From an uncultured Bacteroidales bacterium (GTDB lineage Bacteria > Bacteroidota > Bacteroidia > Bacteroidales > JAGOPY01), in assembly GCA_964567785.1 (NCBI GenBank), contig CAZMOK010000003.1, positions 23,437-87,436 of the forward strand: a stretch of DNA of 64,000 bases, read 5' to 3'. The translations under genes and the position numbers were made by a program. This document shows positions 1 to 64,000 of the stretch, piece by piece; within the stretch, counting starts at the first letter, position 1; each line of letters begins with the position of its first letter. The notes beneath the pieces were generated by a model. It saw only the letters and a program-made list of their open reading frames with translations. It was not told where the DNA came from and made no database searches.

Positions 1-1
1 G

Positions 2-115
2 CTGTACGAAAGGCTGGTAACTTCAAGAGAAGATTTCGTTTCGACATTCGACATGAAAAAATCCGTTGCTGAAGCCTGTGAGCATGTCGGAAGGATACCC
101 AATGTTCATGAATAA
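2..115 (+). CDS. C-terminal end of an ORF entering from upstream; by position probably the HoxF-like diaphorase subunit
   Basis: The frame is open from the window edge to TAA at 113-115 (..LYERLVTSREDF..GRIPNVHE*), 29 nt before hoxU. Identity rests on synteny only. Confidence 0.3.
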   Translation: MYERLVTSREDFVSTFDMKKSVAEACEHVGRIPNVHE

Positions 116-144
116 GTTTGTAAACAAAAAAGATCATTTGACAT

Positions 145-840
145 ATGGACGAAAAAATAAAATTCACGATAGACGGAAAAGAATGTTACGCAAAATCTGG
201 CCAGACTATCATAGATGCAGCCAAAGAGTGTAACGTCTTTATTCCTTCTTTGTGCCACGTTGAAGGCGTGAAGCCTGCGGGTTCCTGCCGGATCTGTAAC
301 GTTAAGGTGAATGGCAGGTACATGACTGCCTGCTCTACCCCTGTTTCAGAAGGGATGGTTGTTGAAAACAACACTGAAGAGCTCAACGAGGTGCGTAAAA
401 CGCTTATCGAAGTTCTTTTTGTTGCCGGTAACCACTTCTGCCCGGCCTGCGAAAAAAGCGGTAACTGTGAACTACAGGCTCTGGCATACAAGTACAAAAT
501 GATGGTGCCGAGGTTCAGGTATGAATTCCCGATGAAGGGTGTGGATGCCGAAAGCAATCTTATTTACCACGACCGCAACCGTTGTATCATGTGCAAAAGG
601 TGCATCAGAACGGTACAGAAAGACGGCAAGAACGTATTTGCATTCAAGGACCGCGGCGGAGATCATCTTCGTGTAGTCCTCGACCATGAGCTGGCAAATC
701 AGCTTACCGAAGAGGAAGCCCTTGAAGCGATGGAGATCTGCCCGGTAGGCGCTATCCTGAAGAAAGAAAGAGGCTACTATTCACCTATTGGTAGCCGTAA
801 ATATGACAATGCAGTTATAGGCAGTGATATTGAAAAATAA
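145..840 (+). CDS. hoxU: NAD-reducing hydrogenase diaphorase subunit HoxU (2Fe-2S plus 4Fe-4S ferredoxin-like, NuoG N-terminal type)
   Basis: It has the 2Fe-2S pattern CHVEGVKPAGSCRICNVKVNGRYMTAC. Fe-S cysteine clusters CPACEKSGNC, CIMCKRC and CPVGA are present. It sits directly upstream of hoxY and hoxH. Confidence 0.85.
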   Translation: MDEKIKFTIDGKECYAKSGQTIIDAAKECNVFIPSLCHVEGVKPAGSCRICNVKVNGRYMTACSTPVSEGMVVENNTEELNEVRKTLIEVLFVAGNHFCPACEKSGNCELQALAYKYKMMVPRFRYEFPMKGVDAESNLIYHDRNRCIMCKRCIRTVQKDGKNVFAFKDRGGDHLRVVLDHELANQLTEEEALEAMEICPVGAILKKERGYYSPIGSRKYDNAVIGSDIEK

Positions 841-866
841 GTAATGATATTAAAAACAATCCTGAT

Positions 867-1415
867 ATGAGTAAACCAATAGTTGCCACTACATCACTTG
901 CAGGATGCTTTGGCTGTCACATGTCGCTTCTCGACATCGACGAACGCATTCTGGAGCTGATAGAACTCGTAGAGTTCAATAAATCACCGGTAGATGATAT
1001 AAAAACATTTACCAAGCAATGCGACATAGGCCTGATCGAAGGAGGATGCTGTAACAGCGAAAATGTTGAAGTCCTGAAGGATTTCAGAAAAAACTGCAAG
1101 ATCCTCGTTTCAGTTGGAGAATGTGCCATTATGGGAGGGCTGCCGGCGCTCAGGAACGGGATACCCGTTCAGGAATGCCTGGACGAAGCCTATCTCAACG
1201 GTCCAACTGTAGGGCTGAACAAGGAAAAGATAATGCCCAATGATGATGAGTTGCCCATGATACTCGACAAGGTGTATCCCTGTCACGAAATAGTCAAGAT
1301 CGATTATTATTTACCGGGATGCCCGCCACGTGCCGACCTTATTTGGAATGCACTGGTTGCTCTGGTAACGGGTGACGAGATGAAACTCCCTTATGAGGTT
1401 GTAAAATTTGACTAA
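867..1415 (+). CDS. hoxY: [NiFe] hydrogenase small subunit, HoxY type
   Basis: The N-terminal AGCFGCHMSLLD motif and the C-terminal GCPP motif are typical of short group-3 small subunits. Size is 182 aa and it abuts hoxH. Confidence 0.85.
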   Translation: MSKPIVATTSLAGCFGCHMSLLDIDERILELIELVEFNKSPVDDIKTFTKQCDIGLIEGGCCNSENVEVLKDFRKNCKILVSVGECAIMGGLPALRNGIPVQECLDEAYLNGPTVGLNKEKIMPNDDELPMILDKVYPCHEIVKIDYYLPGCPPRADLIWNALVALVTGDEMKLPYEVVKFD

Positions 1416-1428
1416 AAGGAGGAAAAAA

Positions 1429-2880
1429 ATGTCGAAAAAGATCACTATAGAACCTGTAACCCGTGTTGAAGGACACGGAAAGGTTACCATACACCTGGAC
1501 GACAAAAACCAGGTTGACCAGACAAGATTGCACATTGTGGAATTCCGGGGCTTTGAAAGGTTCGTTCAGGGTAGGCCATACTGGGAAGCCCCTGTGCTTG
1601 TACAGCGCTTATGCGGCATCTGCCCCGTAAGCCACCACCTGGCTGCCGCCAAGGCACTTGATGTTATCGTAGGCGCCGGAACGGGCGACGGACTCACCCC
1701 CGCGGGGGAGAAGATGCGCCGTCTAATGCACTACGGCCAGATGTTCCAGTCGCATGCATTGCACTTCTTCCACCTTGTTTCACCCGACCTTCTATTCGGG
1801 ATTGATGCCGACCCGGCCATCAGGAACGTGATCGGAGTGGCCATGGAACATAAAGACCTGGCTGTGCAGGGCGTAATGATGCGTAAGTACGGACAGGAAA
1901 TCATCAAAGCAACCGCAGGAAAGAAGATCCACGGTACGGGTGCCATCCCGGGAGGTATTAACAAACACCTCACGCAGGAAGAAAAAGACTTCTTTATTAA
2001 CGGGCCCGATCCGATGAACATTGACAAGATGATCGAATGGTCGCAGGGCATCATAGATTTCTTCAAGGATTACTATAAGAAGAATAAGGATTTCATCGAC
2101 AATTACGCATATTTCCCGTCAAATCACCTGAGCATCGTCCGTAAGGATGGTGCGCTTGATCTTTATCACGGGGTGCTGCGTGCGGTCGATGCAGAAGGTA
2201 ATAAGATCCTTGATGATGTTGACTACCAGGATTATACCGAATATATTGAAGAAGAGGTAAGGGACTGGAGCTATATGAAGTTCCCCTATATCAAGCACCT
2301 TGGTAAGGAGAAGGGCTGGTACAGGGTTGGACCGCTTGCAAGGCTCAATACCTGCGATTTTATCCCCAGTCCGTTGGCTCAGAAGGAGTTTGAAGAATAC
2401 AAAGCTCTAACAAAAGGAAAGCCGAACAACTATTGCATGCACTATCACTATGCAAGGCTGATCGAGACTCTTCACTCTGCAGAGATGATGAAGGAATTGC
2501 TTAACGATCCGGACCTCATGAAAGGGGAGCTTACTACAAGGGGCGAGAAACGTTCAGAAGGTATAGGGCTCCTGGAAGCTCCAAGAGGAACGTTGTTCCA
2601 CCACTACGCGGTAAACGAGCATGACCAGATCACCATGGCCAATCTCATTGTTTCCACAACAAACAACAATGAGCCTATGAACCGGTCGGTGAACAGGGTT
2701 GCCAATTCCTGGATGAACGGACAGGAGGAGATAACCGAACCTATGATGAATGCTGTTGAAGTGGCAATAAGGGCCTATGACCCATGTCTGAGCTGTGCAA
2801 CACATGCGCTTGGCAAGATGCCGCTGGAAATAGCACTGTACGATTCTCAGAATATCTTGATCGACAAGAAACGGAGATAG
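1429..2880 (+). CDS. hoxH: [NiFe] hydrogenase large subunit, HoxH type
   Basis: Motifs present are RVEGHGKV, the L1 site RLCGICPVSHH and the C-terminal L2 site DPCLSCATHA. I chose ATG 1429 (preceded by AAGGAGG) over the TTG at 1408 used by the ORF track. Confidence 0.92.
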   Translation: MSKKITIEPVTRVEGHGKVTIHLDDKNQVDQTRLHIVEFRGFERFVQGRPYWEAPVLVQRLCGICPVSHHLAAAKALDVIVGAGTGDGLTPAGEKMRRLMHYGQMFQSHALHFFHLVSPDLLFGIDADPAIRNVIGVAMEHKDLAVQGVMMRKYGQEIIKATAGKKIHGTGAIPGGINKHLTQEEKDFFINGPDPMNIDKMIEWSQGIIDFFKDYYKKNKDFIDNYAYFPSNHLSIVRKDGALDLYHGVLRAVDAEGNKILDDVDYQDYTEYIEEEVRDWSYMKFPYIKHLGKEKGWYRVGPLARLNTCDFIPSPLAQKEFEEYKALTKGKPNNYCMHYHYARLIETLHSAEMMKELLNDPDLMKGELTTRGEKRSEGIGLLEAPRGTLFHHYAVNEHDQITMANLIVSTTNNNEPMNRSVNRVANSWMNGQEEITEPMMNAVEVAIRAYDPCLSCATHALGKMPLEIALYDSQNILIDKKRR

Positions 2881-2893
2881 GGGCGGCAGAAAA

Positions 2894-3394
2894 TTGAATA
2901 TACTTGTATACGGCTACGGGAACCCGGGGCGGAGTGACGATGGACTGGGAATAGAATTCACACAACGCTTTGAGTCCCTCACAAAGAATAAAAAGGAAGT
3001 GCACTGGTCGTTCGACTCGAACTACCAGCTCAATATAGAAGATGCAGATGCATTGGCAGGGAATGATATTGTGATTTTTGCCGATGCATCGGAAGAAGAA
3101 ATAGATGACTTTTGTATCAGCCTGGTGGATGCAAAGAGTGAAATGTCGTTTACCACTCACGCAGCATCACCGGGTTACATAGTCCACCTTTGTGAGAAGT
3201 TGTTCAATAAAAGACCGGTCGTATATCTTTTACATATAAAGGGATATGATTGGGAATTTAAAGAAGGTTTGTCGGAAAAGGCAGTGCAGAATCTTCAAAA
3301 GGCATTGGATTATATGAGTCCTGTGCTTGGCAAGCCGGAAAGATTTTTTGAAATAAAAACATTCGAAACCAAACTTTGCAGTAAAAATTTGTAA
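2894..3394 (+). CDS. hoxW: hydrogenase maturation endopeptidase (HoxW/HycI family)
   Basis: The N-terminal YGYGNPGRSDDGLG motif is present. It uses a TTG start 13 nt after hoxH. Size is 166 aa. Confidence 0.8.
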   Translation: MNILVYGYGNPGRSDDGLGIEFTQRFESLTKNKKEVHWSFDSNYQLNIEDADALAGNDIVIFADASEEEIDDFCISLVDAKSEMSFTTHAASPGYIVHLCEKLFNKRPVVYLLHIKGYDWEFKEGLSEKAVQNLQKALDYMSPVLGKPERFFEIKTFETKLCSKNL

Positions 3395-3405
3395 ATCAGA
3401 ATAAT

Positions 3406-4389
3406 ATGGATCTTTCAACAACTTACATGGGTCTTAAGCTTAAGAACCCGATCATTGCAAGCAGTTCGAAACTTACCAGCCAGATCGACCTGGTAAAGAA
3501 GTGCGCCGACTCAGGAGCGGGCGCCATCGTGCTTAAATCACTCTTCGAGGAGCAGTTACTGGCCGACAGGAACAAGCTTATGGACCAGGATCATAAATAT
3601 TTCTGGTTTCCCGAGGCAGTTGATTATATCGACAGCCATGCCAGGGAGCATGGAGTTAAGGAATATCTTAAGCTTATAGAGGATTCGAAGAAAGAGGCTG
3701 ACGTGCCGATCATTGCAAGTGTGAATTGTATCACACCAAAGGAGTGGCCGGCAATGGTGAAACATCTTGAATCATCCGGTGCCGATGGCATTGAGCTCAA
3801 TATTTCAATTTTTCCTTCGGATGAGAACATTGAAAGCTGCGACCTGGAAGAAACCTATATCAAGATACTGGAAGAGGTCAAAAAGCATGTAACCATTCCG
3901 GTGGCGGTCAAGCTCGGATCAATGCTCACAAACCCGTTCCGTACAGTCCGGAAGATGTGCGAGACCGGCATGGACGGCGTGGTCCTCTTTAACCGTTACT
4001 TCAGGCCCGACATCGATATTGACGATGAAAAGATCATAGGCGATAACATCTTCAGCAGTCCTTCAGAAACCACATTGCCTCTAAGATGGGTTTCATTGCT
4101 TTCTACAAAGGTCGACTGCGATATTTGCGCCAATACAGGAATTCATGATGCCGAAGCCATGGTCAAGCACCTCCTGGCCGGAGCATCCGCCGTAGAGATA
4201 TGTACAACATTGTACAATAACGGAATAGAATACATTGAACAGATGCTGAAAGATCTTGAGAACTGGATGTACCATAAGAATTATAAATCTGTAGCCGATT
4301 TTAAAGGCAAGATGCATAAGGATTATGGTAATGCGGCAGCATTTGTGCGGGTTCAGTTCCTGAAAAAGGCTCTTGGGGAATTGGTATAA
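3406..4389 (+). CDS. dihydroorotate dehydrogenase-like (PyrD-family FMN TIM-barrel) protein
   Basis: LKLKNPIIASSS, GADGIELNIS and the C-terminal GAS.VE.CT layout match class-1 DHOD/DPD. The canonical SCPN cysteine is replaced (NISIFPSD). Confidence 0.75.
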   Translation: MDLSTTYMGLKLKNPIIASSSKLTSQIDLVKKCADSGAGAIVLKSLFEEQLLADRNKLMDQDHKYFWFPEAVDYIDSHAREHGVKEYLKLIEDSKKEADVPIIASVNCITPKEWPAMVKHLESSGADGIELNISIFPSDENIESCDLEETYIKILEEVKKHVTIPVAVKLGSMLTNPFRTVRKMCETGMDGVVLFNRYFRPDIDIDDEKIIGDNIFSSPSETTLPLRWVSLLSTKVDCDICANTGIHDAEAMVKHLLAGASAVEICTTLYNNGIEYIEQMLKDLENWMYHKNYKSVADFKGKMHKDYGNAAAFVRVQFLKKALGELV

Positions 4390-4395
4390 TTATAT

Positions 4396-4857
4396 TCAAG
4401 GGATGTTGGCCCCGGCTTCCGGCCGGGGCTTTTTTATTTGAGCCATTCTCTTTTCCTGTTCCATAAAGTTCTTTTCGGTCAATTCAACTACCCCTTTGCG
4501 TATATCTACTTTTGAAAGGTCTGCTTTGACAGCCGCTCTTTTTGTTACCGGAATATTGTATTCCCTGGCATAAACCATTCCCTTGACTAGGTTATCGATA
4601 TTGCCTCCCTTGTCGCTGTGTGCAAGAAGTTCTTCAAGGGAGAAGGGCAGGTTGTACTCCCTTATCTGTATTAAGTTGTCGATAAGTATGTCAAGCGAAT
4701 AGCCGCTAAAACGTAATTTGATAAGCTTGATGATGGAAAGGTTGATTCCCGCCTGAGAGGCCATGTACCAGTGCAGGACAGGCACAAAATAGGCGAATAC
4801 AGCCGTTGCAATGATAAATCCGAAGACCAGTATAAACGTGATCCAGTTGCCACTCAT
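4396..4857 (-). CDS. short membrane protein resembling only the N-terminal part of flotillin-like FloA (UPF0365)
   Basis: An N-terminal TM helix is followed by SQAGINLSIIKLIKLRFSG..LLAHSDKGGNIDNLVKGMVYAREYNIPV. This parallels the FloA pattern AGV.VSI..LVGMRLR..LE.HYLAGGNVDRVV.ALI.A.RANI. It is 153 aa versus about 330 aa for FloA as I remember it. Confidence 0.5.
   Translation of the reverse strand: MSGNWITFILVFGFIIATAVFAYFVPVLHWYMASQAGINLSIIKLIKLRFSGYSLDILIDNLIQIREYNLPFSLEELLAHSDKGGNIDNLVKGMVYAREYNIPVTKRAAVKADLSKVDIRKGVVELTEKNFMEQEKRMAQIKKPRPEAGANIP
4409..4435 (+). terminator. intrinsic terminator after the hox/DHOD-like unit
   Basis: Stem GCCCCGG (4409-4415) pairs with CCGGGGC (4423-4429) and is followed by TTTTTT. 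It overlaps the 3' end of the convergent minus-strand ORF. Confidence 0.6.
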
Positions 4858-4998
4858 TTTAGTTTGCAGATTGCTTCTTTTTTCATAACAATTCTACCAT
4901 GGATATGTTGAATAATTCCTGGAAAGTCAATTATTGCAAGACCACAAGGAGAGAACCGGAAGATCAGGGGAGCAAAAGTGCTCAATATAAGCTGATTG

Positions 4999-5694
4999 TT
5001 AGTACCTGTCCCAGCGGCTGAAACCAATCATTCCGAAATTGACCGAAACAACATTGCCATAGGCCTTAAGTTCATTGGAAGGGATTTCCTCTGTGCCGAC
5101 AAAATCATTAGTGAATCCGTAATTGTACCTCATCTCTACAAAAGCCCTGATATGCTTTATGGGAAAGAAAAATCCTGCTGCGATGCTCATTCCTATGGAA
5201 GAGGGTGAAGTATTGGCAGCTACTGTTTCATTAATCTCGCTGGTTTCTTCATTAAAGCTTCTTGTGCCGTTAAGCTTGCCTGCAAGAAGGTAAGCCAGGT
5301 CAGGTCCCAGTTTCACGTGTAAACCTCTTTTCTTCTTTTCGTTCAAAACCTTATGATACTTGACAAATACAGGTATTTCAAGATAATGCAGGTTGACGTT
5401 ACCGCTGATGCTTGTCCTGTTCCCAAGTTCGTATTTTTCTTCAAAGTAATTAACTCCTCTCTGATCATAATTCACCTGGAATTGAATTGATAACCAGCTG
5501 TTTACAGGTATTTCCCCTACAAAGCCTGCGTTAAATCCCGGTTTTGCCCTGAAATCGCCCAGGATTACATTTCTTGCCCCGTTCTCTATTCTCATATTGG
5601 ACATATTGGCGCCGGCCTTGAAGCCGTATATGAACTGGGCCGAACCGGAAAAGGCTGTCAGTAATGGTAAAAACAGGATAAGGGCGAACTTCAT
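4999..5694 (-). CDS. outer-membrane beta-barrel protein (porin-family, OMP_b-brl_2-like)
   Basis: It has the signal peptide MKFALILFLPLLTAFSGSAQ, alternating beta-strand pattern and a C-terminal aromatic residue (..SRWDRY). The start was moved to the Met preceding the signal peptide. Confidence 0.65.
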   Translation of the reverse strand: MKFALILFLPLLTAFSGSAQFIYGFKAGANMSNMRIENGARNVILGDFRAKPGFNAGFVGEIPVNSWLSIQFQVNYDQRGVNYFEEKYELGNRTSISGNVNLHYLEIPVFVKYHKVLNEKKKRGLHVKLGPDLAYLLAGKLNGTRSFNEETSEINETVAANTSPSSIGMSIAAGFFFPIKHIRAFVEMRYNYGFTNDFVGTEEIPSNELKAYGNVVSVNFGMIGFSRWDRY

Positions 5695-5913
5695 AAGTAT
5701 AAATGGTACAGTACGGGTAACAGTGAGCATTACAATACTTTATTATCAGAGGAGTTATTAAATTCCTCAGCGAAGTTAAAGATATATTTTCTCATCTGGA
5801 ATTATTGGTTACTTTAACCCTAAGATAAGATTCGTGATTTTCATTGTTAAAAAGATACATAAGGTTAGACGTACCAATAATTTCTATATTTACAGCGATA
5901 AAAATTAGTTTCG

Positions 5914-6456
5914 GTGAAATATCGACATCCCATATTATCATACCTTAAGGCAGGATACCTGCTGCACCTTATCACCGCAACCGAAATAATGCTCTTTATT
6001 TTGCTGTATGATCTCTTAAGGATCGACCGTTGGCTTGCAGGGGAGTACCAGCTTCTTAAGGTTACCTCCCTTGTGCCGTTTATGCTGATGCCTGTTTTTG
6101 CGCAGCTTGATGCAAGGTCAAGGTACCAGAATTACAAGCAGATAAAGGATCAGATGTTTTGTTATGGTTTCAAGTACCGGATACTTAAACCCGTTTTAAA
6201 ATCAAGGTGCCAGCGGGATGCTGCCGGGGCAGCGGCTGAAGAACTGGGATATGGAAATGACTGCCATAAATATTTTTATGATAACGGATATCGATGGTAC
6301 CACTTGCTTCCTGATTTCGTTTTTAAAAAACCGAAGTTCATTTTTACATGGTATTTTTGGAGCTCGACTTTCCTAATGCCAGGGTATGTATCCCGATACG
6401 ACTTCAGAACAATGTCAGGGCATTGTTCGTTATGTAATTCCGGAATTAGAGTATGA
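5914..6456 (+). CDS. hypothetical membrane protein (first gene of the ABC-2 operon)
   Basis: It has a GTG start and two or more hydrophobic helices. Its stop overlaps the ABC ATPase start in ATGA. I recognised no family. Confidence 0.4.
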   Translation: MKYRHPILSYLKAGYLLHLITATEIMLFILLYDLLRIDRWLAGEYQLLKVTSLVPFMLMPVFAQLDARSRYQNYKQIKDQMFCYGFKYRILKPVLKSRCQRDAAGAAAEELGYGNDCHKYFYDNGYRWYHLLPDFVFKKPKFIFTWYFWSSTFLMPGYVSRYDFRTMSGHCSLCNSGIRV

Positions 6457-7367
6457 CCCACGGGAATGATCAAATAATAAAAGTCAATTCACTCTATAAG
6501 CATTTTAACGAGGTAAAAGCCGTTAACGACATTAGTTTTTCAGTCGATAAGGGCGATGTTTATGGCTTTCTGGGCCCTAACGGATCAGGGAAAAGCACTA
6601 CCATAAGAATGCTTCTGTCGCTTATCAGGCCGGATTCAGGTAACATTGAAATTTTTGGTAATGAACTGACAGATCATAAGCACAAGATACTTTCCAGGGT
6701 TGGGGCATTGATAGAAAAACCCGATTTCTATGAATATCTAAGCGCTGAAAGAAACCTCTGGCTTTTGGCCAGGTTTGGAGGATTCGACATCCCTGCAACG
6801 AGGATCTCTGAAGTGCTTGAGATGGTTGGCCTTAGTGAAAGAGCCAAAAGCAAGGTAAAGACCTATTCGAAAGGGATGAAACAAAGGTTGGGAATTGCCC
6901 AGGCCATTCTCCACGATCCTGAGCTGATCATTCTGGACGAACCCGGAAGCGGGCTCGACCCATCCGGCATTAAGGATATACGTGAACTGATCTTTCACCT
7001 CAACAGGGACCTCGGTAAAACCATCTTTCTTTCTTCCCATTTACTTTACGAAGTGGAGCTCATTGCAAACAAGATGATCATTATAAACAAAGGAGAAGTA
7101 GTGGTTGAAGGTGAGGTCAAAAACCTTCTCGATGCTTTTGACGTGAAGACATATTTTGGCGTTAAAGACCCACGCAGTGCATTAAACATAATTAAGGATA
7201 GTGGTATAGAAATAGAGGAAGCAGTGGTTGAGAATGGAAAGCTTGCCGTGAGGGCCAGAAGGGACCTCATCCCCGAGCTTAATAAATACCTGGCTTTAAA
7301 AGGGATGGAAGTCGAATCGATCAACCAGATACAGACATTAGAGGATTATTTCATGAACCTGACCTGA
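6453..7367 (+). CDS. ABC transporter ATP-binding protein (ABC-2 exporter type)
   Basis: Walker A is GPNGSGKSTT, the signature is YSKGMKQRL and Walker B is LIILDEPGSGLD. Confidence 0.9.
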   Translation: MTHGNDQIIKVNSLYKHFNEVKAVNDISFSVDKGDVYGFLGPNGSGKSTTIRMLLSLIRPDSGNIEIFGNELTDHKHKILSRVGALIEKPDFYEYLSAERNLWLLARFGGFDIPATRISEVLEMVGLSERAKSKVKTYSKGMKQRLGIAQAILHDPELIILDEPGSGLDPSGIKDIRELIFHLNRDLGKTIFLSSHLLYEVELIANKMIIINKGEVVVEGEVKNLLDAFDVKTYFGVKDPRSALNIIKDSGIEIEEAVVENGKLAVRARRDLIPELNKYLALKGMEVESINQIQTLEDYFMNLT

Positions 7368-7368
7368 T

Positions 7369-8205
7369 ATGCTGACCATAACCTGGCTTGAATTATATAA
7401 GGTTTTTACGCGCCCAAGGAGTTACATAGGGTTCCTGGCAATCATAATATTCGTAGCTTTTACTCATATAGCTGTTTATATGGAGGGCCAGGAGATCCTC
7501 GACTTCCTTACACAGAATCTTGAAGATGTATTTACACTGCAGGGTAACCTTATAAATGGTTATATGGTAACCTACCTGGTGCTCAACTTTATGTGGGTCC
7601 ATATTCCCCTTCTTATAGTTCTGGTTACCGGGGACCTTTTTTCAGGTGAATCCCATAACGGTACTTTCAGGTTGCTTCTTACAAGGCCTGTAACGCGCAC
7701 AAAACTGGTTAACGCAAAATTCATTGCAGCTTCCCTGTATACCGGTGCCCTTGTCCTTTTCCTTGGATTGTTCAGCCTTCCCCTCGGGCTGGTAGTTTTT
7801 GGTAAAGGAGACCTTATGGTACTCCTTGAGACGCTCAATATCATCCCTCAGGAAGAGCTGATAATGCGGTTCACTGTTGCCTTTGCTTTCGGGCTGCTGA
7901 GCATGATCACGGTCGCCTCCCTGTCACTGATGCTATCCAGTTTCTCCGACAGTTCTATCGGGCCCATATTGCTTACGATAGCTATAATTATACTTCTTAC
8001 GCTGGTTTCCTCTATCAATCTTAAAATTTTCAACCTTATCAGGCCTTTCCTGTTTACTTCTTACCTGAATTCATGGATGTACCTTTTCAGGTTTGAAATC
8101 CAGCCCATGATGCTGCTGCGTGATGCATATGTGCTGGTTGCCCATATAGTTGTTTTCTATTTTGTTACATGGTACCATTTTAACAGGAAAGATGTTTTAT
8201 CCTAA
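7369..8205 (+). CDS. ABC-2 family transporter permease
   Basis: It has about six hydrophobic helices. It starts 1 nt after the ATPase stop. Confidence 0.75.
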   Translation: MLTITWLELYKVFTRPRSYIGFLAIIIFVAFTHIAVYMEGQEILDFLTQNLEDVFTLQGNLINGYMVTYLVLNFMWVHIPLLIVLVTGDLFSGESHNGTFRLLLTRPVTRTKLVNAKFIAASLYTGALVLFLGLFSLPLGLVVFGKGDLMVLLETLNIIPQEELIMRFTVAFAFGLLSMITVASLSLMLSSFSDSSIGPILLTIAIIILLTLVSSINLKIFNLIRPFLFTSYLNSWMYLFRFEIQPMMLLRDAYVLVAHIVVFYFVTWYHFNRKDVLS

Positions 8206-8209
8206 AATT

Positions 8210-8914
8210 ATGAGAATTAAAGATTTGAAATACCTGATTTTGCTGGTTTCAGTGTTTTTTGTTTCACCTGCCTTATTATCCCAGAAAGTAGCTGATCCCT
8301 ATGCCATACTTGATAAAGTGCTTGAACACCAGGAGGGTATCAAAGAATATAAGGTGACTGTTGAGATAGATGTAGATGTTGATTTCATAAAGATGCCGGT
8401 AAAGACCGCTGAGCTCTATTTCAAACAGCCCGATAAGGTTAAATTTAAGTCGGACGAGTTCCTGATGCTCCCGAAAAGAGGTCTTAACCAGTCAATCCAG
8501 AAAATACTCAGTGAGGATTATTCAGCCGTACTTGTAGGCCAGGAGCTTATAGGCAGGGATTACCACTACATAATCAAGGTGATCCCGATGGCCTCCAACC
8601 AGGATGTAGTACTTTCAACCGTATGGGTCGATTCTACTGACTACCTTATTTCCAGGATGGAAAGCCATACAAAGTCAACAGGGACCAGTCTCATCCGGTT
8701 TGAGTATTATGAAGATCTCAAACTGCCCTCTAAAATGAGTGTGGAATTTGAAGTGAAGGAATTCAATATCCCTCTCGATTTCATCAACCGGACCATAGAG
8801 ATCGACCGGGAAAAGATGAAAAGCGATTCCCTGAAAACCGGGTTTATATATCTTCGTTTTTATGATTATGAGCTGAACCGGGCAATAGATGACAGTCTGT
8901 TTGAGGAGGAATGA
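8210..8914 (+). CDS. LolA-like / outer-membrane lipoprotein-sorting-like secreted protein
   Basis: It has the signal peptide MRIKDLKYLILLVSVFFVSPALLSQ, and AELYFKQPDKVKFKS resembles LolA-like folds. The start was moved to ATG 8210, just after the permease stop. Confidence 0.55.
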   Translation: MRIKDLKYLILLVSVFFVSPALLSQKVADPYAILDKVLEHQEGIKEYKVTVEIDVDVDFIKMPVKTAELYFKQPDKVKFKSDEFLMLPKRGLNQSIQKILSEDYSAVLVGQELIGRDYHYIIKVIPMASNQDVVLSTVWVDSTDYLISRMESHTKSTGTSLIRFEYYEDLKLPSKMSVEFEVKEFNIPLDFINRTIEIDREKMKSDSLKTGFIYLRFYDYELNRAIDDSLFEEE

Positions 8915-8934
8915 CACAGTAAATTGTCATTTTA
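8911..8934 (+). terminator. weak intrinsic terminator
   Basis: ATGACA (8911-8916) pairs with TGTCAT (8925-8930) and is followed by TTTATGATTT. The stem is short and AT-rich. Confidence 0.3.
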
Positions 8935-9028
8935 TGATTTCTTTAACATGCATTTAACATCCTGATAACTTTACTTTAAGTAATTTAGGTATTACTTTTG
9001 TTTATATTGGCGGCCAAAGTCTTATAGC

Positions 9029-10129
9029 ATGCAAGTTCTCCCCGCATTATTCAATATATTGACAGGTGTATGCCTTGCAATTGGGGTCTGGCACTTTCTG
9101 GCAGGTATTTTCAAGCGTGACAGATACACAAACCTTACTCTTGCAGCTCTGAGTATATCAGTCGCTTTCTACTTGATCTTTAGAAAATTATGTTATGAGG
9201 CTGCTGATATATCTTCCTTCGTGATCTATATCAAGTTCGCCATGATGTTTCTAAGCCTGTCGGGTATTTCACTTGCCTGGTTCATTTTCCATTACACCCG
9301 GGATAAGACTTACTGGGCAGTAACAGCAATAACTTCCGCGTATATAGTTCTGATTATTATCAATATATTTTCGCCTGAGAGTATCCTATACAAGGAAGTC
9401 ATTTCACTCAGGGAAGGTACATTGCCGTGGGGCGAAACCTATTTCTACCCCGAAGCTGCAATACACACGTGGCATTTTCTTGTCGATTTTTCCATCCTGA
9501 TCCTCATCACGTATATGATTTACTCGGCATACCGCATGTATAATTATGGCATCAGGGATGTGGCGTTGTTCTTTGTGATACAGGTCTTTATTGTTGTTTT
9601 TGCGGTTGTTTATGACTACCTGGTACTGAACCAATACCTGGAATCCCCGTATCTGCTGCCGGTATTCCTGGTTCTTTTCACTATTTCAATGAGTCTGTCA
9701 ATGTTCTTCGGGGTGCTGTCTGTTACCAGAATGACCGATGAGATCAGGGAAAAAGAAGAAATGTGGGAAACACTTTTCGATAAGGTAAATCTTATTGTGG
9801 TAGGTCTTAATAGGATGGGAAATATTGATTACATCAACCCCTATTTCCTGGAGCTAACAGGTTATGAGGCGGATGAAGTGATTGGAAAGGACTGGTTCGA
9901 TAAGTTCCTGCCCAATGCAGTCACATATGATGTCCAGGGGGCTTTTTTGGAAGTGTTAAAAAATAACTTCCATGCTCAGTATAAAAATCCCATACTCACC
10001 AAAGAAGGAGATGAAAGGATGATCGAATGGTTCAATGTGAGATTGGTGGACAAAAACGGAAAAATCTCGGGTAGCCTCAGCATTGGGGTAGATATCACGA
10101 AGTACCTTAAAAATGAGGAAGAAAAGTAA
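9029..10129 (+). CDS. polytopic membrane sensor with a single C-terminal PAS domain and no output domain
   Basis: About seven N-terminal TM helices are followed by a PAS-like block (GNIDYINPYFLELTGYEADEVIGKDWF..ERMIEWFNVRLVDKNGKISGSLSIGVDITK). The ORF then stops, and a convergent gene starts 21 nt later. Confidence 0.7.
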   Translation: MQVLPALFNILTGVCLAIGVWHFLAGIFKRDRYTNLTLAALSISVAFYLIFRKLCYEAADISSFVIYIKFAMMFLSLSGISLAWFIFHYTRDKTYWAVTAITSAYIVLIIINIFSPESILYKEVISLREGTLPWGETYFYPEAAIHTWHFLVDFSILILITYMIYSAYRMYNYGIRDVALFFVIQVFIVVFAVVYDYLVLNQYLESPYLLPVFLVLFTISMSLSMFFGVLSVTRMTDEIREKEEMWETLFDKVNLIVVGLNRMGNIDYINPYFLELTGYEADEVIGKDWFDKFLPNAVTYDVQGAFLEVLKNNFHAQYKNPILTKEGDERMIEWFNVRLVDKNGKISGSLSIGVDITKYLKNEEEK

Positions 10130-10150
10130 ATTTACTTGAAATTTTGCCAA

Positions 10151-10963
10151 TCAGATTTTTTCTGCGTCCCACTCCCTGAAGATTCTTTGCAATTCCCTGA
10201 TTCCGTCGGTTAAAGCAGCAGGGCCGGGCTGGAGGATTATTGCCGAATCAATTTCGTGGATATTGTCATTCCTGATGGCCTCGATCCCTTTCCATCCTTT
10301 TCTTTTAAGTAATGATTTTTTGTTGAACGGTTTACCGCACCAGGAAGCGATGTAAATATCGGGGTTCCTTTCAATGATCTTATTGTCGTTAGTGATTGTA
10401 CGGCTTTTAGCGTCAGGATGCCTGGAAAGGTCAGTGAAAACATCATCTCCGCCTGCAGTTGAAATAAGCTCCGAAACCCATTTTATGCAAGAGATCCTTG
10501 GTTTGTCCCACTCTTCAAAATATACCTTTGGTCTTGATTTCAGTATTTTTGATTCCTCCTTTATCTTGTCGAGACCCTGCTTAAGGCTCATGACCAGCTC
10601 CAGCGCCTTTTCTCTTTTTCCCACAAGTGTGCCTGTTACCAGGATAGTGTCCAGGATCTCACCTATTGATCTCTGATTGAAGATCAGAACATTCAGTCCT
10701 TTTTTGATCAGTTTTGAGGCAAGAGTTGCCTGAACATCTGAAAACCCGATCACCAGATCGGGCTTCATTTTAACTATTTTCTCGATGTCGGCATCAAGAA
10801 AAGAAGCCAGTTTCGGCTTTTCCTTTTTCGCCTCAGGTGGCCTCACCGTATAGATCGTAATACCTGCTATCCTGTCCTCTTCACCTAAAAGATAAAGGGT
10901 CTCTGTGGTTTCCTCGGTGAGGCAGACTATTTTTTCCGGCAATGTGGGAATATAATCTATCAT
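10151..10963 (-). CDS. BtuF-like periplasmic-binding-protein fold (cobalamin/iron-siderophore binding family)
   Basis: The pattern KIVCLTEETTETLYLLG..DRIAGIT..L..KPDLVIGF is typical of PF01497-type binding proteins. No N-terminal signal peptide is visible. Confidence 0.7.
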   Translation of the reverse strand: MIDYIPTLPEKIVCLTEETTETLYLLGEEDRIAGITIYTVRPPEAKKEKPKLASFLDADIEKIVKMKPDLVIGFSDVQATLASKLIKKGLNVLIFNQRSIGEILDTILVTGTLVGKREKALELVMSLKQGLDKIKEESKILKSRPKVYFEEWDKPRISCIKWVSELISTAGGDDVFTDLSRHPDAKSRTITNDNKIIERNPDIYIASWCGKPFNKKSLLKRKGWKGIEAIRNDNIHEIDSAIILQPGPAALTDGIRELQRIFREWDAEKI

Positions 10964-11034
10964 ATTCGTTTTGATTTACTTACAATATAATAATTTTTGA
11001 TTTACTGCGAAGTATACCTGAATACTAATAACAA

Positions 11035-11042
11035 TATCTTTG
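11035..11042 (+). promoter_or_regulatory. candidate Bacteroidota -7 promoter element (TAnnTTTG)
   Basis: TATCTTTG lies 32 nt upstream of the hypA ATG. Confidence 0.4.
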
Positions 11043-11073
11043 CAACGAAGTTTAACTCCCGGAAGAAATAAAC

Positions 11074-11415
11074 ATGCACGAACTTTCAGTAGCGCACAGT
11101 ATAGTGGAAATGGTTGAGGAAAGGGCAAAAGAAGAGGGGGCCGTGAAGGTTACCAGGGTTGAGCTTGAAATAGGCGAAATGGCCGGTATTGAATATGATG
11201 CACTTGAATTTGCCTGGGATGTTGCCGTTGAACATAGCCTGCTGAACAATTCCGAGCTGGTCATCAGGAAGATCGAAGCGGTTGCAGGGTGCCTTGAATG
11301 TGATCACCGATATCACGTAACCTCAGCTTTCGACCCCTGCCCGAATTGTGGAAGTATCAGGTCAGATATCATTAAAGGCCGGGAATTGAGAGTTTCCTCA
11401 TTTTTAATCGATTGA
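11074..11415 (+). CDS. hypA: hydrogenase nickel incorporation protein HypA
   Basis: It has the N-terminal MHE Ni-binding motif and the zinc site CLEC..CPNC. Size is 113 aa. Confidence 0.85.
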   Translation: MHELSVAHSIVEMVEERAKEEGAVKVTRVELEIGEMAGIEYDALEFAWDVAVEHSLLNNSELVIRKIEAVAGCLECDHRYHVTSAFDPCPNCGSIRSDIIKGRELRVSSFLID

Positions 11416-11488
11416 TAAAGGTCTGATTGAATCCGGAAACCTTTTGATCAGATAAACTAGTGAGCCCCTGCTTTCTTTGTTTGAGAGG

Positions 11489-12808
11489 TTATTTTTTGCC
11501 TGAAAAGTTCAGGAGAAGTAATCCGCTAACGGCCGAGAGAAATGAAGCAGTGAATATGCCAATCTTGGCAACCTGTATCTGGTGTTCATCAATAAAAGCC
11601 AGGTTGGCAATAAAAATAGACATTGTAAACCCTATCCCGGCCATCAGACCTGCCCCGGTTATCTGTCTCCAGTTTACACCTGCCGGTAATACAGCCAGTT
11701 TCAGCTTTACCAAGATCCTTGAGAGTATTGTAATACCCAAAACCTTACCTATGAACAGACCAGAGATTATTCCAATGGCAATAGGATTGGAAAGGATATT
11801 GAGAATGTTTTCCTGCAGCCTTACTCCCGCATTGGCCAGGGCAAATAACGGAAGGATAAAATAGGTAACTATAGGGTGGAGTGAATGCTCCAGCCTCTGA
11901 AGCGGAGTATGTGCATCACCGCACAATTTTTGCATCTTGTTGATAATGTGTGCCTGGTGTTTTGTGAGAAAAGCCTTATTTGCCGGTGCTGCCTTCTTAA
12001 AATCATCTGAAAGCTTGCGCATGTCGTCAATAAGTATTCCCCCCTTAATTTTTGTCCTGACGGGAATTGTCAGGGCAACCAGAACACCTGCGATCGTTGC
12101 ATGGACCCCTGAATTGAGAAAAGAAAGCCATACGCCGGCAAAGCCCACAAGAGCATAAAAGGAAGTCCTCCTTATACCCAGTCGGTTGGCGCCGATAAGC
12201 AGCGCCAGAAAAATTGCGGCATTGAGCAGTTCCCCTGTGTTAATGGCATCTGTGTAGAAAAAGGCAATCACCAAAATGGCACCAAGGTCGTCTGCTACAG
12301 CAAGTGCGGTGAGAAAGATCTTGACATTGATATTCACCTTCTTCCCAAGAAGCGACATCAGGCCTACAGCGAATGCAATATCTGTTGCCATCGGGATTCC
12401 CCATCCGCTTAGGTTTTGAGGAATACCCGCGTTGAAGATAGTATAAATGACAGCCGGGAAGAGCATTCCGCCTATTGCAGCAGCAATGGGCAGGCTGGCC
12501 TTCCTGGGGGTTGAAAGCTCACCGTCAACCACTTCCCTTTTGATTTCAAGGCCTATCATGTAAAAGAAGACTGCCATCAGGCCATCGTTTATCCAGTGGT
12601 GCAGAGAGAGTTTCAATTCGTAGTCGGCAATGGAAAAACCTAAATATGTTTTGTGCCACAATTTTTCATATAGCTCGTAATAGCCAGAGTTGGCCCATAT
12701 CATGGCAAGTATCGTGGAAAGCAACAGAAGAAGGCCGCCTACGGCCTCTCCCTGGATGAATTTCCTGATATTGAAGCGAGATTGTTTTCCACCGGACTCG
12801 GATTTCAT
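11489..12808 (-). CDS. nhaA: Na+/H+ antiporter NhaA
   Basis: The motif WINDGLMAVFFYMIGLEIKRE is present, with the ADD pair (AVADDLGAI). It has about 12 TM segments and is 439 aa. Confidence 0.92.
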   Translation of the reverse strand: MKSESGGKQSRFNIRKFIQGEAVGGLLLLLSTILAMIWANSGYYELYEKLWHKTYLGFSIADYELKLSLHHWINDGLMAVFFYMIGLEIKREVVDGELSTPRKASLPIAAAIGGMLFPAVIYTIFNAGIPQNLSGWGIPMATDIAFAVGLMSLLGKKVNINVKIFLTALAVADDLGAILVIAFFYTDAINTGELLNAAIFLALLIGANRLGIRRTSFYALVGFAGVWLSFLNSGVHATIAGVLVALTIPVRTKIKGGILIDDMRKLSDDFKKAAPANKAFLTKHQAHIINKMQKLCGDAHTPLQRLEHSLHPIVTYFILPLFALANAGVRLQENILNILSNPIAIGIISGLFIGKVLGITILSRILVKLKLAVLPAGVNWRQITGAGLMAGIGFTMSIFIANLAFIDEHQIQVAKIGIFTASFLSAVSGLLLLNFSGKK

Positions 12809-12878
12809 TGCGTTAAATTTAAAGGCGCGAAATTAGAAATTATATCTTTATTCAATATGCTAAATCAGATAAAAATTC

Positions 12879-12911
12879 AGCAAACAAAGAAATACAAACC
12901 TTTGTTTTGCT
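12879..12911. other. AT-rich 11-bp hairpin in the nhaA / AKR-remnant divergent intergenic region
   Basis: AGCAAACAAAG (12879-12889) pairs with CTTTGTTTTGCT (12900-12911) with one bulged T. Confidence 0.3.
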
Positions 12912-12922
12912 AAAAACTAAAT

Positions 12923-13341
12923 ATGGAAATGAACTATAAATTATTTGGAAGAAGCGCCTGAAGGTTTCTGAAGTGTGCCTTGGTTCAATGACTTTTGGCA
13001 CTGAATGGGGCTGGGGCTGTGATGAAAAGATCAGCAGGGAAATATTTGAAACCTTTGTGGAAGCAGGAGGCAATTTCATTGATACTGCTAACAGGTATAC
13101 AGAAGGAACCAGCGAAAGAATGCCGGGTGAGTTTATCAGGTCCGACAGGGACAAATACGTTATTGCTACCAAATATACTTTGTTCGGCAGATTAGGTGAT
13201 GTGAGCCGGGTGGAACTGGGCTTCCCGCATGAATTCTTGAATAATCAGCGCATCCGTGACGTCATCTTTGGAGTAACTTATGATAAAATGAAATTTCAAT
13301 TAGCTTCGATGAATTCCGAGGCATTCATGATAGTGGCGTAA
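12923..13341 (+). pseudogene. decayed aldo/keto reductase (1-nt frameshift plus large internal deletion)
   Basis: MEMNYKLFGRS runs into TGA at 12959. The -1 frame continues LKVSEVCLGSMTFGTEWGWG..FIDTANRYTEGTSE..IATKYTL (AKR N-terminus). At 13200/13201 it jumps straight to VSRVELGFPHEFLN..IRDVIFG, which is AKR C-terminal-like. Confidence 0.7.
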
Positions 13342-13871
13342 CTTCCCTTAAGGGTGCTGAGAGTTGAATAGTGGACATCATCCCAGTTTATTGTCTTGTC
13401 GCCATATTTCAAATTCCTTGTAGTACAGGCATCTGAAATCACAGTGCACCTGAACCCTTTGTCTGCAGCAGCACGCGTAGTGGCTTCCACACACATATGG
13501 GTCTGCATACCTGCAATGACGACCTCTTTGATGTTGTTCTTCCTCAAATACTCAAGTAAGCCGGTATCCCTGAAACTATTTGCGAAATCCTTTGAGAAAA
13601 CTTTTTCTCCTTCCTCAGGAGCCACAGTCTGGTGAATATTCCCCCCTGGTTCATAATTATGCCTTACATGGATAACGGGACCTCCGTTCTTCCTGAAATG
13701 TTCAAGTACCTTAAAGGCATTGTCAGCAGCTTTTTCCGGATTGACCAGCTCTGCATCACCGCCGGGAAAATAAAAGTCCTGAATATCGATAATTATCAGT
13801 GCCCTTTCTTTTTGAGAATAGGAAACCAGGCTGAGGGCAATTAATGAAAAGGTAAGCAGTAATGTTCTCAT
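13296..13871 (-). CDS. isochorismatase-family cysteine hydrolase, secreted
   Basis: A signal peptide is followed by ALIIIDIQ (Asp), and the catalytic Cys context is GMQTHMCVEATTRAA. Confidence 0.8.
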   Translation of the reverse strand: MRTLLLTFSLIALSLVSYSQKERALIIIDIQDFYFPGGDAELVNPEKAADNAFKVLEHFRKNGGPVIHVRHNYEPGGNIHQTVAPEEGEKVFSKDFANSFRDTGLLEYLRKNNIKEVVIAGMQTHMCVEATTRAAADKGFRCTVISDACTTRNLKYGDKTINWDDVHYSTLSTLKGSYATIMNASEFIEAN

Positions 13872-14007
13872 AACAGTATCATGTGTTTTGCCTGTTAAAC
13901 AGTTTAAATTGTTTTTTTGTTAAGCGCATGGGTAATTTAAGCACCGAAACTGACAAATTTATAGAATCAATCCTTATCTTTGGTTGCAATCAAAAATTAG
14001 CAAACCA

Positions 14008-14685
14008 ATGGAACCGTCCGGCCCTGATTTTATTGAGAAACCGCAACCCACTGTTGGTGGCGCCTATGAACATTCATTTGATACCATGAAAAAAAGCTTT
14101 ATCGAGCTTTTACTGATCATCATTATTTCAGCTATTTTATTCCTACCCCTCGGTATTTTTGAGGCCGCAATGGAATCATCGGGTGATGTTTCCTGGCAGG
14201 CAGGCCTTTTCAATTTTTTCTATGGTATCCTCATCGGGATACCTCTTGAATTTGGTGTTGCATGGGCTTTCCTGAAAGCGGTGAGGGGAGAGAAGGTTGA
14301 GATCAGGGATCTCTTTGTCCCATTCAACAACTGGCTGAACGTTATGGGGGCCGGCATACTTTCGGGCGTTATCATAGGTTTTGGCATACTGCTGCTTATC
14401 ATACCCGGGATAATCTTTGCCTGTAAGCTGGCCTTTGTTCCATACCTGGTAATGGACAAAGACATGGAACCGGTTGCAGCTATCAAGAAAAGCTGGGAGA
14501 TGACCAACGGCTATGCAATAACAATTTTCCTGATGTACCTGCTGGCCATACCTGTTGCCATACTCGGGTTCATTCTCCTTATCATTGGAATTATACCTGC
14601 TTCTATCTGGATAGAAGGCGCTTTCGCCTCAATATATGAAGCAGTCCTTAAGAGGCAGCAGCCTGAAATTGCTGAAACTGCCTGA
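14008..14685 (+). CDS. integral membrane protein of unknown function
   Basis: It has four to five hydrophobic helices. ATG 14008 is preferred to TTG 13984. The family was not confidently recognised. Confidence 0.5.
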   Translation: MEPSGPDFIEKPQPTVGGAYEHSFDTMKKSFIELLLIIIISAILFLPLGIFEAAMESSGDVSWQAGLFNFFYGILIGIPLEFGVAWAFLKAVRGEKVEIRDLFVPFNNWLNVMGAGILSGVIIGFGILLLIIPGIIFACKLAFVPYLVMDKDMEPVAAIKKSWEMTNGYAITIFLMYLLAIPVAILGFILLIIGIIPASIWIEGAFASIYEAVLKRQQPEIAETA

Positions 14686-14693
14686 AAAGGACC

Positions 14694-16355
14694 TTATAAT
14701 TTAAGAAGGTAGACCTTATTGAGGCTCTCTCTCCTGGTATCAGGGTTCAGGAATTTCCAGGTGAGGATTTGGACTCTGTAATTATCAAACACTTTTACCG
14801 GGTCAGATGATACGGAAACCGCGCGCAGTTCCTTAAGCCCCCTCTCATTGGTTATGACCCAGAATTGCTCCTTCAATTCCGTCAACCTTTTTATCTTTCT
14901 CGGGTTTGCCTCCGGAGGGGTGTCACCAAGATAGAAATCAAATGCCGAACTGTGATAGTAAACCTGGTAAATATCTTCATGAGGGATCTCCTTTTCATTG
15001 ATGTAATCTGCAATTTTTTCTCCTGCCTGGTATTTCACTAATTCAGGGTAAACATGGATATTTAGGATAAAATTCGCCGTAAATATTGAAAAGAGAGATA
15101 CCCGGAACCACTTCCTGAATGTATGGCCCTCTAATACAAGAAAATAGAATGCAAGGCCCACAAAAAGTATCATCGAAATAAATACCCATATTTCAGTAAC
15201 AGGAAAGATCCACAATGCAAGAAGGGAAGAGGCAACAAGCAGGATCGCTGAAATAAAGTACTGAATTGCACCTGTTATTTTCTGACCGGTTCCGGGGGTT
15301 CTGCCGGCCTTTTTAATAAGGCTGCTTACCTCCGACGCTGTGAAAATGGAAGCATAGGGAAATACAACATATATATAATGAGGTAGCTTGTAGCTCGACC
15401 GGGAGAGGATCAGGAAAGTGATGAGAAAGGCCGAAACAGTGACGTATTCAGAGACTGCATTCGATTTCAGCCTGGATTTTATCAGTTTTCGGGCTATGAT
15501 AACAAGGGCGGCCACTGTTAGCAATGACCAGGGCAGAAACGACCATAAAAAGGTGTGAACAAAGAAAAACGGGCCTGAGCTGTCCTGCCAGTAATTACTT
15601 CCGGTGATCCTGCCGAAACTTTGTGTCCAGAAAAAGAACTCCAGCCCGTAGGTGCCATATTGCCGGTAAAGGCTCATAAGCATAGGTGTAAGGGTTAGCA
15701 GGATGATCAATATCCCCGCTATCCATTCGGGCCGGAAGATATCTTTCCATCTTTTCCTTATCAGCAGGTCTGAACCAAAACCAATTACCGGTACCATAAG
15801 TCCAATAGGCCCTTTTGCCATCATCGCAAGGCCTATACCCACGAAGGCCAGAATGAAGTTAACCGTCCTTTTGCTTTCAAGGTAGGCAGCAAGCTGCCAG
15901 GATGCAAATATGACAAAATTGGCAAGCAGCGCATCGGTCCTTACATCATGGTTAATCAGGAACCAGGCCTGGCAAGAGAACAGGAAAATTGCGGCAAGGA
16001 ATTGAACATCATGGTCTTTGTAATATATTGATGCCATCCTGTAGGTTGAGTATACCCCTAAAAGAGTGGCCAGGAAAGTAGGCAGGCGGTAGGCAAATTC
16101 AGATAAACCAAAGAGGTAGTAGGAGAAAACTGACAACCAGAAAAGAAGTGGCGGTTTATCAAGGTAGCGGTCAATGGCCCTGTTCCTGAAATCAATGAGG
16201 TCGCCTGATCCAAGCATCTCACGGCTCATTTCTGCATATAGGGATGCATCTATGTCCATGATCCCAATCAGTGCCATACCCGCAATGTAACTAATGGCAC
16301 CCAGGGAAAAGATGATTACAGTATTTTGCTTAATTGCCAAACTCAGATTGTACAA
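14694..16355 (-). CDS. ArnT/PMT-like glycosyltransferase family 39 membrane protein
   Basis: The motif DKPPLLFWL follows the first TM helices. It is a 553-aa polytopic protein with a soluble C-terminal domain. Confidence 0.8.
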   Translation of the reverse strand: MYNLSLAIKQNTVIIFSLGAISYIAGMALIGIMDIDASLYAEMSREMLGSGDLIDFRNRAIDRYLDKPPLLFWLSVFSYYLFGLSEFAYRLPTFLATLLGVYSTYRMASIYYKDHDVQFLAAIFLFSCQAWFLINHDVRTDALLANFVIFASWQLAAYLESKRTVNFILAFVGIGLAMMAKGPIGLMVPVIGFGSDLLIRKRWKDIFRPEWIAGILIILLTLTPMLMSLYRQYGTYGLEFFFWTQSFGRITGSNYWQDSSGPFFFVHTFLWSFLPWSLLTVAALVIIARKLIKSRLKSNAVSEYVTVSAFLITFLILSRSSYKLPHYIYVVFPYASIFTASEVSSLIKKAGRTPGTGQKITGAIQYFISAILLVASSLLALWIFPVTEIWVFISMILFVGLAFYFLVLEGHTFRKWFRVSLFSIFTANFILNIHVYPELVKYQAGEKIADYINEKEIPHEDIYQVYYHSSAFDFYLGDTPPEANPRKIKRLTELKEQFWVITNERGLKELRAVSVSSDPVKVFDNYRVQILTWKFLNPDTRRESLNKVYLLKL

Positions 16356-16498
16356 CGGGGATAAAAATACTAAAAGAAGTTATTAAAAAATATTCATGCA
16401 TCTGTATGGGGAGGAAAAGATGCTTTTGTTTAAAATACTTCTAAAAAAGTTAAACAATAATTGATTGTTCTTGTTTAGTCTTTGGTTTAAGTAATATT

Positions 16499-16909
16499 AT
16501 GATAGTAACAGTACACAGAAAAGAGCACTTCAACGCCACACACAGGCTGCACAACCCTAACTGGGATGATGATAAAAATGAAAGTGTTTTTGGTAAATGT
16601 AACAATCCGGAATATCACGGACATAACTATGATCTCATTGTAAGTGTTACCGGTGAAGTAGATAGAGAGACCGGCTATGTAGTGGACATGAAAGTACTTA
16701 AAAACTTGATCAATAAATATGTTATCGAACGCTTCGATCATAAGAATCTTTACACTGATGTGAAAGATTTCAGCAACTTGAACCCTACGGCTGAGAATAT
16801 TGCTGTGGTTATCTGGAATATTCTCAGGACAAAAATCAACGGAAATCATCAACTTAAGATCAAACTTTATGAAACTGAAAGAAACTTTGTTGAATACAGT
16901 GGAAATTGA
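16499..16909 (+). CDS. 6-pyruvoyl-tetrahydropterin synthase family protein (PTPS/QueD, COG0720)
   Basis: FGKCNNPEYHGHNYDL (Cx5HGH), FDHKNL, TAENIAVVIW and KLYETERNFVEYSGN closely parallel the animal PTPS sequence as I remember it. Confidence 0.85.
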   Translation: MIVTVHRKEHFNATHRLHNPNWDDDKNESVFGKCNNPEYHGHNYDLIVSVTGEVDRETGYVVDMKVLKNLINKYVIERFDHKNLYTDVKDFSNLNPTAENIAVVIWNILRTKINGNHQLKIKLYETERNFVEYSGN

Positions 16910-17618
16910 AAACCACCCCGGGAAGATAAATGGATTCCATACACCGGGGCATGACGACAACAATGGCCACGATACAATAGGCGACAATCATGCGGCAACT
17001 TCTATAGAAACACCCATGAGGGAAGATGCTTTCAAGATGTCGGATGACGCAAAAGTTGCGATAATAGAAAAACATTTTGAAAAGATTATGAACACCCTGG
17101 GGCTGGATCTAACCGACGACAGCTTGAAGGGTACTCCCCACAGGGTGGCTAAAATGTACGTGAGGGAAATATTTCATGGCCTGAAGCCGGAGAACAAACC
17201 CAGGATTTCAGTCTTTGATAACAAGTTCAAATATGGTGAAATGCTGGTGGAAAAGAATATTCAGGTTACCTCAACCTGTGAGCACCATTTTTTGCCTGTC
17301 ATGGGTAAAGCTCATGTGGCATATGTTTCTTCCGGCAAGGTGATAGGATTGTCGAAGCTGAACAGGATTGTAGATTACTTTGCAAGAAGGCCACAGGTCC
17401 AGGAGCGCATGACCGTTCAGATTGCTGCAATGTTGAAGGAGGTGCTGGATACGGAGGATGTAGCTGTGCTTATAGATGCCAAACATTACTGTGTTGCCTG
17501 TCGTGGAATTCAGGATGAAAGCAGCACTACGATCACATCTGAATACGGAGGTAAATTCAAAGATCCTAAGGTGAAAGAAGAATTCCTCAGGTACGTGAAT
17601 ATGGAATTGAAGATATAA
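16869..17618 (+). CDS. folE: GTP cyclohydrolase I FolE
   Basis: The motifs LKGTPHRVAKMY, STCEHHFLPV and RPQVQERMT are present. The start is ambiguous (ATG 16869 or GTG 16899); either choice overlaps the PTPS gene. Confidence 0.88.
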   Translation: MKLKETLLNTVEIENHPGKINGFHTPGHDDNNGHDTIGDNHAATSIETPMREDAFKMSDDAKVAIIEKHFEKIMNTLGLDLTDDSLKGTPHRVAKMYVREIFHGLKPENKPRISVFDNKFKYGEMLVEKNIQVTSTCEHHFLPVMGKAHVAYVSSGKVIGLSKLNRIVDYFARRPQVQERMTVQIAAMLKEVLDTEDVAVLIDAKHYCVACRGIQDESSTTITSEYGGKFKDPKVKEEFLRYVNMELKI

Positions 17619-17678
17619 ACGCTCTCATAAGGCCGATTAATTTTTGTTAATAGCTTTATGAATTTCGCTTCTAAAAGA

Positions 17679-17704
17679 ACCCGGAGTCTTTCCGGGTTTT
17701 TTTT
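17679..17704 (+). terminator. intrinsic terminator after folE
   Basis: ACCCGGA (17679-17685) pairs with TCCGGGT (17691-17697) and is followed by a T-run. Confidence 0.65.
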
Positions 17705-17705
17705 A

Positions 17706-17733
17706 TAAAAAAAGCCGGACTTACTGCCCGGCT
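17706..17733 (-). terminator. intrinsic terminator after the CDGSH gene
   Basis: AGCCGG (17713-17718) pairs with CCGGCT (17728-17733). On the minus strand the hairpin is followed by a T-run (A-run 17706-17713 on plus). Confidence 0.55.
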
Positions 17734-17753
17734 TCGAATGATTAGTAGTGTTT

Positions 17754-18005
17754 TTACTTTGATTCCTTTTTCATGTGATTGTGGGTGCCATCGCAATATG
17801 GCGGATTCTTTGTTTGCTTGCACATGCATAACCAGACCTCCCCACTGTGTTCCGGTGTGAAAGGCCTTGGTACAAACTCTGTTTTTCTGTGCGAACCATC
17901 GCAATAGGGCTGGCGTGTGGACTCGCCGCAAGCGCACCACCAGTATTCGTCTTCGTTGGTTACCCTTACTGCTCTGGGTTGCAAGTCTGCTGATTTAGGC
18001 TTCAT
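17754..18005 (-). CDS. CDGSH iron-sulfur domain protein (two CDGSH motifs)
   Basis: The two motifs are CACGESTRQPYCDGSH and CMCKQTKNPPYCDGTH. Confidence 0.85.
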   Translation of the reverse strand: MKPKSADLQPRAVRVTNEDEYWWCACGESTRQPYCDGSHRKTEFVPRPFTPEHSGEVWLCMCKQTKNPPYCDGTHNHMKKESK

Positions 18006-18311
18006 CTTTCTTCCTGTTTTTATCTGGATTTATAATTCTGAACACTTTAAGGCGCCTGATGGTTTAAAAATTATTTAAAGGATTGAATCCTGTATATATT
18101 TCTGTCAGGCTATATTTTAATATTTCGGTTACAAAATTATAAATAATAGGGATAAGGTGCTGTGTGCTTTAAATAAATCTCTTTTTGAAGCTTATTCAGG
18201 ATGTTCATTGATCTGCTCCTGGTGCCGGACGATTCTTCCACCATCCTGTACTGTAGGAAGGATACCAGTTCAGGCTTCATATCAGGATTCAGGTTTGATC
18301 TCTCGTAAAGA

Positions 18312-19268
18312 TTATTTTCCCGCTGCTTTCTCAATTGCCCAGATGCTGGCGATCCCTGCAAAAATTACGATAAGGGCGATAACAATTTCAGTGGAGAAAT
18401 AATCGGGGACATACCGGGTGTAGCTTAAAATTATCGGCTCTCCGTTCTTCATTATGGTCTCACCCATGCTGTTTTCAAGATATTCAGGCCTTTGCCATGG
18501 CCATAATATAGCGACAGAGCCAAGGATGAACCCGGTCAGTAGTGCTATCGTCTGGTCCCTGAAGCGCTTGAGGACCCATGAAAGAAGATGGGAAAAGGTG
18601 ATGAGGCCTGCAACCGCTCCGATGAGAACGGGAATGATCACGCTCATGTCCCGCTGGTTTATGGCATCAATGGCAACAAGCTTGTAATTACCCATGATAA
18701 ACAGGATAAAGGAACCAGACAGTCCCGGCAGGATCATACTGCAGATTGCTGCTACACCGCATAAAACAAGATAAAGGAAGCTCCTGTTCTCTGTGGCGGG
18801 GTTAAGCACAGAGATGACTATGGCAATGGCGGTACCCAGAATGAAGGAAACAATAGCAGGTGTCGACCATTTTTCAACAGTCTTCCCTACAAAATAAACA
18901 GATGCCAGAACAAGTCCAAAGAAATAGGCCCAAATGTAAACGGGATAATGCGTGAAAAGGAAGTCGAATATCCTGGCAAGGGATACAACGGCAATGACAA
19001 CCCCGAAAAAAACTGCCAGAAGGAAATACAGGTCTGTGTATTCCAGAAAAGCCCGCACCCTGCCTTTCAGCAATAGCCTTATTGCTGAAAGGTTAATTGA
19101 TTTTATTGAGTTGATCAGCCTTTCGAAGATACCGGTAATAAGGGCAATGGTGCCTCCCGACACCCCCGGGATGACATTTGCCGCTCCCATGGCCATACCC
19201 TTTACTATGAATAATATGTATTGCAGCATAAGTTTGAAATGACGCGGCAAAAATAGCAAATAAGACAT
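18312..19268 (-). CDS. DUF368 family membrane protein (family reported as undecaprenyl-phosphate translocase)
   Basis: ANVIPGVSGGTIALITGIFERLI and a second LPGLSGSFILFIMG repeat are present. The start could be Met14 (19229). Confidence 0.8.
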   Translation of the reverse strand: MSYLLFLPRHFKLMLQYILFIVKGMAMGAANVIPGVSGGTIALITGIFERLINSIKSINLSAIRLLLKGRVRAFLEYTDLYFLLAVFFGVVIAVVSLARIFDFLFTHYPVYIWAYFFGLVLASVYFVGKTVEKWSTPAIVSFILGTAIAIVISVLNPATENRSFLYLVLCGVAAICSMILPGLSGSFILFIMGNYKLVAIDAINQRDMSVIIPVLIGAVAGLITFSHLLSWVLKRFRDQTIALLTGFILGSVAILWPWQRPEYLENSMGETIMKNGEPIILSYTRYVPDYFSTEIVIALIVIFAGIASIWAIEKAAGK

Positions 19269-19375
19269 TCCTTACTGAAAAAATAAGCTTTTGTCCCCGA
19301 AGCTGTTTTTAAAAACTTGTTGCCATGTCATCAGACTATTTGATTATTCCCTTACCATTGTGGGAGCCAATTTAA

Positions 19376-19383
19376 TATATTTG
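19376..19383 (+). promoter_or_regulatory. candidate -7 promoter element (TAnnTTTG), possibly giving a leaderless mRNA
   Basis: TATATTTG ends 4 nt before the ATG at 19388. Confidence 0.35.
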
Positions 19384-19387
19384 CTCC

Positions 19388-19972
19388 ATGATCGTCCTCT
19401 GGATAATATTCGGACTGTCAGGGCTGCTGATTGCCTTGCTCATGTGGGTCCTGCTTGTTCCCTTCAGGCTTGAGATCAACTCGGAGGAAGAAATTTACCG
19501 TGCCGGGATACCGGGTCTGGTAAATGCATCACTGGTACCGACAACTGACCTGTTTATTGTAAAGTTCAGAATATTTTTTTTCAGCTATTATGCCAATCCT
19601 TTTGCCCCCTCTTCCGGAAAGAAAGAAAAAAAGCCCGCAAAGGAGAAAAAAGGAAAAAAAGAAAAGAAAGGTAAAAGAGGGAAATTAACGGTACGCAGGT
19701 TTTTAAAACCTTCCCTGAAATTCATGAGTGATATATTCAATACTTTCAGACTAAAGAAGCTCATGATCGATTTTGATACGGGCGATGATGTGCTCAATGC
19801 CAGGTTATACCCTGTTTGCTATGCGCTTAGCCGCGAAGGCAGGTATGTTATGGTAAACTTTGACGATTATCAGCGGATCATTGTTGACCTGAGGGCCAGG
19901 CTGGTCTGGTTTGTTATAGGAGGTATTAAATTTGCATGGCGTACTTTTGTTAAACCCGGTTTAAGAATCTAA
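19388..19972 (+). CDS. membrane-anchored protein with lysine-rich linker, YtfI/DUF2953-like by context
   Basis: It has an N-terminal TM helix and a KKEKKPAKEKKGKKEKKGKRGK tract (19619-19684). It sits immediately upstream of a YtfJ/GerW-family gene, as in the Bacillus ytfI-ytfJ pair. Confidence 0.5.
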   Translation: MIVLWIIFGLSGLLIALLMWVLLVPFRLEINSEEEIYRAGIPGLVNASLVPTTDLFIVKFRIFFFSYYANPFAPSSGKKEKKPAKEKKGKKEKKGKRGKLTVRRFLKPSLKFMSDIFNTFRLKKLMIDFDTGDDVLNARLYPVCYALSREGRYVMVNFDDYQRIIVDLRARLVWFVIGGIKFAWRTFVKPGLRI

Positions 19973-19995
19973 ATCCAAAAAATAAGGAGGTAATC

Positions 19996-20367
19996 ATGGA
20001 CACAAATTATCAGGACACTATCAACAGAATCCTTGATGATATCAAGAGTCTGGCAAAGACTGAAACAGTAATAGGGGAACAATTTCAGTTGGGTGAGTTC
20101 ACCTGCGTCCCCATAATCAAGATCGGCCTTGGTTTCGGAACAGGGCTCGGCAGCGGCAGTGAGCCTAAAAAAGGCCAGGGATCAGGCGGAGGAGCCGGCG
20201 GAGGAATCGGCATAAGCCCCATTGCTTTTCTTGTAACAAAAGGGGATGAGATCTCTGTGCTGAGCCTCGACAAGAAAAAAGGCCTTTCAGGTGTTTTTGA
20301 GAAGGTGCCTGACCTGATGGAAAAATTCATCGAGATCAAATCCAAAGAGGATGATAAGAAGAAGTAG
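19996..20367 (+). CDS. GerW/YtfJ family protein (Spore_YtfJ domain)
   Basis: ETVIGEQFQLGEFTCVPIIKIGLGFGTG..GGGAGGGIGISPIAFLVTKGDEISVL matches the YtfJ family pattern. AAGGAGG precedes the ATG. Confidence 0.75.
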   Translation: MDTNYQDTINRILDDIKSLAKTETVIGEQFQLGEFTCVPIIKIGLGFGTGLGSGSEPKKGQGSGGGAGGGIGISPIAFLVTKGDEISVLSLDKKKGLSGVFEKVPDLMEKFIEIKSKEDDKKK

Positions 20368-20447
20368 TCCTTTATCTGAAAAATGAATGATTCCGGGAAT
20401 CTGATTTTATTTAAGGAAAAGACCGTTATTGTCAGGTTCCCGGATCT

Positions 20448-21848
20448 TTATTTTCGGTAGGTATGTACCAGCTCGATGACCTCGTTGCGCATCCTCATAT
20501 CCGGGTAATAGTCGAACATCTCTGAGTGTCTGTTATAGTTGAGCTTAAGGGCCTTGCCCACAAGGTCGACAGCTCTTTCCTTCTTGCCCGTTTTGATCAT
20601 GTAGACGGCAAGCCTGTAATACAGTGAAGCGTTGCGGGGCTGGTGTTCGAGCCCTTCATTGATAATGTCGATAGCTGTTTCCCGTTCGTCAATATTGTCA
20701 TAGATCTCCGAGTAATCGAGCCAGATGTCGGGGTTTTCAGGATCAAGTTCACTGACCTTGCTGTAACAAAAAGCTGCCTCTTCGGTATTTTGTTCTTTTT
20801 GCAGGGTATCCCCGTAAATATACCAGTACTCCGGATTGTCAGGGTCGAGTTCGAGCGCCTTGCTCATGAAGGTGAGTGAACTCTTTCTTTTCCCTGTTTC
20901 CTCCAGGCAGACCCCCACACCCATCCAGGCATCAGCAAATTCGTCGTCAAGTTTGATGGCCTTGCGGTAAAAATCAATGGCCCGATCGAAAACCTCGAGC
21001 TTCTCGTAACATTCACCTATATAATAATTAGTTACGGGCTGCGGATCTTCAAGCTTCAATGTTTCAAGGTAAGCCTTGATGGCCTTCCGGTATTGTTCAA
21101 TACTTGAGTAAGTGTTGCCTATATTGAACCAGGCCGATACAAACCTGTCGTCAATAGCGATTACGAACTCATAAGCCTCGATAGCCTTTTCATAAAGCTC
21201 CATGTTGCTGTAAGCAATCCCGAGGTTGAACCAGGCTACCTTATTGTATGGGTGCTTTTCGGTATAGTCAGAAAGCCATTCAATAAGCTCATCATTCTTT
21301 TTGAGGATCTCGTGGCAGAAAGAAAGTTCATACAGCACGGCTTCATTCTCCGGGTTAAGGTCAACCACTTTTTTCAGGTATGCAATGGCGTTCTCGTATT
21401 GGCTGTTGTTCTCGTATTCAAAGGCAATGTTGGTATAAAGGTCTTCCAAATCGTCGGCGTATTGCTCAGCCTTGTTGTATTCCTCTATGGCCTTCTCGTA
21501 TTGCTTCAAATGACTGTATATGGCCCCCTTTATAAGATATATCTCAGAATTGGTGGGTTCGCCCCCCTCTATGTCGTTGAGGAGTTCAAGTGCCCTGTGA
21601 CTGTTATTGGTCATGGCCAGCAGTTTCGATTTCCTGAGCAGGAAATTACTGGCTTTCGGGTGCTGGCCCAGGGCCGATTCAATGGCCTTTGAGGCTTTTG
21701 AAGTCTGGTGCCTTTCAAGATAATAATCGATCAGCTCCTCAAATTCTTCCACATCAAAGAAATAATTATCGTCTTTCTTGAGCATCAGCTCAAAACGTTT
21801 GACAAGTGCTGAAAATTCAGGTTCTATGTGCTCAAACGGATTATCCAT
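20448..21848 (-). CDS. tetratricopeptide repeat protein
   Basis: It contains many 34-aa repeats with W/Y-x-x-G/A-x-x-Y..A...Y/F..A periodicity. Confidence 0.8.
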   Translation of the reverse strand: MDNPFEHIEPEFSALVKRFELMLKKDDNYFFDVEEFEELIDYYLERHQTSKASKAIESALGQHPKASNFLLRKSKLLAMTNNSHRALELLNDIEGGEPTNSEIYLIKGAIYSHLKQYEKAIEEYNKAEQYADDLEDLYTNIAFEYENNSQYENAIAYLKKVVDLNPENEAVLYELSFCHEILKKNDELIEWLSDYTEKHPYNKVAWFNLGIAYSNMELYEKAIEAYEFVIAIDDRFVSAWFNIGNTYSSIEQYRKAIKAYLETLKLEDPQPVTNYYIGECYEKLEVFDRAIDFYRKAIKLDDEFADAWMGVGVCLEETGKRKSSLTFMSKALELDPDNPEYWYIYGDTLQKEQNTEEAAFCYSKVSELDPENPDIWLDYSEIYDNIDERETAIDIINEGLEHQPRNASLYYRLAVYMIKTGKKERAVDLVGKALKLNYNRHSEMFDYYPDMRMRNEVIELVHTYRK

Positions 21849-21946
21849 CTAAAATCCTAATCTGTGGCAAAATTAGTAAAACTTTTCTGTGTCAAAACTT
21901 CACTTTTCAACAACATCTCCTTAACGTAAATAACGTTTTTATATCA

Positions 21947-21954
21947 TACATTTG
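21947..21954 (+). promoter_or_regulatory. candidate -7 promoter element (TAnnTTTG)
   Basis: TACATTTG lies 17 nt upstream of the glmM ATG. Confidence 0.45.
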
Positions 21955-21971
21955 TTCAAATTTCAGCAGTG

Positions 21972-23354
21972 ATGTCATTGATAAAGTCGATTTCAGGTAT
22001 AAGGGGCACAATAGGAGGGAAGCAGGGTGAAGCCCTGACGCCTCCGGATATTGTCAAATTTACCATGGCCTTTACGCATCAGCGGATGCTAAGGACAGGT
22101 AAGCGTCGAATTACAGTTGTCACAGGCCGTGATGCGAGAGTTTCGGGTGAAATGGTCAGCCGGCTTGTTACGGGAACACTCTTGGCATTAGGCGCAGATG
22201 TGATTGATTGCGGCCTGTCAACAACCCCCACCGTGGAGATGGCTGTGATGGAATTCAGGGCCGAAGGCGGGATCATTCTTACAGCCAGCCACAACCCTGC
22301 ACAATGGAATGCCCTGAAGCTGCTCGATGAAAAAGGGGAATTCCTGTCGGGCAAAGACGGCAAGGAAATTCTTGAGATAGCAGACAGGGGAGAGGTTGAC
22401 TTCGCACCCTGGGATAAACTCGGTAAGATCTCTGCGGTTGATGATATGATCGACAGGCATATCAGGAATATCCTTTCACACGACCTGGTCAATGCTGATC
22501 TGATAAAAAAAGCAGGACTGAAAATCGTGATCGATTGCGTGAGCTCTACCGGCGGCATTGCCCTTCCCCCCTTGCTGACAGCGCTGGGTGTAAAGGAAAT
22601 CGTTGAGCTGCACTGCGATCCTGATGGCAAATTCCCTCATAACCCCGAGCCGCTGCCCGAAAACATTAGGGAGCTTTGTGATACGGTGAAAGGGACAGGG
22701 GCCCACCTGGGGTTTGTTGTTGATCCTGATGTCGACCGCCTTGCCATAGTTACAGAAAAAGGAGATGTGTTCGGCGAAGAATATACACTTGTGGCAGTGG
22801 CTGATTATGTTCTGGACAAACGCAAAGGGGCTGCGGTTTCCAACCTCTCCTCATCAAGGGCGCTGGGCGATGTTTGTGAAAAACACGGGGTTGATTATTT
22901 TGCCAGCGCCGTGGGCGAAGTGAATGTAGTGGAAATGATGAAAGCGAAAGATGCCGTTATAGGAGGGGAAGGTAACGGCGGAATTATCCTTCCCGACCTT
23001 CATTACGGCAGGGATGCCCTGGCGGGTATCGCACTCTTTCTCTCTTTCCTTGCAGAGGCCGGAATTCCCTGTTCAGACCTGAGGAAAAGATATCCTGATT
23101 ATTACATGGTGAAGGACAGGCTGCCGCTTACAGAGCAGACAGATATCGACCATCTTCTCAAAACAGTTGCACAGCTTTACAAAGATGAAAATGTAACTGC
23201 CGTGGACGGTGTAAAGATTGATTTTGAGGAAGGCTGGGTGCACCTCAGGAAATCAAATACCGAACCTATTATAAGGATCTATTCCGAGGCCGTTTCGCAT
23301 GAAAAAGCACTTGAACTTGTGAATGGCATTAAGTTGGAGATATCAAAAGCCTGA
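21972..23354 (+). CDS. glmM: phosphoglucosamine mutase
   Basis: It has the N-terminal ISGIRGTIGG and the phosphoserine loop TASHNPAQWNALK. The alpha-D-phosphohexomutase layout is present. ATG 21972 is preferred to GTG 21969. Confidence 0.9.
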   Translation: MSLIKSISGIRGTIGGKQGEALTPPDIVKFTMAFTHQRMLRTGKRRITVVTGRDARVSGEMVSRLVTGTLLALGADVIDCGLSTTPTVEMAVMEFRAEGGIILTASHNPAQWNALKLLDEKGEFLSGKDGKEILEIADRGEVDFAPWDKLGKISAVDDMIDRHIRNILSHDLVNADLIKKAGLKIVIDCVSSTGGIALPPLLTALGVKEIVELHCDPDGKFPHNPEPLPENIRELCDTVKGTGAHLGFVVDPDVDRLAIVTEKGDVFGEEYTLVAVADYVLDKRKGAAVSNLSSSRALGDVCEKHGVDYFASAVGEVNVVEMMKAKDAVIGGEGNGGIILPDLHYGRDALAGIALFLSFLAEAGIPCSDLRKRYPDYYMVKDRLPLTEQTDIDHLLKTVAQLYKDENVTAVDGVKIDFEEGWVHLRKSNTEPIIRIYSEAVSHEKALELVNGIKLEISKA

Positions 23355-23433
23355 TGTTGATAAATATGGCAAGTAGTTTTTGTATCGGGGGATCATCAGC
23401 TTAAATTAGCTGAAAACAAAAGAAAACCACTTA

Positions 23434-23670
23434 ATGTCAGGCCTCAGTAAAAGCCGCAAACGCAGAAAAAGATCAAGGTATACCACTGTCACCTTCAAAC
23501 TTTCCAAAAGGCAAAAAGAATCGTTGTTCAATTATTGTGAGGCCAGGAAAACAACGCCTACCAAATTGATCAAGAAAATGATCAGGCCTTACATTACGAA
23601 TTATCATAAAGAAGTGCCTGATGAAATGTATGTGACAGAGAACCAGCTCGACCTTTTTGATAAGGGTTAA
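23434..23670 (+). CDS. small basic hypothetical protein (possible ribbon-helix-helix)
   Basis: It is 78 aa with an N-terminal KSRKRRKRSR tract followed by TVTFKLSKRQKESLFNYCEARKTTPTKLIKKMI. The family was not recognised. Confidence 0.4.
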   Translation: MSGLSKSRKRRKRSRYTTVTFKLSKRQKESLFNYCEARKTTPTKLIKKMIRPYITNYHKEVPDEMYVTENQLDLFDKG

Positions 23671-23686
23671 GTTTATCATTCTGCCG

Positions 23687-24295
23687 TCAGGATCCGGAAT
23701 AGGGCTGCCGGTTCAGTATGGAACGGCCCAGCGTTACTTCATCCGTGTACTCGATGTCATCCCCAATCGAAATTCCCCTTGCAATGGAAGTGATGGAAAT
23801 ATTGAGATCTTTCAGCACCTTGAACAGGTAAAAGTTTGTTGTGTCGCCTTCAACGGTGGTGGGCAATGCAAAGATCACCTCCTCGGTTTCATCGGATGAA
23901 ACGCGGTCTATCAAACTTCTGATGGTAAGGTCGTCGGGGCCGATGCCTTCCATGGGTGAAATGATCCCCCCGAGGACATGGAAGAGCCCTTCATACTGAC
24001 CAGTGTTTTCAATGGCAATGATGTCTCTGATGTCCTGTACAACACAAATGATGCTTTCTTTCCTTTTCGGGTTGCTGCAGATCTCGCAAATATCACTGTC
24101 GGAAAGGTTATGGCATATTTTACAGTATTTGATGTTTTTTTTCAGGTCGATAATCGAATTGCCAAGCATCTCAACCTGTTGTTCATCCTGTTTGAGAAGG
24201 TGCAGCGCCAGGCGCAGGGCAGTCTTTTTTCCTATGCCCGGGAGCTTGGAGATCTCTCCGACAGCATTTTCAAGTATTTTCGAAGAAAAATTCAT
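23687..24295 (-). CDS. recR: recombination protein RecR
   Basis: It has the HhH motif [17 protein letters not shown] and the C4 zinc finger [17 protein letters not shown] Toprim region is present. Confidence 0.92.
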
Positions 24296-24383
24296 CGCTA
24301 TTGATCAGGTTGCAAAATTAAGGCTTTTAACTCTATCTTAATATTTTCAATATCTTTACGTTATAGCAATAAAAAGAGTAAGA

Positions 24384-25082
24384 ATGAAAAGAGCAGCACT
24401 GGTCCTGTTACCCCTCCTGGTTGCCTTGTCAATGGCCGGTCAGGAATTCCTGCAGTCCTACAAGAATGAAGTGGATGAGCAGGGTAGGAAACAGGGTTTA
24501 TGGCGGGGATATGATGTGAACGGTAACCTTAAATATAAAGGGACTTTCGAAGACGGCATCCCGGTAGGTGAATTCACCTATTATTATCCTGACGGGAAGA
24601 TACGGGCGAAAGCTATGCATAAAGGGGATGACAAGACTGTTTACTTCAAATATTTCTTCGAGGGCGGAAAGCTGATGGCCGAAGGGAAATACATAGACCA
24701 GGAAAAAGACAGCACCTGGAACTACTACAGCAGCGGCACCGGTAAAATATCATCTGAGGAACATTACGACAAAGGCGTGCCTGTGGGCACCTGGCTAACC
24801 TATTATCCCGAAACAGGGAACATTGCCGAGGAGGTACCATACAAAAACGGAGTGAAGCATGGTACATGGAAACAATATTTTACCGAGGGGGGGCTGAAAT
24901 CAGAGGCTGAATATGTTGACGGGGAGCTGGAAGGGTTGATGACGATATACCATCTGAATGGTAACGTGGAAGTGTCAGGGAGCTTCAAAAATTCACTCAA
25001 ACATGGCACATGGATCTATTTTGATGAGGAAGGTGTTACTACGAATCGTAAAGAGTACTATGAAGGGGTACTGGTCGAGTGA
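24384..25082 (+). CDS. secreted MORN-variant repeat protein (YwqK-like repeats)
   Basis: A signal peptide is followed by repeated G.W..Y...G.....G.Y..G...G.W units. Confidence 0.75.
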   Translation: MKRAALVLLPLLVALSMAGQEFLQSYKNEVDEQGRKQGLWRGYDVNGNLKYKGTFEDGIPVGEFTYYYPDGKIRAKAMHKGDDKTVYFKYFFEGGKLMAEGKYIDQEKDSTWNYYSSGTGKISSEEHYDKGVPVGTWLTYYPETGNIAEEVPYKNGVKHGTWKQYFTEGGLKSEAEYVDGELEGLMTIYHLNGNVEVSGSFKNSLKHGTWIYFDEEGVTTNRKEYYEGVLVE

Positions 25083-25094
25083 GCGGATTTAAGA

Positions 25095-26456
25095 TTATTT
25101 AAAAACATCTTCATAGGATACAAACCCTTTTTTCACAACTTCTTTCAAAGCGAGCTGGGGTTTATGGAAAGCCTTTGAGTCGTATATGGTTTTCAGAAGG
25201 TGGTCCTTGTATTCATCGGCGGCCAGGTGGGCTATGCCTACTGCATGTTCGGCAATTGTCAGGCCGCGTGGGTTGAAGGCACCGTTCTCAGTAACTATTA
25301 CCACAGGGTCTGCTGCGATGGCCGTGGTGGTAATACCCTGCGGGCACATGTCGAGGATCTTGCTCTGTCCTTTTTCAGTGGTGGATTTCATGGCGATGAT
25401 CGGCACACCCCCTTTTGAAAGGTACGAGCCCCTGAGGAAGTCAGCCTGGCCACCGATACCACTGTATATCTGCCTGGCATTGAGCGAATCGGCCCAGATA
25501 TTCCCGTGAAGGTCAACGCCTATGGCACCGTTTATGGCTGTCATTTTAGGTTGTTGCGAAATGAACATCACATTGTTGGTCTGGTCGCAGGGCCGGCTTT
25601 GTATCGAGCTGTTGAAGTCAAGCCATTCATACCCTTTCTTTGATCCTGAAAGGTAGATGGAGGAGACCGAGAAGTTGTTCCTGAGATACTTGTTGGTAAC
25701 TATCCCTTTTTCAACCAGCGAGCGCATGGCATCGGCGAAGAGCTCTGTGTATATGCCAAGGTCCTTTAATCCTTTTCTGATAATTGCATCTGTTACGGCT
25801 TCGGGAACCTCTCCGATACCATACTGCAGTGTGGTGCCGTCTTCAATGTACAGCTCGGCAATGAGGTCACCGATCCTTCTCGATCTTTCATCGGGTGTAT
25901 GCACCGGACTGACCGGCAGATCGTAGTTGGTGTCGATCAGGAAATCAATATCTTTTTCGTGAATGGTAGTCCCGAGCACAAAAGGCATATTGGCATTTCT
26001 CTCGGCAATCACAACACCCCCGTTTGCCCTGGCAGATTCAACGGCAGCTTTAACCCCTTCAACGGTTGTCCCGAGGCTGTAATTGCCTCCGTTATCAGGA
26101 CCGCTGACAGAAGTAAAGACCACATTCGGCTTGATGTATTCCCTCAGTTGCTTGGGTATGTCGGATAGATGGATAAGCTGGTACCGTGCCCAACCGCAAT
26201 TCATTGCCTCCCGCGAGTGGGGACCGTTGAAAATGATCCTGTGCTTGATCCTTTCACAGGCATCCTTCCCGAACAATTTGGCAATATCGCCCAAAAGGAG
26301 TACGCTCAGTGTTTGAACATTGCGTATGGAAGAGTCTGAGGCGAGCTGCCGAAGCAATACCTGTGGGGTTGCTGCATTCCCGCCTATGTAAATGACACTT
26401 CCCGGTTTGATGGTGCTGCTGTTTACAGCTTTTTCTACTTTCTTGACTATTTTCAT
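25095..26456 (-). CDS. acetyl-CoA hydrolase/transferase family protein (4-hydroxybutyrate CoA-transferase-like)
   Basis: LQYGIGEVPEAV and SGIGGQADFLRG are present. Size is 453 aa. Confidence 0.85.
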   Translation of the reverse strand: MKIVKKVEKAVNSSTIKPGSVIYIGGNAATPQVLLRQLASDSSIRNVQTLSVLLLGDIAKLFGKDACERIKHRIIFNGPHSREAMNCGWARYQLIHLSDIPKQLREYIKPNVVFTSVSGPDNGGNYSLGTTVEGVKAAVESARANGGVVIAERNANMPFVLGTTIHEKDIDFLIDTNYDLPVSPVHTPDERSRRIGDLIAELYIEDGTTLQYGIGEVPEAVTDAIIRKGLKDLGIYTELFADAMRSLVEKGIVTNKYLRNNFSVSSIYLSGSKKGYEWLDFNSSIQSRPCDQTNNVMFISQQPKMTAINGAIGVDLHGNIWADSLNARQIYSGIGGQADFLRGSYLSKGGVPIIAMKSTTEKGQSKILDMCPQGITTTAIAADPVVIVTENGAFNPRGLTIAEHAVGIAHLAADEYKDHLLKTIYDSKAFHKPQLALKEVVKKGFVSYEDVFK

Positions 26457-26501
26457 GGCTGTTTTATCCTGATCAGGTTAGGAAGCAAAGATAAAATTTG
26501 A

Positions 26502-27143
26502 TCAGAATAAAGAGAGAAGCTCGCTGAAATTATTTACCACTTTTCGTCCGGAAGTGCTCAGTCGATCAGGCGACTGGTGCCCGTGGGCGACAAGGATACA
26601 GTCGATACCGGTTGCATAGGCCACCTCATGGTCGTGCAGTGTGTCTCCGATCAGCAGGATGTTTTCCTTCCTTTCTTTCACCTCTTTCAGTGTCCTGAGG
26701 GCAAGCTCTTTTTTTCCGTTTCCATAATGGTTGTCAATTCCTGATATCCTGCCGAAAAAATCCTCAATGCCAAACCCTCTTACCGAATTGATCAGCAGTT
26801 GCTGTTCCATGACCGAAAGGACCGATTGATCCAGTTTTCTTTCTCTGAAGAACATGAGAGCCTCCTTTGCACCTTCCTGTAAAGTAGCGTCTGGCAAAGA
26901 GGCCCTGTAATTGTCGATGAATTGTATCGCCGGGGTTTCAAAAGGCTCGCTTGTGAAATCAAACCCTGCCTTTACATAATATTCCCTTACGGGGAAGGTG
27001 AAGATCTGCCGGTATTTTTCCGTGTCGAGGGGTGGCAGCCTGCGCCGGGTGAGTAACTTGTTCATCGAACTGATGCAAATTTCCACATCGTTCAGCAGTG
27101 TTCCGTTCCAGTCCCAGATGAGGGTTGTGTATCTTTTCAGCAT
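26502..27143 (-). CDS. HAD-family hydrolase
   Basis: Motif I is LIWDWNGTLLND and motif IV is LLIGDTLHDHEVA. The start was moved to the Met one nt after the upstream stop codon. Confidence 0.75.
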   Translation of the reverse strand: MLKRYTTLIWDWNGTLLNDVEICISSMNKLLTRRRLPPLDTEKYRQIFTFPVREYYVKAGFDFTSEPFETPAIQFIDNYRASLPDATLQEGAKEALMFFRERKLDQSVLSVMEQQLLINSVRGFGIEDFFGRISGIDNHYGNGKKELALRTLKEVKERKENILLIGDTLHDHEVAYATGIDCILVAHGHQSPDRLSTSGRKVVNNFSELLSLF

Positions 27144-27144
27144 A

Positions 27145-28092
27145 CTAAAAATATAACCAGTGATATCTGAATCCGTCCCTGGCATTGTATTCAAGTGCCG
27201 GGAAGGGTATCTTTATGAATCCGACAATGTTCAGTAAAAGCTCAAGTGTTTCTGATCTTGTTTTAATCCTGGTAAGATCAATGTCGAGTGTCAGGTAATA
27301 TTGTGATGTCCTCTCAAATGGCGGGACAGGCACTCCCTCGACCAAACCCGGGTTTTTCCCTGCCCCGGTCATACCATCGGCTCCGTATCCCACTGCCACA
27401 TTGAGCCAGGAGGGGAAGTTGGATTCTCGTTTTAGAAAGGATTTAATGTTGGCCGACAGCCAGTAGGTCTGCCCGTTATAGTCTTTTATAATGCTTTGAA
27501 ATTCGTTCTTTCCGAGGAGCTCCGGATTGTATTGAGGATATTCGGTTGGTGAATAAGAAAATTTAAGGATGAATTTCTGGTCTTTCCAGAGAAATTGCTG
27601 ACCGATAAACAGGGCAGTGCCGGCCGTATTGAATGCAATGTCTCCTGCCGAAGCCCCCCATTCGGCAGAGAAACCGTCGAATATCTCTATGGTCGACAAA
27701 AAGGAAAAACTGAAAGCACTGCCTATCCAGATGGCCGGTTTTTCTTCCACGCCGGCCCACCTCAGTGATCTGTATCCTACCCTGGAGAACCAGTAAGCAG
27801 TTGTGGCATGCCCTATTTTATCCATATAGAGCCACTCGTTATTGTCATTGATAAAGTGAAAGCCTGAGCGCGGATAGTTTTTGTACCATAACTGGTACAG
27901 GCCTGCCATCGTCCCTGCATAGGCCACTCCACCTAATGTTGCCACGCCAATAAGCCGGCCTTTATGGTTGTGGTTTTCTGCCGTGGCTGAATCATCTGGC
28001 TGGTGAAGTCCTGAAATTGCTCTGAACGGACATGCCAGGCCAAGGACCAGCAACAGGTATATTATCCTTCCCGATAACAACCCCCTGATCAT
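27145..28092 (-). CDS. DUF2279 domain protein
   Basis: A signal-like N-terminus is followed by YPRSGFHFINDNNEWLYMDKIGHATTAYW, which is characteristic of DUF2279. Confidence 0.7.
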   Translation of the reverse strand: MIRGLLSGRIIYLLLVLGLACPFRAISGLHQPDDSATAENHNHKGRLIGVATLGGVAYAGTMAGLYQLWYKNYPRSGFHFINDNNEWLYMDKIGHATTAYWFSRVGYRSLRWAGVEEKPAIWIGSAFSFSFLSTIEIFDGFSAEWGASAGDIAFNTAGTALFIGQQFLWKDQKFILKFSYSPTEYPQYNPELLGKNEFQSIIKDYNGQTYWLSANIKSFLKRESNFPSWLNVAVGYGADGMTGAGKNPGLVEGVPVPPFERTSQYYLTLDIDLTRIKTRSETLELLLNIVGFIKIPFPALEYNARDGFRYHWLYF

Positions 28093-29171
28093 TTATAGAC
28101 ATTCAATTCATCGAGTGCTTTCTGGTATGCCCGGGCATTTCGGTTGTGTTCCCTTGAGGTTTTGGCAAATGCATGGTATCCCGACAGGTCGGCGCTGGCG
28201 CAGAAGAACATGTAGTTATGGTCTTCGTAATTAAGAACGGCATCTATGGATGATATGGAAGGTATGCATATGGGCCCGGGAGGGAGACCCCTCACCTTAT
28301 AGGTGTTGTAGGGTGATTCAATCGTTTTATGCCTGTTAAGCACTCTTTTTATGCTGTAATCCTGCCAGGCATAGATCAGTGTAGGGTCGGCCTGGAGCCT
28401 CCATCCGGCTCTGAGCCTGTTCACGTAGACTCCTGCGATGGTGGGCTTTTCATCGTTCTTGTTGGTTTCTTTTTCAACAATGGATGCCAGGGTGGTCACT
28501 TCAATCGGGCTCATTTCAAGTTCCTTAGCTTTTGCCTTCCGTTCTTCATCCCAGAATGAATTATATTCACTGTCCATTCTTTCCATGAACTGGCGGGCAT
28601 CAGTTGTCCACCAGAATTCATAAGTGTTAGGAATGAACATCGACATTATGCTGGTGTCGGAAAAACCATATGCCCTTATGAGTTCGTCGTCATTAAGCAA
28701 TGCAGATATGTCCGAAGAATCAGCCTCTATCTGCGACCCTGCGACAGACGCCAGGTCTTCTATGCTCCTCAGGCTGTTAAAAATAACGTTTACAGGTGTC
28801 TGGTTGCCCGATCTGAGAAGATTGATCAGCTCATCATTGTTCATCTCGCTGGTAATGATATAATGGCCCGGTTTGACGTATTCATCATATTTTTTCTTTG
28901 AAGCCAGCCATTCAAAGGTTTTACGGTTGATCACCGTGCCATTCCCGTAAAGAATGCGTTTCACGTCCGTAAAATCAGAGCCCGTGGGAATGTAAACGGA
29001 GATGTAATCCTTTTCTCCGGTCCAGACATTCGGCTTAAAGATGGCCCTGTAAAGCAGGTAGCCTGTCACAATAGCTGCAAGGATCAGCAGGGCCAGTGTC
29101 CACATAATGAACCTGTGAAAAAAAGGACGCTTGCTTTTGCGCGGTCTGCTGTATTTTGGATGTACTGTCAT
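28089..29171 (-). CDS. mltG: endolytic murein transglycosylase MltG (YceG-like)
   Basis: It has a single N-terminal TM helix plus ASIVEKET, VYVNRL and LQADPTLIYA. Confidence 0.88.
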   Translation of the reverse strand: MTVHPKYSRPRKSKRPFFHRFIMWTLALLILAAIVTGYLLYRAIFKPNVWTGEKDYISVYIPTGSDFTDVKRILYGNGTVINRKTFEWLASKKKYDEYVKPGHYIITSEMNNDELINLLRSGNQTPVNVIFNSLRSIEDLASVAGSQIEADSSDISALLNDDELIRAYGFSDTSIMSMFIPNTYEFWWTTDARQFMERMDSEYNSFWDEERKAKAKELEMSPIEVTTLASIVEKETNKNDEKPTIAGVYVNRLRAGWRLQADPTLIYAWQDYSIKRVLNRHKTIESPYNTYKVRGLPPGPICIPSISSIDAVLNYEDHNYMFFCASADLSGYHAFAKTSREHNRNARAYQKALDELNVYK

Positions 29172-29725
29172 TAATGTTTTGCAGGTTTTTGGTTTTTCAA
29201 TAACTGGAGGAAATATTCATCTTCCCATCCTGAAGGGGTAAGGTTCCACTCTTTTTTAGTGGCGGTGATTTCAAAGTTTTTCTTCCTGAAAAGCTGGAGG
29301 CTGTCTTTGTTGTTCACCCCTATATTGCAATAGATCTGGTGGAGCTTGAGTGTCTTGAAACCGTAGTCAATCATCAGCTCCAGGGCTTCCGATGCATATC
29401 CTTTGCCCCTGTAGTCGACATGGATAAGTATGCCAATGCCAGCCCTGCGGTGACCCGGGTCAAAATCGAACAGGTCAACGCTGCCTATTGTCTCTCTCTC
29501 CGCTCCGCCATTTGCAATGTCGATCATCAGCCTGAGCTGCTTGATAGTGTATATGTCCTGGTGGGCATTCATCACATATTGTTCAAGCGTGAATTTTGAG
29601 AAGGGTGTAAGGGTATTGCTGAGATGCCAGAGGGAGGTGTCGTTCTCCCACTGGTAAAGAAGTTCTGCATCGGCCAGTTCAAGGGCCCTGAGCAATATTT
29701 TATTCCCTTGCAGCATAAAAGTCAC
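29171..29725 (-). CDS. GNAT family N-acetyltransferase (RimJ/RimL-like)
   Basis: LRALELADAELLYQWEND is present, with the acetyl-CoA loop RRAGIGILIHVDYRGKGYASEAL. Confidence 0.8.
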   Translation of the reverse strand: MTFMLQGNKILLRALELADAELLYQWENDTSLWHLSNTLTPFSKFTLEQYVMNAHQDIYTIKQLRLMIDIANGGAERETIGSVDLFDFDPGHRRAGIGILIHVDYRGKGYASEALELMIDYGFKTLKLHQIYCNIGVNNKDSLQLFRKKNFEITATKKEWNLTPSGWEDEYFLQLLKNQKPAKH

Positions 29726-30519
29726 TTCAAATTAATACTACCTTTAAAACTTAATGAAGCCGGACCTGTAAGCCTGATATCAGTAAACCTGTCGTTTTTC
29801 CTGATGAATTTCACTCCCAGGCGGCCACCCTTGCTTTCAACGGGTACTTCCTGTACCTGATCCGTTTCATTTGTTGCAAAAACAAGCGCTGAAGCAGTTA
29901 CGCCGGTGCCGCATGAAAGGGTTTCATTTTCCACGCCTTTTTCGTAAGTACGGAGCTTCAGCCCCGGGCCCTTCATGTCAACAAAATTAACATTAATACC
30001 TTCAGGTAAATACTTTTTTGAATACCGCAGGGGTGGTGCCCTGTTCACAATATCAACGCTGTCTATGTCGTCAGTCATTATCACCAGGTGCGGTGCGCCG
30101 GTGTTTATGAAAAGGCCCTCCTCATGCTTGCTCATGTTGCGAAAATATACATCCTGTAAACTTATTTCCACGTTATATTTTTCGCTGCTTCTATCCAGCA
30201 CTTTTCCACAATGATCCCCGTCAATAGCCACAAACCTGTAATCGCCGTTTCCTTCTGACATTCTGTCATAAAACATCACCGCACACCTTCCGCCGTTACC
30301 GCAGAAAGATCCCTCCGTTCCGTCAGGGTTCAGGAATGTCATCCTGAAATCAGTGCCTGGATGGTCGGAAATGATTATGAGCCCATCGGCACCAATTCCG
30401 TAATGCCTGTCGCACAACCTCTTAGCTAGAGATGACAGGTTTCCCGGAATTTGCGGGTTCTCTTTAATGATAATGAAATCATTACCTGTTGCCTGGTATT
30501 TAAAGAATTCCTGTTCCAT
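29722..30519 (-). CDS. dapF: diaminopimelate epimerase
   Basis: GNDFIII is present, with the two catalytic Cys contexts FCGNGGRC and SCGTG. Confidence 0.92.
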   Translation of the reverse strand: MEQEFFKYQATGNDFIIIKENPQIPGNLSSLAKRLCDRHYGIGADGLIIISDHPGTDFRMTFLNPDGTEGSFCGNGGRCAVMFYDRMSEGNGDYRFVAIDGDHCGKVLDRSSEKYNVEISLQDVYFRNMSKHEEGLFINTGAPHLVIMTDDIDSVDIVNRAPPLRYSKKYLPEGINVNFVDMKGPGLKLRTYEKGVENETLSCGTGVTASALVFATNETDQVQEVPVESKGGRLGVKFIRKNDRFTDIRLTGPASLSFKGSINLK

Positions 30520-30779
30520 ACTATCATTCAGGGATTCACAAATTTAGGAAAATCAGGAAAGCAATGATTTTGCCCTGAAAAATTATTATTGCAGGCAAAA
30601 ATCCTATGTTTTATTTTGAAAACCGGTTTAAAGTGTTTAAATTGCATCACTCCATTAGCTGCCAGGCTTATAACCTTTTGTTTTAACGTTTTTTAACAGC
30701 AAGCAGGCATAAACTTTGATCTACCAAAACGTTAGTTGACAAAGAACATAATCGAACCAAATATTGTTAAAACACTGTT

Positions 30780-32228
30780 ATGAAAAGAACAACAAATATT
30801 TTACTTATCGCGATTCTTATAGTGCTTGTTTTCGTAGGATTTACGCAAACAGATTTTAATAAAGACAACAAGGCAAGAAGGACGGTGCAGACTGAATCTG
30901 ATGTGCTGCCTGCACGGTATAATGCTCCTGTGCCATTTGAAGGGCCTGATTTCACAACCGCAGCCGAAAAAACGGTCAATGCCGTTGTGCATATCAGAAG
31001 CGAATTCCAGAGAAGGAGCTATTATCATGATTTTTTTGAGCCTTTCAGAGAGTTTTTCGGCGACAGGTACGGTAACCAGGAAAGGACCTACTCAGGTTAT
31101 GGATCCGGAGTCATTATTTCTGACGACGGATATGTTGTAACGAACAATCACGTAGTTGAAGGGGCCAATTTCATAGAGGTGACTTTAAACGATAAAAGGC
31201 GGTTTGAAGCGGAGGTAATTGGAAGGGACCCACAGACCGACCTTGCATTGCTTAAGATCGAGGAATGGGGTCTTCCCTTCATTATTTACGGTAATTCAGA
31301 TAACGTTCAGATAGGGGAGTGGGTGCTGGCAGTAGGAAATCCCTTTAACCTCACATCTACGGTAACAGCCGGTATTGTCAGTGCAAAAGCAAGGAACATC
31401 AATATCCTTGGTATCCCGGGGGCTATTGAATCGTTCATCCAGACCGATGCTGCAGTGAACCGTGGAAACAGCGGCGGGGCCCTGGTGAATACCGAAGGAG
31501 AGCTTATTGGCATAAACGCTGCCATAGCTTCAAATACAGGTGCTTATACCGGCTATTCTTTTGCTATTCCTGTAAATATTGTCAAGAAAGTGGTGGACGA
31601 CCTGATGAATTACGGTCAGGTTCAGCGTGCGTTCATCGGTGTGATCATCCGGGAAATGAATGCCGAACTCGCTGATGATAAAGGATTTGATGAGATTCAG
31701 GGTGTATATGTCGAAGCTCTTTCTGAAGGCGGAGGAGCTGAAGAAGCAGGTATAGAGGAAGGCGACCTGATCTTATCAGTGGATGATATCAGCGTGAATA
31801 CTACGGCACAGCTCCTTGAGATCGTAGGCCAGCATTCACCCGGTGACATTGTGAACGTGGCAGTTTTACGCGGCGACCGCGTTGTTGATTACAAGGTAGA
31901 GCTGAAGAATGACAGAGGAGAAACGACCCTGGCAAAGGCTGAAAAGGATTATTACAGCTCAAACCTTGGCGCAACTTTCGAAACGGTGAGCAAGGAAGAA
32001 ATGGAAGACCTTGGAATAACAAATGGCCTGAAGGTGAGCGAACTTGAAGAAGGATTGCTCCTCAACGGCGGTGTGAAGGAAGGTTTTATAATCCTCGAAA
32101 TCAACAATGTCAAGATCCGCGACAGGAATGACATAAATTATGCAATGAACAACACAAAAGGCGGTGTAATCAGAATAGAAGGTGTCTATCCTAACGGAAT
32201 GAGAATGAACTATGGCTTCATCCTCTAA
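30780..32228 (+). CDS. HtrA/DegP/DegQ family periplasmic serine endoprotease
   Basis: The catalytic triad contexts are TNNHVV, DLALLKI and GNSGGAL. Two PDZ-like C-terminal domains follow. Confidence 0.9.
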   Translation: MKRTTNILLIAILIVLVFVGFTQTDFNKDNKARRTVQTESDVLPARYNAPVPFEGPDFTTAAEKTVNAVVHIRSEFQRRSYYHDFFEPFREFFGDRYGNQERTYSGYGSGVIISDDGYVVTNNHVVEGANFIEVTLNDKRRFEAEVIGRDPQTDLALLKIEEWGLPFIIYGNSDNVQIGEWVLAVGNPFNLTSTVTAGIVSAKARNINILGIPGAIESFIQTDAAVNRGNSGGALVNTEGELIGINAAIASNTGAYTGYSFAIPVNIVKKVVDDLMNYGQVQRAFIGVIIREMNAELADDKGFDEIQGVYVEALSEGGGAEEAGIEEGDLILSVDDISVNTTAQLLEIVGQHSPGDIVNVAVLRGDRVVDYKVELKNDRGETTLAKAEKDYYSSNLGATFETVSKEEMEDLGITNGLKVSELEEGLLLNGGVKEGFIILEINNVKIRDRNDINYAMNNTKGGVIRIEGVYPNGMRMNYGFIL

Positions 32229-32267
32229 AAAAATGTTTAAACCGGTTCTAAATAAGAAAACTTTTTG

Positions 32268-32275
32268 TACCTTTG
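32268..32275 (+). promoter_or_regulatory. candidate -7 promoter element (TAnnTTTG)
   Basis: TACCTTTG lies 88 nt upstream of rpoD. Confidence 0.5.
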
Positions 32276-32363
32276 CACGTTCTATAAACAAGGTGCCAGT
32301 TTCTTATCTATGAATTATATCTGCACCAGATACACCACTTTTTGATTTACAGGGAGTTAATAT

Positions 32364-33230
32364 ATGCGGCAGTTAAAAATAACTAAATCTATTACCAATA
32401 GAGAGACTGCTTCGTTGGATAAGTATCTCCAGGATATTGGTAAGGAGGAGCTTATTACGGCAGAGGAGGAGGTTGAACTTGCCAGGAAGATCAAAACAGG
32501 GGACCAGAGTGCTCTTGAAAAGCTGATCAGGGCTAATCTCAGGTTCGTTGTATCAGTTGCCAAGCAATATCAAAACCAGGGTTTGAGCCTTCCCGACCTT
32601 ATCAACGAAGGAAACCTCGGTTTGATCAAGGCTGCGCAGCGGTTTGATGAAACCAGGGGATTCAAGTTTATTTCTTACGCAGTGTGGTGGATACGGCAGT
32701 CGATCCTTCAGGCCCTGGCCGAGCAGTCAAGGCTGGTGAGGTTGCCCTTGAACCAGGTAGGCTCACTCAACAAAATTAAAAAGGCCACATCGAAACTTGA
32801 GCAGGACTATGAGCGCGCTCCTTCGGTCGATGAGATCGCAGAGCAGCTTGAGATCCCCAAGCACAAGATCGACAAGGCCATGAAGATCACCACGAGGTAT
32901 ATCTCTATGGATGCACCTCTTTCGCAGGAAGATGACTTGAAATTCCTTGATGTTTATATTTCTGATGATTCACCCCGCACGGATTCCCAGCTTATGAGGG
33001 AGTCTCTTGCCAGGGAGATACAACGGTCACTTTCAACCCTTACCGAGAAGGAAAGGGATGTGATCAATCTCTATTATGGTATTGGAATGAATCACGGGCT
33101 TACGCTAGAAGAAATTGGGGCAAAATTCAACCTTACCCGCGAAAGAGTAAGGCAGATAAAGGAAAAGGCCATCCGGCGGTTAAAACATACCTCAAGGAGC
33201 AGGCTTTTAAAGGCTTACCTGGGAGAATAA
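32364..33230 (+). CDS. rpoD: RNA polymerase primary sigma factor (Bacteroidota sigma-A)
   Basis: Region 2 is [29 protein letters not shown] and region 4 is [28 protein letters not shown]. The short 288-aa form is typical of the phylum. Confidence 0.93.
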
Positions 33231-33258
33231 AACTAAGACATAATACTGATTAAATGAG

Positions 33259-33292
33259 AGGATTACCGTGGTTAAGGTAATCCTTTTTTTTT
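33259..33292 (+). terminator. intrinsic terminator after rpoD
   Basis: AGGATTACC (33259-33267) pairs with GGTAATCCT (33276-33284) and is followed by a run of 9 T. Confidence 0.7.
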
Positions 33293-33299
33293 AATTTTG
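33292..33299 (+). promoter_or_regulatory. candidate -7 promoter element (TAnnTTTG)
   Basis: TAATTTTG lies 43 nt upstream of the gap ATG. Confidence 0.4.
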
Positions 33300-33342
33300 C
33301 ATCTTTCAGATATTTCCAAAAACCTTTTAAACCTTAGAGCAA

Positions 33343-34827
33343 ATGGCCGGTAATAATTCATCAAGCGATCATTATTCAAAAGAATTTGCCTCTTCACTGG
33401 GAAACTGGATAACCGACGAAAAAGCAGGTTTTGAGTTCATCAGTGCACTGGGGCACCTTTACTATGACAAATCAATAGAGCTGATCCTGTTCAAGAGCCA
33501 GCTCATCGACAGGTCTGCGAGTGTTATACTCTACAAACACGCCTATTCGGTACATACTGTTGGAGTTTCCCTCAGGATCCAGGATTCGGTCTTACTCGCC
33601 AGAACAATGCTTGAGATGGACCTTCCGCCTGCAAGGATCGATATTGGCAGGCTTAATCACGAATGGACGATCGAGAAGGAAAAATTCAGAAATGATGCCA
33701 GGGCATTCCTTGAGGACAAGCTGAAGGATATTATAGGAAATAAGGTTAAGTATGACAATCCGGTGGATGTTGTAGTTTATGGTTTTGGCCGTATCGGCAG
33801 GCTGATTGTCAGGGAATTGATAATCCAGGGCAACGGCACACAGCTTAACGTAAAGGCGATAGTTACCAGGGGCAACGATCCGGAGCAGATAAGGAAACGT
33901 GCAGCTCTCTTCCGCCACGATTCAATACACGGGCCTTTCAGGGGAATTGCAGTTGAGGATGTTGAAAAGAAAACCCTTACCATAAACGGCTATATAGTGA
34001 AAATGCTGGCTGCCAACGACCCGGAAGAGATAGACTATGAAGCAGAAGGTATCCGCAACGCACTCCTTATAGACACTACCGGGGTATGGAACAAAAGGGA
34101 GGGCCTTGAAAAGCACCTGAAAGCAAAAGGAATAGCAAGAGTGCTTTTAACAGCACCGGCAAAAGGCGATGTGCCGAATATAGTTTACGGCGTGAACCAC
34201 GAAAATGGCTCGGTGGATTACGATGCGGAAAAGATCTATTCAGCCGCTTCCTGCACCACCAATGCAGTGGTCCCCACCCTGTATGTGCTTGAAAATACTA
34301 TTGGCATTGAGAAGGGGCATCTTGAGACTATTCATGCCTATACCAATGATCAGAACCTTACCGATAACTACCACAAGAAACCAAGAAGGGGAAGGTCGGC
34401 ACCCATCAATATGGTGCTAACTTCCACCGGGGCTGCAAATGCAGCTGCAAAGGCAATCCCGTCGCTGAAGGGAAAGTTGACAGCAAACGCGGTGAGGGTC
34501 CCGATCCCCAATGTTTCACTGGCAATAATGAGCCTCACGCTGAAGAAGACCACGACAGTGGAAGAACTTAACGGTATTATGAAGGAAGTAGCCCTCCATG
34601 GAGACCTTGTAGAGCAGATAAGGTACTCTATATCACCGGAATCTGTATCTACAGATTTCATTGGAGATCCGGTTGCGGGCATTTTCGACAGCCCCGCTAC
34701 AGTGGTATCTGCAGATGGCAGGAGCGTGGTCATCTACGTTTGGTATGATAACGAATTTGGCTATACCATCCAGGCGATCAGGCTTGCCAAACAAATAGCC
34801 GGGGTTAAGAGGTTCAGCTATTATTAG
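33343..34827 (+). CDS. glyceraldehyde-3-phosphate dehydrogenase, long form with N-terminal extension
   Basis: The Rossmann motif is VVVYGFGRIGR and the catalytic context is ASCTTNA. The family tail WYDNEFGY is present. An extra N-terminal region of about 150 aa precedes these. Confidence 0.9.
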   Translation: MAGNNSSSDHYSKEFASSLGNWITDEKAGFEFISALGHLYYDKSIELILFKSQLIDRSASVILYKHAYSVHTVGVSLRIQDSVLLARTMLEMDLPPARIDIGRLNHEWTIEKEKFRNDARAFLEDKLKDIIGNKVKYDNPVDVVVYGFGRIGRLIVRELIIQGNGTQLNVKAIVTRGNDPEQIRKRAALFRHDSIHGPFRGIAVEDVEKKTLTINGYIVKMLAANDPEEIDYEAEGIRNALLIDTTGVWNKREGLEKHLKAKGIARVLLTAPAKGDVPNIVYGVNHENGSVDYDAEKIYSAASCTTNAVVPTLYVLENTIGIEKGHLETIHAYTNDQNLTDNYHKKPRRGRSAPINMVLTSTGAANAAAKAIPSLKGKLTANAVRVPIPNVSLAIMSLTLKKTTTVEELNGIMKEVALHGDLVEQIRYSISPESVSTDFIGDPVAGIFDSPATVVSADGRSVVIYVWYDNEFGYTIQAIRLAKQIAGVKRFSYY

Positions 34828-34897
34828 GGAGTTTCGCCCGCGGCAATCTCTGCTGAGATATTACAGTTATTCAGTTGTGCCTGCAGTGATCTTTTAA

Positions 34898-36616
<1,719 letters not shown>

Positions 36617-36710
36617 ATTCATCACCCCTTATTTTAGCCACTCCACTGAGGTCAGTTCATTCAATTGAGTTATCTTTGCCAATCTGTAAGAAAGGTATAT
36701 CACTTAGCTA

Positions 36711-38663
36711 ATGGACAGAAATACGATAATAGGGCTGGTGCTGATAGCCGCGATATTTGTCGGCTACTTCGTCTGGATGACCCCTTCGCAGGAAGAGCTG
36801 CTGGAAAAACGAAGAATTCAGGATTCCATAGCCGAAGTTCAGCGAATAAAAGATTCCATCAGGATCGTCGAGGAACTTAAAAGAGAGGAGCAAATAAAGC
36901 AGCAACAGCAGATTGAAGAGGAGCAGGCAACTGTTGCCGCCGCTGAAGAAACAGAGCAGGATGCGGAAGCCCTGCGGGAAAAGTACGGTGTCTTTTCTGA
37001 TGCTGCAGCCGGCGGCGAAGAGGTTTATATGGTCGAGACCGATATCTACAGGATCGGAGTTAGCACCAGGGGAGGTAAAATCGTTTATGTAGAGCTCAAG
37101 AATTACAAAACCTGGGATTCCCTGCCACTTATACTTATCGACAGCGACACGACAGTGTTTGGTTTTACCTTTCTTGCCGGAACACGGAGCTTCAACACAA
37201 ACAATTTCTATTTTGAGCCCATGATCAACGGCGGGTCGCCAGGCAGAAAGGAGGTGAAGATCTCCGGCGACCAGGGCCTCGACCTCGGAATGAGGATCTA
37301 TACTACTGATGACCAGGGGAACAGGAACACAAACAGGTATATCGAGTATCTCTATTCTTTTACCGGAGATAAATACATGCTGGATTACGCAGTGAATTTC
37401 GTCGGCATGCAGGGCGTTATCGACGACCTCCGGGGATCCATCGATCTTGAATGGTCGGCCAACCTGAGGCAACAGGAGAAAAGTATTGACCGCTTCAATG
37501 GTTCAACCGTTTACTATAAGATCTATGAAGACAAGGTCGATTATCTGTCTGAAAGGAAAGACGATGAAGAACAACTGCGCGACAGGATCAAATGGGTGTC
37601 GTTCAAACAGCATTTCTTCTCCTCAACGCTCATATCGGAGTCTTTCTTTGAAGACCCCATATTTAGGACGGTTACGGTTGAAAACCCACCCAGCGACAGG
37701 TACCTGAAAAGTACCTATATGAAGGTAGCTGTTCCCTTCCAGGCGCGGGACCGGTACACCATGAACATGGATTTCTATTTTGGCCCTAATAAATACAACG
37801 TACTCAGAAATTATAAGCTCGACCTGGAAAGGCAGTTGCCCCTGGGCTGGAGCTTTTTCCTGATCCAGTGGATCAACAGGTATGCCGTGATCCCCGTGTT
37901 CAATTTCCTGGGTAGCTTCGGGTGGAATTACGGAATTGTGATCCTTGTGCTTACCATAATGCTCAAGATCGTTCTGTTTCCGATTACATACAAGACCTAT
38001 ATGTCGTCGGCCAGGATGCGGGTGCTTAAACCCGAAATCGACGAGTTGAACAAGAAGTTCCCAAAGAAGGAAGATTCGATGAAGAAACAACAGGCAACGA
38101 TGAGCCTGTACAAGAGGGCAGGGGTGAACCCGATGTCGGGTTGCTTCCCGGTGCTGCTGCAGTTGCCGATCCTTATAGCGATGTTCCGTTTCTTCCCGGC
38201 ATCCATCGAACTTAGGCAGGAATCTTTCCTGTGGGCAACTGACCTGTCAACCTACGATTCGATATTGAGTTTACCGTTTACAATACCTTTTTACGGTGAT
38301 CACGTGAGCCTCTTTACCTTGTTGATGACCGTTTCGACCCTCATCTATACCTACATGAACAACCAGATGATGGCCACAGGCGCCCAACAGATGCCGGGTA
38401 TGAAAACAATGATGTACATCATGCCTGTCATGTTCCTGGGTATTTTCAACAGCTATGCTTCCGGGCTGAGCTACTACTATTTCCTTGTCAACATCATCAC
38501 TTTTGCACAGATGTTCATTTTCAGAAGAGTGGTTGATGAAGATAAGATCTACAGGAAGATACAGGAGAACAAGAAAAAACCGGTTAAGAAATCCTCTTTC
38601 CAGAAACGGCTGGAAGATGCTGCCAAGAAGAGAGGATACAACCCTAACCAGCTCAAGAGATAA
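36711..38663 (+). CDS. yidC: membrane protein insertase YidC (long form)
   Basis: An N-terminal TM helix and a large periplasmic domain precede the conserved core MSGCFPVLLQLPILIAMF and the basic C-terminal tail. Confidence 0.92.
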   Translation: MDRNTIIGLVLIAAIFVGYFVWMTPSQEELLEKRRIQDSIAEVQRIKDSIRIVEELKREEQIKQQQQIEEEQATVAAAEETEQDAEALREKYGVFSDAAAGGEEVYMVETDIYRIGVSTRGGKIVYVELKNYKTWDSLPLILIDSDTTVFGFTFLAGTRSFNTNNFYFEPMINGGSPGRKEVKISGDQGLDLGMRIYTTDDQGNRNTNRYIEYLYSFTGDKYMLDYAVNFVGMQGVIDDLRGSIDLEWSANLRQQEKSIDRFNGSTVYYKIYEDKVDYLSERKDDEEQLRDRIKWVSFKQHFFSSTLISESFFEDPIFRTVTVENPPSDRYLKSTYMKVAVPFQARDRYTMNMDFYFGPNKYNVLRNYKLDLERQLPLGWSFFLIQWINRYAVIPVFNFLGSFGWNYGIVILVLTIMLKIVLFPITYKTYMSSARMRVLKPEIDELNKKFPKKEDSMKKQQATMSLYKRAGVNPMSGCFPVLLQLPILIAMFRFFPASIELRQESFLWATDLSTYDSILSLPFTIPFYGDHVSLFTLLMTVSTLIYTYMNNQMMATGAQQMPGMKTMMYIMPVMFLGIFNSYASGLSYYYFLVNIITFAQMFIFRRVVDEDKIYRKIQENKKKPVKKSSFQKRLEDAAKKRGYNPNQLKR

Positions 38664-38674
38664 TCGCCTGTCTT

Positions 38675-39670
38675 TTGAATAAATTCCTCGTCATACAAAC
38701 CGCCTCCATTGGGGATGTGATCCTGGCAACGCCGGTACTCGAGAAGATCAGGGCCTTCTACCCGGGGGCAACCGTCGATATACTTATCAAAAAAGGAAAT
38801 GAACCTCTCTTCGAAAGTCATCCCTTTGTCAATGAGGTTATCGTTTGGGACAAATCAAAACATAAGTATAAAAACCTGCTGAAACTCTTCTCGAAGGTAA
38901 GAAGCTTAAGATACGATTGCATAGTAAACCTTCAGCGTTTCGGTTCAACAGGCCTGATTACCGGGTTATCAGGGGCAAAACACAGGATAGGTTTTGACAA
39001 GAATCCTTTTTCTTTTCTCTTCACCCTAAAGAAAAAGCATATTATTAACCGGGAGTCTGCTATTCACGAAACGCAAAGGAACCTGGAGCTTATTAGTGAT
39101 ATAGCGGGCCGGGGAAATTACCCGGTGAAGCTGTATCCGGGGAAAGATCACTTTGACAAAGTAAACGGATATAAAAATGAAAATTACATATGCATAGCAC
39201 CTGCGTCCATATGGTTCACAAAGCAGTTCCCCGAAGAAAAGTGGGGTGAGTTTTTAAGTAGAATCGATCTAAATCTTACGGTCCTGCTTATGGGTTCAAA
39301 AAATGATTTCGAACTTTGTGAAAGACTAAGGGAAAGTTGCGATCACGATAATACAAAGAATCTGGCCGGTAAGCTTTCATTGCTTGAAACTGCGGCACTG
39401 ATGAAGGATGCGAAAATGAATTACGTGAATGACTCAGCTCCCCAGCACCTTGCCTCGGCAGTGAATGCACCGGTTACGACTGTGTTTTGCTCAACGGTGC
39501 CTGAATTTGGTTTCGGCCCGTTGTCGGATGATTCGGCCGTTGTACAAACTGATAAGAAACTAGACTGCAGGCCCTGTGGGTTGCATGGCTTCAGAAAATG
39601 CCCGGAAGGCCATTTTGATTGCGCCAATACTATAGATATACGTCAATTGACTAAGAGGATACCCGGATGA
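38675..39670 (+). CDS. glycosyltransferase family 9 (heptosyltransferase-like)
   Basis: IGDVILATPVLEKIR and DSAPQHLASA motifs are present. It uses a TTG start. Confidence 0.8.
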   Translation: MNKFLVIQTASIGDVILATPVLEKIRAFYPGATVDILIKKGNEPLFESHPFVNEVIVWDKSKHKYKNLLKLFSKVRSLRYDCIVNLQRFGSTGLITGLSGAKHRIGFDKNPFSFLFTLKKKHIINRESAIHETQRNLELISDIAGRGNYPVKLYPGKDHFDKVNGYKNENYICIAPASIWFTKQFPEEKWGEFLSRIDLNLTVLLMGSKNDFELCERLRESCDHDNTKNLAGKLSLLETAALMKDAKMNYVNDSAPQHLASAVNAPVTTVFCSTVPEFGFGPLSDDSAVVQTDKKLDCRPCGLHGFRKCPEGHFDCANTIDIRQLTKRIPG

Positions 39671-40230
39671 AAAAGGAAGTTGATCTGGCAGTAGAACACT
39701 TGAAGAAAGGAAATGTAATACTTTATCCCACGGATACGATATGGGGTATAGGCTGTGATGCTACCAACGAAGCTGCCGTGGAAAAAATCTACCGCATAAA
39801 AAAGAGGATGGAGAGCAAAAGCCTTATCGTATTGCTGGCCGATCCTGAGCAGTTGAACAGCTATGTGAAAAAGGTTCCCGTTATTGCTTATGACCTGATC
39901 AGCAGTATTTCCAAACCTACAACAATAATCTACCCCAATGCGGTTAACCTTGCAGGGAATGTCGTTGCCAGCGATAATACAATAGCCATCAGAATCACCC
40001 GATATGAATTCTGCAGACAATTGGTGAAGAGTTTTGGGAAGCCTGTGGTCTCCACATCGGCAAATGTAAGCGGCGACCCCACTCCCCTTGCGTTCAGCAA
40101 GATCTCGGATGAAGTGCTCAGAAGCGTTGATCATGTGGTTGATTACCATCGTAATGTTGTTCATGAAACAAAACCATCTACCATAATCAAGATCGATGAA
40201 AGGGGTAATTTTAATATTATCAGGGAATAA
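39667..40230 (+). CDS. tsaC: L-threonylcarbamoyladenylate synthase (TsaC/YrdC family)
   Basis: YPTDTIWGIGCDATNEAAVEKIYRIKKR and STSANVSG are present. Confidence 0.85.
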   Translation: MKKEVDLAVEHLKKGNVILYPTDTIWGIGCDATNEAAVEKIYRIKKRMESKSLIVLLADPEQLNSYVKKVPVIAYDLISSISKPTTIIYPNAVNLAGNVVASDNTIAIRITRYEFCRQLVKSFGKPVVSTSANVSGDPTPLAFSKISDEVLRSVDHVVDYHRNVVHETKPSTIIKIDERGNFNIIRE

Positions 40231-40243
40231 TAACTGATCTGTC

Positions 40244-41026
40244 ATGAAATTCAAAGCTGGTATTTTACAGTTTCAGCCCTTGCTCGGCGAAAATGAAATA
40301 AACCGCCGTGCTGTGGAGAGTTTGCTTTCGAAAGCTGATGACGCTGATCTGTACGTGCTGCCCGAACTTGCCAATTCAGGCTACAACTTCAGGTCGATGG
40401 ATGAAGCTTTCAAAACCTCGGAAGAGATCAGTAGCAGTCCTTTCATTGATACATTGCAACGCTTTGCCAAAGAAAGAGAGGCATATGTGGTGGCCGGCCT
40501 CAATGAAAATGACGGAGGGAAACTGTTTAATACATCGGTATTGACCGGGCCTAAGGGGGTAATAGGAAAATACCGTAAGGTCCACCTATTTGTCGATGAA
40601 AAAGACTTTTTTGAACCGGGCAACCTCAGTTTACCTTTATTTAGCATTGGCGAAATAAAACTGGGCATGCTGATCTGTTTCGACTACCTGTTTGCTGAAG
40701 CCTGGAGAGTACTGGCCCTCAAAGGCGCCGACATAATCTGCCATCCCTCAAACCTTATAACACAGAATGCTTACCGGACACTTCCCGGACAGGCCCTGAT
40801 GAACCGTGTTTTTATTTTAACAGCCAACAGGATTGGAGCGGAAGATGACCTGACCTTTTGTGGGCGTTCCATAGCCTATACGCCCGACGGGGCGGTGCTG
40901 ATGGAAGCCGGAAGGACCGAGGAAGGGGTGTTTACCTTTGAGTTTGATCCATTGCTTGCCAGGGATAAAATGGTAACAGACCGCAACCATGCCTTTACCG
41001 ACCGCAGACCAGACCAGTACAGGTAG
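40244..41026 (+). CDS. carbon-nitrogen hydrolase (nitrilase superfamily) protein
   Basis: The Glu-Lys-Cys triad contexts are LPELANSG, YRKVHLF and MLICFD. Confidence 0.85.
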   Translation: MKFKAGILQFQPLLGENEINRRAVESLLSKADDADLYVLPELANSGYNFRSMDEAFKTSEEISSSPFIDTLQRFAKEREAYVVAGLNENDGGKLFNTSVLTGPKGVIGKYRKVHLFVDEKDFFEPGNLSLPLFSIGEIKLGMLICFDYLFAEAWRVLALKGADIICHPSNLITQNAYRTLPGQALMNRVFILTANRIGAEDDLTFCGRSIAYTPDGAVLMEAGRTEEGVFTFEFDPLLARDKMVTDRNHAFTDRRPDQYR

Positions 41027-41129
41027 AATAAAGGTCATTATTTAGATTAATTATAAGTTAGTGAATAGTGTTAACTTTGCAACTCATTTTTATTTCGATT
41101 GTTAAGATATCATTGTAAAAAACATAGAG

Positions 41130-43202
41130 ATGTACAGAAATAAAAGACTGAAGATCAAAAAGGCCGACAAGGTCTATAATATAAACAACACTGATAAGGA
41201 AACACTCAGGAGATGGTATTACCTGATGACCCTTGGAAGGCAGCTCGACAACAAGGCGCCGAATTACCTGAAGCAGGCGCTTGGCTGGTCGTACCACGCG
41301 CCCTACGCCGGGCACGACGGTATCCAGCTTGCCATCGGCCAGTTATTTGAAAAGGAAAAAGACCATCTGTTCCCTTATTACAGGGATATGCTGACAGCCA
41401 TATCGGCAGGCCTCACCACAGAGGAGATCATCCTTAACGGACTTTCGAAAAAGGATGACATAGCCAGCGGTGGGAGGCACATGTCGAACCACTTTGCAAA
41501 GCCCGAATGGAACATCCATAATGTATCCTCTGCCACGGGTAACCATGCGCAGCATGCAGTTGGGGTGGCCAGGGCCATGAAATATTACGATGCGGATGCG
41601 GTTTCGATCAGTTCGCAGGGTGAATCGTCGGTTTCGGAGGGCTATGTTTACGAAGCCATCAACGGGGCCAGCAATGAAAGGCTTCCCGTCATCTTTGTAT
41701 TCCAGGACAATGGCTATGGTATTTCCGTTCCCAAGGAGGACCAGACGGCTAATTTCTATGCTGCCACCAACTTCGAAGGATTTAAGAACCTCGAAATAAT
41801 CTACTGCAACGGCAGGGATGTTTTCAATTCCATGAACGCAATGACGCTGGCAAAGAAATATGTAAAGGAGCAGGGGGTACCTGTAATTGTCCACGCTAAT
41901 TGCGTCAGGATCCACTCACATTCTAATTCCGACCGCCACGAACTTTACCGCGATGAGGTTGAGCTGAGTGAAGCACTGGGGCAGGATCCGATGGAGAAGT
42001 ACCGCAAAAGGCTTACCTACAGCGGCATCTTCACCGAGGAGGAGCTGGATGCAATTGACAAGGAAGCCAAGAAAGAGATTTCCGCAGCCCACAAGAAAGT
42101 GATAGCAGCGCCCGACCCTGATCCGGCCTCCATTTTCGATTTTGTGATCCCTGAGCCATATACGGCTGAAAAATATCCCGACGGCACCCACGACGGTTCT
42201 AAAGGGCAAGAGATAAAGTTCATTGAGGCGCTCAACATTACCCTTAAACAGGAGTTCAGGAAAAACGAGAACACCTTTATCTGGGGGCAGGACATTGCCA
42301 ACAAGGACAAAGGAGGGATATTCAACGTTACCAAGGGTATGCAGCAGGAGTTTGGGGAAGATCGGGTATTCAACGCTCCCATTGCAGAGGATTATATCGT
42401 TGGAACTGCCAATGGCATGAGCCGGTTCAGGAAAGATATCAGGGTAGTGGTCGAAGGCGCAGAATTTGCCGACTATTTCTGGCCAGCCATGGAACAGTAT
42501 GTTGAGCTGACACACGATTACTGGAGATCGAACGGAAAGTTCGCCCCTAATGTCACTATCAGGCTTGCTTCCGGAGGTTATATTGGCGGTGGGCTTTATC
42601 ATTCGCAATCCACTGAGGCGGCGTTATCCACATTCCCCGGTATAAGGGTTGTTTACCCGTCCTTTGCCGACGATGCCGCCGGGTTGTTAAGGACCAGCAT
42701 CCGCTCTGAAGGCCCCACACTGTTCCTGGAGCCAAAGGCGCTCTATAACGACCCTGTGGCCGTCACAGTGGTGCCTGACGATTATGAAGTGCCTTTCGGG
42801 AAGGCAAAAGTCAGGAGGGAAGGCACCGACCTCAGCATTATAACTTACGGGAATACAACCCATATGGCCATCAAGGCAGCCGATATGATCGAGGAACAAA
42901 GCGGTAAAAAAATAGAAGTGCTGGATTTAAGGTCACTTATTCCCCTCGATAAAGATGCTTTGCTTGAAACAGTGAAGAAGACCAGCAGGGCACTAGTTGT
43001 GCACGAAGACAAAGTATTCTCCGGTTTCGGAGGTGAGCTGGTGGCCCTTATCACAGAGGAGGCTTTTGAATACCTTGATGCCCCGGTAAGGAGGGTGGGG
43101 TCAACATTTACCCCCGTGGGGTTTAACAGGATACTTGAGAAGGCCATCCTGCCCGACGTTGAAAAAATTAAAAAAGCCGCCTCTGATCTGCTGGATTATT
43201 GA
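41130..43202 (+). CDS. 2-oxoacid dehydrogenase E1 component, fused alpha/beta subunits
   Basis: The alpha-like TPP region is GESSVSEGYVYEAINGASNERLPVIFVFQDNGYGIS. The beta-like region is FNAPIAEDYIVGTANGMS. Size is 690 aa. Confidence 0.88.
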   Translation: MYRNKRLKIKKADKVYNINNTDKETLRRWYYLMTLGRQLDNKAPNYLKQALGWSYHAPYAGHDGIQLAIGQLFEKEKDHLFPYYRDMLTAISAGLTTEEIILNGLSKKDDIASGGRHMSNHFAKPEWNIHNVSSATGNHAQHAVGVARAMKYYDADAVSISSQGESSVSEGYVYEAINGASNERLPVIFVFQDNGYGISVPKEDQTANFYAATNFEGFKNLEIIYCNGRDVFNSMNAMTLAKKYVKEQGVPVIVHANCVRIHSHSNSDRHELYRDEVELSEALGQDPMEKYRKRLTYSGIFTEEELDAIDKEAKKEISAAHKKVIAAPDPDPASIFDFVIPEPYTAEKYPDGTHDGSKGQEIKFIEALNITLKQEFRKNENTFIWGQDIANKDKGGIFNVTKGMQQEFGEDRVFNAPIAEDYIVGTANGMSRFRKDIRVVVEGAEFADYFWPAMEQYVELTHDYWRSNGKFAPNVTIRLASGGYIGGGLYHSQSTEAALSTFPGIRVVYPSFADDAAGLLRTSIRSEGPTLFLEPKALYNDPVAVTVVPDDYEVPFGKAKVRREGTDLSIITYGNTTHMAIKAADMIEEQSGKKIEVLDLRSLIPLDKDALLETVKKTSRALVVHEDKVFSGFGGELVALITEEAFEYLDAPVRRVGSTFTPVGFNRILEKAILPDVEKIKKAASDLLDY

Positions 43203-43491
43203 TCAGGATCAGATATTTTCACTGACTCAACCTCCACGGTTACGGGAGCGACCATACTCATTTTCATTACCGGCAACAGGAGATAAAGGACCTAAACCAT
43301 ATGTTTCAAGCCTGTCTTTTGAAATGCATTGTTCTGAAGACATGATTATGCCACTGCTTAAGCACGTCGTTTCGATAATTCCATATTGTACTCTATATTT
43401 CCGGTGGCATCGGTATGCCATTCAATAACCAGGTTAAGATCAGCCTTTTGCTTCATAAGTGAAGCTATCTCAGCAAGAACAGTTGTAGATT
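43203..43491 (-). pseudogene. remnant of an OmpA-family C-terminal (peptidoglycan-binding) domain
   Basis: The minus frame reads ..VLAEIASLMKQKADLNLVIEWHTDATGNIEYNMELSKRRA* with TAA at 43358-43360 and again at 43346-43348. The motif then continues in another frame as ISKDRLETYGLGPLSPVAGNENEYGRSRNR. No N-terminal domain is present. Confidence 0.6.
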
Positions 43492-43776
43492 TTATTTATC
43501 TTTTTTCTGGCTCTGCCTGGCCCTTGCAATAGAGTGTGCAGCCAGCGGGGCTGTTAAATAGATAAAGGTGATAACCAAAAAAACCTTAAAATATACCAGC
43601 AACGTATTAAAAGATAATCCAACCCCGATCAATATTAAAAGTAAACCAAAAGAGGTCGCTTTGGTTATGGCGTGTATCCAGCTGAGCAAATCAGGGAATC
43701 GCAATGTGCCCAGTGCAGCCAGCAATATAAAAACGGAACCGCTTATAAGTAAAAATGAAATCAGTATCGTCATCAT
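43492..43776 (-). CDS. mrpG: Mrp/Mnh cation:proton antiporter subunit G
   Basis: LGTLRFPDLLSWIHAITKATSFG is present. Size is 94 aa and it is the last gene of the mrp cluster. Confidence 0.8.
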   Translation of the reverse strand: MMTILISFLLISGSVFILLAALGTLRFPDLLSWIHAITKATSFGLLLILIGVGLSFNTLLVYFKVFLVITFIYLTAPLAAHSIARARQSQKKDK

Positions 43777-44045
43777 CCTTTTTGTTTTAAATAACTTGAT
43801 ATTGCAACAGTTCCAATGAATGCCACAAGTGCAATGACAATTGTGATGTCGATGTATATATCATTCCGGTTATGAATACTGTATAACAGTATAAAAGCCA
43901 GAATTGTTAAAGCAATCAGGTCAAAGGCCGCCACCCGTTCGGCCGCTCCGGGTCCTTTAACCAGCCTGATGAAACCAATGAAAAGAGCAGCTAAAAGAAG
44001 GGCCATGGCAATGACAATAACTGCTGCGGGTATATAGTGATCCAT
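43773..44045 (-). CDS. mrpF: Mrp/Mnh antiporter subunit F
   Basis: LVKGPGAAERVAAFDLI is present. It is 90 aa with three TM helices. Confidence 0.75.
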   Translation of the reverse strand: MDHYIPAAVIVIAMALLLAALFIGFIRLVKGPGAAERVAAFDLIALTILAFILLYSIHNRNDIYIDITIVIALVAFIGTVAISSYLKQKG

Positions 44046-44377
44046 TATTCAAAAATTCTTTTGATTCGACATTGTATTGCATATATTTCGGCTCTGATTG
44101 CTTTTTCATCCTGAAGATACAGTATATGTACAGAAGCTTCGTTCTTCTCAGGATCAAGGCTAATGACCAGGGTGCCGGGGGTCATTGAGACAAGGTTGGA
44201 GAACAGTAAAAGAGCCATTTTCGACCTTAACTCGAGGTTTATACTAATTATCCCAGCATTCATCAGCATCTTTGGCGTAAGTATATCCCAGGCTAAAAAT
44301 AAATTGGCTTTAATGATACTGAGAAGGTATAATCCGATGAAAAGGAACAGCCGGTATGCTTTTTTAATGTATCTCAT
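44045..44377 (-). CDS. mrpE: Mrp/Mnh antiporter subunit E (short form)
   Basis: LLSIIKANLFLAWDILTPKM and LVSMTPGTLVISLD match the C-terminal two thirds of MnhE. It is only 110 aa. Confidence 0.65.
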   Translation of the reverse strand: MRYIKKAYRLFLFIGLYLLSIIKANLFLAWDILTPKMLMNAGIISINLELRSKMALLLFSNLVSMTPGTLVISLDPEKNEASVHILYLQDEKAIRAEIYAIQCRIKRIFE

Positions 44378-44381
44378 ATTT

Positions 44382-45866
44382 TCAGCGGATTAATATTTTT
44401 TCTATGTAGGGCCCTGTATCCATTAAAAAAGCAGCAGCTTTTTGCGTCAATCCGAATACCGTATTTGCAAAAACACCCATGAATATGCTTACAGCCCCTA
44501 AGATAACAGAGGGGAGATAATCGATAAATCCCAGAGATCGCTTATTTACATGAGTTTGATCTTTTTGGGGATGTTTTTTTAAGAAAGCTTCATTCCATAT
44601 CTTGATCATGGAATAAAGTGTAAGCAGACCAGTTATCAGAGCTACTGCACTAATAATGTATTGGCCGGCTTCAATACCGGCCTTTATAAGGATAAATTTT
44701 GCAAAAAAGCCTGATATTGGTGGTATTCCCGCCAGGGCAAAAGCGGGAATAATGAACAGGACAGCCAGCAGGGGATTCTCTTTATATAATCCACCAATGC
44801 TTTTCAGATCATAACTACCCTTTAGTTTGTTTATCATCCCCGCCACAAAAAAAGTATTGGTTTTAGCAATCATATTGTGCATCATGAAATATATGCTACC
44901 CGCGATAGCCAAAGGTGTAAAGATTCCAAGTCCCATGATCATGTAACCGATCTGGCTGATTATGTGAAACGAGAGAATCCGCCGCATTTTATACTGGGTT
45001 GTGGCAGCCATACCTCCATACAACATGGTTAAACCGGCAACAACAATAAAAAGAGAGTGCCAGAAAGCCTGGTCTTGTGTGTATATCAAAGTGAAAAAGC
45101 GGATCATGGTATACACTCCCACTTTGGTCAAAAGGCCTGCGAACAATGCAGTAATGGTAATATTTGGTGTGTGGTAGGATGCCGGAAGCCAAAAGAACAA
45201 TGGAAACACTGCAGATTTTATTCCGAAAGCCAAAAAAATCAGAATAGCTGAAGTGTTCAAACCCGGCGGGAAGCCATTTTCTCTGAATATCGCGGCCAGG
45301 TGGGCCATATTGAGGGTACCGGTTTTTCCATACAGCAAGCCGATCCCTGCAAGAAAAAACAGGGATCCTAAAAAATTCATTCCCAGATACTTAATGCCAG
45401 CATGATATTGGGTTTGCTCCTTGCAATAGGTGATGAGAACAAATGAGGATATCAGCATCAATTCGAACCAGACATAAAGGTTAAAAACATCCCCGGTAAT
45501 AAATGCACCGTTCACTCCCATAGCGAGTGAAAAGAAAAAAATGGAAAACCGGTTTCCACTGGCCCGGATATTTATGAACCGGGTTTTATAGATAGAAACG
45601 GTCAGTAAAACAAGGGCTGAAACAATGAGCATAAGGGCGCTAAAAAAATCAATCACCAGAGTGATCCCGAAAGGAGCCTCCCAGTTACCCATATACAAGG
45701 CCAGAATACCTTCCCGGTTAACTTTCCAGAGCAAAAACAGTGATGAGATCAAAAGAAGGGTGCTTCCAAGAACGATCAGGGCATTACTGAAACTGCGCGA
45801 CCTGAAGAAAAGCAGCAGCATGATGCCGACCAGAGGTATCAGTATGGGAAAAAAAACTGCATTCAT
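44382..45866 (-). CDS. mrpD: Mrp/Mnh antiporter subunit D (NuoM/N-like)
   Basis: It is a 494-aa polytopic protein with proton-antiporter-like repeats (..KSAVFPLFFWLPASY..). Confidence 0.9.
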   Translation of the reverse strand: MNAVFFPILIPLVGIMLLLFFRSRSFSNALIVLGSTLLLISSLFLLWKVNREGILALYMGNWEAPFGITLVIDFFSALMLIVSALVLLTVSIYKTRFINIRASGNRFSIFFFSLAMGVNGAFITGDVFNLYVWFELMLISSFVLITYCKEQTQYHAGIKYLGMNFLGSLFFLAGIGLLYGKTGTLNMAHLAAIFRENGFPPGLNTSAILIFLAFGIKSAVFPLFFWLPASYHTPNITITALFAGLLTKVGVYTMIRFFTLIYTQDQAFWHSLFIVVAGLTMLYGGMAATTQYKMRRILSFHIISQIGYMIMGLGIFTPLAIAGSIYFMMHNMIAKTNTFFVAGMINKLKGSYDLKSIGGLYKENPLLAVLFIIPAFALAGIPPISGFFAKFILIKAGIEAGQYIISAVALITGLLTLYSMIKIWNEAFLKKHPQKDQTHVNKRSLGFIDYLPSVILGAVSIFMGVFANTVFGLTQKAAAFLMDTGPYIEKILIR

Positions 45867-45869
45867 AGC

Positions 45870-46214
45870 TTACTTATCAGTTTCTTTCAGTTCATCAAGG
45901 TCATCAGTTCCGGTTGATTCAAAAAACTTAAATTTCAATGCAAGTGTATATGCTATAATTCCTAATCCGATAACTACTGCAGTGAGTAAAAGTGCCTGGG
46001 GCAGCGGATCAGCCATTGCAGTGGTTTCAGTTGTATCTTCTGTAACAAAAACAGGGTTCCCGCCAACGGGTGTTGATGCCAGAAAGACCAGCAAATTGGT
46101 GGCATTGCTTATCAGGATTACCCCTATTACAAATTTGAGTATGCTTCTCCGCAGCAGTAAATACACTCCAGCTGTGTAAAGCGTACCAACAAGTATTGCA
46201 AGTATCAGTTCCAT
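45870..46214 (-). CDS. mrpC: Mrp/Mnh antiporter subunit C (NuoK-like)
   Basis: It is 114 aa with three TM helices, and carries YTAGVYLLLRRS. Confidence 0.85.
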   Translation of the reverse strand: MELILAILVGTLYTAGVYLLLRRSILKFVIGVILISNATNLLVFLASTPVGGNPVFVTEDTTETTAMADPLPQALLLTAVVIGLGIIAYTLALKFKFFESTGTDDLDELKETDK

Positions 46215-46630
46215 GGGTCGAAGGTTGTTTTTGAAAATAAAAATGTAAGGGTCACACCGATCACTGTAAAGAATACTCCAACATCAAAAAGAAAGGGAGT
46301 TCCCAGTTTCAGTACCATCCCGGCAGGCATCTGAATTGTTAACCAGTAGCCTTTCATAAAAGATTCAGAAAAAACCATTCCGGGCAACAGGCTGAGAATA
46401 ATAAGCAGAAGCCCCAGGCCAAGATAATTATCAGGTGACGTGAGTAGTTTTTTCCGCGCATATTGTGGATTATAGGCAAGCCCCCTGTATACAACAGATA
46501 GTGCAGCAAGCAAACCTCCGATGAAACCTCCGCCCGGGAGGTTGTGTCCCCGCAACAAAGCAATAATTGCTATGGCTATTAAAAACCACCGAACGTATCT
46601 ATCAGCTATCTGCAGCAAATATGCATTCAT
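46205..46630 (-). CDS. mrpB: Mrp/Mnh antiporter subunit B
   Basis: LRGHNLPGGGFIGGL motif is present. Size is 141 aa. Confidence 0.8.
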   Translation of the reverse strand: MNAYLLQIADRYVRWFLIAIAIIALLRGHNLPGGGFIGGLLAALSVVYRGLAYNPQYARKKLLTSPDNYLGLGLLLIILSLLPGMVFSESFMKGYWLTIQMPAGMVLKLGTPFLFDVGVFFTVIGVTLTFLFSKTTFDPWN

Positions 46631-48933
46631 AGACGTTTGCTTCTTTTACCCAATAAAATAAAAACACCTAAAGCGGCTATTATAAGTACAACAACCTCTC
46701 CCAGGGTATCAAGTGCGCGAAAGTCAACCAAAATTACGTTTACTACATTTTTCCCATATGCTTTAACCAGGCTGTTCTGAATGAAATACTCCGAAACCGG
46801 TGTGATGAGATTAATATCGGTGGCCTGGAGGGCCATCAGGGTCATACCGGTTCCAAAGGTTATGGCAACGGCCAGGTCCCTGTTTTTTATCCATTTTGCA
46901 GATATTCGGGCAAATATCGGCATACGTTGTAAGATGAGAACAAATAAAACAACGATTAGCGTTTCAGCAAGTATTTGGGTAATAGCCAGGTCGATAGCAC
47001 TATAGTAGAGATAAATAAATGCTATACCATATCCAATGACACCCAGTGATATGATTGCTGCAAGCCTCGATCGCGAGAACATGGTCAGTACTGTGGCGAA
47101 AACCATGATCACAGCAATGCCATACAGATAAAAAGGTGCTTCGGTCAGTCTTTCAAATACATTCCAGTTATAGTTAAACAACATTTGTAACCATAACATC
47201 GCAGAAGCAATGAGAAAAAAGGTTAATAAATATATCCTTTGAAAACCATGGTTGACAACCCTGTCTTTCCTGCGCACAAAATCAATAAAGTTGCTGATAC
47301 CCTGCAAAAACACATCGGTAAAATGGAATCTGACAATCTGCCTGGTAAAGTGTTGCCAGCTCAGTAAAAACTGTTTTTGCTTTATTATGGCCACAGCAAT
47401 GGCCGTACCCGTAAAAGCAGTGAACATGCTTAACCATAATACCGGGTTGAACCCATGCCAGAGTGCCAGCTTTACATCTTGATACCCGGGTATTACGTAG
47501 TGAAGCGCACCCTTCAGGATAGAATTGCCTAAATAATCAGGTATCAATCCGGCAACGAGGCTGAACACAGATAAAATTGCAGGAATTAAAAGCATCACCG
47601 GGATATAGCGAGGTTTTGAAATCTGTTTGGTTAACTTATAGCTGCCAAAAAATATGGTGTAAACAAGGTAAAGAGAAACTGTTACCATCAGAATATTGGC
47701 CGTCACACCCAAAACGAGTATTATTCCTGATATGCCTGGTAATTGAATTTGAGCCTCGTATATCAGTTCCTTACCGATGAAGCCCAGCATGGGAGGAAAA
47801 CCGGCCATGGATAAAGCTGCCAGCAATGTTACCAGGAAAGCAATTGGCATTTTACGTACGAGACCGCCCAGATACAGAAGATCCCTGGTTCCTGTCATTT
47901 TTTCTATATAACCAGCGATCATAAACAAAGTGGCTTTGTAGAGTGCATGAACAAATAAAAACAAAATAGCAGCTTTGACCGAAAGGCTTGTGTCAATACC
48001 CACAAGCAATGTCAGTACGCCCAATGCATTGATTGTGGTATAAGCCAGGCTTGCCTTAAGGTCTGTTTGCATGATGGCAAAGTATGCTCCAAAAAGCATT
48101 GTCAGAATTCCGACAAAAGAGATAATATAGTGCCAGGCATCTGTGCCGCCTAAGATTGGCTGCAGGCGCAATAAGAGAAAAAACCCTGCTTTTACCATTG
48201 TAGCCGAATGCAGATAGGCGCTCACAGGAGCCGGTGCCTGCATGGCCCCGGGTAACCAGAAATGAAAAGGAAACTGTGCCGACTTTGTAAAAATACCTAC
48301 CAGGATCAGGATTAAGCCGGGCAGGTAGAGGGGGCTCTCTGTCATGGCTGAAGAGGAATTGATCCAGTCAGATAACTGATAACTTCCGGGGATGGTGCCT
48401 AAGAGGATGATCCCTGCAAGCAGGCTCAAGCCACCCATAACAGTAATGAATAGCGATTGAAAACCGGCTAAACGTGCTGCTTCTTTTTCATGAAAGAAGG
48501 TAATCAGTAAAAACGAGAATACTGTTGTAAGTTCCCAGAATATAAAAAGGAATATGAGGTTTGAAGACAATACCATTCCCATCATGGAAAGGCTGAAAAG
48601 CATCATTAAAAGTAGAAAACGGGTAATATGGGTATATTCCCGCATGTATTCACCGGCGTAAATGAAGATAAAACCCCCCATTCCCATAACCAGTAAAGAA
48701 AAAGCAAGCCCCAGTCCATCGATAGAAAGAGAAAAGTGTATTCCTAAATCAGGTACCCATGGAGCGGTAATGGAAAGGAAGTCGCCCTGCATAACCTGAG
48801 GAATATATGTAAGCAGTAATACTACAACACTCAGTTGAACCAACCCGATGGCAAGTGACCTGTGTTTTTGCCATGGCCGGGGCAAAAAGAGAAAAACTAT
48901 GGGTAACAACAGCAGGATTATCAGTAATGTCAT
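46627..48933 (-). CDS. mrpA: Mrp/Mnh antiporter subunit A (NuoL-like with C-terminal MrpB-like extension)
   Basis: It is 768 aa with KSAQFPFHFWLPGAMQAPAPVSAYLHSATMVKAG. It is the first gene of seven with overlapping boundaries. Confidence 0.9.
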   Translation of the reverse strand: MTLLIILLLLPIVFLFLPRPWQKHRSLAIGLVQLSVVVLLLTYIPQVMQGDFLSITAPWVPDLGIHFSLSIDGLGLAFSLLVMGMGGFIFIYAGEYMREYTHITRFLLLMMLFSLSMMGMVLSSNLIFLFIFWELTTVFSFLLITFFHEKEAARLAGFQSLFITVMGGLSLLAGIILLGTIPGSYQLSDWINSSSAMTESPLYLPGLILILVGIFTKSAQFPFHFWLPGAMQAPAPVSAYLHSATMVKAGFFLLLRLQPILGGTDAWHYIISFVGILTMLFGAYFAIMQTDLKASLAYTTINALGVLTLLVGIDTSLSVKAAILFLFVHALYKATLFMIAGYIEKMTGTRDLLYLGGLVRKMPIAFLVTLLAALSMAGFPPMLGFIGKELIYEAQIQLPGISGIILVLGVTANILMVTVSLYLVYTIFFGSYKLTKQISKPRYIPVMLLIPAILSVFSLVAGLIPDYLGNSILKGALHYVIPGYQDVKLALWHGFNPVLWLSMFTAFTGTAIAVAIIKQKQFLLSWQHFTRQIVRFHFTDVFLQGISNFIDFVRRKDRVVNHGFQRIYLLTFFLIASAMLWLQMLFNYNWNVFERLTEAPFYLYGIAVIMVFATVLTMFSRSRLAAIISLGVIGYGIAFIYLYYSAIDLAITQILAETLIVVLFVLILQRMPIFARISAKWIKNRDLAVAITFGTGMTLMALQATDINLITPVSEYFIQNSLVKAYGKNVVNVILVDFRALDTLGEVVVLIIAALGVFILLGKRSKRL

Positions 48934-49284
48934 ATCCTTTTCCTAAGGAGCAAACAAATCCCTTTAATGCAAATATGCAAAAAAGGTAAGTAACTTTTAC
49001 TATTTGAACCAAACATACTTTCTTCTTAAATGTTTCTTCCCGTATCCGGGAAATTTTTCAAAACAACTTTTTCTTGATGACTTTCAATAGAAGCTGGGCA
49101 ATAAGGGTGCGTCTCACCTGGATATATATGGTGTTGAAATTTTCATCTAAAATATAATGTAACTGGAAATTTTGCTAGAGGGGGGAGTAGCCCCTGCTTG
49201 AAAAATTTGGTCGGTCAGCAATGAAAGTTAATCTGATTTGCGGCCTGGAACAGGATCATGAGGTAAGTGCTTCCCCGGACCCTG

Positions 49285-50298
49285 TCACAGCAGTTCAATA
49301 TTTTCATCCCAAATTCTCTGCCAGAGTCTCTTTAATGGTTCGATACTGTCAGATGCTTCAGGCTCAAATTCTTCAACCCTGGCAGGAATTATACCAACAG
49401 AACTCTTTTTACCAACCACAAAATTGAAAAAATAGAGTCCGCTTACGCCCATTCTTATATCGGTTATTACAATTTTATCATCCACAGCGCTCACCTTGTA
49501 AAAACCCCCTGTGAACCATTTCAGTCGTTTTACATTCCAATCATCGGCAATTGGCTTTATAAGCTCGATTTCCGAAGGGTATTCCTTGAATTTTATCTCT
49601 TTCGTTTCATCCAGTACAGAGTAGAACCCTTCAACATAGCCGCTTTCAGTATTGCCAATTATCCTCCATAACAAGGTATTAAACGGAGTTGGGCCTACCA
49701 GGGTTTTGGATACTTTAATATTCTGTTCAGACAGTGATTTTTCAGCAACTGAATGCACATATGCTTTTGCACCTATGCTCCAGACCAGGTACAAACTGCT
49801 CACGAGTATTCCTATCCTGTGTATCTTAAGTGCGAGGGCTGGTTTTTTCCTCAAGAAAAATAGTGATGCTAATCCAGCAAGCAAAGGAGTTGTATACAGA
49901 GGATCGATAACAAATATCGTGCTCCAGCCTACCGGATGGTTCGAGAAGGGGAGGAGCAACTGAGTTCCATAAACATTGAAACTGTCGAGCAGTGCATGTG
50001 TTATGAAGGTCAGGAAAACCGCAAAAAGCCACCTGACCCTATACTTTTTTGTTTTAGGGTGTATTTTCGTGATCAGCCAGGCCACTAAAGGCGCTGCGAG
50101 GGCCATATAGAAAAAAGCATGGCTCTCTGCCCTGTGATACGTGAAATCCTTTACGGCATTTCCCATAGGGATAAACACATCCAGGTCGGGCAGGGTACCG
50201 CAGACTGCACCCCACAAAGATGCTTTGCGCCCAACCTTATTTTGCATCACTGCTTCCGAAACGCTGGCCCCTAAAACGAGTTGTGTTAATGAATCCAT
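49285..50298 (-). CDS. membrane-bound metal-dependent hydrolase (YdjM/DUF457-like) with extra C-terminal domain
   Basis: MDSLTQLVLGASVSEA..LPDLDV..H.. signature is present in the N-terminal TM region. Confidence 0.7.
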   Translation of the reverse strand: MDSLTQLVLGASVSEAVMQNKVGRKASLWGAVCGTLPDLDVFIPMGNAVKDFTYHRAESHAFFYMALAAPLVAWLITKIHPKTKKYRVRWLFAVFLTFITHALLDSFNVYGTQLLLPFSNHPVGWSTIFVIDPLYTTPLLAGLASLFFLRKKPALALKIHRIGILVSSLYLVWSIGAKAYVHSVAEKSLSEQNIKVSKTLVGPTPFNTLLWRIIGNTESGYVEGFYSVLDETKEIKFKEYPSEIELIKPIADDWNVKRLKWFTGGFYKVSAVDDKIVITDIRMGVSGLYFFNFVVGKKSSVGIIPARVEEFEPEASDSIEPLKRLWQRIWDENIELL

Positions 50299-50404
50299 GA
50301 CCCCTGTAACCTTGATAGAAGCTTTAAAGGAACAACTTACAAACTCTTACTTTTGAATTACTGCATGCAGACTTTTAATAAGCAATTTGCTCCGATCTCT
50401 GATT

Positions 50405-50782
50405 TCATTGAATGCTTAGCAGGAGTATTGCCACTGATAGTATGAGCATGAAAAGCGCAGGCAGATGAGTCGTTAATTTATCATGGACCTTTATATGCAT
50501 GGCAACTGCGCCAAGCATAAGTACAATCAGTGCTCCTGCGGCAAATGGGATAACAATGGGCACCCAAATACCAATGATCAAACCAATGGCTGCTGCAACC
50601 TTCAAAATTCCAACAACATACATAAGCCAAACAGGTAATCCATAGTATTCAAATTCTCCGCGTAATGTTTTGGCCTTGCCGTCACCACCCCTGTATATAC
50701 TGGCTCTCTGATTTGTTACCAGCCAGATCCGGAGGATGTTCAGCGCCACAAATAATTGCAGTACAATGAGAAATATATTCAT
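50405..50782 (-). CDS. DoxX family membrane protein
   Basis: It is 125 aa with four TM helices. The pattern is typical of DoxX-like proteins. Confidence 0.7.
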   Translation of the reverse strand: MNIFLIVLQLFVALNILRIWLVTNQRASIYRGGDGKAKTLRGEFEYYGLPVWLMYVVGILKVAAAIGLIIGIWVPIVIPFAAGALIVLMLGAVAMHIKVHDKLTTHLPALFMLILSVAILLLSIQ

Positions 50783-50914
50783 AGATTTTTTGATTTTACT
50801 ATTAGCCCTTGGCGGATTTCAGGTTGCTAAGTTAAACATTCCAGGAATTTGTTTGTTCGAAATGCTCCTCTGATTTTAATTACCAATGAACGCCTTTAAG
50901 CCTGTATCCGTATC

Positions 50915-51013
50915 CATCCCCCCGGGTACCCTCCCTACCGGCTTTGCTTCACTGAAGCTTCGCGAAAGCAATTTAGGGAGGCGGGAAGTGCGATAGCAAG
51001 GGGGGAGGGTAAC
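50915..51013. other. GC-rich nested-stem element in an otherwise AT-rich 694-bp intergenic region
   Basis: TACCCTCCC (50927-50935) pairs with GGGAGGGTA (51003-51011). This outer stem encloses GCTTC-ACT-GAAGC (50946-50958) and the competing GCTT-CGCGA-AAGC (50957-50969). Confidence 0.4.
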
Positions 51014-51476
51014 AAATCCGCTAAAACCCCATATTCCGTTTTACTTCACACTTCACGCTTCCAGTTGTTTTCATTGTTCATTGTTAATTACCCTAACACC
51101 CATATTTGTGTAAGCGCTTACTTCACTGTTTTTTATACAATGTTGTAGGTTCGTGTTTGATAAAGTCATTTAATATGATATTCCTTTTAATATATGTCAG
51201 CAGGTTTTTTCCTTCATTTTTAACAACTTCCAGATAAATTATTAAATCCTTAAGACCATAATTCCATTTGAAACTGCTTTATTTCTTATTAATCTTAATT
51301 CACCGCTGATTTTTAATTGTTGGATGGTTCGGTAATTAGAAACAAAAGATTTTATGTCCAGGTTTTTTATTATATTCTTGCAATTGTTCACGTCAAAACT
51401 CTGCCAGAAATCCGCAAAACACAGCAAGAAAAAGAATTAGGAATTCAAAGAAATAGTGCTGGATCTTTTTCCCGGA

Positions 51477-53177
51477 CTAATTATACAGATTATGAGCACG
51501 GGGAGCCATATTTTCAGATTCAACAACAGGATCATTTTTATCAGATGGTTTATCTGATTCATGTTTTGCCAGAAGGTTTTTAAAATATTTAACGACAGGC
51601 CCGAAATCCGGACCTTTTCCCCTCAGGGCAATGTAACCGTCAGGCCTGGCCAGAAAGTAGGTTGACTTGCGGATGTGTAACTTACGAAACAGCTCCTTTG
51701 TCTCTTTGGAGTGTGAAACTGCTTCAAATTGCATGGGGAAAGTGAACCCGTCTAGTTGTGATCGCAAAGCTTCTTCGGCCTCTTGCCGATCTGGTTCGCC
51801 TGTCCGGAAAAATACAAGGGTGAACTTCCTGCATTCCAGCAATTCATGTGTATCTTTCAAATTCCCGTTTTCATCAGTCCATTCGATAAAAGGAAATCTT
51901 TTTCCTGTCCACGATGTTGCCCTTCCATAGTGTACTCCGGTCTGTGATATCCTTCTGAAGAATGCCCGTTGAAGTGATCGTGACGCCAAAAGAGAATTGA
52001 AAAGTTTGAACGACCAGGGAATTAGATGGTTGCGGACCAGCTTGCTTGTGAAATCTTTTCTTATTGCCAGGGAGAAGTACCTGTCTGTACTCTGGATCAG
52101 CTTTTCAGCAACAGGCTTTCTTTCCAACGTATAAGTTTGTAACAGGCTTTCAGATGCCCCGTGCTTTAAAACATATGCCATCTTCCAGGCCAGGTTACAG
52201 GAATCCTGTAACCCGGTATTCATACCCTGAGCACCAATAGGGGTATGTACATGTGCAGCGTCCCCGACCAGGAAGCACCTGCCGCTGTTAAAAGTTGATG
52301 CCAGGTAGGTGTTTGGAAAGAAAACCGAAAACCAATCGGGGTTTTTCAAGACTACATTCATTTTCAACCTCACTGCAAGGCCCCGGGTAGCATCTTCAAA
52401 ATCAAATTCCCTTTTACCGGCTTTCTCATTAGGGATCAAACTGTCGATGCGCCAGCTTGTACCTTCCAGCGGGAAGAATCCCGCAATGCTTTTTTTCGAT
52501 ATGCTGAAGATGATATCGTTACCGGGTTTACCGATTGAAGCTGTGCCTGCCATCTCTTCAACACCTGGGTATTTATTAACGAGGCAATCAGTGACAAACA
52601 GGGGGATAGGATCTCTCGTTCCTTCCCAATGGATCCCAAGGCTTGTCCTTACATCACTATGGATCCCATCAGCCCCGATCAAATAACGTGCTTTCAGAGT
52701 TTCCTTTTTCCCGTTTGCCCTGGTGAAGGCAGCAGTTACAAATTGTGATTCCTGGCTGAATTGCGCTAGCCGTGTGCCCCTTTCAACCTGAATGCCACGC
52801 TCTTCAAGGAAACCGGAGAGCAACTTCCTGGTATGCGTTTGTTTCAGCATGAAAATGTATGGAAACCTGCTAATCCCCGAACCCATATTTGCTACACTGA
52901 TATCTCCTGTTTTTCTGCCTTCATGGATCACGCTGATCTTTTCAACCACCTTCCCATTTTGCAAGACTTTATGAGCCATTCCCATCTGGTCGAATATCTC
53001 CATTGTGCGGGCCTGGATGAGAAGGGCGCCTGAAAACTTATGGTTCTCTTCTGTCTTCTCAATGATCCTGAAGCTGATATTGTGGAGTGCAAGCTGGCAG
53101 GCCATCATAAGTCCGGCAGGCCCGGCGCCCACGATCAATACATCTGTAATCTTTGGCTTGTCAGAATTTTCAATCAT
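51477..53177 (-). CDS. FAD-dependent aromatic-ring monooxygenase (PheA/TfdB-like, with C-terminal thioredoxin-like domain)
   Basis: The motifs are DVLIVGAGPAGLMMA, GADGIHSDVR and GDAAHVHTPIGAQGMNTGLQD. Confidence 0.88.
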   Translation of the reverse strand: MIENSDKPKITDVLIVGAGPAGLMMACQLALHNISFRIIEKTEENHKFSGALLIQARTMEIFDQMGMAHKVLQNGKVVEKISVIHEGRKTGDISVANMGSGISRFPYIFMLKQTHTRKLLSGFLEERGIQVERGTRLAQFSQESQFVTAAFTRANGKKETLKARYLIGADGIHSDVRTSLGIHWEGTRDPIPLFVTDCLVNKYPGVEEMAGTASIGKPGNDIIFSISKKSIAGFFPLEGTSWRIDSLIPNEKAGKREFDFEDATRGLAVRLKMNVVLKNPDWFSVFFPNTYLASTFNSGRCFLVGDAAHVHTPIGAQGMNTGLQDSCNLAWKMAYVLKHGASESLLQTYTLERKPVAEKLIQSTDRYFSLAIRKDFTSKLVRNHLIPWSFKLFNSLLASRSLQRAFFRRISQTGVHYGRATSWTGKRFPFIEWTDENGNLKDTHELLECRKFTLVFFRTGEPDRQEAEEALRSQLDGFTFPMQFEAVSHSKETKELFRKLHIRKSTYFLARPDGYIALRGKGPDFGPVVKYFKNLLAKHESDKPSDKNDPVVESENMAPRAHNLYN

Positions 53178-53899
53178 TATCTGCTGTGTGTGCTGTTCGA
53201 TCGACCGGTAAGGATAAACCGGAATCCCATTGCAGTTCTCAGATCATAATCCGGTACTTCAGCCTCCGCCAGTAAATCCTTGATCTCATTTATCCTGAAT
53301 CCCTTCAGGACAGATACAGGCCCGTCATGCCTTGCCAGTGATGTTCCGTTTCCCAGCCGGGTCAGGATTATGGAACCATAATATGCTAACCGGTTGCGTA
53401 AAATGTCACTGATCACGAATCCATGCCTTGAATGTTCTTTAAAATGTAAGAAAAGCTCAAGCAGATCTTGGTTTTCCAGATGGTGGGCAAACAACGAACA
53501 GTGATAAACATCCACCTCCTCATTCGCCGAAAGGTACTCCTTGTAGGATGTATCTATTCCATCTATCTCGGGATAATCCTTACAGTACTCCCGGAGATAG
53601 GCTATGATATCGGGGTTATTGTCTATCCCGGTAAACCTTGCAGGGATTTGCTTATTCCTGGCCCACTTTGCCATATATTTTAATGTATCGCCGCTGCCAC
53701 AGCCCAGGTCAACTACATGTAACGGATCATTGCCGGCAGGCAGGAGCCTGTCCAAAGCCCTGATACTGAGTTGATGGCCGAAAGTTTTCCGGTTCAGGAA
53801 ATCCAGTTCCCGAAGGTTTCTGTAAAGCAGGTCCCTGGGTACATCAGGATTGTCCATCAGTTCAGGCTGGTATGACCGGTCAGTAAATTTACTTGCCAT
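53177..53899 (-). CDS. class I SAM-dependent methyltransferase
   Basis: Motif I is VVDLGCGSGDTL. Size is 240 aa. It overlaps both neighbouring genes. Confidence 0.85.
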   Translation of the reverse strand: MASKFTDRSYQPELMDNPDVPRDLLYRNLRELDFLNRKTFGHQLSIRALDRLLPAGNDPLHVVDLGCGSGDTLKYMAKWARNKQIPARFTGIDNNPDIIAYLREYCKDYPEIDGIDTSYKEYLSANEEVDVYHCSLFAHHLENQDLLELFLHFKEHSRHGFVISDILRNRLAYYGSIILTRLGNGTSLARHDGPVSVLKGFRINEIKDLLAEAEVPDYDLRTAMGFRFILTGRSNSTHSR

Positions 53900-54971
53900 A
53901 TGAAAGTAGGGAAGTCTCTATGCTCAGTCCGGGCCCGAAGCCCACGCTGAAAATCTTTTCACCATCCCGGCCCGGGGATTCAAGAAATCTTTTCAGGACA
54001 AATAATATGGTTGGTGACGACATGTTACCGTAATCCCTCAGAACGCCATAGGAGTTTCCCAGCAATTCTTTGTCGATCTTAAGGTTATGGCTTACCTCGT
54101 CAAGTATTTTCTTTCCTCCGGGGTGTATGGCCCAATGGCTGATGTCGTTTTTTGCGATTGCATAATGTGCCGCAGCTTTTTCCAGGATCCGGTTAACCTC
54201 CTTGCCGATAAAAACAGGTACCCGGGTGTTCAGTATCATCTCGAAACTGAGGGGGTTGATATCCCATCCCATCAGGTCCCAGCCCTCGTGGAGCAGAAGG
54301 GAATAGAAACCTTCAATGGTGAGGCCCGGGAAGGGTGCTTTATCCGACATCAGCAGAACCGAGGCGGCCCCGTCACTGAACAGCGTGTTGGACAGCAGGT
54401 TGTCGGTGTTGCCTTTTGGCTGAAAATGCAGCGTGCAAAGTTCAACTGAAACTATCAATACTTTAGCTGTCGGGTCGTTATTTATGATAAGGTCTGCTAT
54501 CTTCAGAGCATAGAATGCCGCGTTGCACCCAAGGAAATTTACCGCTGTGTGGGATATGTCCTCACGCAATCCAAGCTCCCTGATCACTTCTGCTGAAAGC
54601 CCGGGGGCATGCAGTCCTGTGCAGGTCACCGTAATAAGGTGTGTGATCTCATCGATCGCTGTACCGCTTGGCTCCAGCGTATTTTTTATTGATTCCAGCG
54701 CAAGCCCGGGCGCATTCTCTTTATATTGGCCCATGCGGTCCTCAACATCCGGCTGGGTTTCCCGGTGCCTGAAAAAGACCGGTTGGAAGTCCATGCCAAA
54801 ATCAGGCACCACAGAGTAGCGTTTTTCAATACCGCTCTGGTGTGCCAGCACCCTGAGTTTCCTGAAATCAGTCTTGTCTGAATAGGCTTGCTCCATAAAG
54901 TCAAGGATCTCCGACTGACTGGCTGAGTATTGCGGGGATGCAGTCCCTATGGATATGATTTTCGAAGGCAT
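53889..54971 (-). CDS. type III polyketide synthase (chalcone/stilbene synthase family)
   Basis: The catalytic Cys/His/Asn contexts are TVTCTGLHAPG, WAIHPGGKKILD and GNMSSPTILFVL. The C-terminal FGPGLSIE is present. Confidence 0.92.
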   Translation of the reverse strand: MPSKIISIGTASPQYSASQSEILDFMEQAYSDKTDFRKLRVLAHQSGIEKRYSVVPDFGMDFQPVFFRHRETQPDVEDRMGQYKENAPGLALESIKNTLEPSGTAIDEITHLITVTCTGLHAPGLSAEVIRELGLREDISHTAVNFLGCNAAFYALKIADLIINNDPTAKVLIVSVELCTLHFQPKGNTDNLLSNTLFSDGAASVLLMSDKAPFPGLTIEGFYSLLLHEGWDLMGWDINPLSFEMILNTRVPVFIGKEVNRILEKAAAHYAIAKNDISHWAIHPGGKKILDEVSHNLKIDKELLGNSYGVLRDYGNMSSPTILFVLKRFLESPGRDGEKIFSVGFGPGLSIETSLLSYGK

Positions 54972-54972
54972 A

Positions 54973-55878
54973 TTAAACTCCCTGTAGTGTATTGATTATA
55001 ACTAATATCAAAAAGTAAATGTTCATGCTTGCCGATGAGATCAGGTTCATCGACATGGTATTCCGGAAGTTTGCCTGCCCGGTATCCTTCCTGACTTTCG
55101 CAAACCATGCAGACATCCTTAAGCCCATTACAATGATGAACGGCACGAAAAGCCAGATGGCAAAGAGCATCGTGTTGCTCCAGAAATAATAAGCCATAAG
55201 GACTGTCCCTATTGCAAAGAGTATTCCCGAAAATATAAAAGTGCCGTTATAACCCAGCTTGTAACTTAAGCTGATCACCCCGTCATTCTTATCACTCTCA
55301 TGCTGATAGATCTGGGTGAGGGGATAAACGCTTCCGATAAACATGCTGGATATGACCATACAAAGGATACCGGATGGGTTGAAGAGCTCTGCCAATGGTT
55401 TTCCTGTGATTGCCAGGGATGATGTCAGGAAGATGAAACCTCCCTGGAAAATAAAAACGATAGCAAAAGCCAGGACCGGGTACTTTTTGAATCGAAGGCC
55501 ACGGTAACTGTACGCTCTTGACATAATGATAAAGACCAGGACCAGGCCCGAAAAAACAGGTGAAATAAGGAATCCAAGCAGCACTGCCAGCAAATCGAAG
55601 GTAATAGTCGTATAATACAGATTACGCGTTACAGAAGGCGGGTCTTTCAATCCCCCTATGCTGGTTTCGTCCTTGTCCTGGTAGCTGTTGTAACCATTGC
55701 TTGAGGGGAAGACCAGTAGATGCAGGATGATAAATGCAAGCATTGCATCGAACCAGATAATAGTATCTGCCTGGCTTAAGGCAAACATAAAGACCGGTAA
55801 CAGGAAAAACGAAAAGGGAAACCTCAGGTGTTTTACTGTACTCAAATCAGGGATGAAATATGATCTTGAACTGCCCAT
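54973..55878 (-). CDS. UbiA-superfamily aromatic prenyltransferase
   Basis: It has about eight or nine TM helices and the Asp-rich motifs NGYNSYQDKD and QHESDKNDG. Confidence 0.85.
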   Translation of the reverse strand: MGSSRSYFIPDLSTVKHLRFPFSFFLLPVFMFALSQADTIIWFDAMLAFIILHLLVFPSSNGYNSYQDKDETSIGGLKDPPSVTRNLYYTTITFDLLAVLLGFLISPVFSGLVLVFIIMSRAYSYRGLRFKKYPVLAFAIVFIFQGGFIFLTSSLAITGKPLAELFNPSGILCMVISSMFIGSVYPLTQIYQHESDKNDGVISLSYKLGYNGTFIFSGILFAIGTVLMAYYFWSNTMLFAIWLFVPFIIVMGLRMSAWFAKVRKDTGQANFRNTMSMNLISSASMNIYFLILVIINTLQGV

Positions 55879-55954
55879 CTCTTAAAGCGCTATCATTGAA
55901 ACAGATGCCGGCGCATAAAGTTCATAAACAGGATGTCAGAGTGAAAACATGATC

Positions 55955-56503
55955 TCACCGGGGATTGCTGGTTTCCAATACACAGATAATTTCCAGCTCT
56001 ACTGTTTTGCCAACCAGGAATCCACCCGAAGGACCCACACCGTAGTCTGTCCGGTTGATTTCGAGGGAGCCCTTAAGCCTGTTATCCTGCACAACAAATG
56101 GTATGGTCACTTCCCTGCTGACCCCTTTTAGAATCAAGGTCCCTGTGGTTAGAAAACCTTCATCAGTTTTAATGATATCATCAGAACTGAAACAAATACC
56201 GGGATATTTTTCAACGTTGAAGTAGTCTTCTTCAAGCAATTCCTCGTCCCTTGCCGAAATGCCGGAGTTTATAGTAGCAGGGTCGATGCATACCCGGAAA
56301 GAGCTTTTGCTCATATCCTCCGGATCGAAAACTACTGAACCTTCAAACCCTTTAATAGTCCCATCGACCATGTTTATGCCCAGATTGGATATTTCAAAAG
56401 TCACTAAAGAGCTGTTTTTATTAATATCCTGGGAAGTACCTCGAAACGGATTTGAAAGTGCTATTATCAAAACCAATATGAAGTGATGAATACTTATTTT
56501 CAT
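55955..56503 (-). CDS. YceI family (polyisoprenoid/lipid-binding) periplasmic protein
   Basis: A signal peptide is followed by the YceI pattern: SSLVTFEISNLGINMVDGTIKGFEGSVVFD, ISARDEELL, YFNVEKYP, GTLILKGVSREV and INRTDYGVG. Confidence 0.85.
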   Translation of the reverse strand: MKISIHHFILVLIIALSNPFRGTSQDINKNSSLVTFEISNLGINMVDGTIKGFEGSVVFDPEDMSKSSFRVCIDPATINSGISARDEELLEEDYFNVEKYPGICFSSDDIIKTDEGFLTTGTLILKGVSREVTIPFVVQDNRLKGSLEINRTDYGVGPSGGFLVGKTVELEIICVLETSNPR

Positions 56504-56861
56504 TTGTCAGGATGCTAACTGGTTTCCTATAAACAAAAAAAACCTATTATAGTTCTCTGAAACAGATAATTAAGTTTCTACGCACAATTTGGATCTGTAC
56601 CGGTTATTGTTCGATGTTACTTCTTATGCCCATGCAAAAACGGATTTTTGCGGGAAGTGCTGATCACAACATGTTATTTAGGCTTGAAAGTCTGAACTGG
56701 GTAAGGATTGCCCTGTCACTTTGCAAAGGCCATATTACGTTTTCCTGGATATAAGTATCATAATATCAACCACTTAAAGAGACCGAAAAAATAATTCCGT
56801 TAAATTTACTTTTTTTGTTTTTTTAACACCAGCGCGGTGAACGGAAAATCAGAGTTTTTAA

Positions 56862-57019
56862 CTCCAGGGAGCGAAGTCCGGAGACTTTGCTCCCCGGGGG
56901 ATTTTCGCGATTAACCTTAGCGGCCAGTGGCGCTTCCGCCGGTGGGGACTGTTGGCTGGCAGTGTGGCTAACGCACACTCATCACTGAGCGAATAAACCC
57001 GGCAAGGAAGTAACTTCCA
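56862..57019 (-). other. cluster of four GC-rich hairpins between the propeller-protein stop and yceI
   Basis: There is a 12-bp stem at 56867-56878/56883-56894 with one G-U and a UCCG loop on the minus strand, extendable to 56862-56899. Further hairpins lie at 56924-56945, 56961-56979 and 57007-57019. Confidence 0.5.
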
Positions 57020-57033
57020 GATATGGTGAAAAT

Positions 57034-58824
57034 CTATCTTATGGTATAAAACTTCAGAATCGAGTCCTTTTTGTCATCTGCACGAAGAAAATGATCAAGC
57101 TCGGGTGAAAATATTGTCATATCAGCGATTTCTATCTCATCCACCATTTTCTGATCTTGGATATTAATGGCAAATATGTTTCCGGATTTAAATACATTGC
57201 CTTCAGTGATAACCAGTATGTATTCAGGCGTCCATAATGCCCTGTTAACTGATTTGATTTTGACTCGATTTTCGAAATTCCCATCGCGATCATAAAATGC
57301 CACACCTTCTGAACCAACCATTATTAGGCCATCAGGTAAAAGATCCATAGCCTTCAATTCTCCAACCTTTGCTTTCTTGGTTTTGACCGCTTTTGCTTCG
57401 GTGAGGTCATTCTTATTCAGGAAGTGCAACCTTTTTTTACCGTTATGAATGACGTATTTTTCGCTAATGAAAAGCCATGGCTTTCTTTCATCCACCATAA
57501 GATTCTGCTTGATTTTAACCGGCCCGGCGGTCACTTCTCCTGATTTTTTGCTCAAATTCATAAAGAAATTTTTGCCTATCCCAAATTGCTTAATCACTAT
57601 ATTATTTTCTGATAGCCCGCAGATTTCAATTTCGGAATCCATCATATCACTCTTCCATAATTGTTTACCTGACTTAATGTTGTAAGCACTTACCCACTTC
57701 TCTTTGGTATCACCTGAACTTCTGCTGTAGTAAAAGTTTTCTTTGTCAAACCACGCGTTAGATGGATATATAAAGTCTTTTTCTGCTTTAACTGCCTTGA
57801 TTTGAGTACTTTCCTCATATTCGTCTTTTGGGATTACTTCATAAAGCATCTCATCTGTCCCAAGATCATAAGCTTCGATGCCGAAGCCATCAATAAGGTA
57901 CATATTATCAATAAAGCTGATTTGATTTTCTGTAAAGTCCCCTTTGTAGTCTACCATTGCTATTTCTTCACCGCTTTCTAGATCAAGCCTGACCAGGTAG
58001 CTTTCACTTTTTAAGAAAAAGTTTGGGCTGTAGTTGGAAAGAAAGACATCATCATGCCCGGGTATCATTGTAACCTCTCCAATTTTCAATGGCCTTTCAT
58101 CATAGTTCCATTCTTCTTCACCAGTCATTTTATTAATACTGCTGATACCGTCCTTATGGGTTAACAGAAAACAATCTGTACCTGGCATCGGTGAAATAAA
58201 CGCTTTTGCCCGGACATTCCCCGTACCTTCCCTACTATGCATATCGGAATGAATCGACCGGAAAGCCTCTGCTCCCATAATACTTGCCATAGACAGGGAC
58301 TCATTTGCCACAGCCGTAAGTGCAGAAGCTGCCAGAACAGCAGCCAATTGACCATCTTTACCGGGAGTGTAGCGATAGCCGGTTTGCTCCCATATTTTCT
58401 CACCCGTAGATAGATCATATCCCAGTACAATATTGTTATCCAGGTTCCAATCCAGCACGATCATAATATTATCATCCTCAAACATCCAGAATGCTGAACC
58501 TTCATCCAACTTAATATTTTCTAACATTGAACCGATCTTACCCCCAAAAATATCCGCTCCAAGACCTGCCTTCGTGTTTGCCTTGGGAATGCAATCATAG
58601 GTGAAAATTTCCCGGCCTGCGTCATCTATTAATTTTACATATTCCTCCGTGGCTATAACCAAATATTTTCCGGATGGAGTAATGGAAAATTCAGCTGTGA
58701 CGCCATCCAAAAATTTCATAAATGATCTATCAATTTCATGCTCGAATACCTTATCAAATTTTTGAGAATGTACCAAACCAGAAATTAAGAAAAAAAGCAA
58801 AAGCAAAAAGTTTTTTTTCTTCAT
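57034..58824 (-). CDS. secreted beta-propeller-like repeat protein (PQQ/BamB-like G-x-x-x-W repeats)
   Basis: It has the signal peptide MKKKNFLLLLFFLISGLVHSQ. Recurrent motifs are DLSTGEKIWEQ, NKMTGEEEWNY and NIKSGKQLWKS. Confidence 0.6.
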   Translation of the reverse strand: MKKKNFLLLLFFLISGLVHSQKFDKVFEHEIDRSFMKFLDGVTAEFSITPSGKYLVIATEEYVKLIDDAGREIFTYDCIPKANTKAGLGADIFGGKIGSMLENIKLDEGSAFWMFEDDNIMIVLDWNLDNNIVLGYDLSTGEKIWEQTGYRYTPGKDGQLAAVLAASALTAVANESLSMASIMGAEAFRSIHSDMHSREGTGNVRAKAFISPMPGTDCFLLTHKDGISSINKMTGEEEWNYDERPLKIGEVTMIPGHDDVFLSNYSPNFFLKSESYLVRLDLESGEEIAMVDYKGDFTENQISFIDNMYLIDGFGIEAYDLGTDEMLYEVIPKDEYEESTQIKAVKAEKDFIYPSNAWFDKENFYYSRSSGDTKEKWVSAYNIKSGKQLWKSDMMDSEIEICGLSENNIVIKQFGIGKNFFMNLSKKSGEVTAGPVKIKQNLMVDERKPWLFISEKYVIHNGKKRLHFLNKNDLTEAKAVKTKKAKVGELKAMDLLPDGLIMVGSEGVAFYDRDGNFENRVKIKSVNRALWTPEYILVITEGNVFKSGNIFAINIQDQKMVDEIEIADMTIFSPELDHFLRADDKKDSILKFYTIR

Positions 58825-59641
58825 TATTATTTAAATTTTGATGTTAGTTTGATTTAACAGTGATTACAAATAACTGCCATCTGTGAGTTGTCGTTGCGGA
58901 TATCGAAAAGTGTCGGTCTCCGGCAGAATATTGCTGTCAAAAAAAAAGCGGAAAGCCTCACCGCACGAACCCCGCAATACTATTTACAACTGATTTTGTG
59001 CTGCTATTAAGATTTTTGTTTTACTAAATGCTTTAATTAAGAAATAGATATAATTTTTGACATCCCAGATGTTCCAACAATTTCTAAAATCAAATTGTTT
59101 AGTCCATTTTTCTGCCAATGTGTCATCCATATCACATTATTTTCAATAGCGGGGTTAAATGAAACTTCCCCTGTTTTCTTTTTGGCGGCTTGGGGCTATG
59201 GTTTGTGCCGTATTATTATTTCTGTTTTCTTGATACGCACCATCTTTAAATTTTTAATACTCTTGATTAATAAGCACTATAAGCGGGATGGGCTGAAGGG
59301 CTCTTTATTCGCAATGATAATTTTCATTGGGGCTCATCAGCCCGGTTCTGCCTTATTTGGCACAATGTGGTTTTAGCGCTGGCTTTGCGGGTTTTGCTCC
59401 GGATAAAACTATTGGGATGCCTTGCAGCGAATGGCGGTATATGTTTGGTTTTTTACAAACATTTTATTCATCCCTGTTTTGAGAAATCTTTTTCCAGATG
59501 CTTTATCTCTATTATGTGAATTAAATATTGCCAGGTTTTTTTGAGACCCGGTTAATGCACTATACAGGATAGGATCAAATTTTATTATTTGTTTCAGGCA
59601 GGCATCCGGCTTTCTGAGCAGATATTGTTTGATGGCTTATT

Positions 59642-60604
59642 TTATTCCATGCTTTTCAGGTATTTGTAAAGTTCGCTATCAGTTGTAAGGATAATGGTGG
59701 TGGTGGAATCGAATGTATTTTCAAAGGTTTCCATACTTTTAATAAAGCTGTACAATTCTCTTGAGCTTCTTGATTTATTGTAAGCGCGCGCATAAATGCT
59801 TGCAGCCTCAGCGTCCGCTTTCCCTTTAATTGTTTCAGCTTCCTTATATGCTTCCGACTGTATCTGATTCAATTCACGTTCTTTTTCTCCGTTGATCCTT
59901 GAGGCTTCGCCCTCACCTTCAGACCTGAATTTATCGGCAATACGGATCCGCTCGCTCTTCATACGGTCGTAAACCCGTTCTCTGACATCCTCAACATAAT
60001 TGATCCGTTTAAACCGGAAATCAAGTATTTCGATGCCTAAATCTTTTGTCTCTTCATTAGCAGTTTTCTGGATAATATTCTGGATTCTTTTTCTGCCCAC
60101 CTCGATCCTGGCAAGAGAATCCTCGATTATTTCACTTATTTTAGCTGTGGTGTCGGCCTGCCGGTTGGTGTTCCTTACAACCTCTTCCAGACTGTGACTG
60201 GCTACCTGGTCGCGGGTTTCGCCATCAATTATATCGTCGAGCCTGCTTTGGGCACCCCGTTCATTGGTAAGGCGTTTATAAAATTGCAGTGGATCGGTAA
60301 TATGCCAGCGGGCATAGCTGTCAACAAAAATGAATTTTTTTTCCTTCGTAGGGATCTGATTGGGATCGCCGTCCCATTCCATATAACGTTTTTCAAAAAA
60401 ATTTGCTTTTTGAACAAAAGGAGTTTTGATTTTCAAGCCGGGTTCGGTCACGGCATCACCGATTGGCCTTCCAAATTGGGTTACCACAACCTGTTGGGTT
60501 TCATCAACAATGTAAATACTTTGAGATAAAACAATAATGCCGGCAATGATAATTGCTGCAATCAGTAATATTTTATTTTGCTTTTTCATTGTCATTCGTT
60601 TCAA
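59642..60604 (-). CDS. hflC: FtsH protease modulator HflC (SPFH/band-7)
   Basis: An N-terminal TM helix is followed by IYIVDETQQVVVTQFGRP..EPGLKIKTPFVQK..TKEKKFIFVDSYARWHITDP, which parallels E. coli HflC. Confidence 0.88.
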   Translation of the reverse strand: MKRMTMKKQNKILLIAAIIIAGIIVLSQSIYIVDETQQVVVTQFGRPIGDAVTEPGLKIKTPFVQKANFFEKRYMEWDGDPNQIPTKEKKFIFVDSYARWHITDPLQFYKRLTNERGAQSRLDDIIDGETRDQVASHSLEEVVRNTNRQADTTAKISEIIEDSLARIEVGRKRIQNIIQKTANEETKDLGIEILDFRFKRINYVEDVRERVYDRMKSERIRIADKFRSEGEGEASRINGEKERELNQIQSEAYKEAETIKGKADAEAASIYARAYNKSRSSRELYSFIKSMETFENTFDSTTTIILTTDSELYKYLKSME

Positions 60605-60623
60605 AAAATTGGTGTTATGCAGC

Positions 60624-61589
60624 TTATTTTAATGTCTTTTTAAGTAGAGGAATCATGTTGTTGCCATCCTCTGAAGTAATGATCTTATCTCCCAGTTTAG
60701 GAATAACCAGTTGCATGGTTTCAAGGTAGATTCTTCTTTTGGTTACTTCGGGCGCTCTGATGTATTCGTTGTAAAGGGCATTAAATCTGGCCACTTCTCC
60801 CTGGGCATTGTTTACGCGCTTGGTAGCGTAACCCTTTGCTTTTTGAATGGTTTCTTCAGCCTGTCCCCGGGCCCGCGGGATTACCTTGTTGTATTCCGAT
60901 TTAGCCTCGTTTATCAGGGTTTCCCTTTCCTGCTGTGCTTCGTTTACTGCATTGAATGCCTGTTTTACCGACTCCGGTGGATTGATATCCTGAAGCACTA
61001 CCTGGGCTATTTCAATACCCAGTGAATATTCCCTGGTCATTTCCTGCAACAGAACTTTAACCTCGCTGGCAATTTCAGCTCTTCCAACAGTTAATACTTC
61101 GTTAACGGTCCGGTCGCCTACAATTTGCCTTGTGATAGCTTCGGAAAGATCACGAAGGGTGTTATCGGGGTTGCGCACCTTGAACAGGTAATTGTAAGGA
61201 TCGCTTACGCGGTATTGTACAACCCACTGAACATTAGCCAGGTTTAAATCGCCGGTTAGCATTACGGCCTCGTCTTTAGTGACGGAACCTGTGCGGCTAT
61301 AAGTTGTTCTGACCCCGGCTTGCCGGGTGCGAAAGCCAAATTCCTGCTTTTTTTGTCTTTCTACAGGCACCTTATAAACTTTTTCCATAAAGGGTATTTT
61401 CATTTTCAAACCGGGAGTAACCGTCCGTACATGTTTACCGAAACGTGTTACCACTGCCTCTTCTTCGGTGCCTACCTGGAAAAATGAATTAAATCCAAAA
61501 ATTAAAAGCACTATTGCAATGAGTACTGGTTTGTAATACTTTTTTATTAATTGTTGAATTTCATCTGTATTGAACTCCTGATTATCCAT
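60624..61589 (-). CDS. hflK: FtsH protease modulator HflK (SPFH/band-7)
   Basis: A TM helix is followed by VGTEEEAVVTRFGKHVRTVTPGLKMKIPF and a coiled-coil tail. It lies directly upstream of hflC. Confidence 0.88.
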   Translation of the reverse strand: MDNQEFNTDEIQQLIKKYYKPVLIAIVLLIFGFNSFFQVGTEEEAVVTRFGKHVRTVTPGLKMKIPFMEKVYKVPVERQKKQEFGFRTRQAGVRTTYSRTGSVTKDEAVMLTGDLNLANVQWVVQYRVSDPYNYLFKVRNPDNTLRDLSEAITRQIVGDRTVNEVLTVGRAEIASEVKVLLQEMTREYSLGIEIAQVVLQDINPPESVKQAFNAVNEAQQERETLINEAKSEYNKVIPRARGQAEETIQKAKGYATKRVNNAQGEVARFNALYNEYIRAPEVTKRRIYLETMQLVIPKLGDKIITSEDGNNMIPLLKKTLK

Positions 61590-61798
61590 ATTTATTTATT
61601 TATCTTTTAAGAATCTGTTAATATACAACTAATAATGTGGTTTGGGAATGAAACTGTGTTATATTTTCAATCTTTCGAAAATGGTGCGGGCAATGTGAAG
61701 GGATGGTTATGGACCGGGCTGGCTGCTGGTGCGTTTGTTAGCTTCTGATACTGATAAAGAGTAACAAAATACTGTGCAATCATAAAAGTGATTTTTAT

Positions 61799-61969
61799 TT
61801 ATTCTTCATATGCTAGAGTAAATAATTGAGCAGCATATAGATAAGAGGGCTCAAAATTGGCAACAACATCATAAATAATATCCGTATCTACAAATACCTT
61901 ATCATTAATAAGTACTTCAACATGATAAAAAAATTTTAATGCTTTAGATTTGGCAGGGCCTTCAATCAT
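61799..61969 (-). CDS. possible small ORF (56 aa), unknown function
   Basis: MIEGPAKSKALKFFYHVEVLINDKVFVDTDIIYDVVANFEPSYLYAAQLFTLAYEE. It is below the 60-aa ORF-track cutoff. It is stop-free in very AT-rich DNA between usp and hflK, and I recognised no family. Confidence 0.25.
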   Translation of the reverse strand: MIEGPAKSKALKFFYHVEVLINDKVFVDTDIIYDVVANFEPSYLYAAQLFTLAYEE

Positions 61970-62030
61970 TGCCACGTTTGTGTCTTAATAATTACCACCA
62001 CTTACACGGTCTGTTTCATATTTTGGTCAG

Positions 62031-63173
62031 TTAAAATTTCAAACCTTTTCTTAGGTCAGATTCGGTTTTTTTATCCCATAAACGCCTTAATACTTCATGA
62101 AATTTATTATTGTAATATTCTGCTTGTTCTTCTTCGCCAATTTTTGAATATACTTTACTTATGCGGCTTAAAACGGGCAAGTGTAGATCATTGATAAGCA
62201 AACATGTTTTTAGTTGGTCAACCGCTTCCTGGTAAAAACCGGCTTCTTCAAGTTTAATTGCCTGATCCAAATGCTTTTCAATCGTCGATATATCTGACTC
62301 GATTTTTAGTTCAAGAAGATTTACAGCTTTCAATACTACCATTGAAACATCTGTGCTCCGTATTAAATGTTCCGACACACTACCTATTAAGTGCCTTTGT
62401 ATATAATTTTTACCTGTTGCACCGATAAAAATCATATCTATGGAATTTGATAAAGCATAGTTTGATATGACCTCAGCAGGTTTTCCTGATAAACTTATTA
62501 CAGAATACTCTACATCAATAAGGTTAAACTGCCCAATAAATTCATTAAGTTGCTTTTTATTGGATGCTTCTAGTTTTTTATTTTCTTCCTCAAAGTCAAA
62601 ATCCAGCCGTTTTGAAAAACTTTCCCCCAATGGTTCAAAAACATTGACTATTGACAATTTAGAATTGAAAGATCTTGCGATTTTTATAGCATTGCTCAAA
62701 GCTCTTTCCGATGATTCTGAAAAATCTACCGGGCATAGAATATTTTCAGGTATCGGATTGGTATTGGAGTTAACAATCATTATGGGTTTGTTTGACTTTC
62801 GGACAAGTTTTTCAGATAAGATATCAACTTTACTGTTTGAGGTTAATGCTTCTTGAGTGACTGAATTGATTATCAGATTAACATTCTCAAGCTCAGAGAC
62901 CGAAATAATTTTTTCGAATGCATTTCCATATTCAAACCGGCTTTCAATTTTTTCTTTCGGATATGACAAGTGTTCAGTTAGACTTTTTAATTTATCATCT
63001 GCATAAGATTTGACATAATCCTTAAGGGAATTAATAGTTGCTTCTTTGGGAAGAACGCATAGGAAGATAATCTTCGAATTGAACTTATCTGCCAGCTTTT
63101 CAGCAACTTCCAAATGATTGTATGAGGTGTTTTCAAGATCTACATTAACTAATATTTTTTCAAGTAGTTTCAT
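62031..63173 (-). CDS. tandem universal stress protein (UspA) domains with helical/TPR-like C-terminal extension
   Basis: There are two Usp-like halves (KILVNVDL.., ILCPVDFSESSERAL..IGATGKNYIQRHLIGSVSEHLIR) plus a C-terminal FYQEAVDQLKTCL..AEYYNNKF segment. Confidence 0.8.
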   Translation of the reverse strand: MKLLEKILVNVDLENTSYNHLEVAEKLADKFNSKIIFLCVLPKEATINSLKDYVKSYADDKLKSLTEHLSYPKEKIESRFEYGNAFEKIISVSELENVNLIINSVTQEALTSNSKVDILSEKLVRKSNKPIMIVNSNTNPIPENILCPVDFSESSERALSNAIKIARSFNSKLSIVNVFEPLGESFSKRLDFDFEEENKKLEASNKKQLNEFIGQFNLIDVEYSVISLSGKPAEVISNYALSNSIDMIFIGATGKNYIQRHLIGSVSEHLIRSTDVSMVVLKAVNLLELKIESDISTIEKHLDQAIKLEEAGFYQEAVDQLKTCLLINDLHLPVLSRISKVYSKIGEEEQAEYYNNKFHEVLRRLWDKKTESDLRKGLKF

Positions 63174-63265
63174 ATTGTTTCCTTTTATATATAAAAACCA
63201 CTCATTTCATTTTTTGTTCACTGCATTTCACAGAACATCCCCGGCGAAGGTACCGGCCGGATAGA

Positions 63266-63279
63266 TTGTCAATTGTCAA
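63266..63279. repeat. tandem TTGTCAA TTGTCAA direct repeat in the usp upstream region
   Basis: There are two exact adjacent 7-mers. A related CTGTCGA lies at 63287-63293. Confidence 0.3.
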
Positions 63280-63410
63280 CTCGGCACTGTCGATTTTAAA
63301 TTTCATATATAAGACTATAAATCTTCGTACTGTTGACCAGTCGCCACAGAAACGGATTTAATTAACTTGTCTGTTTCTACTGGCGGGGCCGTCCACTCGA
63401 TTGGGGGCAG

Positions 63411-64000
63411 TTATTCTTTTATCACTTTTGTTGTTTGTGACTTGCCATTCGAAAATTCAATCATAAGAAGATAAATTCCTGAACTCAAATGGGACAAATC
63501 AATATATCCATCATTTATTATCTTTAGAAATCTTTGTTGTCCTATCATGTCGAAAAGAATGATATTGGCAATGTTTTCTTCCGACTGTAAATAGATAGAT
63601 CCATTGGTTGGATTTGGATACAGATAAAAGCTGTTATCTTTCACATTTTCAACCACTCCTGTTACATTGGAAAATTGACTAAAAAAGTCCCAAAGTAAGT
63701 AGCTCGCGTGAATGTCTTCATTGGTATTTCCTAATTGCGGAAATTGAGGCACTGGCACACCAGGCCAGGTATGTCCGCCATTGATAATTCTATAAAAAAA
63801 GAAATCTGCATCACAATCACAGTCAGTATACCTGTAAAGTTCTACTGTTGAACTGTCATCCGGTATGTTATCAGGTATGTTAACCACTGGTTCCACAGTC
63901 TCATAATTATTATTATTATTGACCCAAGCCTGAACTGTTGTAACCTGGTGGTAAATGGACAATGTACTGCCGTTGATAGTTTTGATGCTGGAGACTGTCT
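63411..64000 (-). CDS. secreted esterase-like protein with T9SS C-terminal sorting domain (5' end outside window)
   Basis: The C-terminal FYLYPNPTNGSIYLQ..LFDMIGQQ..LSSGIYLLMIEFSNGKSQTTKVIKE is a typical Por/T9SS CTD. Upstream, NGGHTWPG resembles PHB-depolymerase-type esterases. The frame stays open to position 64000. Confidence 0.75.
   Translation of the reverse strand, partial: TVSSIKTINGSTLSIYHQVTTVQAWVNNNNNYETVEPVVNIPDNIPDDSSTVELYRYTDCDCDADFFFYRIINGGHTWPGVPVPQFPQLGNTNEDIHASYLLWDFFSQFSNVTGVVENVKDNSFYLYPNPTNGSIYLQSEENIANIILFDMIGQQRFLKIINDGYIDLSHLSSGIYLLMIEFSNGKSQTTKVIKE

Follow-up and report, generated by a model that had tools for sequence, protein, structure and literature searches.

The agqABCD cluster of Actinoplanes missouriensis, described by Awakawa et al. 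in 2011 (cited through PMC10896814, PMC7692728 and PMC4044012), directs the formation of alkyl-O-dihydrogeranyl-methoxyhydroquinones. The alkylresorcinols made by AgqA are prenylated and hydroxylated (PMC10896814), and the agq prenyltransferase catalyzed O-prenylation of a small polyketide in vitro (PMC4044012). In the srs and pkq operons, a polyketide synthase (PKS) gene is followed by a methyltransferase gene and then by a hydroxylase gene, giving alkylquinones (PMC9927152). The cepAB products of 'Entotheonella' yielded long-chain alkyl resorcinols and pyrones in vitro (PMC7064976), and expression of the PKS from the loseolamycin (los) locus of Micromonospora endolithica yielded non-prenylated alkylresorcinols (PMC7587189). 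An operon variant from 'Saltatorellus ferox' has a gene for a lipid/isoprenoid-binding protein upstream (PMC10896814). In phenolic-lipid synthases, the position held by Trp281 in ArsB and Gly284 in ArsC is the determinant of resorcinol versus pyrone formation (PMC7064976).

The window analyzed here, a 64,000-nt stretch of a contig from an uncultured Bacteroidales bacterium, contains five genes that bring together such functions (Table 1). The ORF map reproduced all figures of the initial annotation: five co-directional minus-strand ORFs with gaps of 76 nt between yceI and ubiA (55879-55954) and 1 nt between ubiA and the PKS gene (54972), and with overlaps of 11 nt between the PKS and methyltransferase (MT) genes (53889-53899) and 1 nt between the MT and monooxygenase (FMO) genes (53177). 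All five proteins scored above the Pfam gathering score. Their spacing suggests that the five genes are co-transcribed, and the 530-nt upstream region is the probable promoter region of the operon. This region had no Rfam match; a strongly structured stretch within it (approximately 56855-56995), just past the upstream gene, has a minus-strand fold z-score of -4.1 (equalled by 0 of 200 shuffled sequences) and is possibly the terminator of that gene. The 694-nt downstream region, beyond which lies a DoxX_2 gene, had no Rfam match, repeat family or significant structure. A scan for sigma-70 promoters and terminators gave hits at chance level, the sigma-70 model being unsuited to Bacteroidota. 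That the locus belongs to this phylum, as first proposed, is confirmed by the names of the nearest PKS homologues (Bacteroidetes, Bacteroidia or Bacteroidales) and with a Por_Secre_tail (type IX secretion) gene on the same contig. The absence of an acyl-AMP ligase and an ACP was likewise borne out, both within the operon and among the adjoining genes. We consider it reasonably likely that the operon makes a prenylated, methylated and ring-hydroxylated phenolic lipid of the alkylresorcinol type, which would be an alkyl-methoxy-hydroquinone or quinone bearing an isoprenoid group.

Table 1. Genes and intergenic regions of the operon (positions in the window)
Feature	Position	Strand	Basis
YceI-family protein, 182 aa	55955..56503	-	ORF map + Pfam
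UbiA-superfamily prenyltransferase-like protein, 301 aa	54973..55878	-	ORF map + Pfam
Type III polyketide synthase (PKS), 360 aa	53889..54971	-	ORF map + Pfam
Class I SAM-dependent methyltransferase (MT), 240 aa	53177..53899	-	ORF map + Pfam
Class A FAD monooxygenase (FMO), 566 aa	51477..53177	-	ORF map + Pfam
Upstream intergenic region, 530 nt	56504..57033	-	ORF map, sequence
Downstream intergenic region, 694 nt	50783..51476	-	ORF map, sequence

The PKS matches Pfam Chal_sti_synt_N (95 bits) and Chal_sti_synt_C (73.5 bits), and its translation contains the triad Cys149 (GCNAAF), His283 (WAIHPGG) and Asn316 (YGNMSS). These residues, together with Trp236, are invariant in 81 of 81 Bacteroidota PKS homologues. 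Trp236 aligns with Leu266 of PKS18, which is the ArsB Trp281 position; the PKS thus carries the resorcinol-forming Trp and is predicted to be an alkylresorcinol (or resorcylic acid) synthase. This cytosolic enzyme would draw its starter, a fatty-acyl thioester, from the primary pool and would add three malonyl units, after which an aldol condensation steered by Trp236 would give an alkylresorcinol or alkylresorcylic acid. The lipid could also be built in reverse, with a resorcinol head made from a short starter, a polyprenyl tail added by UbiA, and methylation and hydroxylation leading to an isoprenoid benzoquinone, which might act in the membrane as an auxiliary carrier of electrons or as an antioxidant, much like the polyketide quinones of mycobacteria and Streptomyces except that it would be prenylated. 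We regard this as unlikely. The combination of a ring synthase with UbiA, MT and hydroxylase does parallel the logic of ubiquinone and plastoquinone synthesis, polyketide quinones from PKS-MT-oxidoreductase operons are electron carriers (PMC9927152, PMC10896814), and the conservation of the cassette in both aerobic and facultative members of the Bacteroidota suggests that its role is physiological and not tied to a niche. The operon also lacks a dedicated acyl-activating enzyme, and the nearest solved structures (Steely1, Ectocarpus PKS1, M. marinum 7cb3 and PKS18) include, in the first two, enzymes that are not strictly long-chain. However, the characterized bacterial type III PKSs with the Trp determinant take long-chain acyl starters (PMC7064976), the neighboring genes offer no consistent respiratory context, and the only characterized UbiA-type partner of such a PKS, that of agq, adds a short geranyl group.

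The UbiA protein matches Pfam UbiA (55.9 bits; cut-off 34.2), has about 8-9 hydrophobic segments and carries two acidic motifs, N61GYNSYxD68xD70 and D196xxD199G. Across 74 homologues, N61GYNSYxDxD and YPLTQIYQHxxDxxDG are kept, with a spacing of NxxxDxD / DxxD versus the canonical NxxxDxxxD / DxxxD. Compared with the PDB, the family profile found only ApUbiA (4od4, E 2e-4). The initial annotation had allowed that this gene might be a housekeeping MenA/UbiA orthologue. We rejected this possibility: the protein reached no NCBIfam equivalog cut-off, those of the MenA and UbiA models included, the MenA models gave weak matches to just 4 of 26 family members, and the subfamily comprises 696 matching clusters among 1.84 billion. 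The subfamily is distinct, small and sharply delimited, and is devoted to the cassette with the type III PKS. UbiA and PKS form a single polypeptide of 652-672 aa in four Dyadobacter genomes or loci and in six independent assemblies. Since the subfamily is remote from all characterized members and its motif spacing is unusual, prenyl transfer to the polyketide is proposed on the grounds of family membership, fusion and synteny. UbiA, which is a membrane enzyme and in the window is coupled to the PKS at the level of translation, would use a prenyl diphosphate as donor to prenylate the phenol, through an O- or C-link.

This divergence, together with the srs/pkq-like order of the PKS, MT and flavoenzyme genes and the occurrence of PKS-less UbiA homologues with other partners (loci L175 and L176), leaves some room for an operon that makes non-prenylated alkylresorcinols or alkylquinones, in which UbiA might anchor the PKS to the membrane or provide a scaffold for it, act on another acceptor, or be a UbiA-type cyclase. 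We think this quite improbable. Every member of the family keeps the acidic diphosphate/Mg-binding motifs unchanged, which favors catalysis over scaffolding; coupling of UbiA to PKS is near-obligate and reciprocal, extending to direct fusion; and in the agq system, which offers a precedent, exactly such a scaffold is prenylated.

Conservation of the cassette was followed in two sets, 80 species-level GTDB genome loci anchored on the PKS and 64 metagenome loci anchored on UbiA. The order UbiA-PKS-MT-flavoenzyme was found in 74/80 of the former, and the PKS lies directly downstream of UbiA in 60/64 of the latter. The flanking genes change from locus to locus, and the arrangement therefore recurs far beyond chance. 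Synteny in relatives, whose loss had been raised as an argument against the operon, is instead strong, and these data show a four-enzyme core conserved across Bacteroidota.

The MT gene follows the PKS gene in 72/80 genome loci and 40/47 metagenome loci. The MT matches Methyltransf_25 (43.8 bits) as well as other families, and over its full length NCBIfam PRK06202 (128 bits, under the cut-off of that model); motif I reads VVDLGCGSGD, and its homologues keep GCGxGD, HH and other residues. It would place a methyl group on the ring or on a hydroxyl. The FMO matches FAD_binding_3 (253 bits, residues 11-363) and, slightly under the cut-off, Rng_hyd_C (24.4 bits), a C-terminal thioredoxin-like ring-hydroxylase domain. 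It contains GAGPAG, GADG and GDAAH, and 15 orthologues conserve GAGPxG, ADG and GDxAH..P.GAQGMNTG. In the PDB it is closest to angucycline/aromatic polyketide oxygenases and to rifampin monooxygenase. It is a full-length class A flavoprotein monooxygenase of aromatic rings, of the PheA/TfdB/PgaE type, and is predicted to hydroxylate a phenol to a hydroquinone, which could be oxidized to the quinone. Conservation of catalytic and cofactor residues, the PKS triad among them, is consistent with the earlier impression that the enzymes are functional. The 566-aa FMO holds the fourth position in 15 genome and 10 metagenome loci; in most relatives this slot is taken by a 380-aa flavoenzyme resembling the GG-reductase family, to which the PheA/PgaE-type FMO is a clade-specific alternative. 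The 380-aa enzyme might reduce the prenyl chain instead of hydroxylating the ring, so the FMO of the window may not be a like-for-like replacement.

The YceI protein (Pfam YceI, 114 bits) has a signal-peptide-like N-terminus (MKISIHHFILVLIIALSNPFRG) without a lipobox Cys and is predicted to be a secreted or periplasmic protein that binds lipids or polyisoprenoids. Relatives with PKS identities of 86, 82, 65 and 65%, each with different flanks, have a co-directional YceI gene ahead of UbiA, as do two further loci; relatives with 57-63% PKS identity lack it. Four other loci have YceI in different layouts. At least four layouts were seen in which it accompanies the cassette, and at L175 it adjoins a PKS-less UbiA homologue. 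YceI is thus a lineage-specific operon leader, confined in that role to the subclade of the window; of the five-gene set first described, the UbiA-PKS-MT-flavoenzyme core is conserved and YceI and the large FMO are lineage-specific. YceI would serve as a carrier or chaperone that binds the isoprenoid lipid once it is outside the cytoplasmic membrane. Absence of YceI from most homologous loci is what speaks for a chance adjacency of the genes, with UbiA as a housekeeping enzyme or YceI unrelated, but this is very improbable and for the four-gene core largely refuted by the synteny despite changing flanks, the UbiA-PKS fusion and the lack of a MenA match, and YceI itself is kept in four independent contexts within the subclade.

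Altogether, Trp236, the phylum-wide synteny, the fusion and the distinction of UbiA from MenA lend in silico support to the prenylated phenolic-lipid reading first put forward. Within it the starter unit, order of tailoring, prenyl donor, attachment site, final product, its location and its physiological role are likewise putative. A characterized Bacteroidota product of such a cassette was not found in the searchable literature, in agreement with the initial annotation.

Among the described systems, cepAB resembles the window in its PKS-MT pair (1-bp gap or 8-bp overlap) and in the Trp at the ArsB-281 position of its PKS (PMC7064976), but consists of two genes, without prenyltransferase, hydroxylase or YceI. 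In the actinomycete los locus, too, a type III PKS gene has neighbors that encode a methyltransferase and a prenyltransferase of the UbiA family, with an acyl-CoA dehydrogenase gene where the flavin monooxygenase would be (PMC7587189, gene table). The hidABC operon of picocyanobacteria and the planctomycetal MT-oxidoreductase-type III PKS operon share the PKS-MT-flavoenzyme part and its tailored alkylresorcinols (PMC10896814), and in the 'Saltatorellus ferox' variant the binding-protein gene lies upstream; unlike the window, they come from different phyla, have the opposite order with the PKS last, and lack UbiA. As had been proposed, srsABC of Streptomyces griseus, like pkqABC of Mycobacterium smegmatis and Streptomyces sp. 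MNU77, has the same order of PKS, methyltransferase and flavin oxidoreductase/hydroxylase as the window, and its PKS is of the resorcinol type and carries the conserved Trp (PMC9927152). These operons have neither a UbiA-family gene nor YceI, whereas the window has both and a 566-aa PheA/PgaE-type hydroxylase with a C-terminal domain. By gene content, the closest known system is agqABCD, the other precedent originally named, which shares four enzyme classes with the window: a type III PKS for alkylresorcinol, a UbiA-like prenyltransferase of the membrane that acts on the polyketide, a methyltransferase and a monooxygenase. That cluster is actinomycete, with no YceI gene reported, whereas the window is from Bacteroidota and encodes YceI; and unlike in agqABCD, UbiA here lies immediately before the PKS, 1 nt away, the two being fused in Dyadobacter.

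The ORF map reproduced exactly the five co-directional minus-strand genes of the initial annotation (see the table), the first two junctions being gaps of 76 and 1 nt and the last two overlaps of 11 and 1 nt. Intergenic regions of 530 nt upstream and 694 nt downstream isolate the operon. All five products scored above the Pfam gathering score for the family claimed, and none was assigned by NCBIfam as a known equivalog. The expected Bacteroidota context was borne out, the nearest PKS homologues coming from Bacteroidetes/Bacteroidia/Bacteroidales MAGs and a type IX secretion-tail gene lying on the same contig. Judged by sequence, the locus shows every feature tested for the general kind, bacterial type III PKS phenolic-lipid operons.

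Features of the operon, of its flanks and of the YceI arrangements at relatives' loci (L-numbers)
Feature	Location	Strand	Remark
YceI	55955-56503	minus	ORF map
UbiA-family protein	54973-55878	minus	ORF map
Type III PKS	53889-54971	minus	ORF map
Methyltransferase (MT)	53177-53899	minus	ORF map
FAD monooxygenase (FMO)	51477-53177	minus	ORF map
Mrp-type multi-subunit cation/proton antiporter operon, YdjM membrane protein, DoxX_2	~43500-50300 side (DoxX_2 50405-50782)		ordinary flanking genes
HflK/HflC-like Band_7 pair, universal stress protein, type IX secretion-tail protein	59642-63962		ordinary flanking genes
YceI-UbiA-PKS-MT-flavoenzyme	L059, L155
UbiA divergent from YceI-PKS-flavoenzyme-MT operon	L170:1173-5861
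Partial divergent layouts, YceI next to UbiA	L151, L153, L148		shorter contigs
YceI downstream of flavoenzyme	L135
YceI antisense nearby	L062, L063, L076

The PKS matched both Chal_sti_synt domains (N-terminal, 95 bits; C-terminal, 73.5 bits; cut-offs 27), and its best NCBIfam score, on DpgA, was far under cut-off. Its nearest solved structures were Steely1, Ectocarpus PKS1, an M. marinum enzyme and PKS18, with plant chalcone synthases more distant. The Cys149, His283 and Asn316 triad was invariant in an alignment of 16/16 database homologues and, together with Trp236, in 81/81 homologues from species-level genomes. In a HMMER alignment, Trp236 stands opposite Leu266 of M. tuberculosis PKS18. 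This position (Trp281 in ArsB, Gly284 in ArsC, Leu266 in PKS18) has been proposed as the one that chiefly decides whether phenolic-lipid synthases form resorcinols or pyrones (PMC7064976), and the same tryptophan argument has been made for pkq-type enzymes (PMC9927152). Since Trp236 occupies the position of ArsB Trp281, the window PKS is predicted to be a resorcinol-forming enzyme.

The methyltransferase keeps motif I (GCGxGD) and other family-invariant residues; its best NCBIfam match, PRK06202 at 128 bits, was under cut-off. The monooxygenase carries a full-length FAD_binding_3 domain (253 bits, residues 11-363), and its GxGxxG, DG and GD motifs are conserved in 15 orthologues. A C-terminal, thioredoxin-like Rng_hyd_C domain reached 24.4 bits against a cut-off of 27.5, and the closest solved relatives in a PDB search were aromatic polyketide oxygenases and rifampin monooxygenase. 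By its FAD_binding_3 domain, motifs and solved relatives the 566-aa protein is classed as a PheA/TfdB/PgaE-type (class A) aromatic hydroxylase. The PKS triad, methyltransferase motif I and the flavin motifs being kept, the enzymes look functional, as first proposed.

Conservation of the locus was examined by scanning one genome per GTDB species with a PKS alignment, which gave 592 confirmed relatives, of which the best 80 loci were kept; the locus census combined tblastn with the window proteins and independent ORF clustering. Among these best 80 of 592, UbiA immediately preceded a co-directional PKS in 74 (the remainder comprising two divergent, one downstream, one absent and two truncated loci), the methyltransferase came directly after the PKS in 72, and a flavoenzyme took the fourth position in 73. 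In the reverse test, metagenome contigs were scanned with a UbiA alignment; among loci with enough sequence, the PKS was directly downstream of UbiA in 60/64 and the methyltransferase in place in 40/47. The genes flanking this four-gene core, here called the cassette, vary from locus to locus. Synteny seen from both directions, together with changing flanks, shows that the cassette is a self-contained unit, and the synteny in relatives on which the initial reading depended (UbiA-PKS in 74 of the best 80 of 592 genome relatives and in 60 of 64 metagenome loci) is thus present. None of the window's own flanking genes is kept beside the cassette in relatives. As the initial annotation held, neither an acyl-AMP ligase nor an ACP gene occurs in or near the window cassette, and in the neighbourhoods of the window and relatives' loci neither these nor isoprenoid-synthesis genes were consistently present.

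Cassettes were found in Bacteroidales/Prolixibacteraceae, Chitinophagales, Sphingobacteriales and Cytophagales, and cultured carriers include Dyadobacter spp., Ginsengibacter hankyongi, Segetibacter koreensis, Ferruginibacter paludis and Pinibacter soli. Typical Bacteroidota-type cassettes were also seen in two MAGs labelled 'Spirochaetia bacterium' (L027) and 'Bifidobacteriaceae bacterium' (L068); these labels probably stem from contaminated bins or wrong naming and do not mean that the cassette occurs in other phyla. Prolixibacteraceae/Mariniphaga-like loci recurrently have a small membrane protein, c17 (~150 aa, weak DUF4267 match), behind the cassette; its gene comes immediately after that of the FMO in L009, L019, L025 and L028 and after that of the methyltransferase in L010. 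The window's DoxX_2 gene was considered as the equivalent of the c17 that follows the FMO in six relatives and rejected for lack of similarity, and is therefore not counted in the cassette.

The fourth gene occurs in two forms. A ~380-aa flavoenzyme is present at 58 genome loci (best 80 of 592 relatives) and 23 metagenome loci, and a PheA/PgaE-type protein of 515-566 aa at 15 genome loci (same best 80 of 592) and 10 metagenome loci; all PheA/PgaE-type fourth genes fall in the Bacteroidales/Prolixibacteraceae/Mariniphaga-like clade. The two forms are not orthologues, identity being 21% over the Rossmann-containing (FAD fold) part only. The best NCBIfam match of the ~380-aa form (e.g. L008:~9080-10240) was TIGR02032, the geranylgeranyl-reductase family, at 98.6 bits and so under cut-off, followed by weaker UbiH/QhpG-type matches, and it could be either an SrsC-like hydroxylase or a prenyl-chain reductase. 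In the latter case, the product of the window's clade would differ in its tailoring.

The UbiA-family protein reads as a polytopic membrane protein, with ~8-9 hydrophobic segments, and scored 55.9 bits on PF01040 against a gathering score of 34.2. An assignment as the housekeeping MenA/UbiA, which would have undone the initial reading, was rejected: no MenA/UbiA NCBIfam model matched the window protein at E<=1e-3, so that no equivalog score was reached and only generic prenyltransferase models matched, weakly, and MenA models matched at most 4 of 26 family members, also weakly. A phmmer search with the protein against 1.84 billion cluster representatives gave 696 relatives at E<=1e-3 and 201 at E<=1e-30. 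The single sequence found nothing in the PDB; the family profile matched Aeropyrum UbiA alone (ApUbiA 4od4, E 2e-4), and tblastn against 72,556 plasmids gave no match. By these searches the family is a small subfamily, sharply separated from mainstream UbiA enzymes. Its acidic motifs, N61GYNSYxD68xD70 and Y185PLTQIYQHxxD196xxDG, are invariant within the family. This invariance suggests that the protein is likely functional, but the spacing of the motifs (N64xxxD68xD70 and D196xxD199) is not the canonical one (NxxxDxxxD and DxxxD).

The strongest functional link for the UbiA protein is a natural fusion. In Dyadobacter sp. 32, UbiA and the type III PKS form a single 652-aa polypeptide (WP_149244224.1, P0122), found in six independent assemblies, and fused single ORFs of 654-672 aa occur at three further Dyadobacter loci (L069:7065-9083, L071:7125-9089 and L078:7125-9089). 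At a sister locus (L072, Dyadobacter sp. CY356), UbiA and PKS are two separate overlapping ORFs. In the Dyadobacter fusion the last hydrophobic segment runs into the first PKS strand with almost no linker, which would place the PKS at the membrane, beside the UbiA active site. This arrangement argues that the polyketide may be handed directly to the UbiA enzyme.

Distant members of the subfamily showed other architectures. Four (P0209, P0210, P0214 and P0248; 36-41% identity) share a conserved ~210-aa C-terminal extension with no Pfam match. In MAG GCA_038322885.1 (L175:6001-8081), an extended UbiA homologue is followed by an overlapping YceI gene, with no type III PKS nearby. At L176:6001-8763, a UbiA-subfamily domain and a YdbH-like intermembrane lipid-transport domain were called as one 920-aa protein (P0270), directly upstream of ynbE-like (Lipoprotein_19) and ydbL-like (DUF1318) genes; P0270 could be either a genuine fusion or two genes merged in calling.

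YceI scored 114 bits on PF04264 (gathering score 23.7), and its N-terminus looks, by eye, like a signal peptide. The initial annotation placed YceI at the head of the gene set. This stands for the window and for relatives at 86, 82, 65 and 65% PKS identity, whose genomic contexts all differ, but not for relatives at 57-63% PKS identity or for most of the distant loci, from which YceI is absent. Elsewhere it takes several layouts (see the table), directly adjoining the PKS in L170 and L151. In a published planctomycete-related type III PKS operon, too, the first gene encodes a lipid/isoprenoid-binding protein (PMC10896814). Taken together, these layouts, the YceI gene beside the PKS-less UbiA homologue of L175 and the planctomycete-related operon show that YceI is linked to the cassette chemistry recurrently yet facultatively. 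The link may lie with the UbiA/isoprenoid side of the pathway.

The interval that separates yceI from the PQQ_2-like gene upstream holds a GC-rich, strongly structured stretch (56855-56995, minus strand; MFE -55.8 kcal/mol, z = -4.1, 0/200 shuffles folding as well), part of which is a long perfect hairpin (~56866-56898). The stretch matched nothing in Rfam, has no second copy within the window and may be the terminator of the PQQ_2-like gene. Downstream of the operon, where the sequence is AT-rich, a second GC-rich island (50895-51035) folded no better than shuffled sequence (z about -0.6 to -0.9) and showed no repeats and no Rfam match. Scans of 50300-57200 for sigma-70 promoters and intrinsic terminators gave counts equal to shuffled controls, the sigma-70 consensus being the wrong one for Bacteroidota. 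Rfam gave no match in the operon region at E<=1 or in the whole window at gathering scores, and no tRNAs were found. When both intergenic flanks were searched for repeats and compared by blastn with the window and every locus, no repeat family and no mobile-element signature emerged.

A pathway can be proposed from the families, residues, synteny and fusion observed. The PKS would be primed with a fatty acyl-CoA or acyl-ACP from primary metabolism, and three malonyl extensions with Trp236-directed aldol closure would yield an alkylresorcinol or resorcylic acid. SAM-dependent methylation and flavin-dependent hydroxylation would then give a hydroquinone or quinone, to which the UbiA-family enzyme would transfer a prenyl group, and YceI would bind the lipid outside the cytoplasmic membrane. 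The scheme is presumptive as to substrates, order of steps, O- or C-linkage of the methyl and prenyl groups, chain lengths, cellular location and physiological role. The phenolic-lipid interpretation is supported in silico, with the product lipid itself still inferred. We also put forward, as an unlikely extension, that Bacteroidota as a phylum make an undescribed, chorismate-independent, polyketide-derived prenyl-(hydro)quinone by way of a membrane-tethered PKS-prenyltransferase machine (fused in Dyadobacter); this would serve beside menaquinone as an auxiliary redox lipid, either electron carrier or membrane antioxidant, with YceI proteins as its periplasmic chaperones.

Few biosynthetic loci are flagged in Bacteroidota as often as type III PKS clusters, which account for 10.7% of the BGCs of 2,680 Flavobacteriaceae genomes (PMC10734526), and phenolic lipids have been suggested for the PKS of a Cytophagaceae-like symbiont (PMC7313196). 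In the full-text literature open without subscription, we found genome-mining mentions alone and no functional study or reported product of the Bacteroidota cassette, which agrees within that coverage with the earlier statement that no characterised product of this arrangement was known in the phylum. Our survey shows that the phylum's main version of the type III PKS is a fixed cassette, in which a resorcinol-type PKS is the near-obligate partner of a distinctive UbiA-family enzyme and in some cases forms one polypeptide with it. From such a fixed UbiA-PKS unit one would expect a conserved prenylated phenolic lipid in a phylum that matters in soil, ocean and gut environments. If confirmed, this would bring to Bacteroidota physiology a new class of membrane or envelope lipid, possibly redox-active, define a new functional subfamily of UbiA enzymes, and offer a concrete candidate ligand for YceI proteins, few of which have a known one. 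Phylum-wide conservation, the PKS-prenyltransferase fusion and the lack of a product in the literature covered make the cassette a good, directly testable target, with cultured carriers at hand.

Among known systems, the closest by gene content, as described in citing papers, is agqABCD of Actinoplanes missouriensis, which according to these encodes an alkylresorcinol synthase, a monooxygenase, a methyltransferase and a UbiA-like O-prenyltransferase (PMC10896814, PMC7692728, PMC4044012). The window has all four enzyme classes, contiguously, so the agq-like content proposed at the outset holds. The proposed srs-like order of PKS, methyltransferase and flavin hydroxylase is equally found: the window mirrors the PKS-MT-flavoenzyme order of srsABC/pkqABC (PMC9927152) in co-directional genes with 11-nt and 1-nt overlaps, the likeness being one of gene order. 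hidABC and planctomycetal operons have the same three enzymes as the window in another order (PMC10896814), cepAB shares the PKS-MT pair and the tryptophan (PMC7064976), and the Micromonospora endolithica loseolamycin (los) locus, like the window, has a UbiA-family gene near a type III PKS (PMC7587189). The locus is thus no surprise in kind. It is best filed as an agq/srs-like phenolic-lipid operon in Bacteroidota, whose own features are a divergent, dedicated UbiA subfamily, the exchange of the hydroxylase and the leading position of YceI.
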